Below the pieces are notes generated by a model. It worked only from the letters and a program-made list of their open reading frames with translations, ran no database searches and was not told where the DNA came from. From Lepidodermella squamata (taxonomy: Eukaryota; Animalia; Gastrotricha), in assembly GCA_047495785.1 (NCBI GenBank), contig JBLDXI010000036.1, forward strand, positions 558,001 to 622,000: 64,000 bases of DNA, in the 5' to 3' direction. Positions 1-64,000 of the stretch are shown piece by piece (position 1 is the stretch's first letter; each line of letters starts with the position of its first letter). The position numbers and the translations under genes were made by a program.

Positions 1-22
1 TCATAGTGTAACGCAGAAAAAG

Positions 23-2539
23 ATGCCATCTCTTCTAGTACTTCTATTGACATCGGGAATTCATATCGAATCGAAACCATTCGAAAGCCCTATTAGCATG
101 ATTCCACTGAATGAAACAACTGCTTTCAAGCAGCTGGTTTGCCTTGATGAACCACCTATGCCGAAGTATGCAACAGCTTCCGATTTCAACTCGACCGGAA
201 ACAATAAAACACTGATAACAATTTTGGCTGGCATAAGTTACGCCGGAGAAATGCCAGTAGGTTCCATAGCCTCAAAATCTATCGAACTTGCGTTAGATCG
301 ACTGAAATCCTTACCAAACTTCCTCGAGGGATATGAACTGGCTGTTGAACTTTTCGATGATCAGGTAAATTCATATCAGTCCCATTATCCAGCCTAATTT
401 TTTCATAAATGTAGTGTCTTGATTACGTATCGATTCCTCAGATGTTTAATCGCCTTCGCGGCATCAAAGAAGGTACAAATCGACTGCCAATTTTTCTGAG
501 CCACGCCTGCGAATCAGTTGGAATCAGAACTTTCGCTGAATCTGCGAAATATTTCGATTGGCTGGCTCTGAGTCACCTTATAATCTCACCTGATATGAGC
601 CCTACTATCAAAGGAACCGGTTTCCGAATTACTACCCGTTACTTCAAAGATTCGAGGGTGGTCATTTAGCGGCAGTTGAGTTCATGCTTCGAATGGGCTG
701 GCGGAAAGTTGCAGTGATTTCTGAGAGTTTCCTACTCTACGACATGCTTCAAACCTTGCTACTACCATTACTAGACCGGAAGAACATGACCATAATCCAT
801 TTGAGTAAATCGTCCCATGTCGCAGTGTATGACGAAGAAATGCGGCCAGTTTTCGATGAGCTCAAAGAAATCGATGCGAGAATTTTCATTTTAGACGCAG
901 ATCGAGCCTCAGGCAAGGCGTGTTGGCTCCATCGTTACGGAATGTTCGGCTCGAATTACGTATCGATGTTCTGGTACTGGTCCGACAGTTACCCTAGTAG
1001 TCTTGTACCCCCAGAACAATCATCGTGGTGTACGATCGGTATGGTAAACGAAGTTATTGCTAATTCGATATTTTTCGGAGATTCAACGCTAGTAGACACA
1101 ATCGGGGCTAAGCATACTGGTGTAACGGGAATCACAGCTGCTGATTGGGAGATTCGAATGGAGGAGAAGGTCGCAAATCCTCAAGATAGTGGCCTATGGC
1201 ATATGTACTATCGCCTATGATGTCACAATCTTTGCCGGCCTACTCCTTAACAAAACCGAGCAAATCCTCAAAGATCGAAACCAAACTTTGCTAGATTGGG
1301 TTTCAGCTGGAGCTGGAAAGGGTCCAGAACTCATTAATCTTCTCATCGAGAATATATACACAGTTAACATGACTGGAATGAAGGGCTACTACAACTTTGA
1401 TAACAGGACGAAATTGAATACGAACGGGTTTGTTTCTATAACTCTAACTCAGTTCGACTCGTATCGCGATGCAAATGGCACAGTCATGCTTGGAAAACCT
1501 CGCATTGTTGCGGTCTATCATCCAGGTAAAGGTGGTCAACTTGAGGTTTTGAATGGATTGAAATGGAGAACAAAAGACGGCAGTCCACCCCTTGACTCAA
1601 AGGCCTACGTTAAAATCGAGTTTCCACAGCTATCCGTAATTCAGTATTCGATATTAACAACGATTACCGTCGTCCTAATGATTTTCTTAGCAGTTTTCGG
1701 AGGGCTAAGCCTATTCGTTCTGAAATCAAAGAAGGTTCCATCGTTTTTCAATCGATTTTCGGCTGATTCGGCGGTAGTCCCTTCTAATTTCTCCAGCCCC
1801 GATGTTTTGCTTCATTTCGGAAATTGGATTATGGTATCAAGCGTTTTGACACTTCCGTACCCAGATGTGAATATCAGAATATTAGACTACTGCCAAGCTA
1901 TGGCAATCCTTCTAATGAATGGATTTTTCACGTCTTTATTGGCGATTTTTTTCAAACTAGACCGATCTTCAAAGACCATCAAAGTTTTGATGTACTCTCT
2001 CCTGATTCTTCTAGCGTTCCTCTGCGTTTTTGCATCTCGCAGCTTTGTTGTAGGCGTTCATACTTTCCCCAAGTTTACATACGACGATACTGTCGTATTT
2101 CAACCTTTTCGGTACGAGTGCAACTTGGCAGTGAATCAGAGCGTGATTTCGCTTGTTTTCTTCGCGCTTCTCATCCTAATTACCGGCATAGCCGCCCTAC
2201 GAATGTCTGTTATCTGTTACAAAATTCGAACGGTATTTGCGAATTCAAATAATCACAAATCTGTACGCATTTTTGGTCTTCAGAAGATCAATGGACTTGG
2301 GCAGGATGATAAAAATCTAGCTGCGGCTTTTCTGCTTCTTATGGCAGCTGGGGCAGCTGGGGCAACTGTTTTGCTGAGTATCATTATCGAGCAATATATA
2401 CTCATTACTCATCATAATCGCTTGCTTCACATTCATCTATTGCGGCGTGACAAGCTGCGTTATATTCTTTTCGAAGGTTTTTTTCTTGTTTTTCATGATT
2501 TTTCCAGCTTGGATCGAAACCAAAGCTTTGATGATATGA
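23..2539 (+). pseudogene. Class C (GABA-B-like) GPCR: signal peptide, ANF/Venus-flytrap domain, 7TM; three apparent frameshifts (pseudogene or assembly indels)
   Basis: Exon 1 23-364 (CAG|GTAAAT), 50-nt intron, exon 2 from 415 gives DDQ|CLD. Motifs RNRFPNYY, GWRKVAVI, AYD and TM7 IFFSK lie in successive different frames, with shifts near 595, 1205 and 2395. Confidence 0.75.
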
Positions 2540-3022
2540 TACATGAGATATTCATGAGATGAAAATGAGAGTGCAATTTTGTTCACCTAATCTTGCTATC
2601 ACCGTACCATCGGAAAGTACATCTTTGACAGTGGTTATCAGTCAATGATATTTGTCTCTCCCCCTTCCTCTCTCTCCCACACTCTCTCTCTCTCTCTACA
2701 TCAAGGGAGAGAAATTGTTTTCCTACTCTTCGCAATAGCGATTGAAAATAATTGCCACCGCCAAGGCAATGAAACGGCTGATCATCTTGCTATTTCCTAT
2801 TTCATAACCGGATGTCTTCAATCTGTGAGTGGGAATTTTCAACAAAGGTTCTTAATAAGGTAATACCCATGCATTGCATTAATATTATATTAGGAGAAAA
2901 GACACGAGCTAAAACCTAATATACAAAAAATACTTGAAAGAAAAATACAAAACGTAGCACGTAAACACACAGGCGAGAGGAAACTCTTGTTTGAAAGCTC
3001 AGTTTATTGTTAAATTTTCAAA

Positions 3023-6000
3023 ATGCGTCTCTACATAGGATTTGCAATCGCTTTCGTTGGGCTGGCATCTGGACTGGTTGTTGCTCGAGATGATATTGAT
3101 ACTGTGGGTAAGTAACAGTTTAAAACATTGCAGCTAGCCATAGACAACACTGTAACAGATAGGAAACTAACGATCTTTCCATAGTGAATTTATTCGAGCT
3201 GTTATTGCAAAAAGGGCGGCACGCGACCACTTTTTATGCCACCCAACGCCCTATCCGCCCATTATAATTTTAATTAATTTCAAAAATAAAAAAAGCGGCA
3301 GGTACCTCTTTTGAAAATTTTGATGTTCTGCTCATAAATACTAGAAGCGGCCCTCTATCTAATGATACCAGGCACACCTAGTGTTCCCCTATGGATAATT
3401 TTCTAAAATTCGCCAAAAAGTGCTATAATTGGTGTTTTTGGGCAAAATTGCCATTCTTCTGCCACGGTTGGCTCTTTCGGAAAAATTTTGAAAAATTTGA
3501 AAAAATTAGTTTATCCATATTGAGAATTTTCTCTATCCGACGATATAAAATTTGTCGGTTAATTAATTTATTTCGATTTTCCGATTATTTCCGAGCTCGA
3601 AATTTTTTTATTTGCTACGATATTTCTGAATAAAGCAACTATGTGAGAGAATTCAAAGTCCAATATGCATAGCCGGAAATAATCGGAAAATCGAAATAAA
3701 TTAATTAACCGACAAATTTTATATCGTCGGATAGAGAAAATTCTCAATATGGATAAACTAATTTTTTCAAATTTTTCAAAATTTTTCCGAAAGAGCCAAC
3801 CGTGGCAGAAGAATGGCAATTTTGCCCAAAAACACCAATTATAGCACTTTTTGGCGAATTTTAGAAAATTATCCATAGGGGAACACTAGGTGTGCCTGGT
3901 ATCATTAGATACCCAGTCGAAAAAAAGTAGACCATGGCTGGATCTAAATTTGACACTGGGATAGATCGTATGGGTTCGACCCTACGTAGATCCAGTGGTA
4001 AAATTTGGACCTACATAGGATCGATGCCCGTGGATCCAGTCTAATAGATCGACAATAGGTCAGAAAAACAGCTATTTCAGACGACTATTTTGCCTTTTGG
4101 ATCTACGTACGATCTACTGAGCTCTCGGTCTACTGATTTTCGTCTGGGTAGAGGGCCGCTTCTAGTATTTATGAGCAGAACATCAAAATTTTCAAAAGAG
4201 GTACCTGCCGCTTTTTTTATTTTTGAAATTAATTAAAATTATAATGGGCGGATAGGGCGTTGGGTGGCATAAAAAGTGGTCGCGTGCCGCCCTTTTTGCA
4301 ATAACAGCTCGAATAAATTCACTATGGAAAGATCGTTAGTTTCCTATCTGTTACAGTGTTGTCTATGCAGCTAGCTTTTAACCAATTTTGTAATGTGGGC
4401 TGTTAAGACTGCGGTACTGTTCCCACAATCCGAAACGGCAACGTATCTCCTGGTCTATCGAGCTTCGGAGCCACTCGAACCATATCATGCGACGAAAACT
4501 TCGAAATTCAAGGAAATGCCGCCATTTTGTGCCTATCGTACTCAACCTGGTCCCAGCCTGGTTCTTGCGTCTTCAGAGAGTCACCATCTGTAAGTTGCTG
4601 CCACATATTCACATCGATGTCTGCTTCTAAGGTCTAATGTTTTCATTTGGTTTTCGGGCAAGGAAAACATTCCCCTTTAACCCTTTCACGGCGGGAACGA
4701 CGATTTCGGAATTTCGAATTTGAACATTCCCAGAAAATCGAATTTGGGTAAATTTGAGGAATATTTCTTTCCGATGCTGGCTACAAAGTTTTGAGACCAG
4801 GACACCGTTATCTTGCATGGTCAGGGCATGCTAGCAATATGAAAGTAGTAAACCTGATATTGAAATTTCGATTTTTTTCAACTTGAAATTTAATAGGTTT
4901 CTGATCATTTTCCACCATGGTCTCATTGACCTCTGTTTAAATCTGTTTGAGTTGGAAATTAAAAATGACGAAGCTATTAAAGTTCAATCGAACCGGCCGA
5001 ATTCGTCCTATCCGCTCAGTCTTATTCAGGCGGATTCACGCGTGATTTTCGTGCTGCAAAACTGTCGCGTGGAAAAACTGGAAATGCTGAATTCCGATTT
5101 GAATGCTGAGCCTCTGGAACTTTCTAAACTGAATGTTTTTGGTGATATAGCGATATAATTAAGGGAAAATCTCAGGGACTAATTTAGAATCTAAAATTCC
5201 AAAGCTAAAGGCACCTGACACCTGACATTGAAATTAGGGTGCTCCACAAATCGCCTCAAATCAGCCGGGCGGATAGGACCAGTTATCGACCAGTTTTTGT
5301 ACCGCCGTAACGTATAAAGAACGTTGATAGATAAAGACAAAAGAATTTCAAAATCGTGATCAGGGCCTTCGAAAACCCCTCGAACTGTCGAATAATTCCG
5401 CCATGAAAGGATGAAGTTTTAAAGATCTTGACGTTATATTTGTCCAGGCGGAGATAAGATCATTTGGGCTGGCTGGTTGTGTAGTGTACGCGTGGTAGTG
5501 CTTATTGCGTGACCTCACAGTGTCCATGGATTTTTTATTTTCCATATTTCTCGCTAAATTCGACTGAGATGGTACCTCTATTGTAACGAGAATTGGGTAT
5601 TTCGGGAGGTTAGCCGGGATAGTGGCCCGGATAACAACTATATCGGGAAGCTTTTAAGCGAATAGGTCAAATACTCGCCTTCAGGCCGCTATTCCGACCT
5701 TCGGCTGCGCCTCTGGTCTCCACTCAGATATTTTCCACCATCCGCTACAAAACTCCCATATATTGTATAATATTTCTATGTTTTTCATTTAGATTCGCGC
5801 AGCATACGAGAGGCTGTGGAATGCAACAGCCGAGGCGGAAGACGTGGACCTGGTGAGACAACTGATTGCGGAGATCGACAATGCCACTGGCGGCAAATTC
5901 AACCCGAACTGGCGCAACCCAGAGCTGTTCATCTGCAATTCGCTAATATGGGAAATGACGAATACTCCTCTGCTTCACAGTGTCATGTGTGCTAATGGGA

Positions 6001-7370
6001 CGCAATCAAACCAGCGAGTGCAAATAGCGCAACTGTTGATCGAGGATCAAGGAGCTGATGTGAATTCGAAGGAGGGTTCATACGGTTGGACGGCGTTGAT
6101 AATTGCGGCTAGCGATGGGCGTGTCGACCTAGTTAGATTATTGCTGGATCGCAACGCTTCAATCGAAGCTGGCGATGACATTGACGAGACGGCTTTAATA
6201 AATGCGGCTCAGTATGGGCACGCCGAAGTTGTTCGACTGCTGCTTGATCGCAACGCTTCAATCGACGCTGAGGATAACGATGGCCTGACGGCTTTGATGC
6301 GTGCGGTTTCAAATGGGGACACCGAAGTAGTTCGACTGCTGCTTGATCGCAACGCTTCAATCGACGCTGAGGATAACGATGGCCATACGGCTTTGATGTT
6401 CGCGGTTCCAAGTGAGCACACCGAAGTAGTTCGCCTGCTGATTGATCGCAATGCTTCAATCGAAGCTGGAGATAACGATGGCCAGACGGCTTTGATGCGT
6501 GCGGCCATGTGGGGGCGTATCGAGGCAATTCGGCTGCTGTTGGATCGCAATGCTTCAATCGAAGCTAAGAATTACGCTGGCCTGACGGCATTGATGCGTG
6601 CGGCCATGTGGGGGCGTATCGAGGCAATTCGGCTGCTGTTGGATCGCAATGCTAACATCGAGGCGAAAGATCACTATAACATGACGGCGTTGATGCGTGC
6701 GGCTGATTATGCGCGTGCCGGGGCAGTTAGACTGCTGCTTGATCGCAACGCTGACATTGAGGCCAAGGATAGCACTGACATGACGGCGTTGATGTATGCG
6801 GCTGGTTTTACGAGTAACATTATGTTTCGAGCGATGATGGATCGCGCCGATTCTATGGGAACACAGGAAAACAATTGCTCGACCGCGTTGATTGATGCGG
6901 CAAGAAGAGAGCAGGTCGAAGTAGTTCGACTGCTGCTGGATCGCAATGCCGACATCAATGCCAAGAATAAGAATGGCTGGACGGCGTTGCTGTGGGCGGC
7001 TGGTTATGGGAGTGGAATTATGGTTCTAGCGATGGCGGATCGCAACAATTCTATAGGGACACTGGAAAGCAATTGCTCGACCGCGTTGATTGATGCGGCT
7101 AGAATAGAGCAGGTCGACGTAGTTCGACTGCTTCTGGATCGCAATGCCGACATCAATGCTAAGGATGAGAATGGCTGGACCGCGTTACTGCGGGCGACTG
7201 AGGAAGAACAACTAGAGGTAGTTGGACTGTTGCTAGATAGAGGTGCAAATACGGATGTCAGAACTTCATATGGCGGCACAGCGCTTGATTTGGCGATTTG
7301 CAAAAAGAATGCCGCTTTGGCCGCTCTGCTGAGATCTCGAGGAGCAAGTCGAGCGAGGTCATCCTGCTGA
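3023..7370 (+). CDS. Secreted Sushi/CCP-ankyrin repeat protein, copy 1 (exons 3023-3107, 4408-4589, 5793-7370; 614 aa, ~14 ankyrin repeats)
   Basis: Exon 1 is a signal peptide (MRLYIGFAIAFVGLASGLVVA). Exon 2 DCGTVPTIRNG...TISCDENFEIQGNAAILCLSYSTWSQPGSC matches the CCP consensus with 4 Cys and Trp. GT-AG sites have compatible phases (1, 0). Exon 3 has TAL-x-x-AA ankyrin repeats. Confidence 0.85.
3139..4367. mobile_element. Foldback non-autonomous DNA transposon (P/Galileo-like) in intron 1
   Basis: 455-bp inverted arms (3139-3593 and 3674-4367 minus a nested insert), 80-bp spacer, CATAG termini, 8-bp TSD CAGCTAGC. The paralogous site near 11774 has a single CAGCTAGC (empty site). Confidence 0.9.
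3912..4148. mobile_element. Nested MITE with CCCAG termini and TA TSD (EnSpm/CMC-like)
   Basis: TA|CCCAGTCGAAAA...TTTTCGTCTGGG|TA interrupts only the right arm of the foldback. A diverged inverted copy lies at ~31245-31390. Confidence 0.85.
4681..5411. mobile_element. piggyBac-like MITE in intron 2 (relics also in copies 2 and 3)
   Basis: Left end TTAA|CCCTTTCACGGCGG, right end CCGCCATGAAAGG; the copy-2 version ends ...GAAAGGC|TTAA at 12491. Confidence 0.6.
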
Positions 7371-9134
7371 CGAGACCTAAGACCCACAGAGTTGGACGGC
7401 GTTCAGTTGGAACTGAGATTATCTGATTATCTGTATATACTTGCAGTGAAAGTTGTCTAAACCGGGCTCGGACCGCAAAATGTCCCATTTCAGACGAAGT
7501 CCGCACTATTTATACTACACGCATTAATATTTTCAATTGCCACACTTGTTACCTGAGCAGCCATTTGCGATTTCTGAATACACGATAGAAAACTGTAGTT
7601 AGCAATATTTACTCAAGCAATCGGGGGATTTTATATTATCCGAACAATATAAATAAATATGTGGTAGAAAATAAATGTTCGTGAGCTGTAAAATAACTTT
7701 GAACCTAACAGCAGCACAGTGAACAAATGAATCGCAGCAAGGAATCAAGGAATCATGAATGAATCATGAATGACTCGTAAGACTCGTAGACTGAAATCAC
7801 GAGGAGTTATCAACCTTTTTTAGCCTCTTGTTTGGCCAATGCTATATACAGTGTGTCCGCGAAATAATACGCAAAACTATTTTTAGACTTGTAAGGCTAG
7901 TCGCAGAAATTGCTCAAGGCGCGTGACTCTTTAGGCTAGTTTTCAAATGAAGCGAGTCTCACACGTGCCACTATGAAAAAAAAAAGATATGTTTTTTTAT
8001 GAATGCACACACAAGAAAATAAGAATTTAGATGATCAAATTATTTTTTCCAAACTATTATCGAGGGTGTTTAACAGAACTACTCTCAAAATGGAATATAA
8101 AAATAAATTCAAAGTTTCATTCCTTGATGCGTCCAGTTGTCATATGTCATAGAATCAGTCATATCAGTTGTCATAGAATTAAGCTTCAAAAAATGAAAAG
8201 AGTTTGGTTCATATCGCCCATTTGACATGGATTACAGTGTCTGATCAGTGTCAAAAGCCATAAAATACATTCATTACCATCATTGCCATAGAAGTGGAAT
8301 ACGACGACGAAGAAGACGCAAAAAATAAGAGCAAGTGCGACGTGGACAAGTGCGAGCTAAAAATAGGTCGGCAAATTCATTCCTTGATGCGTCCTGTAGT
8401 CAAATAATGTCCTGACGACATTCGAATTAATTTTCATATCAAAAATAAGGAGAAACAACGGTAATGAGAAGCAGCCCGAGCGCCGAGATGAATGGAATTA
8501 AATTGAATTTAGAATTAAGCTTTTTTGTGAAAAGCTTACGGTGAGCCACGGTCACCTTCAACAAAAAGCAAAAAGCAACTACATATGCTACGGGGAATCA
8601 TTACCTCTCATCGAGCTGGTATGTTCTCCGTTTTCGTCTTCGGTGATCTCCTACGAGACTATAACGATTGATTTCAGATGACATTTCTTTTCTGTTAAAT
8701 TAAATAAACTTTCACTTTCTAATACAGTTCTGGTGACATTTAAGTATGTAAACGTACTAAGTATTCGATGCTGAACATTTTAAAATTAAAATTATCATTA
8801 AAATCGTACACAAAAAAATAATCTGCCAATAGAAGCTTAATTTACTGCCAAAAAAGCATGGTCCTATTCAAAAGACCAACCCTTCGATTAACATTATGAT
8901 GAATAAGCTTTAAAATGAGAAGAATCTAGCTAGACTGCTCAAATCTAAAGTTGAAGGAAAATTAATGATTTTTTATCTATATCGATGTTACTATTCACTT
9001 TGCTTGTTGTGATTTTGCGGCCTTCACTATCGCTTTGTTGGCTTTTTTGGTTTATACTGGTTCTGGACCGATCCACGTCGCTGTCACACTTTTCACTGAA
9101 ATCAAAACTGTGGCTAGTCTACCCAAAATATATA

Positions 9135-9323
9135 TCTTTAGCAACGTTGAATAACTCGGATTTAGGCTTGTTTACATCAATTTCAAGGTGATAAGTGACA
9201 AGTAAAAAGTCTTTTGTTTTGCCTCTTCATTCACGTTAAGAAACCCGGCTTTTTACTTGTCGCCCGTGGTCTTGAAATGGATGTAAACAAGCCTAAATCC
9301 GAGTTATTCAACGTCGCTAACGA
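9135..9323. mobile_element. MITE with ~45-bp TIRs and TA TSD
   Basis: TTAGCAACGTTGAATAACTCGGATTTAGGCTTGTTTACATC is inverted at ~9280-9320. It is absent from the paralogous site near 16700. Confidence 0.8.
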
Positions 9324-10636
9324 TATTTTCTGAAAGCTTAGGACTTAAGCTATCAAAAAATGAAAAGAGTTTGGTTCATTTCGCCCATTTGACATGGATT
9401 ACAGTGTCTGATCAGTGTCAAAAGCCATAAAATACATTCATTACCATCATTGCCATAGAAGTGGAATACGACGACGAAGAAGACGCAAAAAATAAGAGCA
9501 ACCATTCACGTGGACAAGTGCGAGCTAAAAATAGGTCGGCAAATGAATTTAGTGCCGTTGCAATTTCTAATGGGAAAAGCGTAGCAGTTATAAAACAAAG
9601 AAAATAGAACAAAGAAAACAAAGAACCACTAAAATCATTCTTAGGATATCCAAGTGTTGTTGCAAATCCTTATCTATCATTTCTCTACCAAGAAAAACCA
9701 TAAAACATAAAAACATAAAAATAAGTATAAAATACCCAGGAACGGCAGGAACGGGATTTTCTGGTTTTTGGCTATTTTTATTGTCTTTTTAGCCGTCCGA
9801 AGGTGTAAGGTAGTTTTGAATAATTTTTTGAAGACCAGGTCGCATATTCCGGGAAAGTGTTTGCTCTTAATCAATCGTTATGACCTCTAATCATTATAAA
9901 AATTCCTATTAGTGCCGGCTAAACCAATTAAGGGAGGTTTCCAGGAATTTTAGTGGTACCTATTTTTTTCTCTGTCGGTGACACTCATTTTTGCAGGTCA
10001 TCATTTGGCAGTGACCGCTCGATCAGGAAATGAATAATTTTTAATTTCTAACAAGCATAGCCTTTCTTCTGATATCTTATTTGGACCATAATGTCTGATA
10101 TCTGATTAAGGAAATTCATTAGAAAATTTTGTTATAAACACGTTGGACAACGATTCTCTGTCGGTGACGACCCACTTTACCCCACCCAGTTTGTAATTGG
10201 CGATGGATTCATACTTAGAATCGCCTTAGAAATGAAGTATAGCAGGAGACTGTTCGATTAAAGTTATTTTTATTGAGGTGAACTTTTCGAAGACATTGGA
10301 ACGTTTCGAACTTGAAATTTTTTTACGAATCTCTGTCGGTGACGCGTGGATCCGTCCTTCTCTGGTTTATTTTTAGCCTTGATAATTCGTCGGCTTTATT
10401 GATGAGTTTGATAATAAACTACCGTGGTGGTCTCAAATTGGCTTCTTCATTATTTGGAAATCTCACGGTCAAACAACCGATGGTATTAACCATCAACGAA
10501 GTTGTGTTTTCTGCTCTTGAATTTGTATTTAAAATTCTTTTTAAATAATTTGTAACCAATGCTATATTTCATGCATTATTCGGAGGAGCTAAAATTTACA
10601 TTTCAAATTTCTTATATAAATAGGTAAACAAAGGCA

Positions 10637-11060
10637 TTTTTTTATTTATGTATAATATTCAGCCCCCTTTCGGGTGGTGTCAAAAGGTAAGGCCTAGAAC
10701 ATTTATAGAATGTTTGAACGATTCAGGGTCTGTTGCCCACGGGAAGACGGATTTAGGTAGCTGGTTCCACTTTTGTATTATCGCTGCCATGCGCAAGAAC
10801 GGGTCGATGTCGCGGACCGAGCTCGGCGTGTTGAGTCTGATTTAATAGCTGTGTTCGCGTTCAGCGTTCCGCAGTCTGCCTGGTCTTCGTGCCACTCTAA
10901 CAAACCTCGCCCTGATTTGCTGAGTACCACGTCGAGCTACAATTATTTTATATAGGTAGCACATCACGCCGACGAATCGGCGTTTAGCAAGAGGCTGAAG
11001 TGTCACCCCTGTTGCTCTGACAAATCGGTCTTGAACTTGGTCGAGCATTTTTCCGAGCAA
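10637..11060 (-). mobile_element. 5'-truncated LINE 3' fragment (duplicated at ~17989-18412)
   Basis: LDQVQDRFVRATG...LAKRRFVG resembles a LINE ORF2 C-terminus and the 12562-12999 ORF; A-rich tail on the minus strand. Confidence 0.65.
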
Positions 11061-11665
11061 TATCCGTACTCCCGTATCCCCGCTACTTATCACACTGGTC
11101 TCGCGTGTCATTGCAAGATATTTCTGCAAATGTCATAGAAAGCATCGTTCCACCTAATCGGAACCAGAGTTTGATAGTTCGACTCCAGCAATCATCACTT
11201 ATTTTTTTTATAATTTCTCAGTTGCTTCGATCTTTTGGAAGTTTTTCATAGTTACGAAATGCGGAAATGCCGATATGACGAGACTGCCACACTTGCATAG
11301 ACTTGGAAGCGTAGTGTTCCGACTTCACGCTTTGATCACGTGGGCACCTTTGACCTCCAAAACAGTAGTATAATGCTACCCTACGTCAAAGGAGCGGTTG
11401 TTTTCCTCCTCTTCGCAATAATCGCCACTGTCAAGACACTGAAACGACTGATCCTCCTTGCCATTTCATAACCGGATGTCCTCAATCTATGAGTGGGAAT
11501 TTTAAACAAAGGATCTGAATAAGATATTACCCACGCATTGCATTGAGTTGAAACCTAATATATGGAAAGTACTTGAACGAAAAAAACAACACGTAGCACG
11601 TAAATGCGCACACAGGCAAGAGGAAACTCTTGTTTGAAAGCTCAGTTTCTTGTTAAATTTTCAAA

Positions 11666-14600
11666 ATGCGTCTCTACGTAGCATTTGCAATCGCTTTCGT
11701 TGGGCTGGCATCCGGACTGGTTGTTGCTCGAGATGATATTGATACTGTGGGTAAGTAACAGTTTAAAACATTGCAGCTAGCTTTCAACCACTTTATGAAT
11801 GTGGGCTGTTAAGACTGCGGTACTGTTCCCACAATCCGAAACGGCAACGTATCTCCTGGTCTATCGAGCTTCGGAGCCACTCGAACCATATCATGCAACG
11901 AAAACTTCGAAATGCAAGGAAATGCTGCCATATCGTGCCTATCGTACTCAACCTGGTCCCAGCCTGGTTCTTGCGTCTTCAGACAGTCACCATCTGTAAG
12001 TTGTTGCCACATATTCGCATCGATGTCTGCTTCTAATGTTTTCATTGGGTTTTCTGGCAAGCATAAAATTCCCCTTCAACCCTTCAACCCTTTCACGGAG
12101 GGAAGGACAATTTATTTAATTCACACTTTTTAGGAATTCACACTTTAATTACACTTCCGCCATGGTCTCATTGACCTCTGTTAAAAAATTTCGAGTTTGA
12201 AATAAAAATGACGATGCTATTAAAAATTGAAATTCAATCGAACCGGCCGAATTCGTCCTATCCGCTATCCCAGACTTAAGCTAAAGGCACCTGACACTGA
12301 AATTAGGGTGCTCGAAAAATCGCCTCAAATCAGCTTGGCGGATAACACCAGTTTCCGGCCAGTTTTTGCACCGCCTTAACAGTGATAGATTATAACAAAC
12401 AAATTTCAAAATCGTGATCAGGGCCTTCGAAAACCCCTAGAAATGCTGTCAAATATTTTTTCCGCAAATAAATAATTCCGCCATGAAAGGCTTAAGTTGT
12501 GAGGTTCTTGAAATGTCGCAGTTTTTTTTTATTTACATAATCTTCGGGTGCGTACTGATGATTATAACGGTATCCCTAGTTCGTTCATATAGCATTTGAA
12601 AAGGTCAATATCAACAATTTCCGGAAAGCAGGTTTTCGGTATTCCGTTCCATAGTTGTATTATTTTCTCGACTCTCTCGTAGGGCTTGATGTTTCGCTGC
12701 TGGTTTGAGGGTTTCGCTAAGCAGATTTGATGGTGGTGTTTTGCTGCCGATGCCCTGGTACCGGTTTTCCTCACAAAGATGCGTCTGAATTTTGATCTGA
12801 CTTGCTTCGTTCCGCGACCCGCCACGGTTATCTTGTAGACGTAGGTCATTACTCCTACATACCGTCGTCTACCCAGTGTTTGTAAGCTCGCTCCTGTGAT
12901 GTTGCAAAATCTCGTCTGGACGGCATCGAGTTTTTCCAGTGTTGAAGGGGCGGCCGCGAACGAATAGGGGACCATGCCAAACTCGATGAATGGCAACACA
13001 TAGGTTTTGTATGCATTTTCGAGCTGTCATAGGGACATGAAGGGTCGTAGATCGTAGACGCAGGAGCTGCGTTATCGCCGTGTTTGCTCTTCCGATTTTT
13101 GCTTGATGCAGGATTCCATCGACAGCTTCGAGTCTAAGACTAGTCCAAGGAGTGTCGTCGTTTCGATGTTGACTTGATCATCCTCATGGTGCGTTTCTTC
13201 CTCAGCATTTGCTTTCCTGCCTTTTGCGGGCGCCACTGTTGAAGCGTGGGTATGAGAATTTCGTATCTACGCGCTTTTTGGGTCCATCGATACGCGGTGT
13301 GACTGAGCCCATCGTGCTGCACTCGCTTCAGCCATATCGACGTCTCTTAGTGATGCACTGCCAAAATTAAAATCGTCCGCAGAGGTATATGGCTCCGGTG
13401 GCCGGTAACCCAATTCCCTACTGGAGCGCGTGACTGATCGGCAGTTCTAAACCACATTAGATTTGGCGAGGCGGAGATCATTTAGACTGGCTGATTGTGT
13501 AGTGAACGCGTGGTAGTGCTTAGTGTGTGACCTCCCAGTGTAATATCAGGAGATATATCTATGCTTTTCAATCAGATTCGCGCAGCATACGGGAGGCTGT
13601 GGAATGCAACATCAGAGGCGGAAGACGTGGACCTGGTGAGACAACTGATTGCGGAGATCGACAATGCCACTGGCGGCAACTTCAACCCGAACTGGCGCAA
13701 TCCAGAGCTGTTCATCTGCAATTCTCTATTACGGGATATGACGAATGCTCCCCTGCTTCACAGTGTCATGTGTGCTAATAGTATGCAATCAGACCAGCAA
13801 GTGCAAATAGCGCAACTGTTGATCGGGGATCAAGGTGCTGATGTGAATTCCAAGGAGGATTCATACGGTTGGACGGCGTTGATAATTGCGGCTAGCGATG
13901 GGCGCGTCGACCTAGTTAGATTATTGCTGGATCGCAAAGCTTCAATCGAAGCTGGGGATGACAATGACGAGACGGCGTTGATGAATGCGGCTGAGTATGG
14001 GCACACCGAAGTTGTTCGACTGCTGTTGGATCGCAATGCTTCAATCGAAGCTGCGGATATGTGCGGATATGGCCGGACGGCTTTGATGTTCTCGGTTCTA
14101 AATGAGCACACCGAAGTAGTTCGACTGCTGCTGGATCGCAACGCTACAATCGATACTGAGGATAACTATGGCAAGACGGCTTTGATGCATGCGGCCATTT
14201 GGGGGCGTGTCGAGGCAATTCGGCTGCTGTTGGATCGCAATGCTAACATCGAGGCAAAAGATAACTATAATGTGACGGCGTTGATGCTTGTCGGCTGAGT
14301 ATGGTCACACCGAAGTAGTTCGACTGCTGCTTGATCGCAATGCTTCAATTGAAGCTGAGGATGACGCTGGCCAGACGGCTTTGATGAGTGCGGCCATTTG
14401 GGGGCGTGCGGCCATTTTGGGGCGTATCGAGGCGATGCGGCTGCTGTTGGATCGCATTGCTAACATCGAGGCGAAAGATCACTATAACATGACGGCGTTG
14501 ATGCGTGCGGCTGATTTTGCGCGTGTCGAGGCAGTTAGACTGCTGCTTGATCGCCATGCTGACATTGAGCTCAAGAGTAGCACTGTCATGATTCGTGCGA

Positions 14601-15172
14601 CTGGTTTTACGAGTAACATGATGTCTCGAACGATGCTTGATTTCTTCGATCTGATGATAAGGAAACGGGAAGACAATTGCTCGACCGCGTTGATTGATGT
14701 GGTAAGAAGAGAGCAGGTCGAAGTAGTTCGACTGCTGCTGGATCGCAATGCCGACATTGAGGCCAAGAGTAGCAGTGGCATGACGGCGTTGATGTGGGCG
14801 GCTGGTTATGGGAGTGGAATTAATGTTCCAGCGATGGCGGATCGCAACAATTCTATAGAGACACAGGAAAGCAATTGCTCGACCGCGTTGATTGATGCGG
14901 CAAGAAGAAAGCAGGTCGAAGTAGTTCGACTGCTTCTGGATCGCAATGCCGACATCAATGCTAAGGATGAGGATGGCTGGACGGCGTTGCTGTGGGCGAC
15001 TGAGGAAGAACAACTAGATGTAGTTGGACTGTTGCTGGATAGAGGTGCAAAAACGGATGTCAGAACTTCAAGTGGCGTGACAGCGCTTGATTTGGCGATT
15101 TGCAAAAAGAATGCTGCTGTGGCCAATCTGCTGAGGTCGCGAGGAGCAAGTCGAGCGACATCGTCCTGCTGA
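11666..15172 (+). pseudogene. Sushi/CCP-ankyrin gene copy 2 (exons 11666-11750, 11814-11995, 13576-15172) with a 1-nt insertion near 14291
   Basis: Same exon structure and splice phases as copy 1. CTTGTCGGCTGAG would read CTT GCG GCT GAG without one extra T. Confidence 0.8.
12524..13440 (-). mobile_element. Deleted/truncated LINE insertion in intron 2 of copy 2
   Basis: ORF2 C-terminal remnant (12562-12999), poly-A-like tail, TSD GCAGTT; empty site near 21157 in copy 3. Confidence 0.75.
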
Positions 15173-18100
15173 CAAGACCCAAAGAGTTGGACGGCGTTCA
15201 GTAGGAACTAAGATGGATAATGTGATTATCTGTATACTTGCAGTGAAAGTTGTCTAAACCGGGCTCGGATCGCAAAATGGCCCATTTCAGACGAAGTCCG
15301 CACTATTTATACTATATGCATAAATATTTTCAATTGCCACACTTGTTACCTGAGCAGCCATTTGCGATTTCTGAATATAACATTCACGATAGAAAACTGT
15401 GGTTAGCAATATTTACTCAAGCAATCGGGGGATTTTATATTATCCGAACAATATAAATAAATATGTGGTAGAAAATAAATGTTCGTGAGCTGTAAAATAA
15501 CTTTAAACCTAACAGCAGCACAATGAACAAATGAATCGCAGGGAATCAATGAATCATGAATGACTCGTACGACTCGTAGACTGAAATCACGAGGATTTAT
15601 CAACCCTTTTTAACCTTGTTAGGCCAGTGCTATATACAGTGTGTCCGCGAAATAATACGCAAAACTACTTTTAGACTTGTAAGGCTAGTCGCAGAAATTG
15701 CTCAAGGCGCGTGACTCTTTAGGCTAGTTTTCAAATGAAGCGAGTCTCACACGTGCCACTATGAAAAAAGAAAGATATGTTTTTTTATGAATGCACACAC
15801 AAGAAAATAAGAATTTAGATGATCAAATTATTTTTTCCAAACTATTATCGAGGGTGTTAACCAGAACTACTGTCAAAATGTTTCATTTCCTTGATGTGTC
15901 CAGTTTTCAAATGTCCTGTTTTTGACGACATTCGAATTAATTTTCATATCAAAAATAAGGAGAAACAACAGTAATGAGAAGCAGCCCGAGCGCCGAGATG
16001 AATGGAATTAAATTGAAATTGGAATTAAGCTTTTTGTGAAAAGCTTACGGAGTGCCACGGTCACCTTCAACAAAAAGCAAAAAGCAACTACATATGCTAT
16101 ACACGGGGAATCATTACCTCTCACTGTGCCGCTGATCGAGCTGGTATGTTCTCCGTTTTCGTCTACGGTGATCTCCTACGAGACTATAACGATTGATTTC
16201 AGATTTCAGATGACATTTCTTTTCTGTTAAATTAAATAAACTTTCACTTTGTAATACAGTTCTGGTGACATTTAAGTATTTAAACGTACTAAGTATTCGA
16301 TGCTGAACATTTTAAAATTAAAATTATCATTAAAATCGTACAAAAAAAAAGAATCAGCCAATAGAAGCTTAATTTACTGCCGAAAAAAGTCTTTGCTGCC
16401 AAAAAGTACTTTCTGCCGAAAAGAGATCTTTGCTGCCGAAAAAAGCATGGTCCTATTCAAAAGACCAACCCTTCGATTAACATTATGATGAAAAAGCTAG
16501 AAAATGAGAAGAATCTAGCTAGACTGCTCAAATCTAAAGTTAAGGAAAATTAATCATTTTTTATCTATATATCGATGTTACTATTCACTTTAACAAAGCT
16601 TTGTTGGCTTTTTTGGTTTTTACGGGTTCTGTACCGATCCACGTCGCTGTCACACTTTTCACTGAAATCAAAACTGTGGCTAGGCTACCAAAAATATATA
16701 TTTTCTTAAAGCTTAGGACTTAACCTATCAAAAAATGAAAAGAGTTTGGTTCATATCGCCCATTTGACATGGATTACAGTGTCTGATCAGTGTCAAAAGC
16801 CATAAAATACATTCATTACCATCATTGCCATAGAATTGGAATACGACGACGAAGAAGACGCAAAAAATAGAAGCAACCATTCACGTGGACAAGTGCGAGC
16901 TAAAAATAGGTCGGCAAATGAATTTAGTGCCGTGGCAATTTCTAATGGGAAAAAGCGTAGCAGTTATAAAACAAAGAAAATAGAACAAAGAAAACAAAGA
17001 ACCACTAAAATCATTCTTAGGATATCCAAGTGTTGTTGCAAATCCTTATCTATCATTTCTCTACCAAGAAAAACCATAAAAATAAGTATAAAATACCCAG
17101 GAACGGCATTTTCTGGTTTTTGGCTATTTTTATTGTCTTTTTAGCCGTCCGAAGGTGTAAGGTAGTTTTGAATAATTTTTTGAAGACCAGGTCGCATATT
17201 CCGGGAAAGTGTTTGCTCTTAATCAATCGTTATGACCTCTAATCATTATAAAAATTCCTATTAGTGCCGGCTAAACCAATTAAGGGAGGTTTCCAGGAAT
17301 TTTAGTGGTACCTATTTTTTTCTCTGTCGGTGACACTCATTTTTGCAGGTCATCATTTGGCAGTGACCGCTCGATCAGGAAATGAATAATTTTTAATTTC
17401 TAACAAGCATAGCCTTTCTTCTGATATCTTATTTGGACCATAATGTCTGATATCTGATTAAGGAAATTCATTAGAAAATTTTGTTATAAACACGTTGGAC
17501 AACGATTCTCTGTCGGTGACGACCCACTTTACCCCACCCAGTTTGTAATTGGCGATGGATTCATACTTAGAATCGCCTTAGAAATGAAGTATAGCAGGAG
17601 ACTGTTCGATTAAAGTTATTTTTATTGAGGTGAACTTTTCGAAGACATTGGAACGTTTCGAACTTGAAATTTTTTTACGAATCTCTGTCGGTGACGCGTG
17701 GATCCGTCCTTCTCTGGTTTATTTTTAGCCTTGATAATTCGTCGGCTTTATTGATGAGTTTGATAATAAACTACCGTGGTGGTCTCAAATTGGCTTCTTC
17801 ATTATTTGGAAATCTCACGGTCAAACAACCGATGGTATTAACCATCAACGAAGTTGTGTTTTCTGCTCTTGAATTTGTATTTAAAATTCTTTTTAAATAA
17901 TTTGTAACCAATGCTATATTTCATGCATTATTCGGAGGAGCTAAAATTTACATTTCAAATTTCTTATATAAATAGGTAAACAAAGGCATTTTTTTATTTA
18001 TGTATAATATTCAGCCCCCTTTCGGGTGGTGTCAAAAGGTAAGGCCTAGAACATTTATAGAATGTTTGAACGATTCAGGGTCTGTTGCCCACGGGAAGAC

Positions 18101-19036
18101 GGATTTAGGTAGCTGGTTCCACTTTTGTATTATCGCTGCCATGCGCAAGAACGGGTCGATGTCGCGGACCGAGCTCGGCGTGTTGAGTCTGATTTAATAG
18201 CTGTGTTCGCGTTCAGCGTTCCGCAGTCTGCCTGGTCTTCGTGCCACTCTAACAAACCTCGCCCTGATTTGCTGAGTACCACGTCGAGCTACAATTATTT
18301 TATATAGGTAGCACATCACGCCGACGAATCGGCGTTTAGCAAGAGGCTGAAGTGTCACCCCTGTTGCTCTGACAAATCGGTCTTGAACTTGGTCGAGCAT
18401 TTTTCCGAGCAATATCCGTACTCCCGTATCCCCGCTACTTATCACACTGGTCTCGCGTGTCATTGCAAGATATTTCTGCAAATGTCATAGAAAGCATCGT
18501 TCCACCTAATCGGAACCAGAGTTTGATAGTTCGACTCCAGCAATCATCACTTATTTTTTTTATAATTTCTCAGTTGCTTCGATCTTTTGGAAGTTTTTCA
18601 TAGTTACGAAATGCGGAAATGCCGATATGACGAGACTGCCACACTTGCATAGACTTGGAAGCGTAGTGTTCACGCTTTGATCACGTGGGCACCTTTGACC
18701 TGCAAAACAGTAGTATAATACTACCCTACATCAAAGGAGCGGTTGTTTTCCTCCTCTTCGCAATAATTGCCACCGTCAAGACACTGAAACGACTGATCCT
18801 CCTTGCTATTTCATAACCGGATGTCCTCAATCTATGAGTGGGCATTTTCAACAAAGGATCTGAATAAGATATTACCCACGCATTGCATTAATATTACAAT
18901 AGGAGCAGAGACATGAGTTGAAACCTAATATACGAAAAGTACTTGAACGAAAAAAAACAACACGTAGCACGTAAATGCGCACACGGGCAAGAGGAAATTC
19001 TTTTTTGGAAACTCAGTTTATTGTTTAATTTTTAAA

Positions 19037-21998
19037 ATGCGTCTCTACATAGCAATTGTGATCGCTTTCCTTGGGCTGGCATCCGGACTGGTTGTTGCTC
19101 AAGATGATATTAATACTGAGAGTAAGTAACAGTTTTAAACATAGTCCATTTTAATCACTTTTTGAATGTGGGCTGTTAAGGCTGCGGTACTGTTCCCACA
19201 ATCCGAAACGGCAACGTATCTCCTGGTCTATCGAGCTTCGGAGCCACTCGAACCATATCATGCAACGAAAACTTCGAAATTCAAGGAAATGCTACCATAT
19301 CGTGCCTGTCGTACTCAACCTGGTCCCAGCCTGGTTCTTGCGTTTTCAGGGAGTCACCATCGGTAGGTTGCTGCATCATATTCACATCGTCTGCTTCTAA
19401 TGTTTGAACCCTTTCACGGCGGAATTTGTTTTCAGCCAAGCACACAAATTGAATTTTTGAATTTGCAGGCAAATGAAGAAACTAGTCAGAAAATCGATAT
19501 GCCAACCTAGGTTTTTAAGCGCATAGTTCGCCTCAGTTTCCTCAAGTTTTCGGGCAAGGAAAACATTCCCCTTTAACCCTTTCACGGCGGGAAGGACGTG
19601 TTCGGAATTTCGACTTTGAACATTCACAGAACATCGAATTTGATTACCGTCATTTGGGTTAAAATGAAGCTTTGGGGCTAATTGCCCAAAAATTGAGATT
19701 TTCACATGTTTATCGATGGCTCTAAAACTACAAGGTCAACATTTCGCGGGTACAATTATCAACAAGCCTTTTACAAGCCTGCAAATTGTTTTCCATGTAT
19801 GCCCCGAAATGAGGTCACAGCATGTTATTGTATAAAGGTGAGTTTAGGGAGGTAAAAATGACCTCTTTTAATTGAATTACCTGGAGCCAATCACGAGGTT
19901 TCATTTTAAGTTGATATTTTTCCCTTCGACCATCTTCGTTGTGAATGACAACAAAAAAAACCGCGACCCCAGGCGATTCACAGGTATGGCTAGGTGATTG
20001 TGGCCAAATTACCCCATGGAAAACTCAATGATGGGGGCTAATTGGCCACCCTTATCCTTATAATGCAGTGCTCCGCAAACTCGGTTTTTCCGGCCGCTTG
20101 CTGCCGGCAAGGCACTTCTTCGCGGCCGGGAAGCTTTTCTCGAATGATGGCTGGAATGCGGCCGGTAACCCCGTTTCCTCCGATAATGACGCTAAATCAG
20201 CCTATATTATACTATTTTCAGCCCAAATTCCTGTAAAATACCGTTAGCTAAGCTCTCTTCGCTCGCATCTATTATTAACCGCTGGTTTGCTGGGACCAAT
20301 GCGGCAATTTTGAACATTTTTCCTCATCTTTGTTTATGTAGGAAACAAGAAGGCCATAAAAATGTATGTGAATGAAAGTTAAGAGCTCTGCGGGGTTATT
20401 TGACGAGTGTCACAACTTTTGCCCATTAAAGTTTTACCGCGTAGGATTGCTTGCTAGGAAGTACCGCTGAAAGAATCGCTTTTGTTGACTCAAGTTGTGG
20501 GGAATCATTCGGCTTAGGTAGTTGAAGTTTGTTTTTAAGGCCTGTGGAATTGGTATGAATATTCCAATTTCCTGTGGAATTTATAAAAACTCCTGTTCAA
20601 ACCCGCCCCGTCTCGGCAAGAAATAGAACTTCGAGAAAGGAAGTTTTTCAAGATAACATTTGCTTGAAGGTAAAAGATAATTTGCGGCCGATGAATGATC
20701 ATTCCCAATGTTGGTACGGCCGGAGAAGGCTCAGATTGTATCTGCGGCCGAAACTAAGACTTTTCGGCCGCCAAAAATGCCGGCGGTGAAAAAAGTTTGC
20801 GGAGCACTGTTATAATGGGTTTTCAATATTTAGTCATTGTGAGGGTTGAATGGTCGAGTGGTTGTGATGCGTTATCCGAACTTGTGTGATCTGATGAGCG
20901 ACGGTTCAATTCCTCATAAAGTAGCATTTTTTGCGTCGCTTCTAATTTTTTATATTTTTGTTGTTGATTTTCCATTTTACTGTTCAGTAAATTTTGAAAC
21001 GTCCCCCGAATAAAAACTGCCTCGGATACCTGATAATAATTAAACATAATTCGCTCATCAGATCACTCAAGTTTTGATGACACATCATTACAACCACTCA
21101 CAATCACTAGTTTCTTTGAGTAAATGTTGTTTATGTCGTGAGATTTTTGAAAAGTCGCAGTTCTAATCCACATTATACTTGGCGAGGCGGTGGTAAGATC
21201 ATTTAGACTGGCTGGTTGTGTAGTAAACGCGTGGTAGTGCTTAAAACGTTTGGTAATATCAAATGTGTAACCTCTATTTCTATGCTTTTCATTCAGATTC
21301 GCGCAGCATACGGGAGGCTGTGGAATGCAACAGCCGAGGCGGTAGACGTGGCGCTGGTGAGACAACTAATTGCGGAGATCGACCATGCCACTGGCGGCAA
21401 CTTCAACCCGAACTGGCGCAACCCAAAGCTGTTTCTCTGCAGTTCTTGGGAAGAACATTCTCCTTACCGGGCTATGTGGGACACTCCCATGCTTCACAGT
21501 GTCACGTGTGCTATTGGGACGCAATCAGACAAGCGAGTGCAAATAGCGGAACTGTTGATCGAGGATCAAGGTGCTGATGTGAATTCCAAGGAGGCTCCAT
21601 TCGGTCGGACGGCGTTGATGATTGCGGCTAGGGCAGGGAGTGTCGAACTAGTTAGACTGTTGCTTGATCACAACGCTTCAATCGAAGCTGAGGATAACAA
21701 TGGGCAGATGGCTTTGATGCTTGCGGCTATTTGGGGGCGTGTCGAGGCAGTTCGATTGCTGCTTGATCGCAATGCTGATATCAATGCTAAGACTAAGAAT
21801 GGCTGGACGGCGTTGCTGTGGGCGACTGAGCAAGGACGACTAGACGTTGTTGGACTGTTGCTAGATAGAGGTGCAAAAACGGATGTCAGAACTTCAACTG
21901 GCGTGACAGCGCTCGATATGGCGATTTGCAAAAACAAAGCCGCAGTGGCCGATCTGCTGAAGTCGGGGGGAGCAAGTCGAGCTAGGTCATCGTGCTGA
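19037..21998 (+). CDS. Secreted Sushi/CCP-ankyrin protein copy 3 (exons 19037-19121, 19181-19362, 21297-21998; 322 aa, ~5 ankyrin repeats)
   Basis: Conserved signal-peptide exon, Sushi exon and splice phases; shortened ankyrin array. Confidence 0.85.
20066..20809. mobile_element. hAT-type MITE
   Basis: TIR CAGTGCTCCGCAAACT; perfect 8-bp TSD TTATAATG. Confidence 0.9.
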
Positions 21999-24503
21999 CA
22001 AGACCCAAAGAGTTGGACGGCGTTCAGTAGGAACTAAGATGGATAATCTGATTATCTGTATACTTTCCGAAATTTCTCTATGTTATCTTCTTTTATCTCG
22101 AAGGGATGACCACAGTTTTCAATAAAGCTGAATCCTTTAAGCATAATAATAAAAACATCTCATAAGATTTGCAAACAATGTGAGCAAATTTCATGGGATT
22201 GTTTAGCTTCGATTTAATGCTTTATTTGTAGGTCTCAGGAAAATTGAACGGCGGAAAATTACAAGTAGGTATATCTGGGACATGTCCCAAGGTGAGAAGC
22301 GAGCGAATGGGAGTATGCAGTGAAAGTTGGATCACTGCATACGGATGCTCGGATCGCGTTTTGTAGGATTCATCTTAACCTTTTTTATTACTCTCTCATC
22401 TCATTTTAACCTCATCAACTAAATCACATTAAAATCACCGGTTCGACCATGTAGCTTCAAGTGGATCGCTCGACCCTCATCGGCCGGTTGAATGTGATCG
22501 AGGAAACTGGGCAACGAAGACGGCGAAAACCGCTTCCACCCTTGGTCCATGTCTTCAGTCCCTGAAATGTATATCGGTACGATGAAAATATCCGCAGCTT
22601 GAAAGAAACAGGATCCGGTCGCCTGGGTCGGTAGTACTTCGCCAGGGTCCTGGAGATGCTCTCAGGACTCGTTCATCGAATGCGCTGTGGGCCTCGACTA
22701 AATCACAACCAAGCATTTGAACAACCTTGAACGGCCTTGGAATACCAACGGCTTTTTTGTCCTACCTTGCTGCAACTCGCCTCGGCCTCACGATTCGGCC
22801 GACTCACCTTCAAGGTTCAAGGTCGAGCCTCCCGCTCCGGACCCGTTCCCGTGCCGACCGTCTAGGGTTTTCGCAAATACTAATCGAGCAGCTTATTGCC
22901 ATTCCTTTGCCTGTTCCGGGCGACCCGTTTCCGTGTCTTGTCGAAAGCTTGATGATGGTCGTGTCCTCGAGCCATCGGTCGAGCTAGCCAATGCCGTACT
23001 CATCAATTTGTGAAGCCTATGACGCCTTTCACCGACCCCGCGGCCGATGCTTATTCGAAGCAGCAGTGGGCTGAATTGTCTGAAACTCCAACAAAGAATG
23101 AACTAGTTAATTTTGCCCAAACAACGCGGAATATTCTATACCGTTATCGCGCGTAAGATTGTCATGTTCATTTTAATTTTATATTTTATTCCCCTAGTCA
23201 GCCTGTCATTCTTCGCCAATTTCTCATCTGTGCATTCTGCGCTTAAGAAATGTTTGTTATTTGTTGACTCAGTCGCTCTACCGCCATTGACGCATTGGCT
23301 ATCAAATTCTATTACGAGTGCACTTTATCATCGCATTTTAGCACCCCAGTCATCGGCTTTCTTCGTAGAATGTTGATCGTAAAGGACCGTTCCTCGAGAT
23401 GTCCTGGCAGAGAAACCCCCAAAAACCACAGGATGGAAGACCCTTTGGTCAGATTCGGGGCCGAAAATACCCACACGTACCTCAAGGATCCTACTTCATT
23501 CATCGCACCCGTTCGAAGTGTTGATGAGGACAGCAGACAGCCATGCACCATGTAATGGCTAAGTTTTATCGAAAAGTTCAACACTGCTTACAAAATTCTC
23601 TTCATTTCAAATTTTGAATAACAGTAGAATTTTTCTTTTTTTAACTAAATACTCATGGCAAAACTCGCTCTTATGATCGTTCTTTTGGTGAGATTCTTTG
23701 ATTAGCTACTACAGGCTTTACATATCTTGACTTTATCCAATAGGCCATTTTCGCTGCTTCTCTTGTAACAGCTGGAAGAAACCTCGAGGGGACCGCCTGC
23801 CACATCCCCGGCCTCGACGGTATCCCCGGTGTTTTCAAGGCGAAAGGCGATGGTACATTCAGGTGCATCATATAGTGATGACAAGCTGAATTCGCAAATC
23901 GCAAAAGATGGAAGAATTGCTGCGATGAGTAGAGAGCAGCACGCCTGTGAAATTTATATCTAATTTTATCCTAGAATTCTAGCTGTTTCATTTATTGCGA
24001 AAAAAATAAATAAAGGAGTTGTCAATATACATAATAAAGGTATATCGCTCTTGTAAATGTCGGCGGCAGGGTGTAAAACAACAGCGGAAGTAGGCTCGAC
24101 CATCCCGAGACATTTCGGCTCTTCCGCCAAGTTACGTCAAGGTGAATCGATACTTCGTAGTTTTCGGCTTGGATCTTCACTCGCACCTTGGCCACCTTCC
24201 AACAAGCAAACATTCAACCAGCGTTCATAATTTCCCTGGGTTCACCTTTTCGATACGAGTGAAACCTTTCAGTGAATCAAAGCGTGATTCCGCTTGTTAT
24301 CTTCGCGGGATAGCTTTTATTTTGAAATCGTTTGAAAAATCATAAACTAATGGGGTTCTATCAGCATTTTCCCCTATCCATTCTGGAGCTGTTATCAAGT
24401 TATTCCTTATTCATTGATAATAGGCTCAATTAGGGGTTTTGCCTCTGGTTTATCAAAAGGCAATCGAAGATGTTCAATGTCATTCGTCTCAAAATCGTCA
24501 AAC

Positions 24504-27500
24504 TATTTATTTATTTATTTTTATTTGAAAGCTCATACGCCCAAGAGAGGGCAGCTTGACAATGTTAAGGAAAACAACATATAATTGCAGGACAAGTTCA
24601 GATTATAGGACAGGAAAGGTGTAGTAGGAGAAAACAAAGTTATAGATCAGACACTCGATCAATTATGTTCTGATGTAACTGAGCAACAAAATCGCAACAA
24701 GAAACGTTAAGTACAGCATAGCAGTATAAACTGTAATCATAAAAATAAAATCACAAATTTCATCTCAAGCATAACCAGAACAAGGCCTCCGCTAATTTTT
24801 ATTTAACTTTAATTTCCCAGCATTGGTAGAGTAACAATGATTGTACACAGCTTCGCGGCATTCCTTGGCCGATGCTGCTTGATGAGCTTCGGTCGGCAGT
24901 ACGTTCCACCAGTCCGGCCCGCGATAGCTCAAGCTTAGCGTACCGCGTTCCTTTTTGAAAGTTGGTTTGAACATTGGTTCAGAGCGGCGAACATCGTAGG
25001 TACTGATTTCGTTTAGCCGGAACAATGTTTGCATCGCTACTGGTGCTTGATGGTGTAAGCAGCTCCAAATCAAAGTTGCAAGGTGAATAGCGTGTTTTTG
25101 ATTGACGTCGACCCAACCAAGACGGCGTCTCAACGGTTCAGGGTCGGCCAAGGGATGTGCCCCGCAAATGGCACGCACGGCTCGGTCTTGTGTTGACTGA
25201 AGTTTAGCCAGATTTGTCGGTGCTGCTTGGCCTAATGTGATGTCGCCGTAGTTCAAATGGCTGAATACCAATCCATTCGCCATCATTATTGCCGTTCTGC
25301 GATCAACAAACTTCGTGGCTAATTTCAAAGCATAGAGACCCCTCCTCGCCTTGCTTTTGATGTTTTTGATTTGCTTTTTGAATGTCAGTTTGTCATCGAT
25401 TATAAATCCAAGGGTGACCATTTCACTTGAAGCTTTCACAACAGTATCTCCGATAGCGATGGCAAAGTTTGGTGTTGAAGGAATCGCGCATTTCAAAATC
25501 AAAAACTGAGATTTCTTCCCGTTTACCATTAACGAGTTGTTTGCTAGCCAAGAACAGACACGATTCATTTCCTGTTGTAATACTGAGCGCAACTCATTGA
25601 CGTTCTTGCTCGCAAAACATACCGTTATATCGTCAGCGTATTGCTTAATTTTGCAGCGTGTTACGACCGACGGCAACTCGTTGACGTAGACAGTGAACAT
25701 GAGTGGGCCCAGCACCGACCCTTGCGGCACTCCATGATGAATCGCTTCGAACGCAGATAACTCGCAGTTCACTTTTGTAGCTTGCCTTCGATCGCTCAGA
25801 TAATTTCGCAATAGTCGAAGTGCTGCTTCTGACAGACCGGCGCTGCGAAAGGACTCGATAATACCCTCATGATTTAAGGTATCAAACGCCTTCGATAAAT
25901 CTATCGAGATTGCGCCGACAATCTTCCCTTCACACATTGCTATTCGCCAGTCCTCCGTGAACTCGGCAACACACGTGTCCGTTGAGTGTCTCTCGCGAAA
26001 ACCGTGCTGAGCTGGCGAAAGGAACTTTGAGAGATGAATCTTGAGCTGAGCAGCTAAGCAGCGCTCAAACGTACGAGCAACTGGGGATGTTATCGAAATT
26101 GGCCGATAGTTGCCAACATCCAGTCGATTGCCAGACCTATGAAGCGGGCTAACAATTGACGCCTTCCAATCATCAATAAAGATGCCTTCAGAAATCGCTA
26201 AATTGAAAAGTTGTACCAAATACGGGGCAATTGTCGGTTTTGCAAGTTTCAGTATACTCTCTGGAATTCCGTCAAAACCAGTTGTTGTTTTATACGTCAA
26301 CCTATCGATGGCCGCTTCAACCTCGGCTGTTGAAACGGAACGAAAATCGAATGTATGCTTTGACCGGAGGCGTCGAATAAAGTTGAGACCAGTTGCCAGA
26401 GCTTGAGCAGTTTTTGCACCTGCTTGAACGAAGAAAACGTTGAAGGAATTCGCTTTCTCGGCAGATGCTTCTTTTCCCAGATCAGTAAACGACCCGCCTT
26501 TCTTTGATTTGGGCCTGAAGTCACCAATAACACGCCATAATTTCCGCGGGTCTCGCCCAGCATCGGAAATTCGCTTTCGATATTTAGCTCTTCGTTCTTT
26601 CCGACGCAGTCTCTGGCGTTGACGTCGAGAGAGATTCGGGTTCATCGCCACTCGACGGTTGTTTCTAACGTTCGGCTTCTTGACGATTAATGGCGCAACT
26701 TCGTTCAACACTTCTAGTAGGCAACATTTCAGCTTTTGCCATAGGCTCTCACAGCCAAGTTTGCTACAGTCCAACTTGCCAAGTCTTTCTTTCAAGCGGC
26801 CATTCAGCTTTTCCGAGTCGACACCACGAAGATCACGAATCACGCGAACGCTGGACGTGCAAGCCTTGACGTCGCCTTTGTCGCGAATGACCATTGTAGT
26901 TCCATAGTGATCACTGAGACCAACGACTGTTCCACTTTCTGCCTTCTCGGTATCCGGGATGTTAGACCAGAAGTGATCCAAGCATTTGCCTGAAGCAGGT
27001 CGAGTAACGATGTTGGAGTAGGCTGGTTGCAGACCAAAGTCGCCAAAAACTTCTTTCAAGCCATCAGAAACCTTCGGATTCAGCAAGTTCCAGTTGAAAT
27101 CTCCTGAGATCATATGGTAATGGGCTTGCGTAGCCATACAATCTGTGAGAAACTGTTCGATTTCATCCGCGTCGGCGTTGGTGAATGCTTCGCTGTTAGT
27201 GGGACTCCGATAGATAGCAGTTATAGCTAAACGCTTGCCTGACGGAAGTTGGACGACGCATTGCCGATTTTCGATTGTTTTTGATGGAATTGTTTGATCT
27301 GAGATGACCTTATAAGACTTGTAGATCAGCAAACCGACTCCGCCGGCCTTCTTCTGACTACGGCCTTTCCACAGGCATTCATAGCCAAGGTAGGGATCCT
27401 TGAGATTTAGATTAGCTTGAAATTCATCCTCGACGTAGCTAGGCGTACAGCCATCGGGAATTTTCGTTTCACCTACTAGTATCGCCATCGGGCGGATGAC

Positions 27501-27590
27501 CTCTGCGAATTCTGCGAGTTCGGGCAATTTTTCGACAGTTAGCAATCCATTCAGATTCGCGTGAAAGCATGCGTGAAGCTCAGCTGAAAA
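24504..27590 (-). mobile_element. LINE (CR1/L2/Crack-like) ORF2 with APE endonuclease and RT plus 3' UTR
   Basis: Endonuclease motifs HANLNGL, VGETK, GGVGLL, AIYRSP, GDFN, LDH, SDH. RT motifs YRPIS, DLSKAFD, GVPQGSVLGP, YADD. (TAAA)n tail at ~24504-24526. Confidence 0.92.
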
Positions 27591-29063
27591 GCGTGATTCG
27601 AACAGGTCGCCATCCACAACATCCATAAATATCCGCCACCACTGAAATCGATCGAATTGCTCAGGATTTGGGATGGCCAACAATAGAATCCTTAATGTCC
27701 TCCCAAACCCTTCCATTTCAGACGGAGGAATGCACTTATGAATCACGGCGTTCCGCCGCTGAGCAAATTCCTTTTCCTCCAGATAGGCCAATTTCAGGCT
27801 TCCAAATTGTTCAACTATAAATTCAGCTACGAACCTATAGGCTATTTCGTTGCTAGGAAACCTCGCCCCTGTCTCAATGAATCTCGAGAGATAATCGATT
27901 TTGCTATTTTTCAACTCGTTTTCCGATGTTTCCGCAGCTTCAACCTTCGTGAAAGTAGCTTTATAGTGTCTGGCGAAGCTCAATACTTCCATCACAACCA
28001 CTACGCAATTTTTGAAGATGAAATAGCTGATATTTAGACCGTTGACTCCGCATACCGTGATGAAACAGACTCGCATAACGAGGAAAGTGCCGTCCTGTAA
28101 AAGGCGCAATCCAAGCGCAACAATTTCCTGGACCCTCGTGAATTCTGGCGAGGGTTTCGCGTCGAAGTAAGACGGGTGCTGCTGGCGGATCCATCGCAAA
28201 AAGCCAGAGCTGGAACATTCGTCGAAAAACCGATGCAGCGCTAATAGGTAAGCGACTCGAATGCCTGTGGCGATTTCACGGTATCGCACGATATCGAGAT
28301 TCGACAGCGAATCAACAAAATCGAAAATATCCGCCAGGGTTCCGACGTAGCCGAGAACCAGCTGCCGGGCTGTTTCATCGCCGATTTTGTCCTCGGAATT
28401 AGCGAGCCATAGATTGAAGATAACGATGAAAGTTGCGAACATTTCGAAGGCTCGCGACCACTCGAAAATGTATAGCTCAGCCCCGAATAACGAGATCTTT
28501 TCGAAATTCAACTCATCATAACTCGAACCATTAGGATTTGCTTGGAAGGCTAGACAAAGCAGGATAGAATCCTGCTGCCCGAAGGCTGATACGTAGTAAG
28601 TCATAGCAGCTAGATAGGTTGAGATTGAAATGATCGAAAGCCGAGTGGCTGAGGTAGTCGCAACCGCGCTGTCCAGGTCGTCATTCGTATCGGCTTCTCT
28701 GTCGACGAACAACCTTTTCCCGATGCGGTAAATCATTTCGAAAAAGTATTGGCACACAGCTATGCCGAACATTACGTAAATTTGAGCATCACTCAAGAAC
28801 ATGCTCGTTTGAATTGCGGGCTCGATAGCCGATTCATTCCGACGCGAAATGTTGAAGAAAGTCAAACTACCGCCGACGAAGCAATCCGTTGTTGAAATAG
28901 AGGAATTAACGAGTAGATCCCTGAAGTAGATCGATTTTTTCAGACTATAGTCACGAAGCAAAAACAGCCTGGAACAACAGCCGAGTAGTCCGAGGATGAA
29001 ACATATCCTAATGATAATTCCATAGCTTATATCCCAAGCTTTACGCCCATTGCAGTTGTTCAT
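24792..29063 (-). CDS. TMEM26-like multipass membrane domain fused in frame to LINE endonuclease/reverse transcriptase (1423 aa)
   Basis: TMEM26-type motifs QLVLGYVGTLADIFDF, LLQDGTFLVMR, YFIFKN in the first ~370 aa; uninterrupted frame into EN-RT. Confidence 0.8.
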   Translation of the reverse strand: MNNCNGRKAWDISYGIIIRICFILGLLGCCSRLFLLRDYSLKKSIYFRDLLVNSSISTTDCFVGGSLTFFNISRRNESAIEPAIQTSMFLSDAQIYVMFGIAVCQYFFEMIYRIGKRLFVDREADTNDDLDSAVATTSATRLSIISISTYLAAMTYYVSAFGQQDSILLCLAFQANPNGSSYDELNFEKISLFGAELYIFEWSRAFEMFATFIVIFNLWLANSEDKIGDETARQLVLGYVGTLADIFDFVDSLSNLDIVRYREIATGIRVAYLLALHRFFDECSSSGFLRWIRQQHPSYFDAKPSPEFTRVQEIVALGLRLLQDGTFLVMRVCFITVCGVNGLNISYFIFKNCVVVVMEVLSFARHYKATFTKVEAAETSENELKNSKIDYLSRFIETGARFPSNEIAYRFVAEFIVEQFGSLKLAYLEEKEFAQRRNAVIHKCIPPSEMEGFGRTLRILLLAIPNPEQFDRFQWWRIFMDVVDGDLFESRFSAELHACFHANLNGLLTVEKLPELAEFAEVIRPMAILVGETKIPDGCTPSYVEDEFQANLNLKDPYLGYECLWKGRSQKKAGGVGLLIYKSYKVISDQTIPSKTIENRQCVVQLPSGKRLAITAIYRSPTNSEAFTNADADEIEQFLTDCMATQAHYHMISGDFNWNLLNPKVSDGLKEVFGDFGLQPAYSNIVTRPASGKCLDHFWSNIPDTEKAESGTVVGLSDHYGTTMVIRDKGDVKACTSSVRVIRDLRGVDSEKLNGRLKERLGKLDCSKLGCESLWQKLKCCLLEVLNEVAPLIVKKPNVRNNRRVAMNPNLSRRQRQRLRRKERRAKYRKRISDAGRDPRKLWRVIGDFRPKSKKGGSFTDLGKEASAEKANSFNVFFVQAGAKTAQALATGLNFIRRLRSKHTFDFRSVSTAEVEAAIDRLTYKTTTGFDGIPESILKLAKPTIAPYLVQLFNLAISEGIFIDDWKASIVSPLHRSGNRLDVGNYRPISITSPVARTFERCLAAQLKIHLSKFLSPAQHGFRERHSTDTCVAEFTEDWRIAMCEGKIVGAISIDLSKAFDTLNHEGIIESFRSAGLSEAALRLLRNYLSDRRQATKVNCELSAFEAIHHGVPQGSVLGPLMFTVYVNELPSVVTRCKIKQYADDITVCFASKNVNELRSVLQQEMNRVCSWLANNSLMVNGKKSQFLILKCAIPSTPNFAIAIGDTVVKASSEMVTLGFIIDDKLTFKKQIKNIKSKARRGLYALKLATKFVDRRTAIMMANGLVFSHLNYGDITLGQAAPTNLAKLQSTQDRAVRAICGAHPLADPEPLRRRLGWVDVNQKHAIHLATLIWSCLHHQAPVAMQTLFRLNEISTYDVRRSEPMFKPTFKKERGTLSLSYRGPDWWNVLPTEAHQAASAKECREAVYNHCYSTNAGKLKLNKN

Positions 29064-29598
29064 TGCGTTGTGATGCTACAAACACCAGAACGAAATATCA
29101 ACCATTACTAGACAGCTCGTTCTATCGAAATTTTTGCGTGAATAATTTAGGCGATTGCATTGCATAATTCATGAAATTACGATCGACTAATAAATTCCTT
29201 CTTTTCAACGTGGTTTATTTCCGTCACATGTCGCTAGCAACACAGTTTGATCATCGATAGTTTATACAAGCCTTAGGCTGTGAATTCTCAAAGAGATATG
29301 GTGAATTGTGGACTTGCCAAATTATTGAATTCCGAACCAAACATCATTTAATTCTGTACCAAATTATTCAAACCAGTTCCAAGTCCCCAATTTAACCCTA
29401 ACCCAACTCTAACCATTTAGAGTGATTAGGTATTAAATGAATGAAATTGGGTGCGGCATCAAGATTTCCCCTTCACAAAACTTGAAATTACAAGCCGGCA
29501 GTATCACATAAATTCATTGAATAAATTCGGAATTAGGTGGCTCGACAAAGGATCATTTTATATTGAATGAAACACATTATTATTTAAGATGTTGTCTA

Positions 29599-30804
29599 TC
29601 AAGCAGGAAACACAATCGAGCGATTAACAAATCTGTAGTATTTTCGCTGAAGCCAGATCAAAATCGGTTTTGTCCAGCCGGGCTTGATCATGAGCACGCA
29701 GTTTCCAATAACTATTTCCAAAATGATACAATACGGCGATACCTTTCCCAGGTTTGGATCAACTAATTGCAGCCCGAAATTATACCAAAAATGCTCCATG
29801 ATAGACCCGAACAGAGCTGGAATGTGAAAGGTTACATAGATGAAGAAAATAGCCACTGATTGCTGCGCGAAAAACACCTCACGAGCCCGCCATTCCGCCA
29901 GTTTCTCCGCCAGAGATTTCTGGTGCAAGTTAGAAGAAGCATCGCTTGTCTTTTTAGGAGCCAATCCACTCGTCATCGAACCTACCAATTGCTTCTTAGC
30001 CCGTCTAATACAATCGTAGATTTTGTAGTAGTTCATAGCGAGGAATGAAGCTGGAATGTAAACGGCAGCTGCGTAGTACATCATGATGATGAAGCCCGAG
30101 TCCAAATTGCCGACCAAACGGAAGTGATACGGCGCGCAGACCAAAGCAACCCTCCCATCAGGAAACGCTAGCAATTCCCGCCGCCATGTCGCATGAGGCC
30201 ACAGGCCAATGAAAACAGGGAGGATAATGCAAGCCACAACCATCACAGCGACCACCCCAAGCAGTTTCTTTGTATTAGCTCGGTAATTGGGGCTGTTGGA
30301 TAGGATGCAAAGCCGGCGTTCGTAGGAAATCAACATTTTCGTGAATGTTCCGAACGCCCCGGTTGCGTAGAGCAGCCAATAGACGCCCTCACAGGTTCGG
30401 TCACCCAGGTCCCAGGATCCTGTATTAACGGTCATCAACAAACCTACAGTCTGATCACATGCGAAGAGAATATTTCGAACTCCATCAATTGCGACAAGCA
30501 TTAGAAGCTCGCGCTTCACCCGGCGTTTGAAGTAAATGTAACAGCTCATTGCAGTAGTGAAAATCACGATTATTGATGTAAAGAGGTTCAGCAGAACCCA
30601 GGGTAGGCGGCTTTCGAAGGTTTCGAGGTAGAAGTTGTGGTACCAGCTGATGAACTGCGGCCGGGGTCCGTTGTAGCCAGCATCGGGCAAGTAAATGCTT
30701 ATCCAACCATTTTCCAAAAATTCTACTGGCCTTGCAGTTTGATTCAATGCAGCGCGAAGCTGCATGGATGCAAAGTTAAAAGTAGAGTTCTGAGTTGAAT
30801 TCAT
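29599..30804 (-). CDS. Orphan class A (rhodopsin-like) GPCR, intronless
   Basis: N-glycosylated N-terminus, WDLGDRTC loop, ISYERR at the DRY position, YIP...NYYKI in TM5, seven hydrophobic segments. Confidence 0.85.
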   Translation of the reverse strand: MNSTQNSTFNFASMQLRAALNQTARPVEFLENGWISIYLPDAGYNGPRPQFISWYHNFYLETFESRLPWVLLNLFTSIIVIFTTAMSCYIYFKRRVKRELLMLVAIDGVRNILFACDQTVGLLMTVNTGSWDLGDRTCEGVYWLLYATGAFGTFTKMLISYERRLCILSNSPNYRANTKKLLGVVAVMVVACIILPVFIGLWPHATWRRELLAFPDGRVALVCAPYHFRLVGNLDSGFIIMMYYAAAVYIPASFLAMNYYKIYDCIRRAKKQLVGSMTSGLAPKKTSDASSNLHQKSLAEKLAEWRAREVFFAQQSVAIFFIYVTFHIPALFGSIMEHFWYNFGLQLVDPNLGKVSPYCIILEIVIGNCVLMIKPGWTKPILIWLQRKYYRFVNRSIVFPA

Positions 30805-31244
30805 TGCGGGAAATAAAAAAACCGGGAATTGAAATGATCGTCAACTTTCGAGACCTAGCAAGGCGTTAATGCTGCTTATCTGATGCTACGCAAGTGTGTC
30901 TGGAGCACTGATCTATTCGAGCTGCGAAAATCCATTTTTTTATTAGCCATCTCACCCTAAGATCAGTTTGGCATTGATTTTTACGAGAAAATCTTAATCT
31001 TACAACAATTGTCGTTGCAAAATAGAGGGGTCTTAATTTTCGCGGAACCAAAATTGCCTGTAAGCGGAACCAAATTTATGAATTTCCAACGGGCCTAAAA
31101 CCCATTTTCGAAGCTTTTAGGAATGCCATGATTGATCGACATAATTTAAAATAAATTGTCCTCCGAAAAATTAGTGGCCGGGGGGAACCGGGGGATTTCT
31201 ACTGTTTTATGACCTATTGTCGATCCTATTATTATTAGACAGAA

Positions 31245-31390
31245 CCCATGGGCATCGATCGTGCGTAGGTCCAAATTTTACCATACGATCTACGTACTTA
31301 TATGGTAAAAGGTGCGATAAGGTCGAGCCCATACAATCTACCCCAGTGTTAAATTGAGATAAAGCCAGGGTCTACTTTTTTAAGACTGGG
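31245..31390 (-). mobile_element. Diverged partial copy of the CCCAG MITE
   Basis: Reverse-complement similarity to 3912-4035. Confidence 0.65.
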
Positions 31391-31497
31391 CAATGATGTC
31401 GTTTGCCAGGCGTGCCTTTCTTCTTGTGGCGAATTCAACGCCGCAATGTGGCAACGCCGTTCGCTAAGTGCTGTCGTTGCGTGAGGATGTGAGGAGA

Positions 31498-31829
31498 CAT
31501 AGACAACACTGTAACAGATAGGACACCAACAATCTTTCCATAGTGAATTTATTCGAGCTGAATTTGCAAAGAGTGCGGCACGCGATTAATTTCAAAGATA
31601 ATTAAAAATAAAAGCCACAGGTACCACTTTCGAAAATTTCGAGTTTCTGCTCATCAATACTAGAAACTAGAAGCAGCCCTCTTTTCAATGATACCAGGTA
31701 CACCTGGTGGTCCCTTATGGATAATTTTCTAAAATTCGCCAAAAAGTGCTATTTTCCGTGTTTTTGGGCAAAATTTTCATTCTTCTGCCACGGTTGGCTC
31801 TTTCGTAAAAATTGTGAAAAATTTGAAAA
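31498..31829 (+). mobile_element. Diverged single-arm relic of the P-like foldback element
   Basis: Begins CATAGACAACACTGTAACAGATAGG and aligns to 3139-3505. Confidence 0.8.
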
Positions 31830-32443
31830 CGACGTTTTTAAAGTGAAAATAAATTACAAGAAACGGCGCGCGAAACCCGGCGTTTTAGGTTAAGAGATGA
31901 AGATCGAGGTCTTGTGGTCGCTGCAAAAAATTGATCTTTGCGTAAACGTGCTTGTTGTGAATGAGATTTTTTGCTGATCGCTGCTAATGAGGTTATTTTA
32001 TGACCTTCGTACCTCATTAAAAAATAACACGAAAATCAGTCGTTTTATTCGAGCCCCGGCGTCCTAGTACATCTCATGCGGATAGCGGGTTGTTGCTCGA
32101 TCGATGTGGCGCTCAGGTCGCGGAACTAGCCGATGAAGTACGGCCTCGAGCCATTGAAATCACGGTCCGGCAAATCAGCCGAAATCCACGAGCTCGTGAG
32201 TGGCATTTGAGCGAGTGAAAAATACCGGCCAGTGTTTTCAGTCGACTTCTATTGCTGCGGATGATGTTTGTATCTCACCGCTTTTCTTGTCGCTTCTCAA
32301 ATCGTATCTTTTACGACTCCGCTATAATTTCCAGATGAACATCACTCGTACCGCGGGGATTTTCTTATTTTTGTTTAATTAAAAGTTCATTTTTCAAGTC
32401 ATACAAGTGTACAAGTCAACAAAAATGTTAGCAAAAACATTCG

Positions 32444-34789
32444 TTACTTTGGTCTAATCCGAATGACTTTGACCGAATTCAAAGTCGTTGTGTTTTGCCG
32501 ATCATTTGCGCCACCCATTGTTTTCATTGTTTTAGTCGCACCTGGTGGCGTTGCAATGGCTACGCGGTTCGACGGTTTTAGCATGCGAACTATAGCTGAA
32601 GCTGCGATCTCGAACAAGATAACCGCGTGGCTGTACTTGGTCAAGTCGCCTGTCGCGAAACGAGGCCCAATCTCAGCGTAGCCCAGCTGCAAAGCAATGT
32701 GAACAGCCATCGGCAGTTGGCACACGTTGTACACGAGAACAGCAGCGACGGATTGTTTGGCGAAGAATAATTCGCGCTGGTACCACTGCGCCTCCCGATC
32801 CGTACCTTGCAGCTTTGAACGCCAGCCCAAACGAACAGAACGAATTTGAGAAAATATTTTCCTTCAATCAAACATCGACTGCTATAACGATCGCAAAACT
32901 GTTTAGGAAGTTCTTACCAATAGTTGAAAGCTAAACCAAACGTTGTTGCTTGGATGATAATGCAGAAAACAACGAGTACCAGGACGAGAACGTCCGAGGA
33001 GCCGACGAAGCGATACGGGAACACGCCGCACAGGTCGATGGCTGTGTTGTTGTTGACGCCATCGACCACCAGCCGCTGGTGGGCCATTATCGGTAACGGA
33101 GCAAACGTAAATATTACATTAGCAACTGCGCAAATGACGAACGAACAGATGGCGAGAATCATCAGCTAAAACAAATTCAAATTATAATTTTAAAAATTCT
33201 CTCGTTAACAACAGCCGCTTTTATACCAAATTCGGGGCTAGCGTGTGCGTCATTAATTAAGCCAGTGGTTCTCAAACTATTTTCGCTCCCGGCTCCCGGT
33301 CAAAAATGGCGGCCGGCTCGCGACCTTTCCGGCCGCATTGCCTCTTGAACCCTCTACCGGCCGCTTGTAATAATAAAATAGGACCTTCCCGGCCGAACGC
33401 CTCTATAATCGAGAATTGAAGTTTTCGAGTGCGCTTTTAAGCGGATTGTTTATTAAATTAGGGTTTGAGCAGTGGTTCTTCACTGAATGTTTACGCGACC
33501 CCTGATTGGTCATTCAAATGAGGTCGCTACCAATCACTCTCAAAAATTCGAAAAGTGAAAGATATTTTGTGTAACATTTTGGCCAATAAATATTTGGCCT
33601 CCAAACTCCAAAATCTTAACCCGTGAATTATTTAACCTTTGCGAGCGAAGCGAGCTTTAGCTGACGATATTTTTCCAGAATTCCTTCTGAAAATGGGCTA
33701 AAAATGCGTTGAAAAGGGATTTGAGTGTTTCTCACCGCAAGCTAGGCTAGGCCGTAAGCGATTCGTGCAGTAGACATTTCGAAGGGGAATCTAGAGCTGC
33801 GCAATTGCCTTGCAGGCTGTTCGTGAACAAGTTGGTAATTGCGTCTGGGGCTTCTCCTTATAATGACAGATTTCAAAGTGAATCAGCGAGCGAAGCGAAG
33901 CAACGTTTAAGAAAATTATGGCTATTTATCTTTTGGATACGTCGAATTTTGCTGGAAATGTGCACAAATTATGTGAAACCCTGGACTATTTCCCTCGAAA
34001 GAGCCGTCCGGCCGCACGCAATGCAAGAGATAGGCGGACCTCTGCCGGCCGCAGAAATGGGCCTCGCCGGCCGCATGCGGCCGGAAAAACGGGGTTTGAG
34101 AACCACTGAATTAAGCTATTTTTTTTGTTTCGCTGCTATGGGAACAAAACAAAACATGACCAACTATTCCTCCGGAGAGCATAAATGCTGTTTAAACAGC
34201 CATTTTTAGCGATTAATTCGAGGATGTGGCATTATTAGCGACATAATGAGCGAGGAAATATCCTAAGAAGATCGATATTTGCAAATTTTACTTTAGCCGA
34301 GGTGGGTCGATACATGCTTGACGATGTGACGCACAGCCGCCGTTCGTAGCTGATGAGAAAGTAGACGAAATTGCCAAAAGACCCAACCGAACTCGTAATC
34401 CAGTACATGAGCGAACAAGCGGCCGGGCCGGCTTCCCAGTAGCCAGTTGGCAAAGGGATCAGCATGCCGACGCAACTATTCAGGGCGTAGATGATGTTGC
34501 GAACGGTAAGCATGCAGCACAACATGATGAAACTGCTGTTGACGCCGCGTTTGTAGTAGACCACCAAGTTAGCGATGCTGGCTGCTATCGCTAAGACAGC
34601 TGTTATGACAATGGTCAGTGTATACGGCAGTCGATCTTCGATTGAAGGTCGGCTCAGGTCGTGGAAGAAGCCGATGAAGTACGGCCGCGAGCCATTGAAG
34701 CCGCGGTCTTCGATATCAGCCGAGATCCAAGCCCCGCCTGGCAGCAAATTTGCTGCTGCTGCTGCCTGATAAAGAATGCTGTCGTTCAT
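32444..34789 (-). CDS. Orphan class A GPCR, intron-containing paralog (exons 34789-34292, 33165-32918, 32861-32444; 387 aa)
   Basis: Shares GWIS...G.RP.FI..FH, ISYERRLC, NYWKI and RELFFAKQS motifs with the neighbouring GPCRs; GT-AG sites in compatible phases. Confidence 0.8.
33263..34108. mobile_element. hAT (Charlie-like) MITE in GPCR intron 1
   Basis: TIR CAGTGGTTCTCAAAC; perfect 8-bp TSD AATTAAGC. Confidence 0.9.
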
Positions 34790-35698
34790 CTGATGTCTTT
34801 CGGAAAATGTTGTCTAGTGCTGAATCCCAACAGCAGATCGGAGGCTTTCAACTGTCAATTCGTTCGACAGGCTACTTCAGCCGCCGCCGCGTGCTCGAAT
34901 AACAGCACAGATATCCGCCCCAAGCAATCATATACCTTGCGAATATACACGATACAGCCCTATATTCCGGAAAAAATTAAAACGTTGTTGTTTGGGCGTC
35001 ACATTTCGGCTTGCTCGATTAGAGGAAACGAGTGGGAAAATTGAAGTTGACAGCTTTAGCTGTAAGATGATTCCTTTGGATCTTGAGTAATGCTTTCGTC
35101 CTCATTCATGCACGGCAAATATTAAAAAAAACAGCGATTTATCGAGTTTGTCCGGGATTGCGAGCCTGAAAGCTGCCGCACTTCGTCTCCTTGGTTGGTG
35201 CTTTGTTATTTAAGCTCATGTTATCTGCTAATTTTAGTTATCGATTGATTAAATACTGGCCAATAGTTGTGAGCTATCGAGACTTCAGCGCTAATATTTC
35301 TTTGTCATAACTGATGGCAGAATTGAAAGCAGGATTTGGAGTTTTCCGCTGACTATCGAGTCATTTCTGATTTTTCGATACTGTTGAATCCATCGAAAAT
35401 CGATCGAAGTGGCTAATGACCCGTTTGGCCATAAATTTATTGGCCGGAATTGAATAATGAACATCTGGAACCATTCAGTAACAAATCCATTCTTAATCTT
35501 AACCGCTTTTCCAGCTGTAATAGTGTCGGATTTCGCCAATATCGATGAAAGCAGAAGTCGATAAATCAGAAATTACCCAATAGCTTGTCAACGGAAAATT
35601 GGATTCAAATCAGGATTTCAATTATGCCATCAGTTATGGTTTATTGACAAAGAAATATCAGTTTAGCAGCACTGAAGATTCAATGGCACACTAACATT

Positions 35699-35886
35699 CA
35701 TGAGACGTAGCAGGACACCGGAGCTTTAATCCTCCTTAACAAATTTAACCTTAACCTGCTGGACCATTCATCGTATTGATTTGATGCACGAGTTCGCCAA
35801 AAATGGTTTTTTGCTTATTAAAATTTGAAAGATAAGACAAAAACCACTCTTGTCTATCAAGCTCCGGCGTCCTGCTACATCTCATG
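35699..35886. mobile_element. Small MITE with CATGAG termini (P-like)
   Basis: ~28-bp TIR CATGAGACGTAGCAGGACACCGGAGCTT; imperfect 8-bp TSD CTAACATT/CTAATAAT; a related right end at ~32050-32078. Confidence 0.7.
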
Positions 35887-37234
35887 CTAATAATGGCCAA
35901 TATTCAATCAAACACACCGAAATCAGCAAATACCGGGTAAACAATCATTGACTGTCTGGGCCCACCACTAGCTCCAAGTTCTTGAACTTGGCCTACTCCT
36001 CACGCCATATGGAATCATTTACATTGACGGGATTTCATCACAATTAAATGTGAGCCCGTGGTATTTTTATCCGAAAGTTTGATTTGTAAGTATATGCATT
36101 GCAGCATGTTGATAAGTTCGACTGTACTTTCTTCTACAGTACTATGTACTCAGCCGTACTATCAACTACGGCTGGATACCGTACAGTCATATACAGCTGC
36201 TATCGACAGTACTTTGACTACAGTTATATTCCGATGTACCATATCGTACGGTTAGCCCGCCGAATTAGAAGTACGGTCGACAAAACTGTACTTTTTATGC
36301 AGTATATTTTACAGTACAACTCGGTACAGCATTAGCTTACTGTACTAGATGTACTGTCGGACTATTTCAGGAGTGCAAGTTCTTCCGCGACGTGAACGAT
36401 TTTGGTTTATAAGAACAACCTGCCGAAGTGCACCTTGGTCTATCCGGATTGGCTGAAAAATCTACTGCGAGCTCGATTCGTGGAGCAAGCCCCGGCACAA
36501 TTCGATAGTATTTACGACTCGATAGCCTGTTTCCATGTCTGTTGGCTCAATGTGCCTGGCCCTCGCCTAAAACTTGTTCCTTGTGTTACGCCTAAAACTT
36601 GTTCCTTGTGTTAATCAATGATTGCAACGTTTTCAGGCATTGAAATCAATAAAGAGAACAATGATTTGGCATAATTATAGTATTTGGTACCTCAGTGCAT
36701 GTGTCATCCCGGTGTCCTATAATATATTGGACAGTCTCAGAATAAACCATTATTAAACATTATATCATCATACGCAGAATGACAAGGCTAGATAAATTTT
36801 CCATAGCACCAATATTATCAAATTCGATTTTGACAGACTTTTTTTAGGAAAATAGTTACGGGCATTAGGTTAATTAGATGAACGGTTTTAGCTTCATTGC
36901 CCTCCAATCAAGACAATCGTCATGATAGCGAAATGAAAAATTAAGAGTATTTTGTTCGAAACATGCTCGGGACTTTTATTAAAATTTACATAAATGCTGG
37001 CAAGATTTTAAACCGAAGGAGACGAATGTAAATGATCTGAAAAATGCATAGCAGAACGACATGTAGAGAAAATATTTGAACAATAAACATTAACACTTTT
37101 CATTAATGCCATTGCTTACTTCACACCAGGTCATACGTTCAATTTAGCGATGGTTAGATAGACCATTTTTATGAAAGATAGTGATATAAAAAATCAAGAG
37201 AAGACATTGATTTTCATGGTTCTTTGTACAATTT

Positions 37235-37987
37235 TCAAATTCCGAATTGAATAGACAAATTCAGAAGAGCTGCTGCAATGAATGACCCTGAGACATGGGA
37301 CGAAGAAGATGTTGCAGCTCGATCTGATGGTGCAGCAGATGCTTTCACAGAAGTTGTCGTTGTCGTTGTAGTTGCCGTTGTAGTGGTGGTTGTAGTTCCG
37401 CAATCTACCTTGTTTGCACGGCTGTCTGCCCGCTCCGCAATATTCGTCCCACAGGTAATACTGCCCAGCGTGCTACAACCCCACACGTAAGTTGAGGCAG
37501 GTCCCCTTGAGGTTACGCTGAAATTCGCAGAAACATCGCCGTAGGCCTTGATGCAAAGCTGTGACTTTGTACAGTCGACATTAATCGTGTTGTCGGACGG
37601 CAAATTTGGCGACATCGAGTCGCCAGTTGATACGTAACTCTTACATTGATGCGTGAACACCGGTAGGTCGTTGCAGCGCTGGTCCATCTGCGCGTCGTTG
37701 CAGTTATACCCACAGCAGAAGCATGTTCGCGAGTAGGCCCTTACAACAGTGCCCCGGCTTCGTTAGTTGCAACTGAGGTTTCGTAAATTCCATCACAATC
37801 TGGCGCGTTTGGCAAGATGCTGACGTCAGTTGCGTTCCAAACGTAGGAAATCGTTGATATTCTCAACCCGAACGATCCTTGAATATCGACTTGAGCGTAG
37901 TTCTTTGAACACAGGAAACCAGTTGACGGGAAAGTAAACACCCGAGCGAAGTGTTGATGTAGACAGCAGACAGCTAATGACTTGCAT
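37235..37987 (-). pseudogene. Cys-rich Ly6/three-finger-like protein with Thr-rich stalk and probable GPI signal; frameshifted and 5'-incomplete
   Basis: CFCCGYNCN motif, two related Cys modules (CKS...LCSKNY and CKS...LCIKAY), poly-Thr, hydrophobic C-terminus; frame change near 37745. Confidence 0.5.
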
Positions 37988-39304
37988 CAGAGAGCGAAGC
38001 GCCGCTAGGGATGGCTGGCAGGGATCATCCCCACCAGTTCAAGAGGTCCGCAAGGTGAGCTCAGTCGACGACCAAAGGGGGGACCCTATGTTGATTTTCC
38101 TTATCCCAACCAGTATTCAGACTTAATATATCTTGATTTTATCTGATAGGCCGCTTTCGCCGATAGCTTCGTGGATTTTGCGATTTGCGATTTCCATCTG
38201 AGTCTCTCTCTCTCTCTCTCTCTCTCTCCTCCAATATCCTCTTTTTATTGTTATTATGTTTCAGTATTTATACTGCGGCACGCAGGCCGCTTATTGGTTG
38301 GTATGCGGGCCAATCGCTGATGCGTGGCTGGCTGACCGTTATCTTGACTGCTGTGTTGTCCGCGTCGGTGAAGCCCTGATCGAGGGTTCCTCCACTGATG
38401 AGGGCTAGGATGACGTGTAGTAGTGCCGATTGAGATCGCCAGTGACCAGGCTACAAACGGGCACGACCTTGTTTTGAATTCTGGGGATATTTATCTACTG
38501 CGGTGGAAGGGACCGGTCGATATGCGGCTAGGATAGCTATGAAGTCCTTCATCGAATTGATTGTTAGCCAAGCTGCCTCAGCTACAGGTGCCTCTTCAAT
38601 CAGTTGGACTGAGAGCCCTAGTGGGTCCATCTTGTGGTTTCGGGGGGTTTTCCCCTTTGGCCATCCGAACTAGGGGGTACGATAACCCTCATCCCCCCGT
38701 ACTTCGCGCCCTGCGGTCCAGGATGGGAAATTATTCTCCTGGGGTTGAACGAGGAACAGGGAAACAAAAAATCTCCCTGCTACTCGTTCTACATAAAATG
38801 TATGACTAATTAATTGTAGTCGCGATCTGCCAATTTCTCATCTTCAACAGAGCCCGGCATGCTGACTACAAATGATTAGTCATACAAAAATGTCTAATAA
38901 ATTGACTGAACGAGATAATCTTCAGCGCTGAAAGTAGGACATTCAATTTGATCCGAACCTGTATTAAAGCCACGCTCGTATAATCTGTCGTATAACTCCC
39001 AAATCGTCATAATCAGATATCACATTATTATATTATATCCCTAAAGCCTGCGTTTTTGTCGCTTGCTGAAATGTCGCACGCCAATGAATTAATAGATTGG
39101 TAGTAATAAAGTAGGTAAGAATGTTTGGACCTTTTTATTGCCGTGGTTTATCTTTTTTAATTAACGTTACGTAGGCCGTTAACAAAAGTTTGAAAATAGC
39201 TATGTAGCAAAAATTTTCACAAAAACTGTAACATCCTCACAATATGAACCTGAAATCGGTTCAAGGTTTCAGCCGTAATTTCTGGAAAATTGGGCCGGTC
39301 TATT

Positions 39305-40510
39305 TCAAGCAGGGGCTACCAGCGAGCGATTAACAAATTTGTAGTATTTCCGCTGAAGCCATTCCATAATCGGTTTTGTCCACCCGGGCTTGATCATGAG
39401 CACGCAATTTCCAACAACCATTTCCAAAATAATACAATACGGCGATACTTTTCCCAATATTGGATCGACCAATTGCAGCCCGAAATCATACCAAAAGTGC
39501 TCCATGACAAACGCGAATAGCGCTGGAATGTGAAATGTGACGTAGATGAAGAAAACGGCCACAGATTGCTGAGCGAAAAACACCTCACGAGCCCGCCATT
39601 CCGCTAGCTTTTCCGCCAGAGATTTCTGCTGCAAGTTCGCAGAAGCATCGCTTTTCTTACTGGGAGCCGATCCACTCGTCATCGAACCTACCATTTGCTT
39701 CTTAGCCCGTCTGATACAATCGTAGATTTTGTAATAGTTCATAGCTAGAAATGAGGCTGGGATGTAAACTGCAGCGGCGTAGTACATCATTAGGATAAAG
39801 CCCGAGTCCAAATTGCCGACCAAACGGAAGTGATACGGTCCGCAGACCCAGGCGACCCGGCCATCAGGGAATGACAATAATTCCCTTCGCCATGACGCAT
39901 GAGGCCACAGACCGATGAAAACAGGGGTGATAATGCAAGCTACAACCATTCCCGCCACCATTCCTAATAGCTTCTTGGTATTTGCTCGGTAGTTAGGGCT
40001 GTTTGATAGGATGCAAAGCCGGCGTTCGTAGGAAATCAGCATTTTCGTGAATGTCCCGAATGCGCCTGTAGCGTAGAGCAGCCAATAAACCCCTTCGCAA
40101 GTCCGGTCGCCCAGATCCCAGGATCCTGTATTAAGGGTCATCAATAGCCCTACAGTGTGATCGCAAGCGAAGAGAATGTTTCGAACTCCATCGATTGCGA
40201 CCAGCATTAGCAGCTCCCGTTTCACCCCGCGTTTGGAGTAGATGTAGCAGCTCAATGCAGTAGTGAAAATCACGATTATCGACGTGATGAGGTACAGCAG
40301 AACCCACGATAGGCGGCTTTCGAAAGTTTCGAGATAGAAGTTGTGGTACCAGCTGATGAATTGCGGCCGTGGTCCGTCGTAGCCAGCATCGGGCAGGTAA
40401 ATGCTGATCCAACCATTTTCCAAAAACTTCACCGGCCTCCCAGTTCGATTCAATGCAGCGCCTCGCTGCACGGATGTCGAGTTTAGAGTAGAGTTCTGAG
40501 TTGAATTCAT
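39305..40510 (-). CDS. Orphan class A GPCR, close paralog of 29599-30804
   Basis: Same length (401 aa), highly similar protein, and conserved upstream region. Confidence 0.85.
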   Translation of the reverse strand: MNSTQNSTLNSTSVQRGAALNRTGRPVKFLENGWISIYLPDAGYDGPRPQFISWYHNFYLETFESRLSWVLLYLITSIIVIFTTALSCYIYSKRGVKRELLMLVAIDGVRNILFACDHTVGLLMTLNTGSWDLGDRTCEGVYWLLYATGAFGTFTKMLISYERRLCILSNSPNYRANTKKLLGMVAGMVVACIITPVFIGLWPHASWRRELLSFPDGRVAWVCGPYHFRLVGNLDSGFILMMYYAAAVYIPASFLAMNYYKIYDCIRRAKKQMVGSMTSGSAPSKKSDASANLQQKSLAEKLAEWRAREVFFAQQSVAVFFIYVTFHIPALFAFVMEHFWYDFGLQLVDPILGKVSPYCIILEMVVGNCVLMIKPGWTKPIMEWLQRKYYKFVNRSLVAPA

Positions 40511-41104
40511 CGCGGTAAATTAAAACCTGACTGAGATGTCTTTGACCTGCTGATCGTCAGGTCTTTCGAGGCCTAATTAGGCATAATGCTTATCTGGTGC
40601 AACGCAAGTGTGTCTGGAGCACTGGCTAACTTGAGCTGAGAAAAATCCATTTGTTGATTAGCTACCTAACCTCAAGAACAGTTTTGGCATTGATTTTACA
40701 AAAACAGCCCTACTCTCACGAAAATTGTCGGAGAAATAAAAAGAAACGGAAACATCTTGCTTTCAGATTGGATAAGGTGAACTCGAATGGTCGACTCAAT
40801 TTCGAAAATGCAGTGTTCATAAAACAAGAACCTGGATTCTTTTGAACTAAAAAATCGAGTCTCACGCCAATCGAAATTTGTCTATTCTCCGCGAGACTTT
40901 GGCGATAACTAATTGATCAGAGGAGTCTCAGGATTAAGGCTGTTTACCCAACCAGTTTGAGAGTCGCTCCTCTGAGCCCTGATAAACGCTGACTCGGGGC
41001 TCGAATATCCTGCTTCATACACCAAAGGTCCATAAAGAAAATCGTTCAGCCTCGAAAATAGTTGCTATATATTTTTTATTTGATATTTTGGTAACATCAC
41101 GGGG

Positions 41105-43125
41105 TCACGAAAAATTGATTCGCCAGCGGCCGAATTTTTTAACAGGCGGATGTTTGAACGTGAAGATTGAATTTTTAGAAAAACTCGCGAGGGCTGACGT
41201 CAGAATGACAATCGGGCAAATGACGGCAATTACCGGTATGAGCTCGGCGCGGAAGCACGTCGACTTCTTGTCGCCACTGCCGCAAACCACGCCGCTGTGA
41301 TGGATAATCTCGAACATGCAAAAGCCGAAGAGAATTGTCGCAACGGCTAGTACAGCACACCAACTTCGCAAATAGCACGAATACTGAAGGCGCATGCGGA
41401 AGTTGTAGAAAATATGGCAATTGTACGACAGCTGGCAGTAGTCGCACGTCAAATACGGCCAGTCTAATCGATCGGTTAGGCTTAGCTTATCCCGCAGTAG
41501 CCGTTCGAAGCATAGGTGGTGAACGAAGCCTTCACATCCGCAAAAATCGGAGTAAACTGGGGCGATTTTGCTTTCGCCGAGGAAGCGGTGCCTACGGCAT
41601 AGACTGCATGTAGGTTCGGTTTTTTCGTAGACTATGTTAAGCCCGACTTCAATGTGCTGAGATACGTTTCGGTGGAATTTAAAGACGCGACGGCGGGCTA
41701 GCAGGGCGCTGAAGAGAACAATCAGCATTACGAACCAGATTAGGCCGAGGAATGCGACTAGACCACTGAAAATAGCTCCTGAATTGCAGTCGTGGCACCA
41801 GGGTATCCAAGAGTGGTGGAAAGCGTGGTATCGGAAGATGAGAGCGACTTGGACTGAGGCAGGTATGAGGATCAGAGTCGTGAGGACAAAGATGATGCAG
41901 AAAATGTGGCGTAGCGCTGAGTTGGATGGCCAGCATCCTTGGAACCAGTTGACGTTTCGCCAGAAAAAGTCACTAAATTAGGAATAATTACGAAAATTTC
42001 TTAGAATTTAGATAAAAAATTCGAAATTATTCCTTATATCACATAAGGAATTACGCTCGTATTTGATTTTAATCTGAAAAAAAACAAAAATCCCCAGTTT
42101 CGAATTTGGAGAGTTGAAAGTTAAAATAAATCCTGTTTTCCATTCAGTTGGTAGCTTTAGATTGGATGCGCATATGATTTCTTACTAAACTGCTGCGACA
42201 AAGACACCGCAACAAGTATCGGCTCAATAGTCAATAGCCAACTATAATTTATAACTATTTCTGGACATTCCTTTCTCTTAAATCTCATGATCGAATTTAG
42301 AGAAAATGTCGCTGTGAGCCAAATACTTATCGGGTGTGAAATGTGATTATCTCATTAAGCTCATTTGTCGGGGATTTTAGCAAAACACGATACCGCAGGG
42401 AATTATCCCCCACTTTCAATGCTCATAGCGCAAATCGATATCATTCATAGTTATTTTCTGAAGGGGAAAATAAAATTCTCTGAAATTCGATGATTCTTGA
42501 AAGTTCAATAATGGGTCTTTTTGGGGTTAAAGTTATCGAAAAACAATTCCACTACAGGAATTATGATATCTGCCTCTCTTGGGTGTCATAGCTTCTAAAT
42601 AAATAAATAAAAAAATAAATAAATCTTGGCCACTGACATTTTATACCCAGTTTCGATTAAAATTCGTGATTGTTTAAATTGACGTTGAAACTCGAATTTG
42701 ACGTTGAAATAGAAATGTCATAAAAATTCATATTTATTTAAGGATAGAAATTTCGCCCAGTAGTATGCAATTTCCACACTATATTGATTTAGTAGACCTT
42801 GATAGTTTGTGGTTGAACTACATTTTTTCCATGCTTAGCAGTGGGTTTACTAAAAAATTCTATAGAGGATTTACCTATTGAAAGGCCGATTGCATTTCGG
42901 GCAGCAAATTCTGTTGTAAATATCAACCGTGAGTTCATCCTTTTGCCGCCGCAGATACTTGTCGAAACACGGAGCATGGACATAACTCTGCGCCGCCGGG
43001 CACAAGCAAACATTGCCGAACAGCGGGACGGTGTGAGTCCTACGGAGAAAAACGAGGAACGACGTCTCATACTGGTAGACGCCGTGGCCACACAGGCGGC
43101 ACCGCGGCTCTGCGGCCTCGGCCAT
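41105..43125 (-). CDS. Tandem double RING-CH membrane E3 ligase (RINGv-TM-TM-RINGv-TM-TM); exons 43125-42875 and 41972-41105
   Basis: Two C4HC3 motifs (CRLC..CLC..HAPC..CPKC and CSLC..CGC..HHLC..CDYC). The AG|GTAA donor and TTTAG|T acceptor join in frame through two TM segments. Confidence 0.75.
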
Positions 43126-43411
43126 TTCGACTGCACCCAGCAGCGCTGTGTGGCCTGTTCTGGCTAGCGCTGAAATCATGACGGCGCAAAATGCTTATAC
43201 TGCAGTGATATCGCAGTATAATAAAAAGTCTATAATGCACGCATACTCAATCACTCACGCGCGAGTGATAACAAGACCGATCGCGCTTCATTTTATTGCA
43301 TACTTGGATATATATATTCGCCATGACCGCCACCACCAATTATCATTATACCAGACACATAAGTGCCGTGTTTGTTTTTCGCCCTCAACAAATTCGATGT
43401 TGCTGCTTTTT

Positions 43412-45035
43412 TTACAAACTGAAGCGATCGGAGAAGAATTTGCGCATTCGGTCCAGGAAATAAGGACGGCCTCCGTTCGATTTCTTTGATTCAACAGCCT
43501 TGTTTTTGGTTGATGATGGCTTTTGATTAGATTTGCCAGAATTAGGTCGGGTCACCTTGGACATTCGCGAGTTTGTCTTTTTCGCTTGTTTGACGGTCTT
43601 CTGAGGCTGTTTAGCTCTACCTACATTTTTCTTGCCATTTTTACCCCCTTGTAAAACTGGTTTCACGGCTTTTTTCGGGTATTTGCTAGCCTCTTTCTTA
43701 GGCTTTGAAAGTTTTGTAGGGGTTTGCTTCAATTTTCCATTTTTCACCGGTTCCGCTTTCGCAGCTTTCTGGGTCTTTGGTTTAACATTAAGGGTTTGCG
43801 TTTTGAGAGGAACCGCGGCTACGGGCTTGACCTGGACTGCCTTGTTAGTTTTCTTCGTAGTCGGGTTATACTTTACGTCGATATGGGGCGGCGTTTTCTC
43901 GAAAGTATACGTATAGCCATCTCCATTCGAATACTGCTCATCCCCATTGCTCAGCCTGCCAATGAATTTAAACTGACTTTTCACGAGTTTTTCCAGTCCA
44001 GGATTTTGCGACAGGCTGTAGTCGATTTTGTACCCGGTTGCGTGGGAATATTCGCCGGATTTATGCCCGACTTCAGTGCCGCCGGTTACAACCAAGGTTC
44101 GGCCGTAGAGCTGGCGTAGATTGATTGCTGATTGAACAACTTCAGGCCGCATACCGTCAAGAGAAGTGCATCGCTTGTTAGTTTTATCATTGCAATTGCC
44201 ACTGCTGCTTAGTTTGATACCTTGAAATCAAAATGGACACTAGATTTTAGTGAGTAGATAGGTCTCTAAGGAAAATTCAAAATTTATCGATTTTCGACAT
44301 TTTAGAAGAAAAATTCTTCGAATTTCCGTTTCCTTTTTCTATTAGCTAAGAGCTAAGAAATGAAGTTTTTAGGATTTTAGATAACGAGAGGATTTGTCTA
44401 TTTTTTCACGATTTTCTATGTTTTTTTCTAAATTTACTAAAATATCAGACAAAAAAAGCAAATTAATCTTATAATTTCCGTTGTTCTTCAAAAAATTATA
44501 ACTTGCCATTTTGTCGAAATATTTCGTAGTTATTTGAATTTCCCTTTGTGGGAGGTTTCGGCGCAGTTTGAGGGCTTGACACTGGCTTCGCTGGGCTTTG
44601 GATAGCGTAAGGCGTTGCAGCCATGCGAGATTGTACTTTCGCCCAGTATTTAACGGTAGATTCTGCTCTACAACCTCGCGGGCCTCCGTTGTGGATCCTC
44701 GCGAAATCCTGACAAGTCGGCTGGCGATCACTACCAACACACCGCTGTGCGTATCGTTTCATGTAGTTCTGCACGCATCGCTCGCTGCACTGCATTGAAG
44801 CGGCGCATTTCTTCCAGTCTGGATCGACCCCACCGCCGGGCAGACAGTCTTTATGGTAGTCTTCCTTGATTTGATACGGCCCGCATGACAGCGAATTGAC
44901 ATCATATTTACAACCGGTTTGAGCCGCGTTGCAGCCGCTTTCTTGAAGGCAGATGGCCTTCAGGCAAGAGCCATCAACATCGGCATTTGCTATGGCTAAA
45001 ATAGCTGATATAATTATTGCTAAATTCGAGACCAT
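43412..45035 (-). CDS. Secreted i-type lysozyme fused to an M15/Hedgehog-like zinc peptidase domain and a Lys-rich tail (exons 45035-44507, 44220-43412; 445 aa)
   Basis: Signal peptide; destabilase motifs CLKAICLQESGC, SCGPYQI, CQDFARIHNGGPRGC; GC-AG intron in phase 1; then SSSGNC..RCTSL, TGGTEVGH, SHATGYKID, HIDV. Confidence 0.78.
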
Positions 45036-45317
45036 GTTGATATGGGAAAATAATATTGTAAATTCTGCGGGCAATTTTTCAAAGGGGCGTGACTGAAAGC
45101 GTGGGTGTTTAGCCATATTTTTTTCCTTCCCACGAATTTTAACAGCTACATATACAACTTTATCACGGCACCTGAAGTCTCTCAGCTTACAAAAAGAAGA
45201 ATAATCATGAAAATAACGCATTTACAAACATCCTTTTTTATTTGATAAAAACGGTACTTGTGCTATATTTCAATGCTAATATTTGTGAATCTGTCAAGTG
45301 AAAGTGGGTATTTATAT

Positions 45318-45887
45318 TTATAATTGAGATACTAATATGGAAGCTTTTGCTGTAGCAGATTCGAAATTTCGTCTATCCAGCTTTTTCACGTCTTTATGAA
45401 GAGCTAAAATAGGAAGGTTGCCACATAGTCCTGGTAAAAAGGCGCAATTCGCAAAAAATGTGAAAGCGCATTGAAATACAATGATAATCAAGGAAAAAAT
45501 GCAGAGAAATAGCTCAGGTGATATGGGGAAAAAGTTGCCCGAACTTGACACACAGCAATATGAGTACAGCGTATAAACTGAAGGAGCGAGGATGATATTA
45601 GCGATCAGCAACAGTAAAGCCGATTTTGAATGAAAAAAACGAACAGGTAAAGTGTGAAAAATCTTGCATTTAAACGGCTGGTCACACTCTCCACAAACTG
45701 GCGGCAAATTAGATGGGTTTGATCGAATAAAATTCTCGAAGCAAATTCGATGAATATAACAGGCTTCGCATGAACAAATGCTTTCGTATAATTCACCAGT
45801 ATTAGTAGCTAAATTGCTGCCAGGTCTCATGAAAGTTTGATTCGGACCCAACTTGCAAAATCGGCAAACAGGCTCTAAAAGGGCCAT
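45318..45887 (-). CDS. Small RING-CH (MARCH-like) protein with two TM helices
   Basis: CRFC..CSC..IHRIC..CGEC C4HC3 motif followed by 2 TM; start inferred from the paralog (MALLEP). Confidence 0.8.
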   Translation of the reverse strand: MALLEPVCRFCKLGPNQTFMRPGSNLATNTGELYESICSCEACYIHRICFENFIRSNPSNLPPVCGECDQPFKCKIFHTLPVRFFHSKSALLLLIANIILAPSVYTLYSYCCVSSSGNFFPISPELFLCIFSLIIIVFQCAFTFFANCAFLPGLCGNLPILALHKDVKKLDRRNFESATAKASILVSQL

Positions 45888-46213
45888 TTGAAATAAGCTG
45901 AAAGATTGAAATTCTGTGCGGATCAGCCATCGTGCCACATTTATAGGCATGAGGTAATGCGAAAATCAATAAGCGGAACCTCGCGTAGTGTGCGTCTAGA
46001 CCGTACAAAATCAAAACATGCGAGTGACCTCACGCAATGAATCATCGGATTACGCACTTGCGCACCTGAAGTCTTACAAAAAATGACAGATAATCATGAA
46101 AATAACTTAGAGGAATTACTCCTTTACAAACATCCCTTTTTATTTGATAAAAACTTTATATGTGCTATATATTAAAGCTAATTTTTGAAAATCAGTCAAT
46201 TGAAAGTGGGTGT

Positions 46214-46771
46214 TTATTGTCGAGAGATATATTTGGAAGCTTGCGCCGTAGCAGAATCAAAATTTTGCCTATCGACTGTTTTCACATCTTCATGAAGATT
46301 CAAAATTGGAAGTTTTCGATATAAATTCGGTACAAATATTATGTTGGCGAATAATGTCAAAGCAAATTGAACTATAATGACGATGAATGCTAAAGCGCAG
46401 GGCACAAGTTGATGCCATGATGCCACACAGCAGAAATAGAACGACGTAACTACTAAAGGAAGGAGCAGGAAATTAGCAAACAGCAAGATTCGTGCCGATT
46501 TTGAATTCAGTAACCGAGCTATAACATTGCGGAGAATCTTGCATTTGAATGGCGTATTGCAGTCTCCACATATCGGAGGCAAGTTACCGCGATCTGATGC
46601 GTTTGATCGTATAAAATTCTCAAAGCAATCTCGATGAATGTAATTGGCTTCGCATGAACATATGTTTTTATATAATTCACCAGTATTACTAGCTATGTTG
46701 CTGCCAGGTCTCATGAAAGTTTGATTAGGACCCAACTTGCAAAATCGGCAAACAGGCTCTAGTAGGGCCAT
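46214..46771 (-). CDS. Small RING-CH (MARCH-like) protein, tandem paralog
   Basis: Same architecture; ~890-bp tandem unit including flanks. Confidence 0.8.
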   Translation of the reverse strand: MALLEPVCRFCKLGPNQTFMRPGSNIASNTGELYKNICSCEANYIHRDCFENFIRSNASDRGNLPPICGDCNTPFKCKILRNVIARLLNSKSARILLFANFLLLPLVVTSFYFCCVASWHQLVPCALAFIVIIVQFALTLFANIIFVPNLYRKLPILNLHEDVKTVDRQNFDSATAQASKYISRQ

Positions 46772-47131
46772 TTGAAATAAGATACAAGATTGAAATTATG
46801 TGCGGATCAGCCATCGTGCCACATTTATAGGCATGAAGTAATGCGAAAATCGATAAGCGGAACCTAGCGTAGTGTGCGCCAAGACCGTACATAATCAAAA
46901 CAGACTATGCGAGTGACCTCACGCGATGAATCATCGGAATGCGTCTTACGCACTCTCGCGTGAAAAAATTGTCAAGTATGCTTTCAGCAATCAGCCAGCA
47001 ATTAAAGCGATGAATTTTAATAATTTATTATATCAAGGCCAATCAAGGCCGCGTGAATTTGTCCTCGGGCTCAATTGCTGGTTCATTTGCGAGACATACA
47101 ACGGATTTTTCTTACTAAATTGTCTTGAAAC

Positions 47132-48207
47132 ATGGCGACAGTTTTAACAAGAAATCTTGTACCGATCCAGCCAGTTTCGCAACGGGGCAAAAAGTCACCC
47201 GAAAGTTACTTGGAAGAAGGTAGGCCAAGACATTCCTTGATCATTTTTGGGTCACTTGCATCAATTTTAGCCCGCCAAGTTGTTGCTTTGCTGTACAGCG
47301 CTTCTCGGGGCGATGTAAATGCCCTGCGAGATCTCAAATCAAAAGGCTACAACATGGGGAAAGCTGACTATGACGGCCGGACTTCACTACACGTGAGTGC
47401 GGCAGAGGGGCATATTGAGGTCGTGCGGTACCTGGTTGACGAGTGCCATTTGAATCCGTTCCCGCGGGACCGTTGGAATTTTACGCCTCTGGACGATGCA
47501 GAGAAATTCGAACGGGCTGAGGTTGTGGAATTTTTGAAACTTCGAGCTGCTCATGGATCAGTCGAAGAAACAAACGAAGGTAACTTATATTGTGTAATCT
47601 TAACACTGCAAATTATTAATTTTTTAAATAGCCGAAATAATTAAAAAATTCAAGAAATTACTCAATAGCTCAATTTTTGAACCAAATTTTAATTTCATAA
47701 TTTATTCATAAAATTTCTTAATTTAAGCAAATAATTCTAGCCTTATGATTTTTCGTTTTTTCAGATACTAAAGTAGTAGCTGTACTGTTTGCTGCCTCGA
47801 AAGGTGACACAACAGCTTTGAAACAATTTATTGGCAAAGGCTACGACATAACGAAAGCAGACTATGATGGGCGAACAGCTCTTCACCTGGCAGCTGCCGA
47901 GGGCCATTTGGATACCGTGAAGTTCCTAATTGAAGAGTGTCGCGTTGAAAGGACTCTAAAGGATCGATGGGGGTTCACAGCTTTGGATGATTCGGTAAAA
48001 TTTGGCCGTCGTGACGTGGCTGCGTATCTTCATGGGAAAGAGCCAATGGCTAAGCTGAGTTCGTCCCATCCCCCAGAAGGCGAGATTAGTATGGAAATAA
48101 TCGAGAAAGTAATTCCGATTGAAGCTGAGCCGGTTGAAATTGAAGCTACGACTGAATCACCCGCAATCGCCGAAGAGCCTCAGAGCGAGAAATTAGCTGA
48201 TGAATGA
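47132..48207 (+). CDS. Stand-alone protein made of two glutaminase-type ankyrin modules (exons 47132-47219, 47271-47579, 47765-48207)
   Basis: Two copies of ADYDGRT(S/A)LH.AAAEGH...DRW.FT.LDD, the GLS C-terminal ankyrin signature; phase-1 GT-AG introns; acidic tail. Confidence 0.75.
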
Positions 48208-48439
48208 GGAAACACGTTCAACGTCAGCTAGATCCTGAGACATCACAGACTCCTTATTCTATGACATTAGTCTTACAATAGGCTAGGGAATTATGCCTTC
48301 ACTAAATTAATCTCAGCTGTAAATGTGTGAGTTATGAGAAAATTTGTCCTTAACTTGTTAACATATAATTTTGTTGAATCTGACTGGGCTTCAAAATAAA
48401 GGATTCGAATTAAAATCATCTACCGCTTTCGACCAGAAG

Positions 48440-48594
48440 CAGTGCGCGAAGTAGGATCCTCGAACTAGGGGGTATTTTCGGGTCCAAATTTATGACCTAA
48501 GGGTCCCCCCTGTGTTTTTTTGGGGGTTTTTTCGCTTTGGCCTTGTGAACTGGGGGGTACGATACCCCTCATTCCCCCCGTACTTCGCGCACTG
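48440..48594. mobile_element. hAT-type MITE (155 bp)
   Basis: TIR CAGTGCGCGAAGTA; perfect TSD ACCAGAAG; related right end at ~38620-38713. Confidence 0.9.
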
Positions 48595-48922
48595 ACCAGA
48601 AGCATATTGAACGTCTGAGGTTGGGAGATAAGAAAGGAACGGACTTCTGATTTGCCGGATAGGATTCTTCCTATTGTCATGCTAGTTTGCGAGAATTTTC
48701 CGGAGGAGTTTTTTGACCGTCTTTGTCACGTTATTCATTTGTTGAATCAGTTGCTATCAATGCGGCAAATTACATTGTGCTTCTGACGTCAGACGCGATC
48801 ACACACGTGCCTATTTGCTCAGCAGGCCAGTAGCTGCTATCGAGCAGAAAACGCAGGGATAGCTCATTATCTTTTTTTCAATTACAACAATTTCAAGAAT
48901 TGTTTCAACTTCTCAGAATTTA

Positions 48923-49192
48923 ATGGCGAAACTCACAATTTTATTCTTTGTTTTGGTAATACTTCATTTCCCTCAAGTTGTAATAGTTCAGTCTAAGCAA
49001 TTTTCCCCACAGGTTATCGTTGCTGTGAGTGTTGTGGCGGCGTATGATTATAGCATAAGAGTTGGAGATCCATGTGAAGTTGACAATCGCAAGGGCCGTT
49101 ACGAGCGACATTTCATGACTGGAAGGTGGATGTGTCTCCTTGGTTCTGGACGAGAGGAAGCAGCGCGCGAAATCATGCACTTCACAGCCTGA
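48923..49192 (+). CDS. Small secreted two-Cys peptide precursor (probable intron 48956-49012; 70 aa)
   Basis: Removing the 57-nt GT-AG intron gives the signal peptide MAKLTILFFVLVIVAVSVVAA; mature part YDYSIRVGDPC...WMCLLGSGR. Confidence 0.6.
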   Translation: MAKLTILFFVLVILHFPQVVIVQSKQFSPQVIVAVSVVAAYDYSIRVGDPCEVDNRKGRYERHFMTGRWMCLLGSGREEAAREIMHFTA

Positions 49193-49744
49193 GGAGATCG
49201 GCGTTGTGACGAGAAAAATCTGGAACCAGTGAATATGCATCTATCAAAAACTGTTATGGATTGCCTAACTCCCAACATAATGGTTCAAGGGATATGTTTA
49301 CTTGCAATACGGTGTAGGTGACCGGCAATAAATCTTTACGTTAGAATATTTCGCTGTAACCTTTCCACTAAAATTGGTATATTTTACATAATTTCCCTGT
49401 AATTTGCAAAAATGCAAAATTTTGAATCCAGGATTGCTAATGTGTTCACACCAGACCTAGGTTCAGTCTTTTTCTTGTTGTCATAATAGCAATTGAGAAA
49501 TTGATCAATTAAATAAAATAAATACTTATTCAATTACCAAATTTGCGGTCACGAAAGATTATTTCACCGCTATTCATGAATGCAAAACACCTAATCCTAT
49601 AGATGCATTAATATCTCGCAGCCGTTTCGCGTTCAAAAGGCTTAGAGCGTAAAAAGCCAGCTTAAAAATCCCGAGCCGGCTTTTTCATCTCGCAACAAAT
49701 TACACTCAATACTACGACCATTACAAAATGCTGCCATTGAAAAT

Positions 49745-50425
49745 ATGGCTGATACAAAATTGCTCGTGACACTAGTCGTTGTAGTATCAACAATCTCGCT
49801 AATACACGGTGACGCATGGCTCGATTTCGACGTGTATTACTTTGAATATTACCAGAAAAAATTATCGAATTTCTGCGCGATTGGCAATTCAACCGAAGTT
49901 GGACGGCTTTTGCTTGGAGAGCCGCAGCTTGATGTTAACTGGCGATGGCCGGCTCGATTAACGTGTTCAAACGGCTGTTTTTGCCTTCAAAATGCTACAC
50001 CCCTTCTTCGAGCTGCCGCCTGTAGGAACAACGCGAAATTTCGATATGCCACAGCCTATCTTTTGATAAATCACGGCGCTGATCCTAATCTCAGCGAGAC
50101 TTCAAGTGGATTCACGCCGCTGTTCCTCGCGTGTTCGAATGGCCTGGTTTCTATTGTCCGGCTTCTTTTAAACAACAACGCCGCGATTGAGGAGCGAAAT
50201 ATCTATGGAGAAACAGCGTTAATGGCCGCGGCGGGTGATGGGAGTCTAGAAATCGTTAAATTGCTGCTGGATCGCGGGGCGGAAATCGATGCCGTGGATG
50301 ATAGTGGAAATTCGGCCCTAATTCATGCAGCCTTTCACGAAAATACTGCTGTGGTTAGGGAACTTCTTAGTCGAAATGCTTCGTTTGACAACTGCCTTTT
50401 CCCTGCTTGCTACGGAATCGCCTAA
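49745..50425 (+). CDS. Signal-peptide-bearing ankyrin repeat protein
   Basis: Hydrophobic N-terminus; ankyrin repeats; NWR.P...C...TPLL...C cap shared with the Sushi-ankyrin genes. Confidence 0.8.
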   Translation: MADTKLLVTLVVVVSTISLIHGDAWLDFDVYYFEYYQKKLSNFCAIGNSTEVGRLLLGEPQLDVNWRWPARLTCSNGCFCLQNATPLLRAAACRNNAKFRYATAYLLINHGADPNLSETSSGFTPLFLACSNGLVSIVRLLLNNNAAIEERNIYGETALMAAAGDGSLEIVKLLLDRGAEIDAVDDSGNSALIHAAFHENTAVVRELLSRNASFDNCLFPACYGIA

Positions 50426-50683
50426 TTTTATGAAAATAAAAAAGTAGACAGATTATGCAATATTCTGTGTTTCAGTCAGCATTTCGTTATCTTCCTTTTT
50501 CATCTCCGAAAACGGAGATATTTTCAACGTTTTTTGAAGCCCACTACCCACTTGTCTATCACCGATAAGACTGCGGACTGCGCGAAAGTTTGTCGAAATC
50601 ACCATATTTAGGCGACCTCAACTAGCACCATCTGATTACTACATCGGATGTTTTCAACATAGGATTTCCGGGTTCCAAATTAC

Positions 50684-50930
50684 TCATATAAGGTCCCTAA
50701 AATTCCCCCTGCACGCATAACACAAAACCATGCGATCACCATTTGGAACATGTTGTGCTCGGCCTTCCAAGAAAAAACGAGGGCCTTCAACTAAGACAAT
50801 TGTTCCACCATCGTGGGCGATAATGCCCTTAGTTCGAGCTGCCTCGAGGAGAGCGCCCGAAAACGGCTCAGCCATAGGACAATGCATCAAATACTAAAGC
50901 ATGATATATGGGTTTGAATGTCATCCTTCA
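50684..50930 (-). pseudogene. MTAP: Methylthioadenosine phosphorylase (MTAP) fragment
   Basis: HCPMAEPF...GTIVLVEGPRF matches the MTAP motif; the frame is broken on both sides. Confidence 0.6.
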
Positions 50931-51089
50931 GGCTAATATCAGGAGGAGGGGACCCAGACCGTAAAAAAATCCGGAAAAAAATCGGTTAAAAGGAGTAGAA
51001 TTGGCAGAAAATAAAGGAAAAAAAACAGACAAAAAAAAACAAGAAAAAAAAAGATATAAAAAACGAGGTCAATACATTCATTTTTTATT

Positions 51090-51743
51090 TCAATGTTCAG
51101 TGTGGGAGATATCATCTAGGATAGTTAAATCATCGTCATTGAGTTCTACGGAGAAATGGGTTTCATATATAGAGGAGCAAAAAAGGATGAATTTGGTGAC
51201 TAGGGCTAGTCCATCCTCGAATGTGTTGAATCCCATAGCGGTGAACTTGTGTGAGACAGGGAATAGATTTACTTTTCCGAGATTGAATGTGAGGCGTATG
51301 GCAGAGAATGTTTCAGGAATGTAAACAGTCAAAATTTGTTCGGGACTCGATGCTCGCAGCATAAGGTTGTACAGCGACGTTGTGCATGTAAATCGAAACG
51401 GCAGTGTCCCAGTGAGAACAATGTTTCGTATTTTGAAGTCTGAGAAGTCAGGATCACGCCTGATCCAACGGGATATTCTGAGTGCCATTCGACGAGCATC
51501 TATCTCGAAATCGAGAATGGATTTTGCACCCATCCCACCTAGAATGATTACTCGTCCTGAAGAGGAAACCATTGCAGTGATATTTCTTTTCAAGCATCTT
51601 ATTTTAACATTGCGAGGGACGGAGCTGCTATTAAAGTAGGTATTGACTCCAGTTAGCGCTAGCAGTCGTAGATTAACATGACAGTTCAAAGAGAATGTAG
51701 CAACAATGTTTGCAATGCGTAGATCAACGTCGTACTGGATCAT
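51090..51743 (-). CDS. Divergent TATA-binding-protein-like protein
   Basis: Two TBP repeats: IANIVATFSL...TAMVSSSGRVIILG and FKIRNIVLTG...YIPETFSAI...VNLF. Confidence 0.8.
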   Translation of the reverse strand: MIQYDVDLRIANIVATFSLNCHVNLRLLALTGVNTYFNSSSVPRNVKIRCLKRNITAMVSSSGRVIILGGMGAKSILDFEIDARRMALRISRWIRRDPDFSDFKIRNIVLTGTLPFRFTCTTSLYNLMLRASSPEQILTVYIPETFSAIRLTFNLGKVNLFPVSHKFTAMGFNTFEDGLALVTKFILFCSSIYETHFSVELNDDDLTILDDISHTEH

Positions 51744-51749
51744 TTGTAG

Positions 51750-51975
51750 TTAATCCGATGTAAGAAGCGGCTCCAAGTATACTCCGTATCTAGTTATCAT
51801 ATCTGTCTCATATTGAGAAGTTATAAGGTCTAAGGTAGAGCGAGCAGACGGACGAAGTTTGGGCTCCTTCGTCAGCATGGTAAATAGAATATTCAGTAAT
51901 GGATCATAAAACTTGACATCTACAGAACACACTGCTTTTATACAGTTTAAGAACGAGCTGATGTCTTTAGTTTTA
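51750..51975 (-). pseudogene. Possible protein kinase C-terminal remnant
   Basis: LLNILFTMLTKEPKLRPSARSTL resembles kinase subdomain XI; the N-terminal part is missing. Confidence 0.4.
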
Positions 51976-51989
51976 GCAATGACATCTAA

Positions 51990-53192
51990 ATCTACTACGA
52001 TCCTGCCGAGCCGGGTAGCTTGGGTAGCGTTACTGCTCTCTACAAAGCATACAAAGTCAAACATCCGAAGAGGGCGGTTAACGTCAAACAGGTCCGCGAC
52101 TGGCTAGGTAATCAGCGAACTTGGAGTGTATACAAGCAGGTCAGCACGCGCAATCGGAATAAGAGAAAAGTAGCATGCTTCAGTCGTCATAGTCTGTTCG
52201 CCATTGACTTGCTTGACGTTCGAAATCAGAAGGACAGCAATGATAACACGCAGTACTTACTCACCTGTAAAGATACTTACTCTAGAATGGCATTCGTTCA
52301 GCCCATGAAGAATAAGACTGCTGAAGAATCATTGCGAGCGCTGAAACGAGTTTTCAATGATCTTAAGCGTGTGCCATACGCTGTCGTGGCAGACCGAGGG
52401 CTTGAGTTTTTCAACAAAAAAGTAACGACTTACTTGAATAACTTGGGCGTACACATGTTTTCAACCAACTCTGAGAAAAAAGTTCCACAAATTGAATCAT
52501 TCAACAAGCTACTCCGAATTAGACTTGCGAAATTGGCCTTAGCTCGGAACGACCATCGATACCTGGATGACCTTCAAGACATTGTAAGAGTTTATAATCA
52601 AAGCAAACATTCTGTAACCAAAATGTCTCCAATCGCGTTGTACGAAGATGCTGATAGTGGTCGTAAGATCGATAGTTACCCCAATTTAAACCTTGAGATA
52701 TTCGAAGATAGTCCTATGCAGCTGGAAGCATTTGAAAACATTTTTGGACCAACATACAAAGCATCCAACCGTCAGAAAAATATATCAGAGAAACAGAAGT
52801 TTTCTGTTGGGGACGTTGTGCGAATATCTGCAGAGAGGGGTGTGTTCGATCGTACCCGCCATTTCAATTACACGGATGAGTATTTTAAGGTGGCGAGGGT
52901 AATCGCAGCGGACGATTTCGGGCCTTACACATACAAATTGAATGGATGGAGCGCCGACGATGGAGATTACACCGATACGGTGGCAGGCGTGTTTTATTCT
53001 TACGAGCTTCAAAAAGTCCGCCTTCCAGAAGAGTACCTCATTGATGAAATAGGAACAGAAAAACGTAAATTTCCAGATGGGACAACGCGGGTTTTAGTTA
53101 GTTGGCTCGGCTTTCCTCGATCTCAAAGTTCATGGGAACCTATTAGTGCAATCAAGAAGGTGGGATCGCGGGCGCCTAAAAAGCGGAAATGA
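51990..53192 (+). CDS. Retroviral-like (rve) integrase with C-terminal chromodomain; start codon missing or frameshifted
   Basis: IYYDPAEPGSLGS N-terminus; D (FAIDL), D (VADRGLEF), E (IESFNK); chromodomain LVSWLGFP...SWEP. Confidence 0.92.
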   Translation: MYYDPAEPGSLGSVTALYKAYKVKHPKRAVNVKQVRDWLGNQRTWSVYKQVSTRNRNKRKVACFSRHSLFAIDLLDVRNQKDSNDNTQYLLTCKDTYSRMAFVQPMKNKTAEESLRALKRVFNDLKRVPYAVVADRGLEFFNKKVTTYLNNLGVHMFSTNSEKKVPQIESFNKLLRIRLAKLALARNDHRYLDDLQDIVRVYNQSKHSVTKMSPIALYEDADSGRKIDSYPNLNLEIFEDSPMQLEAFENIFGPTYKASNRQKNISEKQKFSVGDVVRISAERGVFDRTRHFNYTDEYFKVARVIAADDFGPYTYKLNGWSADDGDYTDTVAGVFYSYELQKVRLPEEYLIDEIGTEKRKFPDGTTRVLVSWLGFPRSQSSWEPISAIKKVGSRAPKKRK

Positions 53193-53202
53193 TATATAAA
53201 AG
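53193..53202 (+). promoter_or_regulatory. TATA box (TATATAAAAG); equivalents at 55646, 56236 and 58059
   Basis: TATATAAA lies 48-63 nt upstream of four structural/packaging ATGs. Confidence 0.65.
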
Positions 53203-53255
53203 CCAATGAGTAGATCACCCTGAAAAAGAATTTATCTATCATCATAATATCTGAA

Positions 53256-53342
53256 ATGCCATCGCGAGTCAGGCGAGTTTATCGTAAGCGAAAATACACA
53301 GCTCGTCGACGTTCATATAAGACCATCCGTAGACGGTACTAA
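53256..53342 (+). CDS. 28-aa protamine-like Arg-rich core peptide
   Basis: MPSRVRRVYRKRKYTARRRSYKTIRRRY; downstream of a TATA box; stop overlaps the next ATG (TAATG). Confidence 0.65.
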   Translation: MPSRVRRVYRKRKYTARRRSYKTIRRRY

Positions 53343-53608
53343 TGCAATCGTCCACCTCATTACCGTGCCGATTAGATCACGCGGACTTTAAGATAATAGC
53401 AACAACGCAACGAGATCGACTAGATAGTTGTCGAAGCACAGGCAGTAGGTTTCTAGCAGCAGTTTTGGCGAGGCGAACAATAGTAGGTGCTGCCTCAGTA
53501 TCTCTACTATTGACAGCGTGTTTCGCGATTGAAATTTGGAACGAACAGCTGTTGAAATACCTGATATCAAGCATCAGCAGTAATTCCACCCGGAATAATG
53601 TCACCTAG
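53342..53608 (+). CDS. Small predicted single-pass membrane protein
   Basis: Hydrophobic segment IVGAASVSLLLTACFAI; overlaps both neighbouring ORFs. Confidence 0.5.
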   Translation: MQSSTSLPCRLDHADFKIIATTQRDRLDSCRSTGSRFLAAVLARRTIVGAASVSLLLTACFAIEIWNEQLLKYLISSISSNSTRNNVT

Positions 53609-55637
53609 ACCACATGAAATTCTCATTTACTTGGCGTCAAACGCTTCAAATTCATTGTTTCCGAATAATACTCCGTCATCATTCAGAATTAAGTTAGCGA
53701 ATGAAATCGATCTTGGTGGAACTGGAAATTGGGAGATGGCCTTATTAGAATTTAATGGTCCATCTCGTTGGCAGTCTCTAGAACCTATGAGTTTCTACGC
53801 GTTCGACTGTGCCTACATAGATGCTCTTAAGTATGAGGTGGATCCATTTAAAAAGGGGAAGGTCCATGAATGCCAGGTAGGAGGAGCTTATTACGCAGAT
53901 GTGGGGGATCTCATTTCGCATATGAACAAAAAAAACCCACTCGCGCGCGACATTAGACTTACATTCGACAAGAAATCGAACAGGGTCTCAGTGGACATCA
54001 CAAAAGGTAGCAGTGGAATTTATTTACCCACGATGCTAGCACAGGTCCTCGGTTTCCCAATCGCAGTTCTAGCGTTCCACTCGTTTGACGCTGAGGAAGA
54101 AGCTGCGATTAAGGCACTTGCTTACGACTTTGGCCATTTGTTGGGCTATTTCATCGCAGCTGCAGAGGGAAATGGTGGGGGTGGGGTAGGACGAAGATAC
54201 AAGCAGTCCCCTATTCCTCCGTACAAGCTGTCACAACCTCTCAATCAGTCAGGGAAAGAAATATTTGAAGGTCGAAAAATCAATTACGTGGGAAAACTAT
54301 ATGAATATCATAGTGGAGTAGGGGAAAACTTGAAATTTGATGGTGCTGAGGAGGAAATGGAAAAAATTAAGCGAGTGAAAAGGGATTCCCAGTCACGCGC
54401 AGTCAGCACTGGTCCTGCTGCATCTAGTAAAAATGATGTTGATTCAAGTGTAGATGTGTCGAATCCGAGTAAATTATTGAGTACCATTACAGCCCCCGTC
54501 ATCAACGTGGGGGCTAATCAACAAGCTCAAACTGCAGCCATCGATTCGGATCTTCCCACCACTGCATCCCTCAATGATGACGTAGCAACGAAAAATAATC
54601 TCGGAGAGACAGGAAACGTGACAATCGAACAACACTCCTCAGCAGTTACTGATACCCGGAATTCCCAAGCCGAAATTACTGATGCAAATGTTCAATCGAC
54701 AAGTGAGGCTCCAGATCAGGTAGGCAATCAGGCCAGCGCGAATAACGCACAGCCACCCTCAAATACCAGCCTTCCAGCAAGTGGTCGATCCGATGAAAGT
54801 CTACAAAATAAATCAGAAACTCACAAGAGTGGAGATGGAGAGATTGCTACGGTGAAATCAGAATCTTCAACCAGTGCAAAGAACACAGAGTCGAAATCTG
54901 ATCAAGAAGCTCCGCAGAATCCGGAAACGAGTAGTACGGACTCTGTGCCTCCCGTAAATAATAACAGAGCGGGCTCACAGTCATCCCCGAATAACAACAC
55001 TCCGCCCAGTGCTAATCTAGCAGATGAAGGCCTGACAAATAAACAGGAAAATCGGAATGGAGAACGGGAAAATACTGAGGAGGTGAAAGCCAAATCTTCA
55101 ACCGAAGGAGATGCGAAGAAGGTAGGATCGAATTCAGATCAAGAAACTCAGGCGCCGTCGATAAATCCAGACCTTCCGCAAAAAGACAATTCGAATTCTG
55201 AAATTTCTGAGAACACACCTGGATCAACTCAGCTGCAGCAGCCTAAGGTTGTGAAGAGACCGAGCTCGAAGGTGTTACACTCAATCGAATCTAGCTACCT
55301 CTATTACAATGTGAATAGCAAAAAGCAAGCACCTTATCCTCCACAGCTCGACTACGGATGTCCCTACCTGTACGTGTACCTGGACGTGCTTGATGACGTG
55401 TATGTCGGCGATTCGTTAACGCCTCTCCTACGAGTCATTCCCACGGAGAAATCTCACGATAAGCAAACTTTCTTCTCGAAGACATTTGAAAAGCCAATCT
55501 ATGTACCGATAAAGCGTCGTATGCTTGATGTCATTGAAGTCAGCATCAACAGAGACACAGGGGCTGAAGTGGTCTTCGAAGGTGGCAAGGTCTTGTTACT
55601 TGTTCATCTGCGCCCAACAAGCGGCAATAGACACTAA
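53598..55637 (+). CDS. Polinton minor capsid protein (penton) with a long low-complexity insertion
   Basis: N-terminal LASNAS..FPNNTPSSFRIKL...WEMAL; C-terminal LYVYLD...VGDSLTPLLRVI...PIYVP. Confidence 0.85.
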   Translation: MSPRPHEILIYLASNASNSLFPNNTPSSFRIKLANEIDLGGTGNWEMALLEFNGPSRWQSLEPMSFYAFDCAYIDALKYEVDPFKKGKVHECQVGGAYYADVGDLISHMNKKNPLARDIRLTFDKKSNRVSVDITKGSSGIYLPTMLAQVLGFPIAVLAFHSFDAEEEAAIKALAYDFGHLLGYFIAAAEGNGGGGVGRRYKQSPIPPYKLSQPLNQSGKEIFEGRKINYVGKLYEYHSGVGENLKFDGAEEEMEKIKRVKRDSQSRAVSTGPAASSKNDVDSSVDVSNPSKLLSTITAPVINVGANQQAQTAAIDSDLPTTASLNDDVATKNNLGETGNVTIEQHSSAVTDTRNSQAEITDANVQSTSEAPDQVGNQASANNAQPPSNTSLPASGRSDESLQNKSETHKSGDGEIATVKSESSTSAKNTESKSDQEAPQNPETSSTDSVPPVNNNRAGSQSSPNNNTPPSANLADEGLTNKQENRNGERENTEEVKAKSSTEGDAKKVGSNSDQETQAPSINPDLPQKDNSNSEISENTPGSTQLQQPKVVKRPSSKVLHSIESSYLYYNVNSKKQAPYPPQLDYGCPYLYVYLDVLDDVYVGDSLTPLLRVIPTEKSHDKQTFFSKTFEKPIYVPIKRRMLDVIEVSINRDTGAEVVFEGGKVLLLVHLRPTSGNRH

Positions 55638-55705
55638 TCAATTGCTATATAAAAGCTTGATGTTGTGTAATTATCTTACTATAGCTGTCGAAAGTTTGAA
55701 ATAAA

Positions 55706-56230
55706 ATGCATAGCGCTGATGCTTACGAGGCTTTTCTATTGCACCAAAGTGGATACGGTAACATTGAGCCGTACCGCGGTCATCCGATAGTATTCCCATC
55801 TTATCAGGTGAATATCAAAAGGAGGAATAGGAATATATCGTTTACAGAGAATTTATGTGTATAGGTTGGCTCAGGATTCGGCAGTATGGCATCAAATTTT
55901 TTCCGAAGGTAGAAGAATAATGCGAGTGTCAAATATATTTAATTTCCCCATTTCAGGCACTTCATACCTCTGCTCGGACCTCTATTCCGTAATCTCAGTG
56001 CTACATCAGCAAACATTGCAGCTGACCTCATAGAAAACAACAGCGCAGATCCAGGTTCCGTTTTGAAACAACGGGGACTTGAAGGAGTCAAAGGTCTGGC
56101 ACGTGACGTGCTGTCCCGCGTCGGAACTCAAATGGGCTCAGGTCGCAGGCGACGACGCACGAAGACAAGTAAAACTGCTCCGAAGAAGAAGAAGGGGCGG
56201 AAGACGTCAAATAAGCGTGTCTACCTATAA
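55706..56230 (+). CDS. Polinton core/membrane-active protein (exons 55706-55807, 55865-55908, 55957-56230; 139 aa)
   Basis: Three QxGxG motifs (QSGYG, QVGSG, QMGSG), an amphipathic helix and a basic tail; introns of 57 and 48 nt. Confidence 0.8.
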
Positions 56231-56283
56231 AATTGTATATAAAGATGAGAGATCTCCTCTAGCTTTTATCCAAAACCAAAACA

Positions 56284-57567
56284 ATGTTCATCCATCCAGC
56301 GAGTGAGCATGCACTGCGTAGCGAGCTCAACGTTTTTACACTGACACCAACGCAAGTTGAAATCGAAAGCAACTACATCAATGAGTACAGTCCTACAACA
56401 TCTCTGACGAATGGCAACCGTATAGATTTTGATGTCCCAGCAAGTGGGGACTGGACAGATTTAAGCCGGTCATTTATTGAGGTCGTATGCAAAATCGAGA
56501 AAAATGCAGCGGGAGGAGAAGCAGCTGAAGCCGTACCAGTAAACTTGTTACTTCACTCGTTATTTAGTCAAGCGGATATGTCTTTGAATAACGTACAAAT
56601 TAGCGAACCGAGCCCGACGTATCACTATCAATCAATGATATCAACACTTTTGAGCTATAGCACGGAAGCAAAGAGTACACACCTGGCTCTGCAGGGATAC
56701 TTCGAAGAAGAAGCTGGGAAAATGGATGATGTTTCAGACACGGATGTATACAAGAAGAAGTTGGAGTGGGTTAAGAAAGGTGAACTCGTTTTGATAGGAA
56801 AGCCGCACCTCACGCTTTTTGGACAGCCCAAATTTTTGATCCCTGGCTGTATGCTCAAGTTATCATTCATTCGAGCTCCTGATGCATTCGTGTTGATGTC
56901 TTCCAAAGCGGCCGGAACTTACAGTCTAAAGGTCACCAGCGCGAAGTTGTTGCTTCGTAGGGTAAAAGTAGCTCCTCAGTTCACGTTGGCGTTGAATCGA
57001 ACTTTGACTAAAACACCTGCCAAGTATGGAGTAGTTCGAAGCTTCATAAAAGTTCTGAACCTACAGCAAGGGTCGTTCAACTACAACTTTTCGAACGTAC
57101 ACATCGGAAAAATTCCACGACGTTTGGTTCTTGCTCTCGTGTCTGACGCTGCATTCAAAGGAGACCTTAAAAAGAATCCTTACAACTTCGTTCATAAGGA
57201 CATTCAACGGATCTCGGTATACATTGATAGCGAACATGTTCCACTCAGTCCCTTGGAGGTTGACTTCTCAGGAACAGCGAGTAACCGCGCCATGCATGCG
57301 CTAAACGAGGCAATACACCCGTTCTCGAATCGGAAGAGCTCACTGACTCTAGATGAATTCTCGAAGGGTGGCAAATGCTTGTTCGCATTTGATCTCACTC
57401 AAGACTCGAGCAGGAGTGTGTACAGTGTCGTAAAGACTGCAGTAATGAAAATTGACTTGGTATTTAAAACAGCACTGGATGAAAATGTGGCTCTGTTATG
57501 CTACTTTGAATCCGACCAAGTTTTAGAGGTAACATTCAACCGCTCTGTTGTAGCTGATTTCACCTAA
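56284..57567 (+). CDS. Polinton major capsid protein (double jelly roll)
   Basis: SELNVF...PTQ, LHSLFSQ, GKIPRRL, KNPYNF and FAFDLT motifs. Confidence 0.92.
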   Translation: MFIHPASEHALRSELNVFTLTPTQVEIESNYINEYSPTTSLTNGNRIDFDVPASGDWTDLSRSFIEVVCKIEKNAAGGEAAEAVPVNLLLHSLFSQADMSLNNVQISEPSPTYHYQSMISTLLSYSTEAKSTHLALQGYFEEEAGKMDDVSDTDVYKKKLEWVKKGELVLIGKPHLTLFGQPKFLIPGCMLKLSFIRAPDAFVLMSSKAAGTYSLKVTSAKLLLRRVKVAPQFTLALNRTLTKTPAKYGVVRSFIKVLNLQQGSFNYNFSNVHIGKIPRRLVLALVSDAAFKGDLKKNPYNFVHKDIQRISVYIDSEHVPLSPLEVDFSGTASNRAMHALNEAIHPFSNRKSSLTLDEFSKGGKCLFAFDLTQDSSRSVYSVVKTAVMKIDLVFKTALDENVALLCYFESDQVLEVTFNRSVVADFT

Positions 57568-57568
57568 T

Positions 57569-58171
57569 ATGCTGAACGGAGAGCAATTGAACACGCAGCA
57601 ACTAGATTATTTGCTATACAATGATCATTATCTCCAATGCAATACACCAATAAAAAAGACTATTCCCTGGGACTTGTTATTCAATTTCCGTCGGTCGTCA
57701 ATTGCTCGACCTATGGGTTTCATCGTGAATACTGATAGTGCGGGACGACCAGGCAGGCATTGGCTTGCAATCTATGTACCCATACAACGAGACCCTGCAG
57801 TGCTATTTGATAGTTTTGGTCAGCGGGGTTTCTTCTACAACGAAGCTATCGAAGATTTTTTGCTAGATATAAATTCATTGGATGAGTATTCATTCAATGC
57901 AAAGCCGTATCAGAGCCTTGATTCAGCCGTTTGTGGGTACTATTCCTATTTGTTTTTGCATTGGATGGCGCGCGGAGGCAGCATAACTTCTTTCCAAGGA
58001 CTCCTGGACCGAAATCTTAGCAATGTCGACTCCTTTGTAGTGAATCAGGTGAAACGCCTATATAAATCAGGAAAACACCCTCCGTGCTCACATTGCTCTA
58101 CGAGGGATCAAACATGTCTACCAGCACGCATGTGGCAGTGCCGAAGGAAATTGAATGCTCCCTCAGTTTGA
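57569..58171 (+). CDS. Adenain-like cysteine protease
   Basis: VNTD...GRHWLA, FDSFG, QSLDSAVCGYY. Confidence 0.92.
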   Translation: MLNGEQLNTQQLDYLLYNDHYLQCNTPIKKTIPWDLLFNFRRSSIARPMGFIVNTDSAGRPGRHWLAIYVPIQRDPAVLFDSFGQRGFFYNEAIEDFLLDINSLDEYSFNAKPYQSLDSAVCGYYSYLFLHWMARGGSITSFQGLLDRNLSNVDSFVVNQVKRLYKSGKHPPCSHCSTRDQTCLPARMWQCRRKLNAPSV

Positions 58172-58504
58172 AAGCTCCATTTTGCGCACTAGTAATTGGT
58201 CCGTCTGGAGCTGGTTAGTGTATATATTTCACGCTCTATAAAGTATATAAAATGAATTTTCGGTTTTGTATTAGGAAAGACTGAGCTGATTCGTAAGATT
58301 CTCAACGATGTAGAGTCGATAACACCAGCTCCGAAAAGAATACTGTGGTTGTATGGAGTTAGTCAGAAATTACACAACCACATCAAGGAAGAAGTTTTGG
58401 CTTCAAGAGGCATTGAAATCGAATTTCGCTCGGGTCTAGATAGCCTTAATTTCTCAGAGTTTGAAACTACAGCCGCAGAGGATGTCGAACCGGGACAGCT
58501 CTAA
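58114..58504 (+). pseudogene. A32/FtsK-like packaging ATPase, spliced (intron 58214-58274) and truncated before Walker B
   Basis: KAPFCALVIGPSGAG|KT: Walker A is split by a 61-nt intron; then PAPKRILWLYG; stop at 58502 with no Walker B. Confidence 0.8.
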
Positions 58505-58616
58505 TCGAAATTACCTAGTACAGCGTGGAGGTGCAGCCTTTGTTGTTCCGCTTTTGAGTGCTGCTGCAAGTTTGCTACCAACCATAGTAGAAGCCATTGT
58601 GAAAGCAAAGCGATAA
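58480..58616 (+). pseudogene. C-terminal remnant of a conserved small Polinton protein (LVQRGG + amphipathic tail)
   Basis: ...RNYLVQRGGAAFVVPLLSAAASLLPTIVEAIVKAKR*; stop overlaps the ATG at 58616. Confidence 0.55.
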
Positions 58617-59701
58617 TGGCAAGTTCCGAAGGAAAATACGTGCGACGTTATGCGTTAACTCCCGTCGCAGCAGGAGCAACTGCTACTACCAGTAAAACCT
58701 TCGTTTCCGAAGGGGATAAAAATGGTGAAATTGCTGATCTGAAGCGCGTTATACGTGAAGCTACTCAGGTTCCACAAAAGGCCCAGCTCCAACGCCACAC
58801 TGAAGCTATGCTTGATTTACTGTCTCCAAATTCAGAAGCAGCCAGTGATCCGAGAGCTCAACTTGCACGGTTCAACGCTGCTTTCTCAGACTTTCAAAGC
58901 GTCATTAGAAATCTGAAGCGTGCAGAAAAGGAACAGGAAGATGAAATAGTGAATAAGCAAACAGTCAAAAAAAGCTCAGCCACAGCACCCAATACTATCG
59001 ATGATGATGACGAAGAGATGAATGAAAAACACATCCCGCTGGGATCATCTACACCGAAGTCTAGATTTCATCGCATACCATCCTTGCTAAAAACATCACC
59101 AAGTAAATGGAGAACGTTGCACCCCATTTTACGTGGCATAGCAAAGAATCGCAGGGGTCGACCAGCATTGTTAAAATCATCCGTAGGGCGGGCTGATAAT
59201 GGAACCCTTCCAAAGTTGGAGTCGATTGAAGCTGAAATAAATGAAGATGAAGCCCCACTTGCTAGCTATGAATTATCACACCCTGAAGATGCTGCCATTG
59301 TTGGAAAATTCAAAACAAAAACTAAGCAGCAAAAAGTAGCACGAATGATCAATGAGTTGCGCGCTAGTCAAGACAGTGTTATACTTGATCGCAACCACCT
59401 CAAATTGCTATCTGATGATGGAAGCATCAAGGATGCATTTGACACTGACCAATTTCTGGATTTAGCAACTGAAAAAAATGTACCTAGTAGTATGATGAAT
59501 GAGAGTATGAGGAGACGAATGCGAAATGTCGTACGTGCCGCGAAACTCACCGTTCAAAATCCACGCCTCGATCGCACGGAACTCGAATTGAGGGATGGTA
59601 CACGGACATCGGCAGGACCGTCACATGTAAGCAATCAGAAACACGGACGACGTAGAAAACGGGAGCGTCAATGGCTGGCATGGATCCCGAAGCGACCTTA
59701 G
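58616..59701 (+). CDS. Polinton hypothetical protein (361 aa)
   Basis: Long ORF in the gene block, TAATG overlap at the start, AATAAA downstream at ~59744. Confidence 0.7.
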   Translation: MASSEGKYVRRYALTPVAAGATATTSKTFVSEGDKNGEIADLKRVIREATQVPQKAQLQRHTEAMLDLLSPNSEAASDPRAQLARFNAAFSDFQSVIRNLKRAEKEQEDEIVNKQTVKKSSATAPNTIDDDDEEMNEKHIPLGSSTPKSRFHRIPSLLKTSPSKWRTLHPILRGIAKNRRGRPALLKSSVGRADNGTLPKLESIEAEINEDEAPLASYELSHPEDAAIVGKFKTKTKQQKVARMINELRASQDSVILDRNHLKLLSDDGSIKDAFDTDQFLDLATEKNVPSSMMNESMRRRMRNVVRAAKLTVQNPRLDRTELELRDGTRTSAGPSHVSNQKHGRRRKRERQWLAWIPKRP

Positions 59702-59968
59702 CTAATATGTATTATATATCTTATGATCATGTTAAGACTCTAAAATAAAATAATAACATTGATGATTATGATATGGGCGTTTTCTCCGAATTTTATTATG
59801 TAAGGAGGATTAAGGTGTTCCTAATTGAGCAGGGAAGATTAATGGATTAAGGAGGATTATTATGCTGTTCCCAATCAGATATAGTGCACCACGCTTTCCC
59901 GGACCTAACCAGACGGATGTCAAACTTATCGGCAGCTCCATCGACCAGAACTATATATAAATTCATTT

Positions 59969-60322
59969 TTAGTAGTAAAACATTAGAGTAATAGAAAAAG
60001 TAATACCACACAAAATGCTGTCATCATGTATGTGTGTCCAGTCATACACTACCATCAGGTCTTCAACACGAGCCGGCTTGTGGCCCCAATCAGCTGGCCA
60101 ATTTCTGTAAATGCGACGTTTGAGCGCCAAAATATCGTAAGCGTAACGATCGCAGATGAATACCATCGGGTTGTAGTCTCTCCAGTAAACAGAAACGCGA
60201 ACCTCATACTCCAGCATGCAGCATTCCGTGTTCTCAAATATGGAGTATGTGTCAGAAACGCCACTTAAATCAGACCAGCTGCTGCTGCTTGAATCTGATG
60301 ACGAGGAAGTCTCATATGCCAT
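59969..60322 (-). CDS. Ubiquitin-like (UBL3/MUB-like) domain protein
   Basis: LALKRRIYRNWPADW...DLMVVY resembles the UBL3/MUB NWP.DW signature. Confidence 0.5.
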   Translation of the reverse strand: MAYETSSSSDSSSSSWSDLSGVSDTYSIFENTECCMLEYEVRVSVYWRDYNPMVFICDRYAYDILALKRRIYRNWPADWGHKPARVEDLMVVYDWTHIHDDSILCGITFSITLMFYY

Positions 60323-60410
60323 TCATAAAATTCTAAGATTTGAGAGTAGTAGTTCGTTATATCATTTGCGACATAGATGGGTTGATTTTATTAAATGTTG
60401 AAGATGATTA

Positions 60411-60812
60411 TTAGGAGTCAGTGATTTTCCTGTAACTACAGGCCCTCTCGTGAGTACGTATGTTATTCGAGAGGGACGTGTAATTACATCCAGATTTGGT
60501 GTATGAGCATCGAAACTGCAGCTTGGATAGAACTTTCCGGAGAGGAGGCGGACCTGGATTGATGTGAAAAAGCGAAAATGGGCATCTACAAAGTGGACAG
60601 GTGGACATAGCGAAAATTGTCCTGCAAACATCCGCAGTCGCTCTGTGCCATTCATAGATACAGCGCTCGCAATATGAATGCTGGCAGTTGTTCAGAAAAA
60701 CTGGAAACCGCTTGACAGCGAGGCAAATCGAACATGTTATCTCTCGCAGAATTTGGCACGGATCTATTAGATGATCCGTAACAACCCGATCGACTTCCAG
60801 TTGACGAGGCAT
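60411..60812 (-). CDS. RING-HC + TRAF-type zinc finger E3 ligase
   Basis: CSIC...CQHSYCERC...CPLCR followed by LSKLQFRC...GC...HERAC. Confidence 0.85.
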   Translation of the reverse strand: MPRQLEVDRVVTDHLIDPCQILREITCSICLAVKRFPVFLNNCQHSYCERCIYEWHRATADVCRTIFAMSTCPLCRCPFSLFHINPGPPPLRKVLSKLQFRCSYTKSGCNYTSLSNNIRTHERACSYRKITDS

Positions 60813-60876
60813 TTATGCAATTGAGGAAAATTCAAATAAAGGTCTAAGATTTAAAAAAAACAACGTTTTTGCGGTC

Positions 60877-63800
60877 CTATTGTACTGGTTTATGCCGGTA
60901 GCCGTAAGGTACTGAGCAGAAGGTAATCGGATTAAAGATTCTCTTGTTGTTCAGTTGAGGAGTAACTCTTTTCTCGATTTCAACTAACGAAACAGATGCT
61001 GGGACATGACATCTTGAGAACACCTTTTGTGGGATGACAAGACCCACATCCGATTTTCCACTAGATGCTGCGAAGTAAGAGTGCAGTAAGTGTTCCATCG
61101 ACTCGTGTGTAAGAATGCTGTCAGAGAAACTTTGAGATATCCCTGTGAACAATTAAATCAAATCTATCGAAGAGTTGTTATTAGCTGAGAAAATTACCCT
61201 TATACTTGATCTCACATCTCCCCAAGTTACTACGCCATGAATAACTTTTACTAGCCACGGCGAAGAAAGATTCGATAAATTCTCCTTTGTCTTCGCGAAG
61301 TTCTGCCTTGAACTCCCCTGTAACGGTTGGAGGTGATTGGCTATTGACATTGAACATACAACTTACCCAAGTGGATGCCTTGTTTCAAATCTTCGTCACC
61401 TGGTCGGAGCAGGTAAATTACGGAATCCGCTGTAGGCAGTGCACCAGGATTAAGAAGCGATTTCAAAACTTGGATGAAACTTACTATCGACATATAGAAG
61501 CCTGTCCCCTAATTTTTCCATCTAAATTTCAGATTAAGTTGGGTATCGTAGTAGAGGCAAGGTGCTAACCTGTTCGTATAAGGTGAGTCTGGAATAGGCA
61601 GTAATGAAACTTGCCAGTATTTCTGCCGTATTGTTTGAGGGTTCCTCATGTCCATTGCTAACAGAGTATGTCACACGGACTCTTTGAGATGAGTCATCAA
61701 CGCCGATAGGGTGAATAGAATGAACCTCAAAACTTGGAGAGTCCATTATTTCGATCAGTTCATGAGACTCCTCCAGATATTTAGTTACTGGATTTGAAGT
61801 TTTTAAACAAAACCGTCCGAAAAAGCTTAAATTTGTTAGAACCAAGCTGCAAAGTTTTTAAAACTGGAAAATATTCTAATCAGACCTATTTTGCAGAATT
61901 TTGGAAATCTGCCGGAGAGCTGGATTAGGATTAGCTAGTTGAGTTTTGCATGGTTCGAATCCATACCGCTCTTTGCATTCCCGCACGAACTCTTCCGGGT
62001 TGATATTTGAGGGAATACTTGAGTTAGATATTTTCATGTGTTGCAATGATAAGATAAACTCGCGAAATCCGAGATTCGATTTCATCGGAAAATGAAAAAT
62101 TTCGTAAAACTCCAGTACGTGATAGCCCAGCTCGGTGGCCTTTCTCAATTCTTCCGAAACCCACACCCCGCAAAATGACCTATCCTCGATACTATGACAG
62201 CATTCTGTAGTTGTATTTTTATCGAGGTAGCACTTCCGACATAGAATGAACACGAGCCGTTCTTCGTCTGCGGATTTCCACCCTAAAAGGGGAAGGAGTA
62301 AATTCGGCGCGAGAACCTAAGCAATGAAACCGTGAGGATACGGTTACGGTAATACTACAGCATATTCTAACCTTGGCGCTAACTAATCCGAATGAATGTT
62401 CCTCGAAAAAGTGTTTTCGAAGCCAGGCATCATCCATTCTCCTCCGCATGACCTCTTTCGATATATGCCCATGTGGATAGAGTTTGTTAGCACATGACGC
62501 GGGATACAAGCTTACAGCATCTCGAATGAGAATCTTCTCGCCGGGTTTAACTATGCACTTTGCCACAAAGGGCTCGTTCCTACCGCCCTTCATTAATACG
62601 AATTTTGGAAAAAGAGAATAAGAGAATTGTTAAGATCGTACCTGAAGAGCGGATCGAGGCTTTATCTGCTCAACGACTTTGAAGTTCGCATCAACATATT
62701 TCGCAATATCAGGATTATCCCTTAAGAAAGCGGCCCATTCGCATGAGTAAATGGTAGTCACTGGATAAAGTTCTCGCAAAGCTGCAATGTGCTTTGAGGT
62801 TTCGTATGATAGCTGTCCAAACGATTTCATGAGCAGAAAATTCATTTTGTTCTCCGGATAACAATGATGTCCATGATGATAGCATCCTGCAGCGAACCTC
62901 AAGTTGAGATTATTTCACTGTCACGTTTCACTCACCTAAAAATTCGAAGCAGCGTACGATATCCCCCGTCTGCTGATTTCGTACTATACCATCGATTTTG
63001 CGCATGCCATTGCGTGTTCGAACACGCACCTCTCGACCGTTCAACGCTGACTCTATAACAACATTCGTGCTCATCGAAATGTACCATAACCATTGGTTTG
63101 CTATCCGGCTAGCTGTATCCCTAAGACAGTAACCTTGGGGTGGTAGGATCGCTATAGATTGAGGAATCATATATTTGAGCTGAAGTGAGCATGAAATGAT
63201 GAGAAATGTATTTTACAGTAAATCAGCCTTTACCTTGAATATGAGATGAGCCAGGGAAGATAAGCTGAGAACATTAGCGAAGCAATCTACGCCTAAAGGA
63301 GCCCGTTCACATGTGGAGAGCTGGAGAATCCACTGTCGGAAGCGCATCGCTCCTAGTCGTAATATTATAACATCCATTGACACGTATTTTCGCATTTCAG
63401 CTTGGAAGTCGTAGATTGCCCCAGAAGCCTGCTTTTCCGAAATCATATCGCGAAGGCTTGCTACTTCACTAGGTGATAGTTTCGACAGGTCGTAGTTTTC
63501 TATGGATGGCCAAGACCCTCGATAGAATAGATTCTCAGGTTTGTGAAACACATGTGGAAAGTGTAGTTTCCCAATATCTTTTCCTAAATCCCCCAAAGAG
63601 AATGCTGCTGGAATGCTCGATAAGGGACAATTCAGGAATAAATAGGAATCTATGAATCTAAAAATATTGGAGACATTGCACTGAAAAAGTAATGCAGCGG
63701 TATCACCTTGGCCCTGTAGTCCCGCCACATCGAAGCTCCATTACTCGATTATTCCGCTCTACAGTCGTGATTCTAACATTGTTTTCTTGGCAATACTGGA

Positions 63801-64000
63801 GGGCGAACAGTGTATCGAATCTTCCTGTGATCCATTTAAAATACCCAGATAATATAATCACTGAGAAAACGACGTCTACCTCCATAATGGCTGATAATAG
63901 TGAGATTCCTGTGCTTTTCGTTCAAAACAAAGCGCATGAATGCGGGAAAACTGTCTTCGCTATCGTAGAAGAAGATTTCTCTGCAGCCATTCTCGCATAC
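60877..64000 (-). CDS. polB: Protein-primed family B DNA polymerase, 5'-incomplete in the window, 11 introns
   Basis: Spliced motifs SHYG|GRFD, R|FIDS, EFL|GCYHHG, ALQ|GGRNE, DAVSLYP, KILQN|SFFGRF, YVD|TDS, KYK|GI, PYGY. Confidence 0.92.

Follow-up and report, generated by a model that had tools for sequence, protein, structure and literature searches.

A gastrotrich gene joins an i-type lysozyme to a domain of predicted LAS fold and a polycationic tail

Two open reading frames that lie side by side in a gastrotrich genome raise a simple question; are they one gene, and if so, what would an animal do with a lysozyme and a peptidase-type domain on a single chain? The frames lie on the minus strand (43412..45035) of the window, by which we mean the whole stretch of 64,000 nucleotides of Lepidodermella squamata DNA that was analysed and that also contains introns, a LINE and a Polinton. 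A sequence-only reading of the same stretch had joined them into a lysozyme fused to a microbial-type peptidase with a cationic tail, and the coordinates and features that it named are all present in the sequence. We give a probability of roughly 70% to the reading that one expressed gene here encodes a secreted three-module protein of ~445 amino acids, in which a host lysozyme, an acquired LAS peptidase-type domain and a polycationic tail are directed against bacterial peptidoglycan. All searches described below were run exon by exon.

The two reading frames are one spliced, expressed gene. Its coding region comprises 445 codons and a stop: 176 amino acids from exon 1 (45035-44507), which begins with an ATG at 45035 and stays open as far as 44507, one split Gly codon, and 268 amino acids from exon 2 (44220-43412), which ends in a stop codon at 43414-43412. 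The evidence for the join comes from contigs of two public runs, X1 and X3, which derive from two studies and which we call transcript-like, as they are RNA by guess only. One X1 contig jumps exactly 286 bases, from 44219 to 44506, with two ambiguous letters, and the sole register that gives a known splice type (+1) yields a phase-1 GC..AG intron of 286 nt at 44221..44506 (donor G/GCAAGT and acceptor TTTCAAG/ on the minus strand), with the joined product ..FRQN-G-IKLSSSGNC; this is the intron that the sequence-only reading had drawn. X3 shows the same junction: ahead of the part of one contig that lies on 44506-44916 stand 16 letters whose single occurrence in the window is at 44204-44219. Within the intron, depth is little or none in X1 and X3, and a DNA-like run, X2, covers it. 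Could the fusion nonetheless be an artefact, i.e. separate genes, mis-assembly or contamination? Besides the guessed nature of X1 and X3, this possibility can draw on the short side of the X1 junction, which is 27 letters long, and on the rarity of GC-AG introns. It is opposed by the recurrence of the junction in two runs of two studies, by a depth of the X1 junction contig (34.6) equal to exon depth, by an identical structure on a second collinear contig of ~45 kb, by the introns, LINE and Polinton of the window, and by the lack of any in-frame GT-AG alternative in the sequence; we regard it as largely refuted and as very improbable. The GC-AG join is more than a coincidence of reading frames. 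At the downstream end, an X1 contig terminates at 43283, 9 nt past an AATAAA (43297-43292), which delimits a 3' UTR at 43283..43411; on the upstream side the X1 contigs, which give no expression levels, stop at about 45050, so the longer reading-frame start at 45221 is untranscribed in X1.

What does exon 1 contribute? Its translation opens with a start codon and a predicted signal peptide of ~18 residues (44982..45035), with a hydrophobic core that ends in ..ANA ahead of DVDGS. Residues 23-135 (44631..44969) match the Pfam Destabilase model (PF05497; E 9.3e-29; 100.5 bits, where 26.2 is the cut-off) and PDB entry 8BBU (E 8.3e-34), and the closest proteins are animal i-type lysozymes; judged by its sequence, exon 1 is an i-type lysozyme, as had been proposed. 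Compared with i-type lysozymes that have PDB entries (8BBU, 2DQA, 3AB6), leech destabilase among them, exon 1 is of the same fold family and conserves both the Glu/Asp and the Ser/His residues; its identity to destabilase is ~55%. In the 8BBU alignment, Glu32 and Asp45 fall on the muramidase residues Glu34 and Asp46 of destabilase (precursor numbering), and Ser48, Ser50 and His115, the proposed isopeptidase triad of the leech enzyme, are kept, the roles of the catalytic residues being those given for destabilase (PMC10126035). The i-type lysozymes known so far consist of one domain of ~120-140 residues; the Lepidodermella protein adds ~300 residues that include a second catalytic-type domain. 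Between the two domains lies a linker that is rich in Pro, Ser and Thr by composition (residues 141-176, together with the first base of the split Gly codon; 44507..44615). Does acquired sequence extend upstream into the end of exon 1? Bacterial relatives have a helix just ahead of the domain, and when exon-1 15-mers were scored against the profile of this helix, no significant extension was found; the best of them, the last 15 residues, has a negative score, which 3.7% of random 15-mers reach.

The second domain (exon-2 residues 1-118; 43865..44220) had been likened to M15 and Hedgehog peptidases, a claim that stands at the level of the fold and finds no support at the level of the M15 family. 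The AlphaFold model of the domain has a pLDDT of 93.4, and in a structural search against 48,161 PDB representatives the nine best matches are all LAS enzymes, including ShhN (Z 7.2), VldE (6.9), fly Hh (5.8), the Streptomyces albus DD-peptidase (5.6), MepA (5.0), LdcB (4.8 and 4.7) and LysB4 (4.3), although Z-scores of 7.2 and below are in the range where the tool warns of a merely common arrangement. Given these moderate scores, we build the case for a LAS fold on the coherence of the top matches and on the alignment of motifs. Foldseek returns VldE as its best match (probability 0.99), and the ESM Atlas gives actinobacterial clusters at TM 0.85-0.86 and an rmsd of 1.1-1.7 Å. As for the motifs, exon 2 carries SH-x2-GYK-x-D, in which H59 and D66 form the H-x6-D pair, followed by the acidic E107 and by a late His, H112, within H112-I-D114. 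The putative metal or catalytic residues are E49, H52, H59 (44044-44042), D66 (44023-44021), E107, H112 (43885-43883) and D114 (43879-43877), the metal-ligand role of H112 included. A profile of the domain's relatives places the TGGTE-GH..SH..GYK.D block on the zinc site of Shh, with H59 and D66 equivalent to Shh H141 and D148, in a PDB profile match over 38 residues that, taken alone, is not significant (E 0.26). On the strength of the model and these matches, the exon-2 domain is best described as having the LAS/Hedgehog-DD-peptidase (clan MD) fold. With the LAS enzymes (VldE, the Streptomyces albus zinc DD-peptidase, MepA, LdcB, VanX/VanY, the phage L-alanoyl-D-glutamate peptidases T5, Ply500 and LysB4, and the Shh N-domain) it would share the same beta-sheet/helix core, the H-x6-D pair and a late His on a strand after an acidic residue, and its TGGTE-GH block matches a 10-residue stretch of Shh.

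Is the domain then a member of a named LAS family? The Pfam models Peptidase_M15, VanY, M15_2, M15_3 and M15_4 give no match to it at E<=1, and the Pfam models of M15 and Hedgehog match none of 149 relatives (thresholds E<=0.01 and E<=0.001). When the family profile was compared by hhalign with five actinobacterial Peptidase_M15_3 domains, a very shallow template, the probability was 3.5% (E 0.012) and the motif block alone was aligned; on that figure we do not place the domain in M15, and together with the missing Pfam matches it points to a separate, unnamed family inside the LAS fold. The third-ligand motif agrees with this placement, being H-x-D (H-W-D in the family, H-I-D in exon 2) and not the H-x-H of DD-peptidases. 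Nor does exon 2 look like a Hedgehog N-terminal domain: it has no PF01085 match and no Hedgehog calcium site, and a Lys-rich tail stands in place of the Hint domain. A search of the genome for a canonical Hedgehog N-domain returned no match, but the search controls were equally blank. More generally, the domain shows no significant sequence similarity to curated models, with no match in Pfam, NCBIfam or PHROG, none by phmmer against the PDB, none in a word-index protein search with exon-2 region 1-125, and none by tblastn against 50,697 phage records. The blanks in NCBIfam, PHROGs and the phage records indicate that no phage endolysin family can be recognised in it.

An exhaustive phmmer search did find relatives: 780 at E<=1e-3 and 207 at E<=1e-10, the best at 45% identity, and those that are named are all annotated 'hypothetical protein'. 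From its sequence, the exon-2 domain is a member of an unnamed family defined by the TGGTE-GH, SH-x2-GYK-x-D and HWD motifs (consensus SSG-C-DR-N..CTS ... TGGTE-GH..G.YSH.NGYK.D ... E..HWD), to which it is 37-46% identical over the full 115-residue core; the family profile finds it in the genome at E 1.6e-36 over positions 1-114 of 115. Eight columns are invariant across 70 sequences (E49, G51, H52, H59, G62, D66, H112 and D114), and exon 2 keeps all of them as well as two conserved Cys residues. The domain is present in more than 584 prokaryotic species genomes, mostly of Actinomycetota, and its members, which are small secreted proteins or C-terminal domains of effectors, come from Actinomycetota (Streptomyces, Nocardioides, Kutzneria), Patescibacteria and some fungi, in line with the sequence-only reading, which likened the domain to a family mostly from actinobacteria and fungi. 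Named members from eukaryotes come from a few Agaricomycetes, from the springtail Allacma fusca and from the bdelloid rotifer Adineta steineri; both animal genes contain introns, and that of Adineta sits amid ordinary eukaryotic genes. A further candidate animal relative, P0012 (56% identity over 72 residues), was rejected, being a frameshifted gene whose contig neighbours encode TIR, NB-ARC and TPR domains. In the springtail and the rotifer the domain forms a standalone protein of ~150 residues; the Lepidodermella copy is fused, has HID in place of HWD and lies at the end of a long branch.

Where did the domain come from? Its distribution suggests that it is of bacterial or fungal origin and most likely entered this animal lineage by horizontal transfer. 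Two trees were inferred by maximum likelihood from 115 columns, one with 143 rows and one with 101, and neither gives the exon-2 domain a supported position. It falls weakly beside T4SS-pilin-fused proteins in one of them and beside actinobacterial proteins in the second, and an AU test of a single clade of animal copies (p 0.43) neither rejects nor supports it. Fusion partners among the bacterial relatives include PG_binding_1/PG_binding_3, T4SS pilin, WXG100 and eCIS-core modules, and some Patescibacteria-type relatives have a weak SLT-like C-terminal domain, while none of the 149 family representatives has a lysozyme (Destabilase) partner or a polycationic tail. The most likely description of the Lepidodermella gene is a domesticated foreign cell-wall peptidase, presumed to be active, fused to a host lysozyme.

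Has the domain kept its activity? A second collinear contig (~45 kb, ~95% identical), which represents a second haplotype or a homeologue, carries the same intact gene with identical intron donor and acceptor, and dN/dS between the copies is 0.05 for the peptidase domain and 0.07 for the lysozyme; the peptidase domain is under purifying selection. The copies differ unevenly, with a ~500 bp tract of ~9% divergence (43650-44170) beside tracts of ~1.5%, and balancing selection, considered for the domain dS of 0.34, was rejected as a gene-conversion mosaic fits this mismatch map better. The alternative is that the LAS-like domain is a pseudo-peptidase, i.e. a zinc- or peptidoglycan-binding module that would steer the lysozyme to its substrate. 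Hedgehog, which provides the top structural match (ShhN), is an example of a LAS-type fold that can serve without a demonstrated protease role and is often argued to be a pseudo-peptidase. Moreover, the Trp113 of HWD, conserved in 90% of the family, is Ile in exon 2, the Glu-to-His spacing is longer than in the family, and the branch is long (1.08 against a median of 0.41), features that could mark a changed or lost activity; and the genome holds another paralogue, linked to a lectin, that has clearly lost H52, H112 and D114, so non-catalytic use of the fold does occur in this lineage. Against this, the eight invariant residues, all of the candidate metal ligands and the Glu that precedes the final His are retained in both copies at a dN/dS of 0.05, and a module that only binds could do without some of them. 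We consider a non-enzymatic domain unlikely and continue with an active peptidase as the preferred reading.

Completing the protein is a polycationic tail of 150 residues (43415..43864), recognised by its composition (36 K, 7 R, net charge +38, pI 11.2) and of the length and Lys-richness first described from the letters. It ends in a conserved ..GGRPYFLDRMRKFFSDRFSL, and its matches within the genome are the two haplotype copies only; between these dN/dS is 0.44, with near identity over the final ~45 residues. How might the three modules work together? The animal's own i-type lysozyme would cut the glycan strands of peptidoglycan, the LAS zinc-metallopeptidase-type domain, with its putative zinc site and mainly bacterial family, would cut the peptide stems or cross-links, and the tail would probably hold the enzyme on anionic bacterial surfaces. 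In its action such an architecture would resemble a multi-domain endolysin of phages or an antibacterial effector of bacteria, and we infer an immune or a digestive purpose, i.e. the killing or the digestion of bacteria. An active peptidase might instead be aimed at other substrates, such as surface proteins of fungi or prey, the animal's own extracellular matrix, or the tail itself, which would be processed into antimicrobial peptides. The family also occurs in fungi, some members are fused to PAN, B-lectin and SUEL-lectin modules, and no member has a known substrate; set against these points are the repeated fusion of the bacterial domain to PG_binding_1/3 and to secretion-system effector carriers, the peptidoglycan glycosidase that is its partner in Lepidodermella, and the fact that the characterised structural neighbours, Hedgehog apart, all cut peptidoglycan peptides, VldE being a proven peptidoglycan L,D-endopeptidase (PMC11667670). 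A substrate other than peptidoglycan strikes us as quite improbable.

We can extend the peptidoglycan reading to a more specific proposal, on which we are evenly divided: that the protein is an animal-built, endolysin-like enzyme in which a captured cell-wall peptidase 'warhead', of the kind that bacteria carry on T7SS, eCIS and T4SS-pilin proteins, was placed behind a host lysozyme and given a de novo polycationic anchor, such that the product cuts both glycan and peptide, and that its second domain defines a large LAS peptidase family to which the Hedgehog ligand is the most similar solved structure. If true, this gene would be a clear natural case of a new antibacterial function made by joining host and foreign parts at the level of exons. 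The family itself is widespread in Streptomyces, in bacteria of the candidate phyla radiation and in some fungi, yet is without a Pfam model or a studied member, and the compact natural design of glycosidase, peptidase and cationic tail is a possible scaffold for enzybiotics.

Borrowed bacterial cell-wall hydrolases have precedents among animals, such as the tick dae genes and rusticalin in ascidians; to our knowledge, the fusion of a borrowed cell-wall hydrolase domain to the host's own lysozyme has no prior description. The dae genes, found in ticks and other eukaryotes, derive from bacterial type VI Tae effectors and encode secreted antibacterial factors. The shared theme is a cell-wall hydrolase of interbacterial competition that is taken over by an animal, given that relatives of the exon-2 domain ride on WXG100/T7SS, eCIS and T4SS-pilin carriers; unlike the domain described here, of LAS zinc-peptidase type, dae proteins are NlpC/P60 cysteine amidases, and they are not known to be fused to a host lysozyme. 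Rusticalin comes closer in architecture, as an animal protein in which a horizontally acquired, C-terminal clan-MD peptidase is fused to an unrelated, animal-type N-terminal region (PMC6339383), but its peptidase belongs to another family, the L-alanyl-D-glutamate type of phage A500 (M15C), and its partner is a cysteine-rich repeat and not a lysozyme. Multi-domain phage endolysins and bacterial autolysins, finally, carry a glycosidase, a peptidase and a surface-binding module on one chain, as is predicted here, whereas in Lepidodermella the modules differ in descent: one of animal origin, one foreign and a low-complexity tail that looks de novo are joined in a spliced gene that an animal encodes.

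The gene on the minus strand at 45035-43412 encodes, in our reading, a secreted protein in which a lysozyme and a LAS-type peptidase, followed by a cationic tail, act on peptidoglycan, a picture to which we assign a probability of about 0.7. It lies on the window's own contig in a eukaryotic, 121-Mb assembly. Exon 1 is an open frame from the ATG at 45035 to 44507, and exon 2 runs from 44220 to the stop codon at 43414-43412; excision of the 286-base intron between them (44506-44221, GCAAGT...TTTCAAG on the coding strand) joins the frames in phase 1 with a split Gly codon at the junction. Could a GT-AG intron serve instead? There is no in-frame alternative of this type; the GT four bases downstream leads to a stop whether it is paired with the intron's own acceptor or with the nearest acceptor upstream of that. 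The splice evidence comes from contigs of three small public sequencing runs containing the locus (X1, X2 and X3), placed on 43200-45400; the RNA status of these runs is a guess, and their contigs are uninformative on expression level. An X1 contig with two ambiguous letters lacks exactly 286 bases, from 44219 to 44506, and only one of its three possible junction registers, 44221-44506, gives a known intron type, GC..AG. In X3, which belongs to a different study, a 427-base contig on 44506-44916 is preceded by 16 letters that occur once in the window, at 44204-44219, so the junction is the same as in X1. Intron depth in X1 and X3 is 0-4.5, compared with 34-65 for the exons, and the X1 junction contig is as deep as the exons; X2 covers the intron and its flanks evenly, as DNA would. 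The junction proposed in the sequence-only reading, two open frames joined by a GC-AG intron, is thus recovered in contigs of two studies. The 3'-most X1 contig terminates at 43283, nine bases past AATAAA (43297-43292), and X1 depth is zero upstream of ~45050, which fits a single mRNA beginning just before the ATG at 45035 rather than a longer open frame from 45221.

All homology and fold analyses were run on the separate exons rather than on the joined protein. Exon 1 begins with a typical signal peptide of ~18 residues and ends in a 36-residue linker rich in Pro, Ser and Thr. Residues 23-135 are a Destabilase domain in Pfam (E 9.3e-29), and leech destabilase 8BBU matches the exon at E 8.3e-34, confirming it as an i-type lysozyme. 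In the 8BBU alignment, Glu32 and Asp45 align with the muramidase pair, and Ser48, Ser50 and His115 with residues of the isopeptidase site proposed for destabilase (PMC10126035). The closest proteins are ordinary animal i-type lysozymes (echinoderms, leech, molluscs; 45-57% identity), and the module is native to the animal. Across the genome, Destabilase matches number at least 14. A 392-aa open frame at C1:4194972-4196039 (C1 being another contig of the assembly; loci L090, L092 and L093) carries three consecutive Destabilase domains, and further such genes are clustered on C1 (4.70-4.78 Mb) and on contig C12; in other words, the i-type lysozyme family is expanded.

What, then, is the domain at the start of exon 2? 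Its first 118 residues have zero matches in Pfam, NCBIfam and PHROGs, and searches of phage genomes by tblastn, PDB sequences by phmmer and proteins by word index likewise found none. Exhaustive HMMER searching returned 780 proteins at E<=1e-3, of which 207 reach E<=1e-10; the top identity is 45%. They form a compact family with a signature, from a 70-sequence alignment, of SSG-C-DR-N..CTS, TGGTE-GH, SH-x2-GYK-x-D and E-x2-HWD. All eight columns that are invariant in that alignment (E49, G51, H52, H59, G62, D66, H112 and D114, in exon-2 numbering) are present in the window's copy, in which Trp113, 90%-conserved in the family, is Ile, the sole such replacement; an insertion of two Pro between E107 and H112 is shared with a few other members. 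As a side observation, a 2274-aa protein with FAINT (DUF529) domains (P0052) matches query residues 21-75 ten times over (E 6.9e-15, 27% identity), which may be an artefact of low complexity or of repeats.

The AlphaFold model made from the family alignment has a pLDDT of 93.4 and a pTM of 0.85. In an all-against-all comparison with 48,161 PDB representatives, its top nine matches are LAS-fold proteins, namely ShhN (Z 7.2 over 96 residues, 22% identity), the VldE catalytic module (6.9), a second ShhN entry (6.5), fly Hedgehog (5.8), the Streptomyces albus Zn DD-peptidase (5.6), MepA (5.0), two LdcB carboxypeptidases (4.8 and 4.7) and the LysB4 endolysin (4.3), on a scale where even models that lack a clear match typically reach a best Z of 7-8; T5 endolysin, Ply500 and VanXY follow. 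Foldseek places VldE first (E 1.2e-3, probability 0.99), then Hedgehog, MepA and a phage L-alanoyl-D-glutamate peptidase. Against the PDB, the family profile finds Hedgehog proteins only, weakly (E 0.26), with TGGTE-GH..SH..GYK.D aligned to a stretch of 23 letters, which puts H59 and D66 on the Shh zinc ligands H141 and D148. The language-model neighbours that have Pfam names are Peptidase_M15_3 and HH_signal, and actinobacterial models from the ESM Atlas superpose on the window's model with TM 0.85-0.86. All of these lines, none of them overwhelming in its score, point to a LAS / Hedgehog-DD-peptidase fold with the same metal site.

The M15/Hedgehog-fold peptidase first proposed therefore survives in its fold and its H59/D66 zinc-site alignment, with the M15 label holding at fold level only. 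No sequence test supports M15 membership: the Pfam M15 and Hedgehog models match neither the window's domain nor a single one of the 149 representatives of the family, comparing the family profile with that of five actinobacterial Peptidase_M15_3 domains gives a probability of 3.5% with the motif block alone aligned, and the DD-peptidase H-x-H is H-x-D here. Judged by these comparisons, we regard the domain as a separate, unnamed family inside the fold and outside M15.

Pattern scanning across prokaryotes, with each species represented by one genome, gave at least 584 confirmed loci, the best 80 of which are nearly all from Streptomyces, Nocardioides and other Actinomycetota, with two from Patescibacteria. 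Few eukaryotic members are named: Coprinopsis, Ceratobasidium, Rhizoctonia, the springtail Allacma fusca and the bdelloid rotifer Adineta steineri. The distribution given in the sequence-only reading, mostly actinobacteria and fungi, agrees with this. The Streptomyces member is a secreted protein of 165 aa. Among the 149 representatives, 32 carry a T4SS-pilin module in a Patescibacteria-like gene context, and other partners are WXG100, eCIS core, PG_binding_1/3, PAN and lectin modules; PG_binding_1 is present in all members of an Atlas cluster of 72 actinobacterial proteins. Some Patescibacteria-type members have a weak SLT-like C-terminal domain, so a glycan-cutter and a LAS-like domain are also paired in bacteria. 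The Adineta steineri gene is flanked by ordinary eukaryotic genes on a 569-kb contig, and it and the Allacma fusca gene are longer on DNA than their coding lengths, which implies introns in both. These two proteins are 67-69% identical, far closer to each other than either is to the window's domain; a 154-aa Adineta steineri gene with no Pfam match (CAJNOE010000015.1, L113 3537-4110), 900 bp upstream of the standalone LAS-like gene, may be its tandem paralogue. Such patchiness among animals, in a family that is overwhelmingly bacterial, is what horizontal acquisition usually leaves behind, and would suggest it here. Trees of the family do not place the donor of the window's domain, which has a long branch (1.08; median 0.41). 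Under an AU test (p 0.43), a single origin of the animal copies is not rejected, nor does it gain support.

Of the final 150 residues, 36 are Lys, 7 are Arg and 5 are acidic (net +38, pI 11.2), in line with the predicted Lys-rich tail of ~150 aa. Its only relative in the genome is in a second copy of the gene on contig C42, and its terminus is a conserved, possibly amphipathic stretch of ~20 residues. The C42 copy has ~95% identity, identical splice sites and an open frame; similarity is collinear across ~45 kb, so it is a second haplotype or homeologue and not a dispersed paralogue. Both variants are present in X1 and X3 contigs. Comparing the two copies gives dN/dS values of 0.07 (lysozyme), 0.05 (LAS-like domain) and 0.44 (tail). 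Differences cluster at 43650-44170 (~500 bp, ~9% divergence; peptidase-domain dS 0.34), beside near-identical tracts, and again at 45000-45099 (29 differences, comparing 43200-45400 with C42:262870-265054); 44200-44999 diverges by only ~1.5%, its intron being 99% identical. The mosaic resembles tracts of gene conversion, whether between haplotypes or between homeologues. Collinearity spans ~1000 to ~50500 of the window, and the sampled C42 stretch, 283001-293000, has no window match, so the Polinton-like element at 50941-64000 may be carried by one haplotype only. Directly upstream of the lysozyme gene are two tandem paralogous minus-strand ORFs, 45318-45950 (210 aa, partly covered by X1 contigs) and 46214-46771 (185 aa), each Cys-rich at its N-terminus (..CRFCK..C.C....H..C......C..C..) and carrying two hydrophobic segments; they may be a pair of RING-CH-like membrane proteins.

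How might the protein act? The analyses demonstrate the gene model, the family, the fold, the conserved residues and the selection on them; the chemistry, substrate and biological role are what we infer. Once secreted, its lysozyme module would hydrolyse the MurNAc-GlcNAc backbone and its LAS-type domain, presumably working like other enzymes of its fold, a stem-peptide or cross-link bond, with zinc held by H59, D66 and H112 or D114 and with E107 as general base; the polycationic tail would gather the enzyme at surfaces rich in teichoic acid or LPS, and may also perturb membranes by itself. The role would be defence or digestion of bacterial food. That the LAS-like domain is an active peptidoglycan peptidase is a proposition toward which we lean modestly. 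The main rival, that it is a non-catalytic binding module, strikes us as unlikely, and takes some weight from a third, divergent family member at C42:4906818-4909934 (locus L087; pieces 1480-2184 and ~550-930, minus strand). There, one exon matches SUEL-lectin weakly (E 3.8e-4) and finishes with ..CVSLEGVR..YITG (profile positions 9-46), and an exon ~600 bp downstream carries GGTEV.. and ..SHQSGYRLDIA (positions 46-72); H52, H112 and D114 are all replaced, ..LWC stands in place of HWD, and the intron position is unlike that of the lysozyme fusion. This member is probably a non-catalytic, lectin-linked paralogue.

The mode of action proposed for the LAS-like domain as a peptidase is that of VldE, MepA, LdcB and the phage L-Ala-D-Glu peptidases. 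Animals with borrowed bacterial wall hydrolases are already known, the tick dae genes, which derive from T6SS amidase effectors, and rusticalin among them. In ascidian rusticalin the acquired domain is of the M15C type (PMC6339383), and Hedgehog itself has been argued to descend from a bacterial Hh/DD-peptidase (PMC6027127). The members' source names are, without exception, 'hypothetical', 'secreted' or automatic 'peptidase M15' and 'peptidoglycan-binding' labels, and none of the family's representatives has the lysozyme-peptidase-tail architecture. What is new here is the family itself, uncharacterised and without a Pfam model, and the combination of a host lysozyme, a foreign peptidase-type domain and a cationic tail in one spliced transcript.
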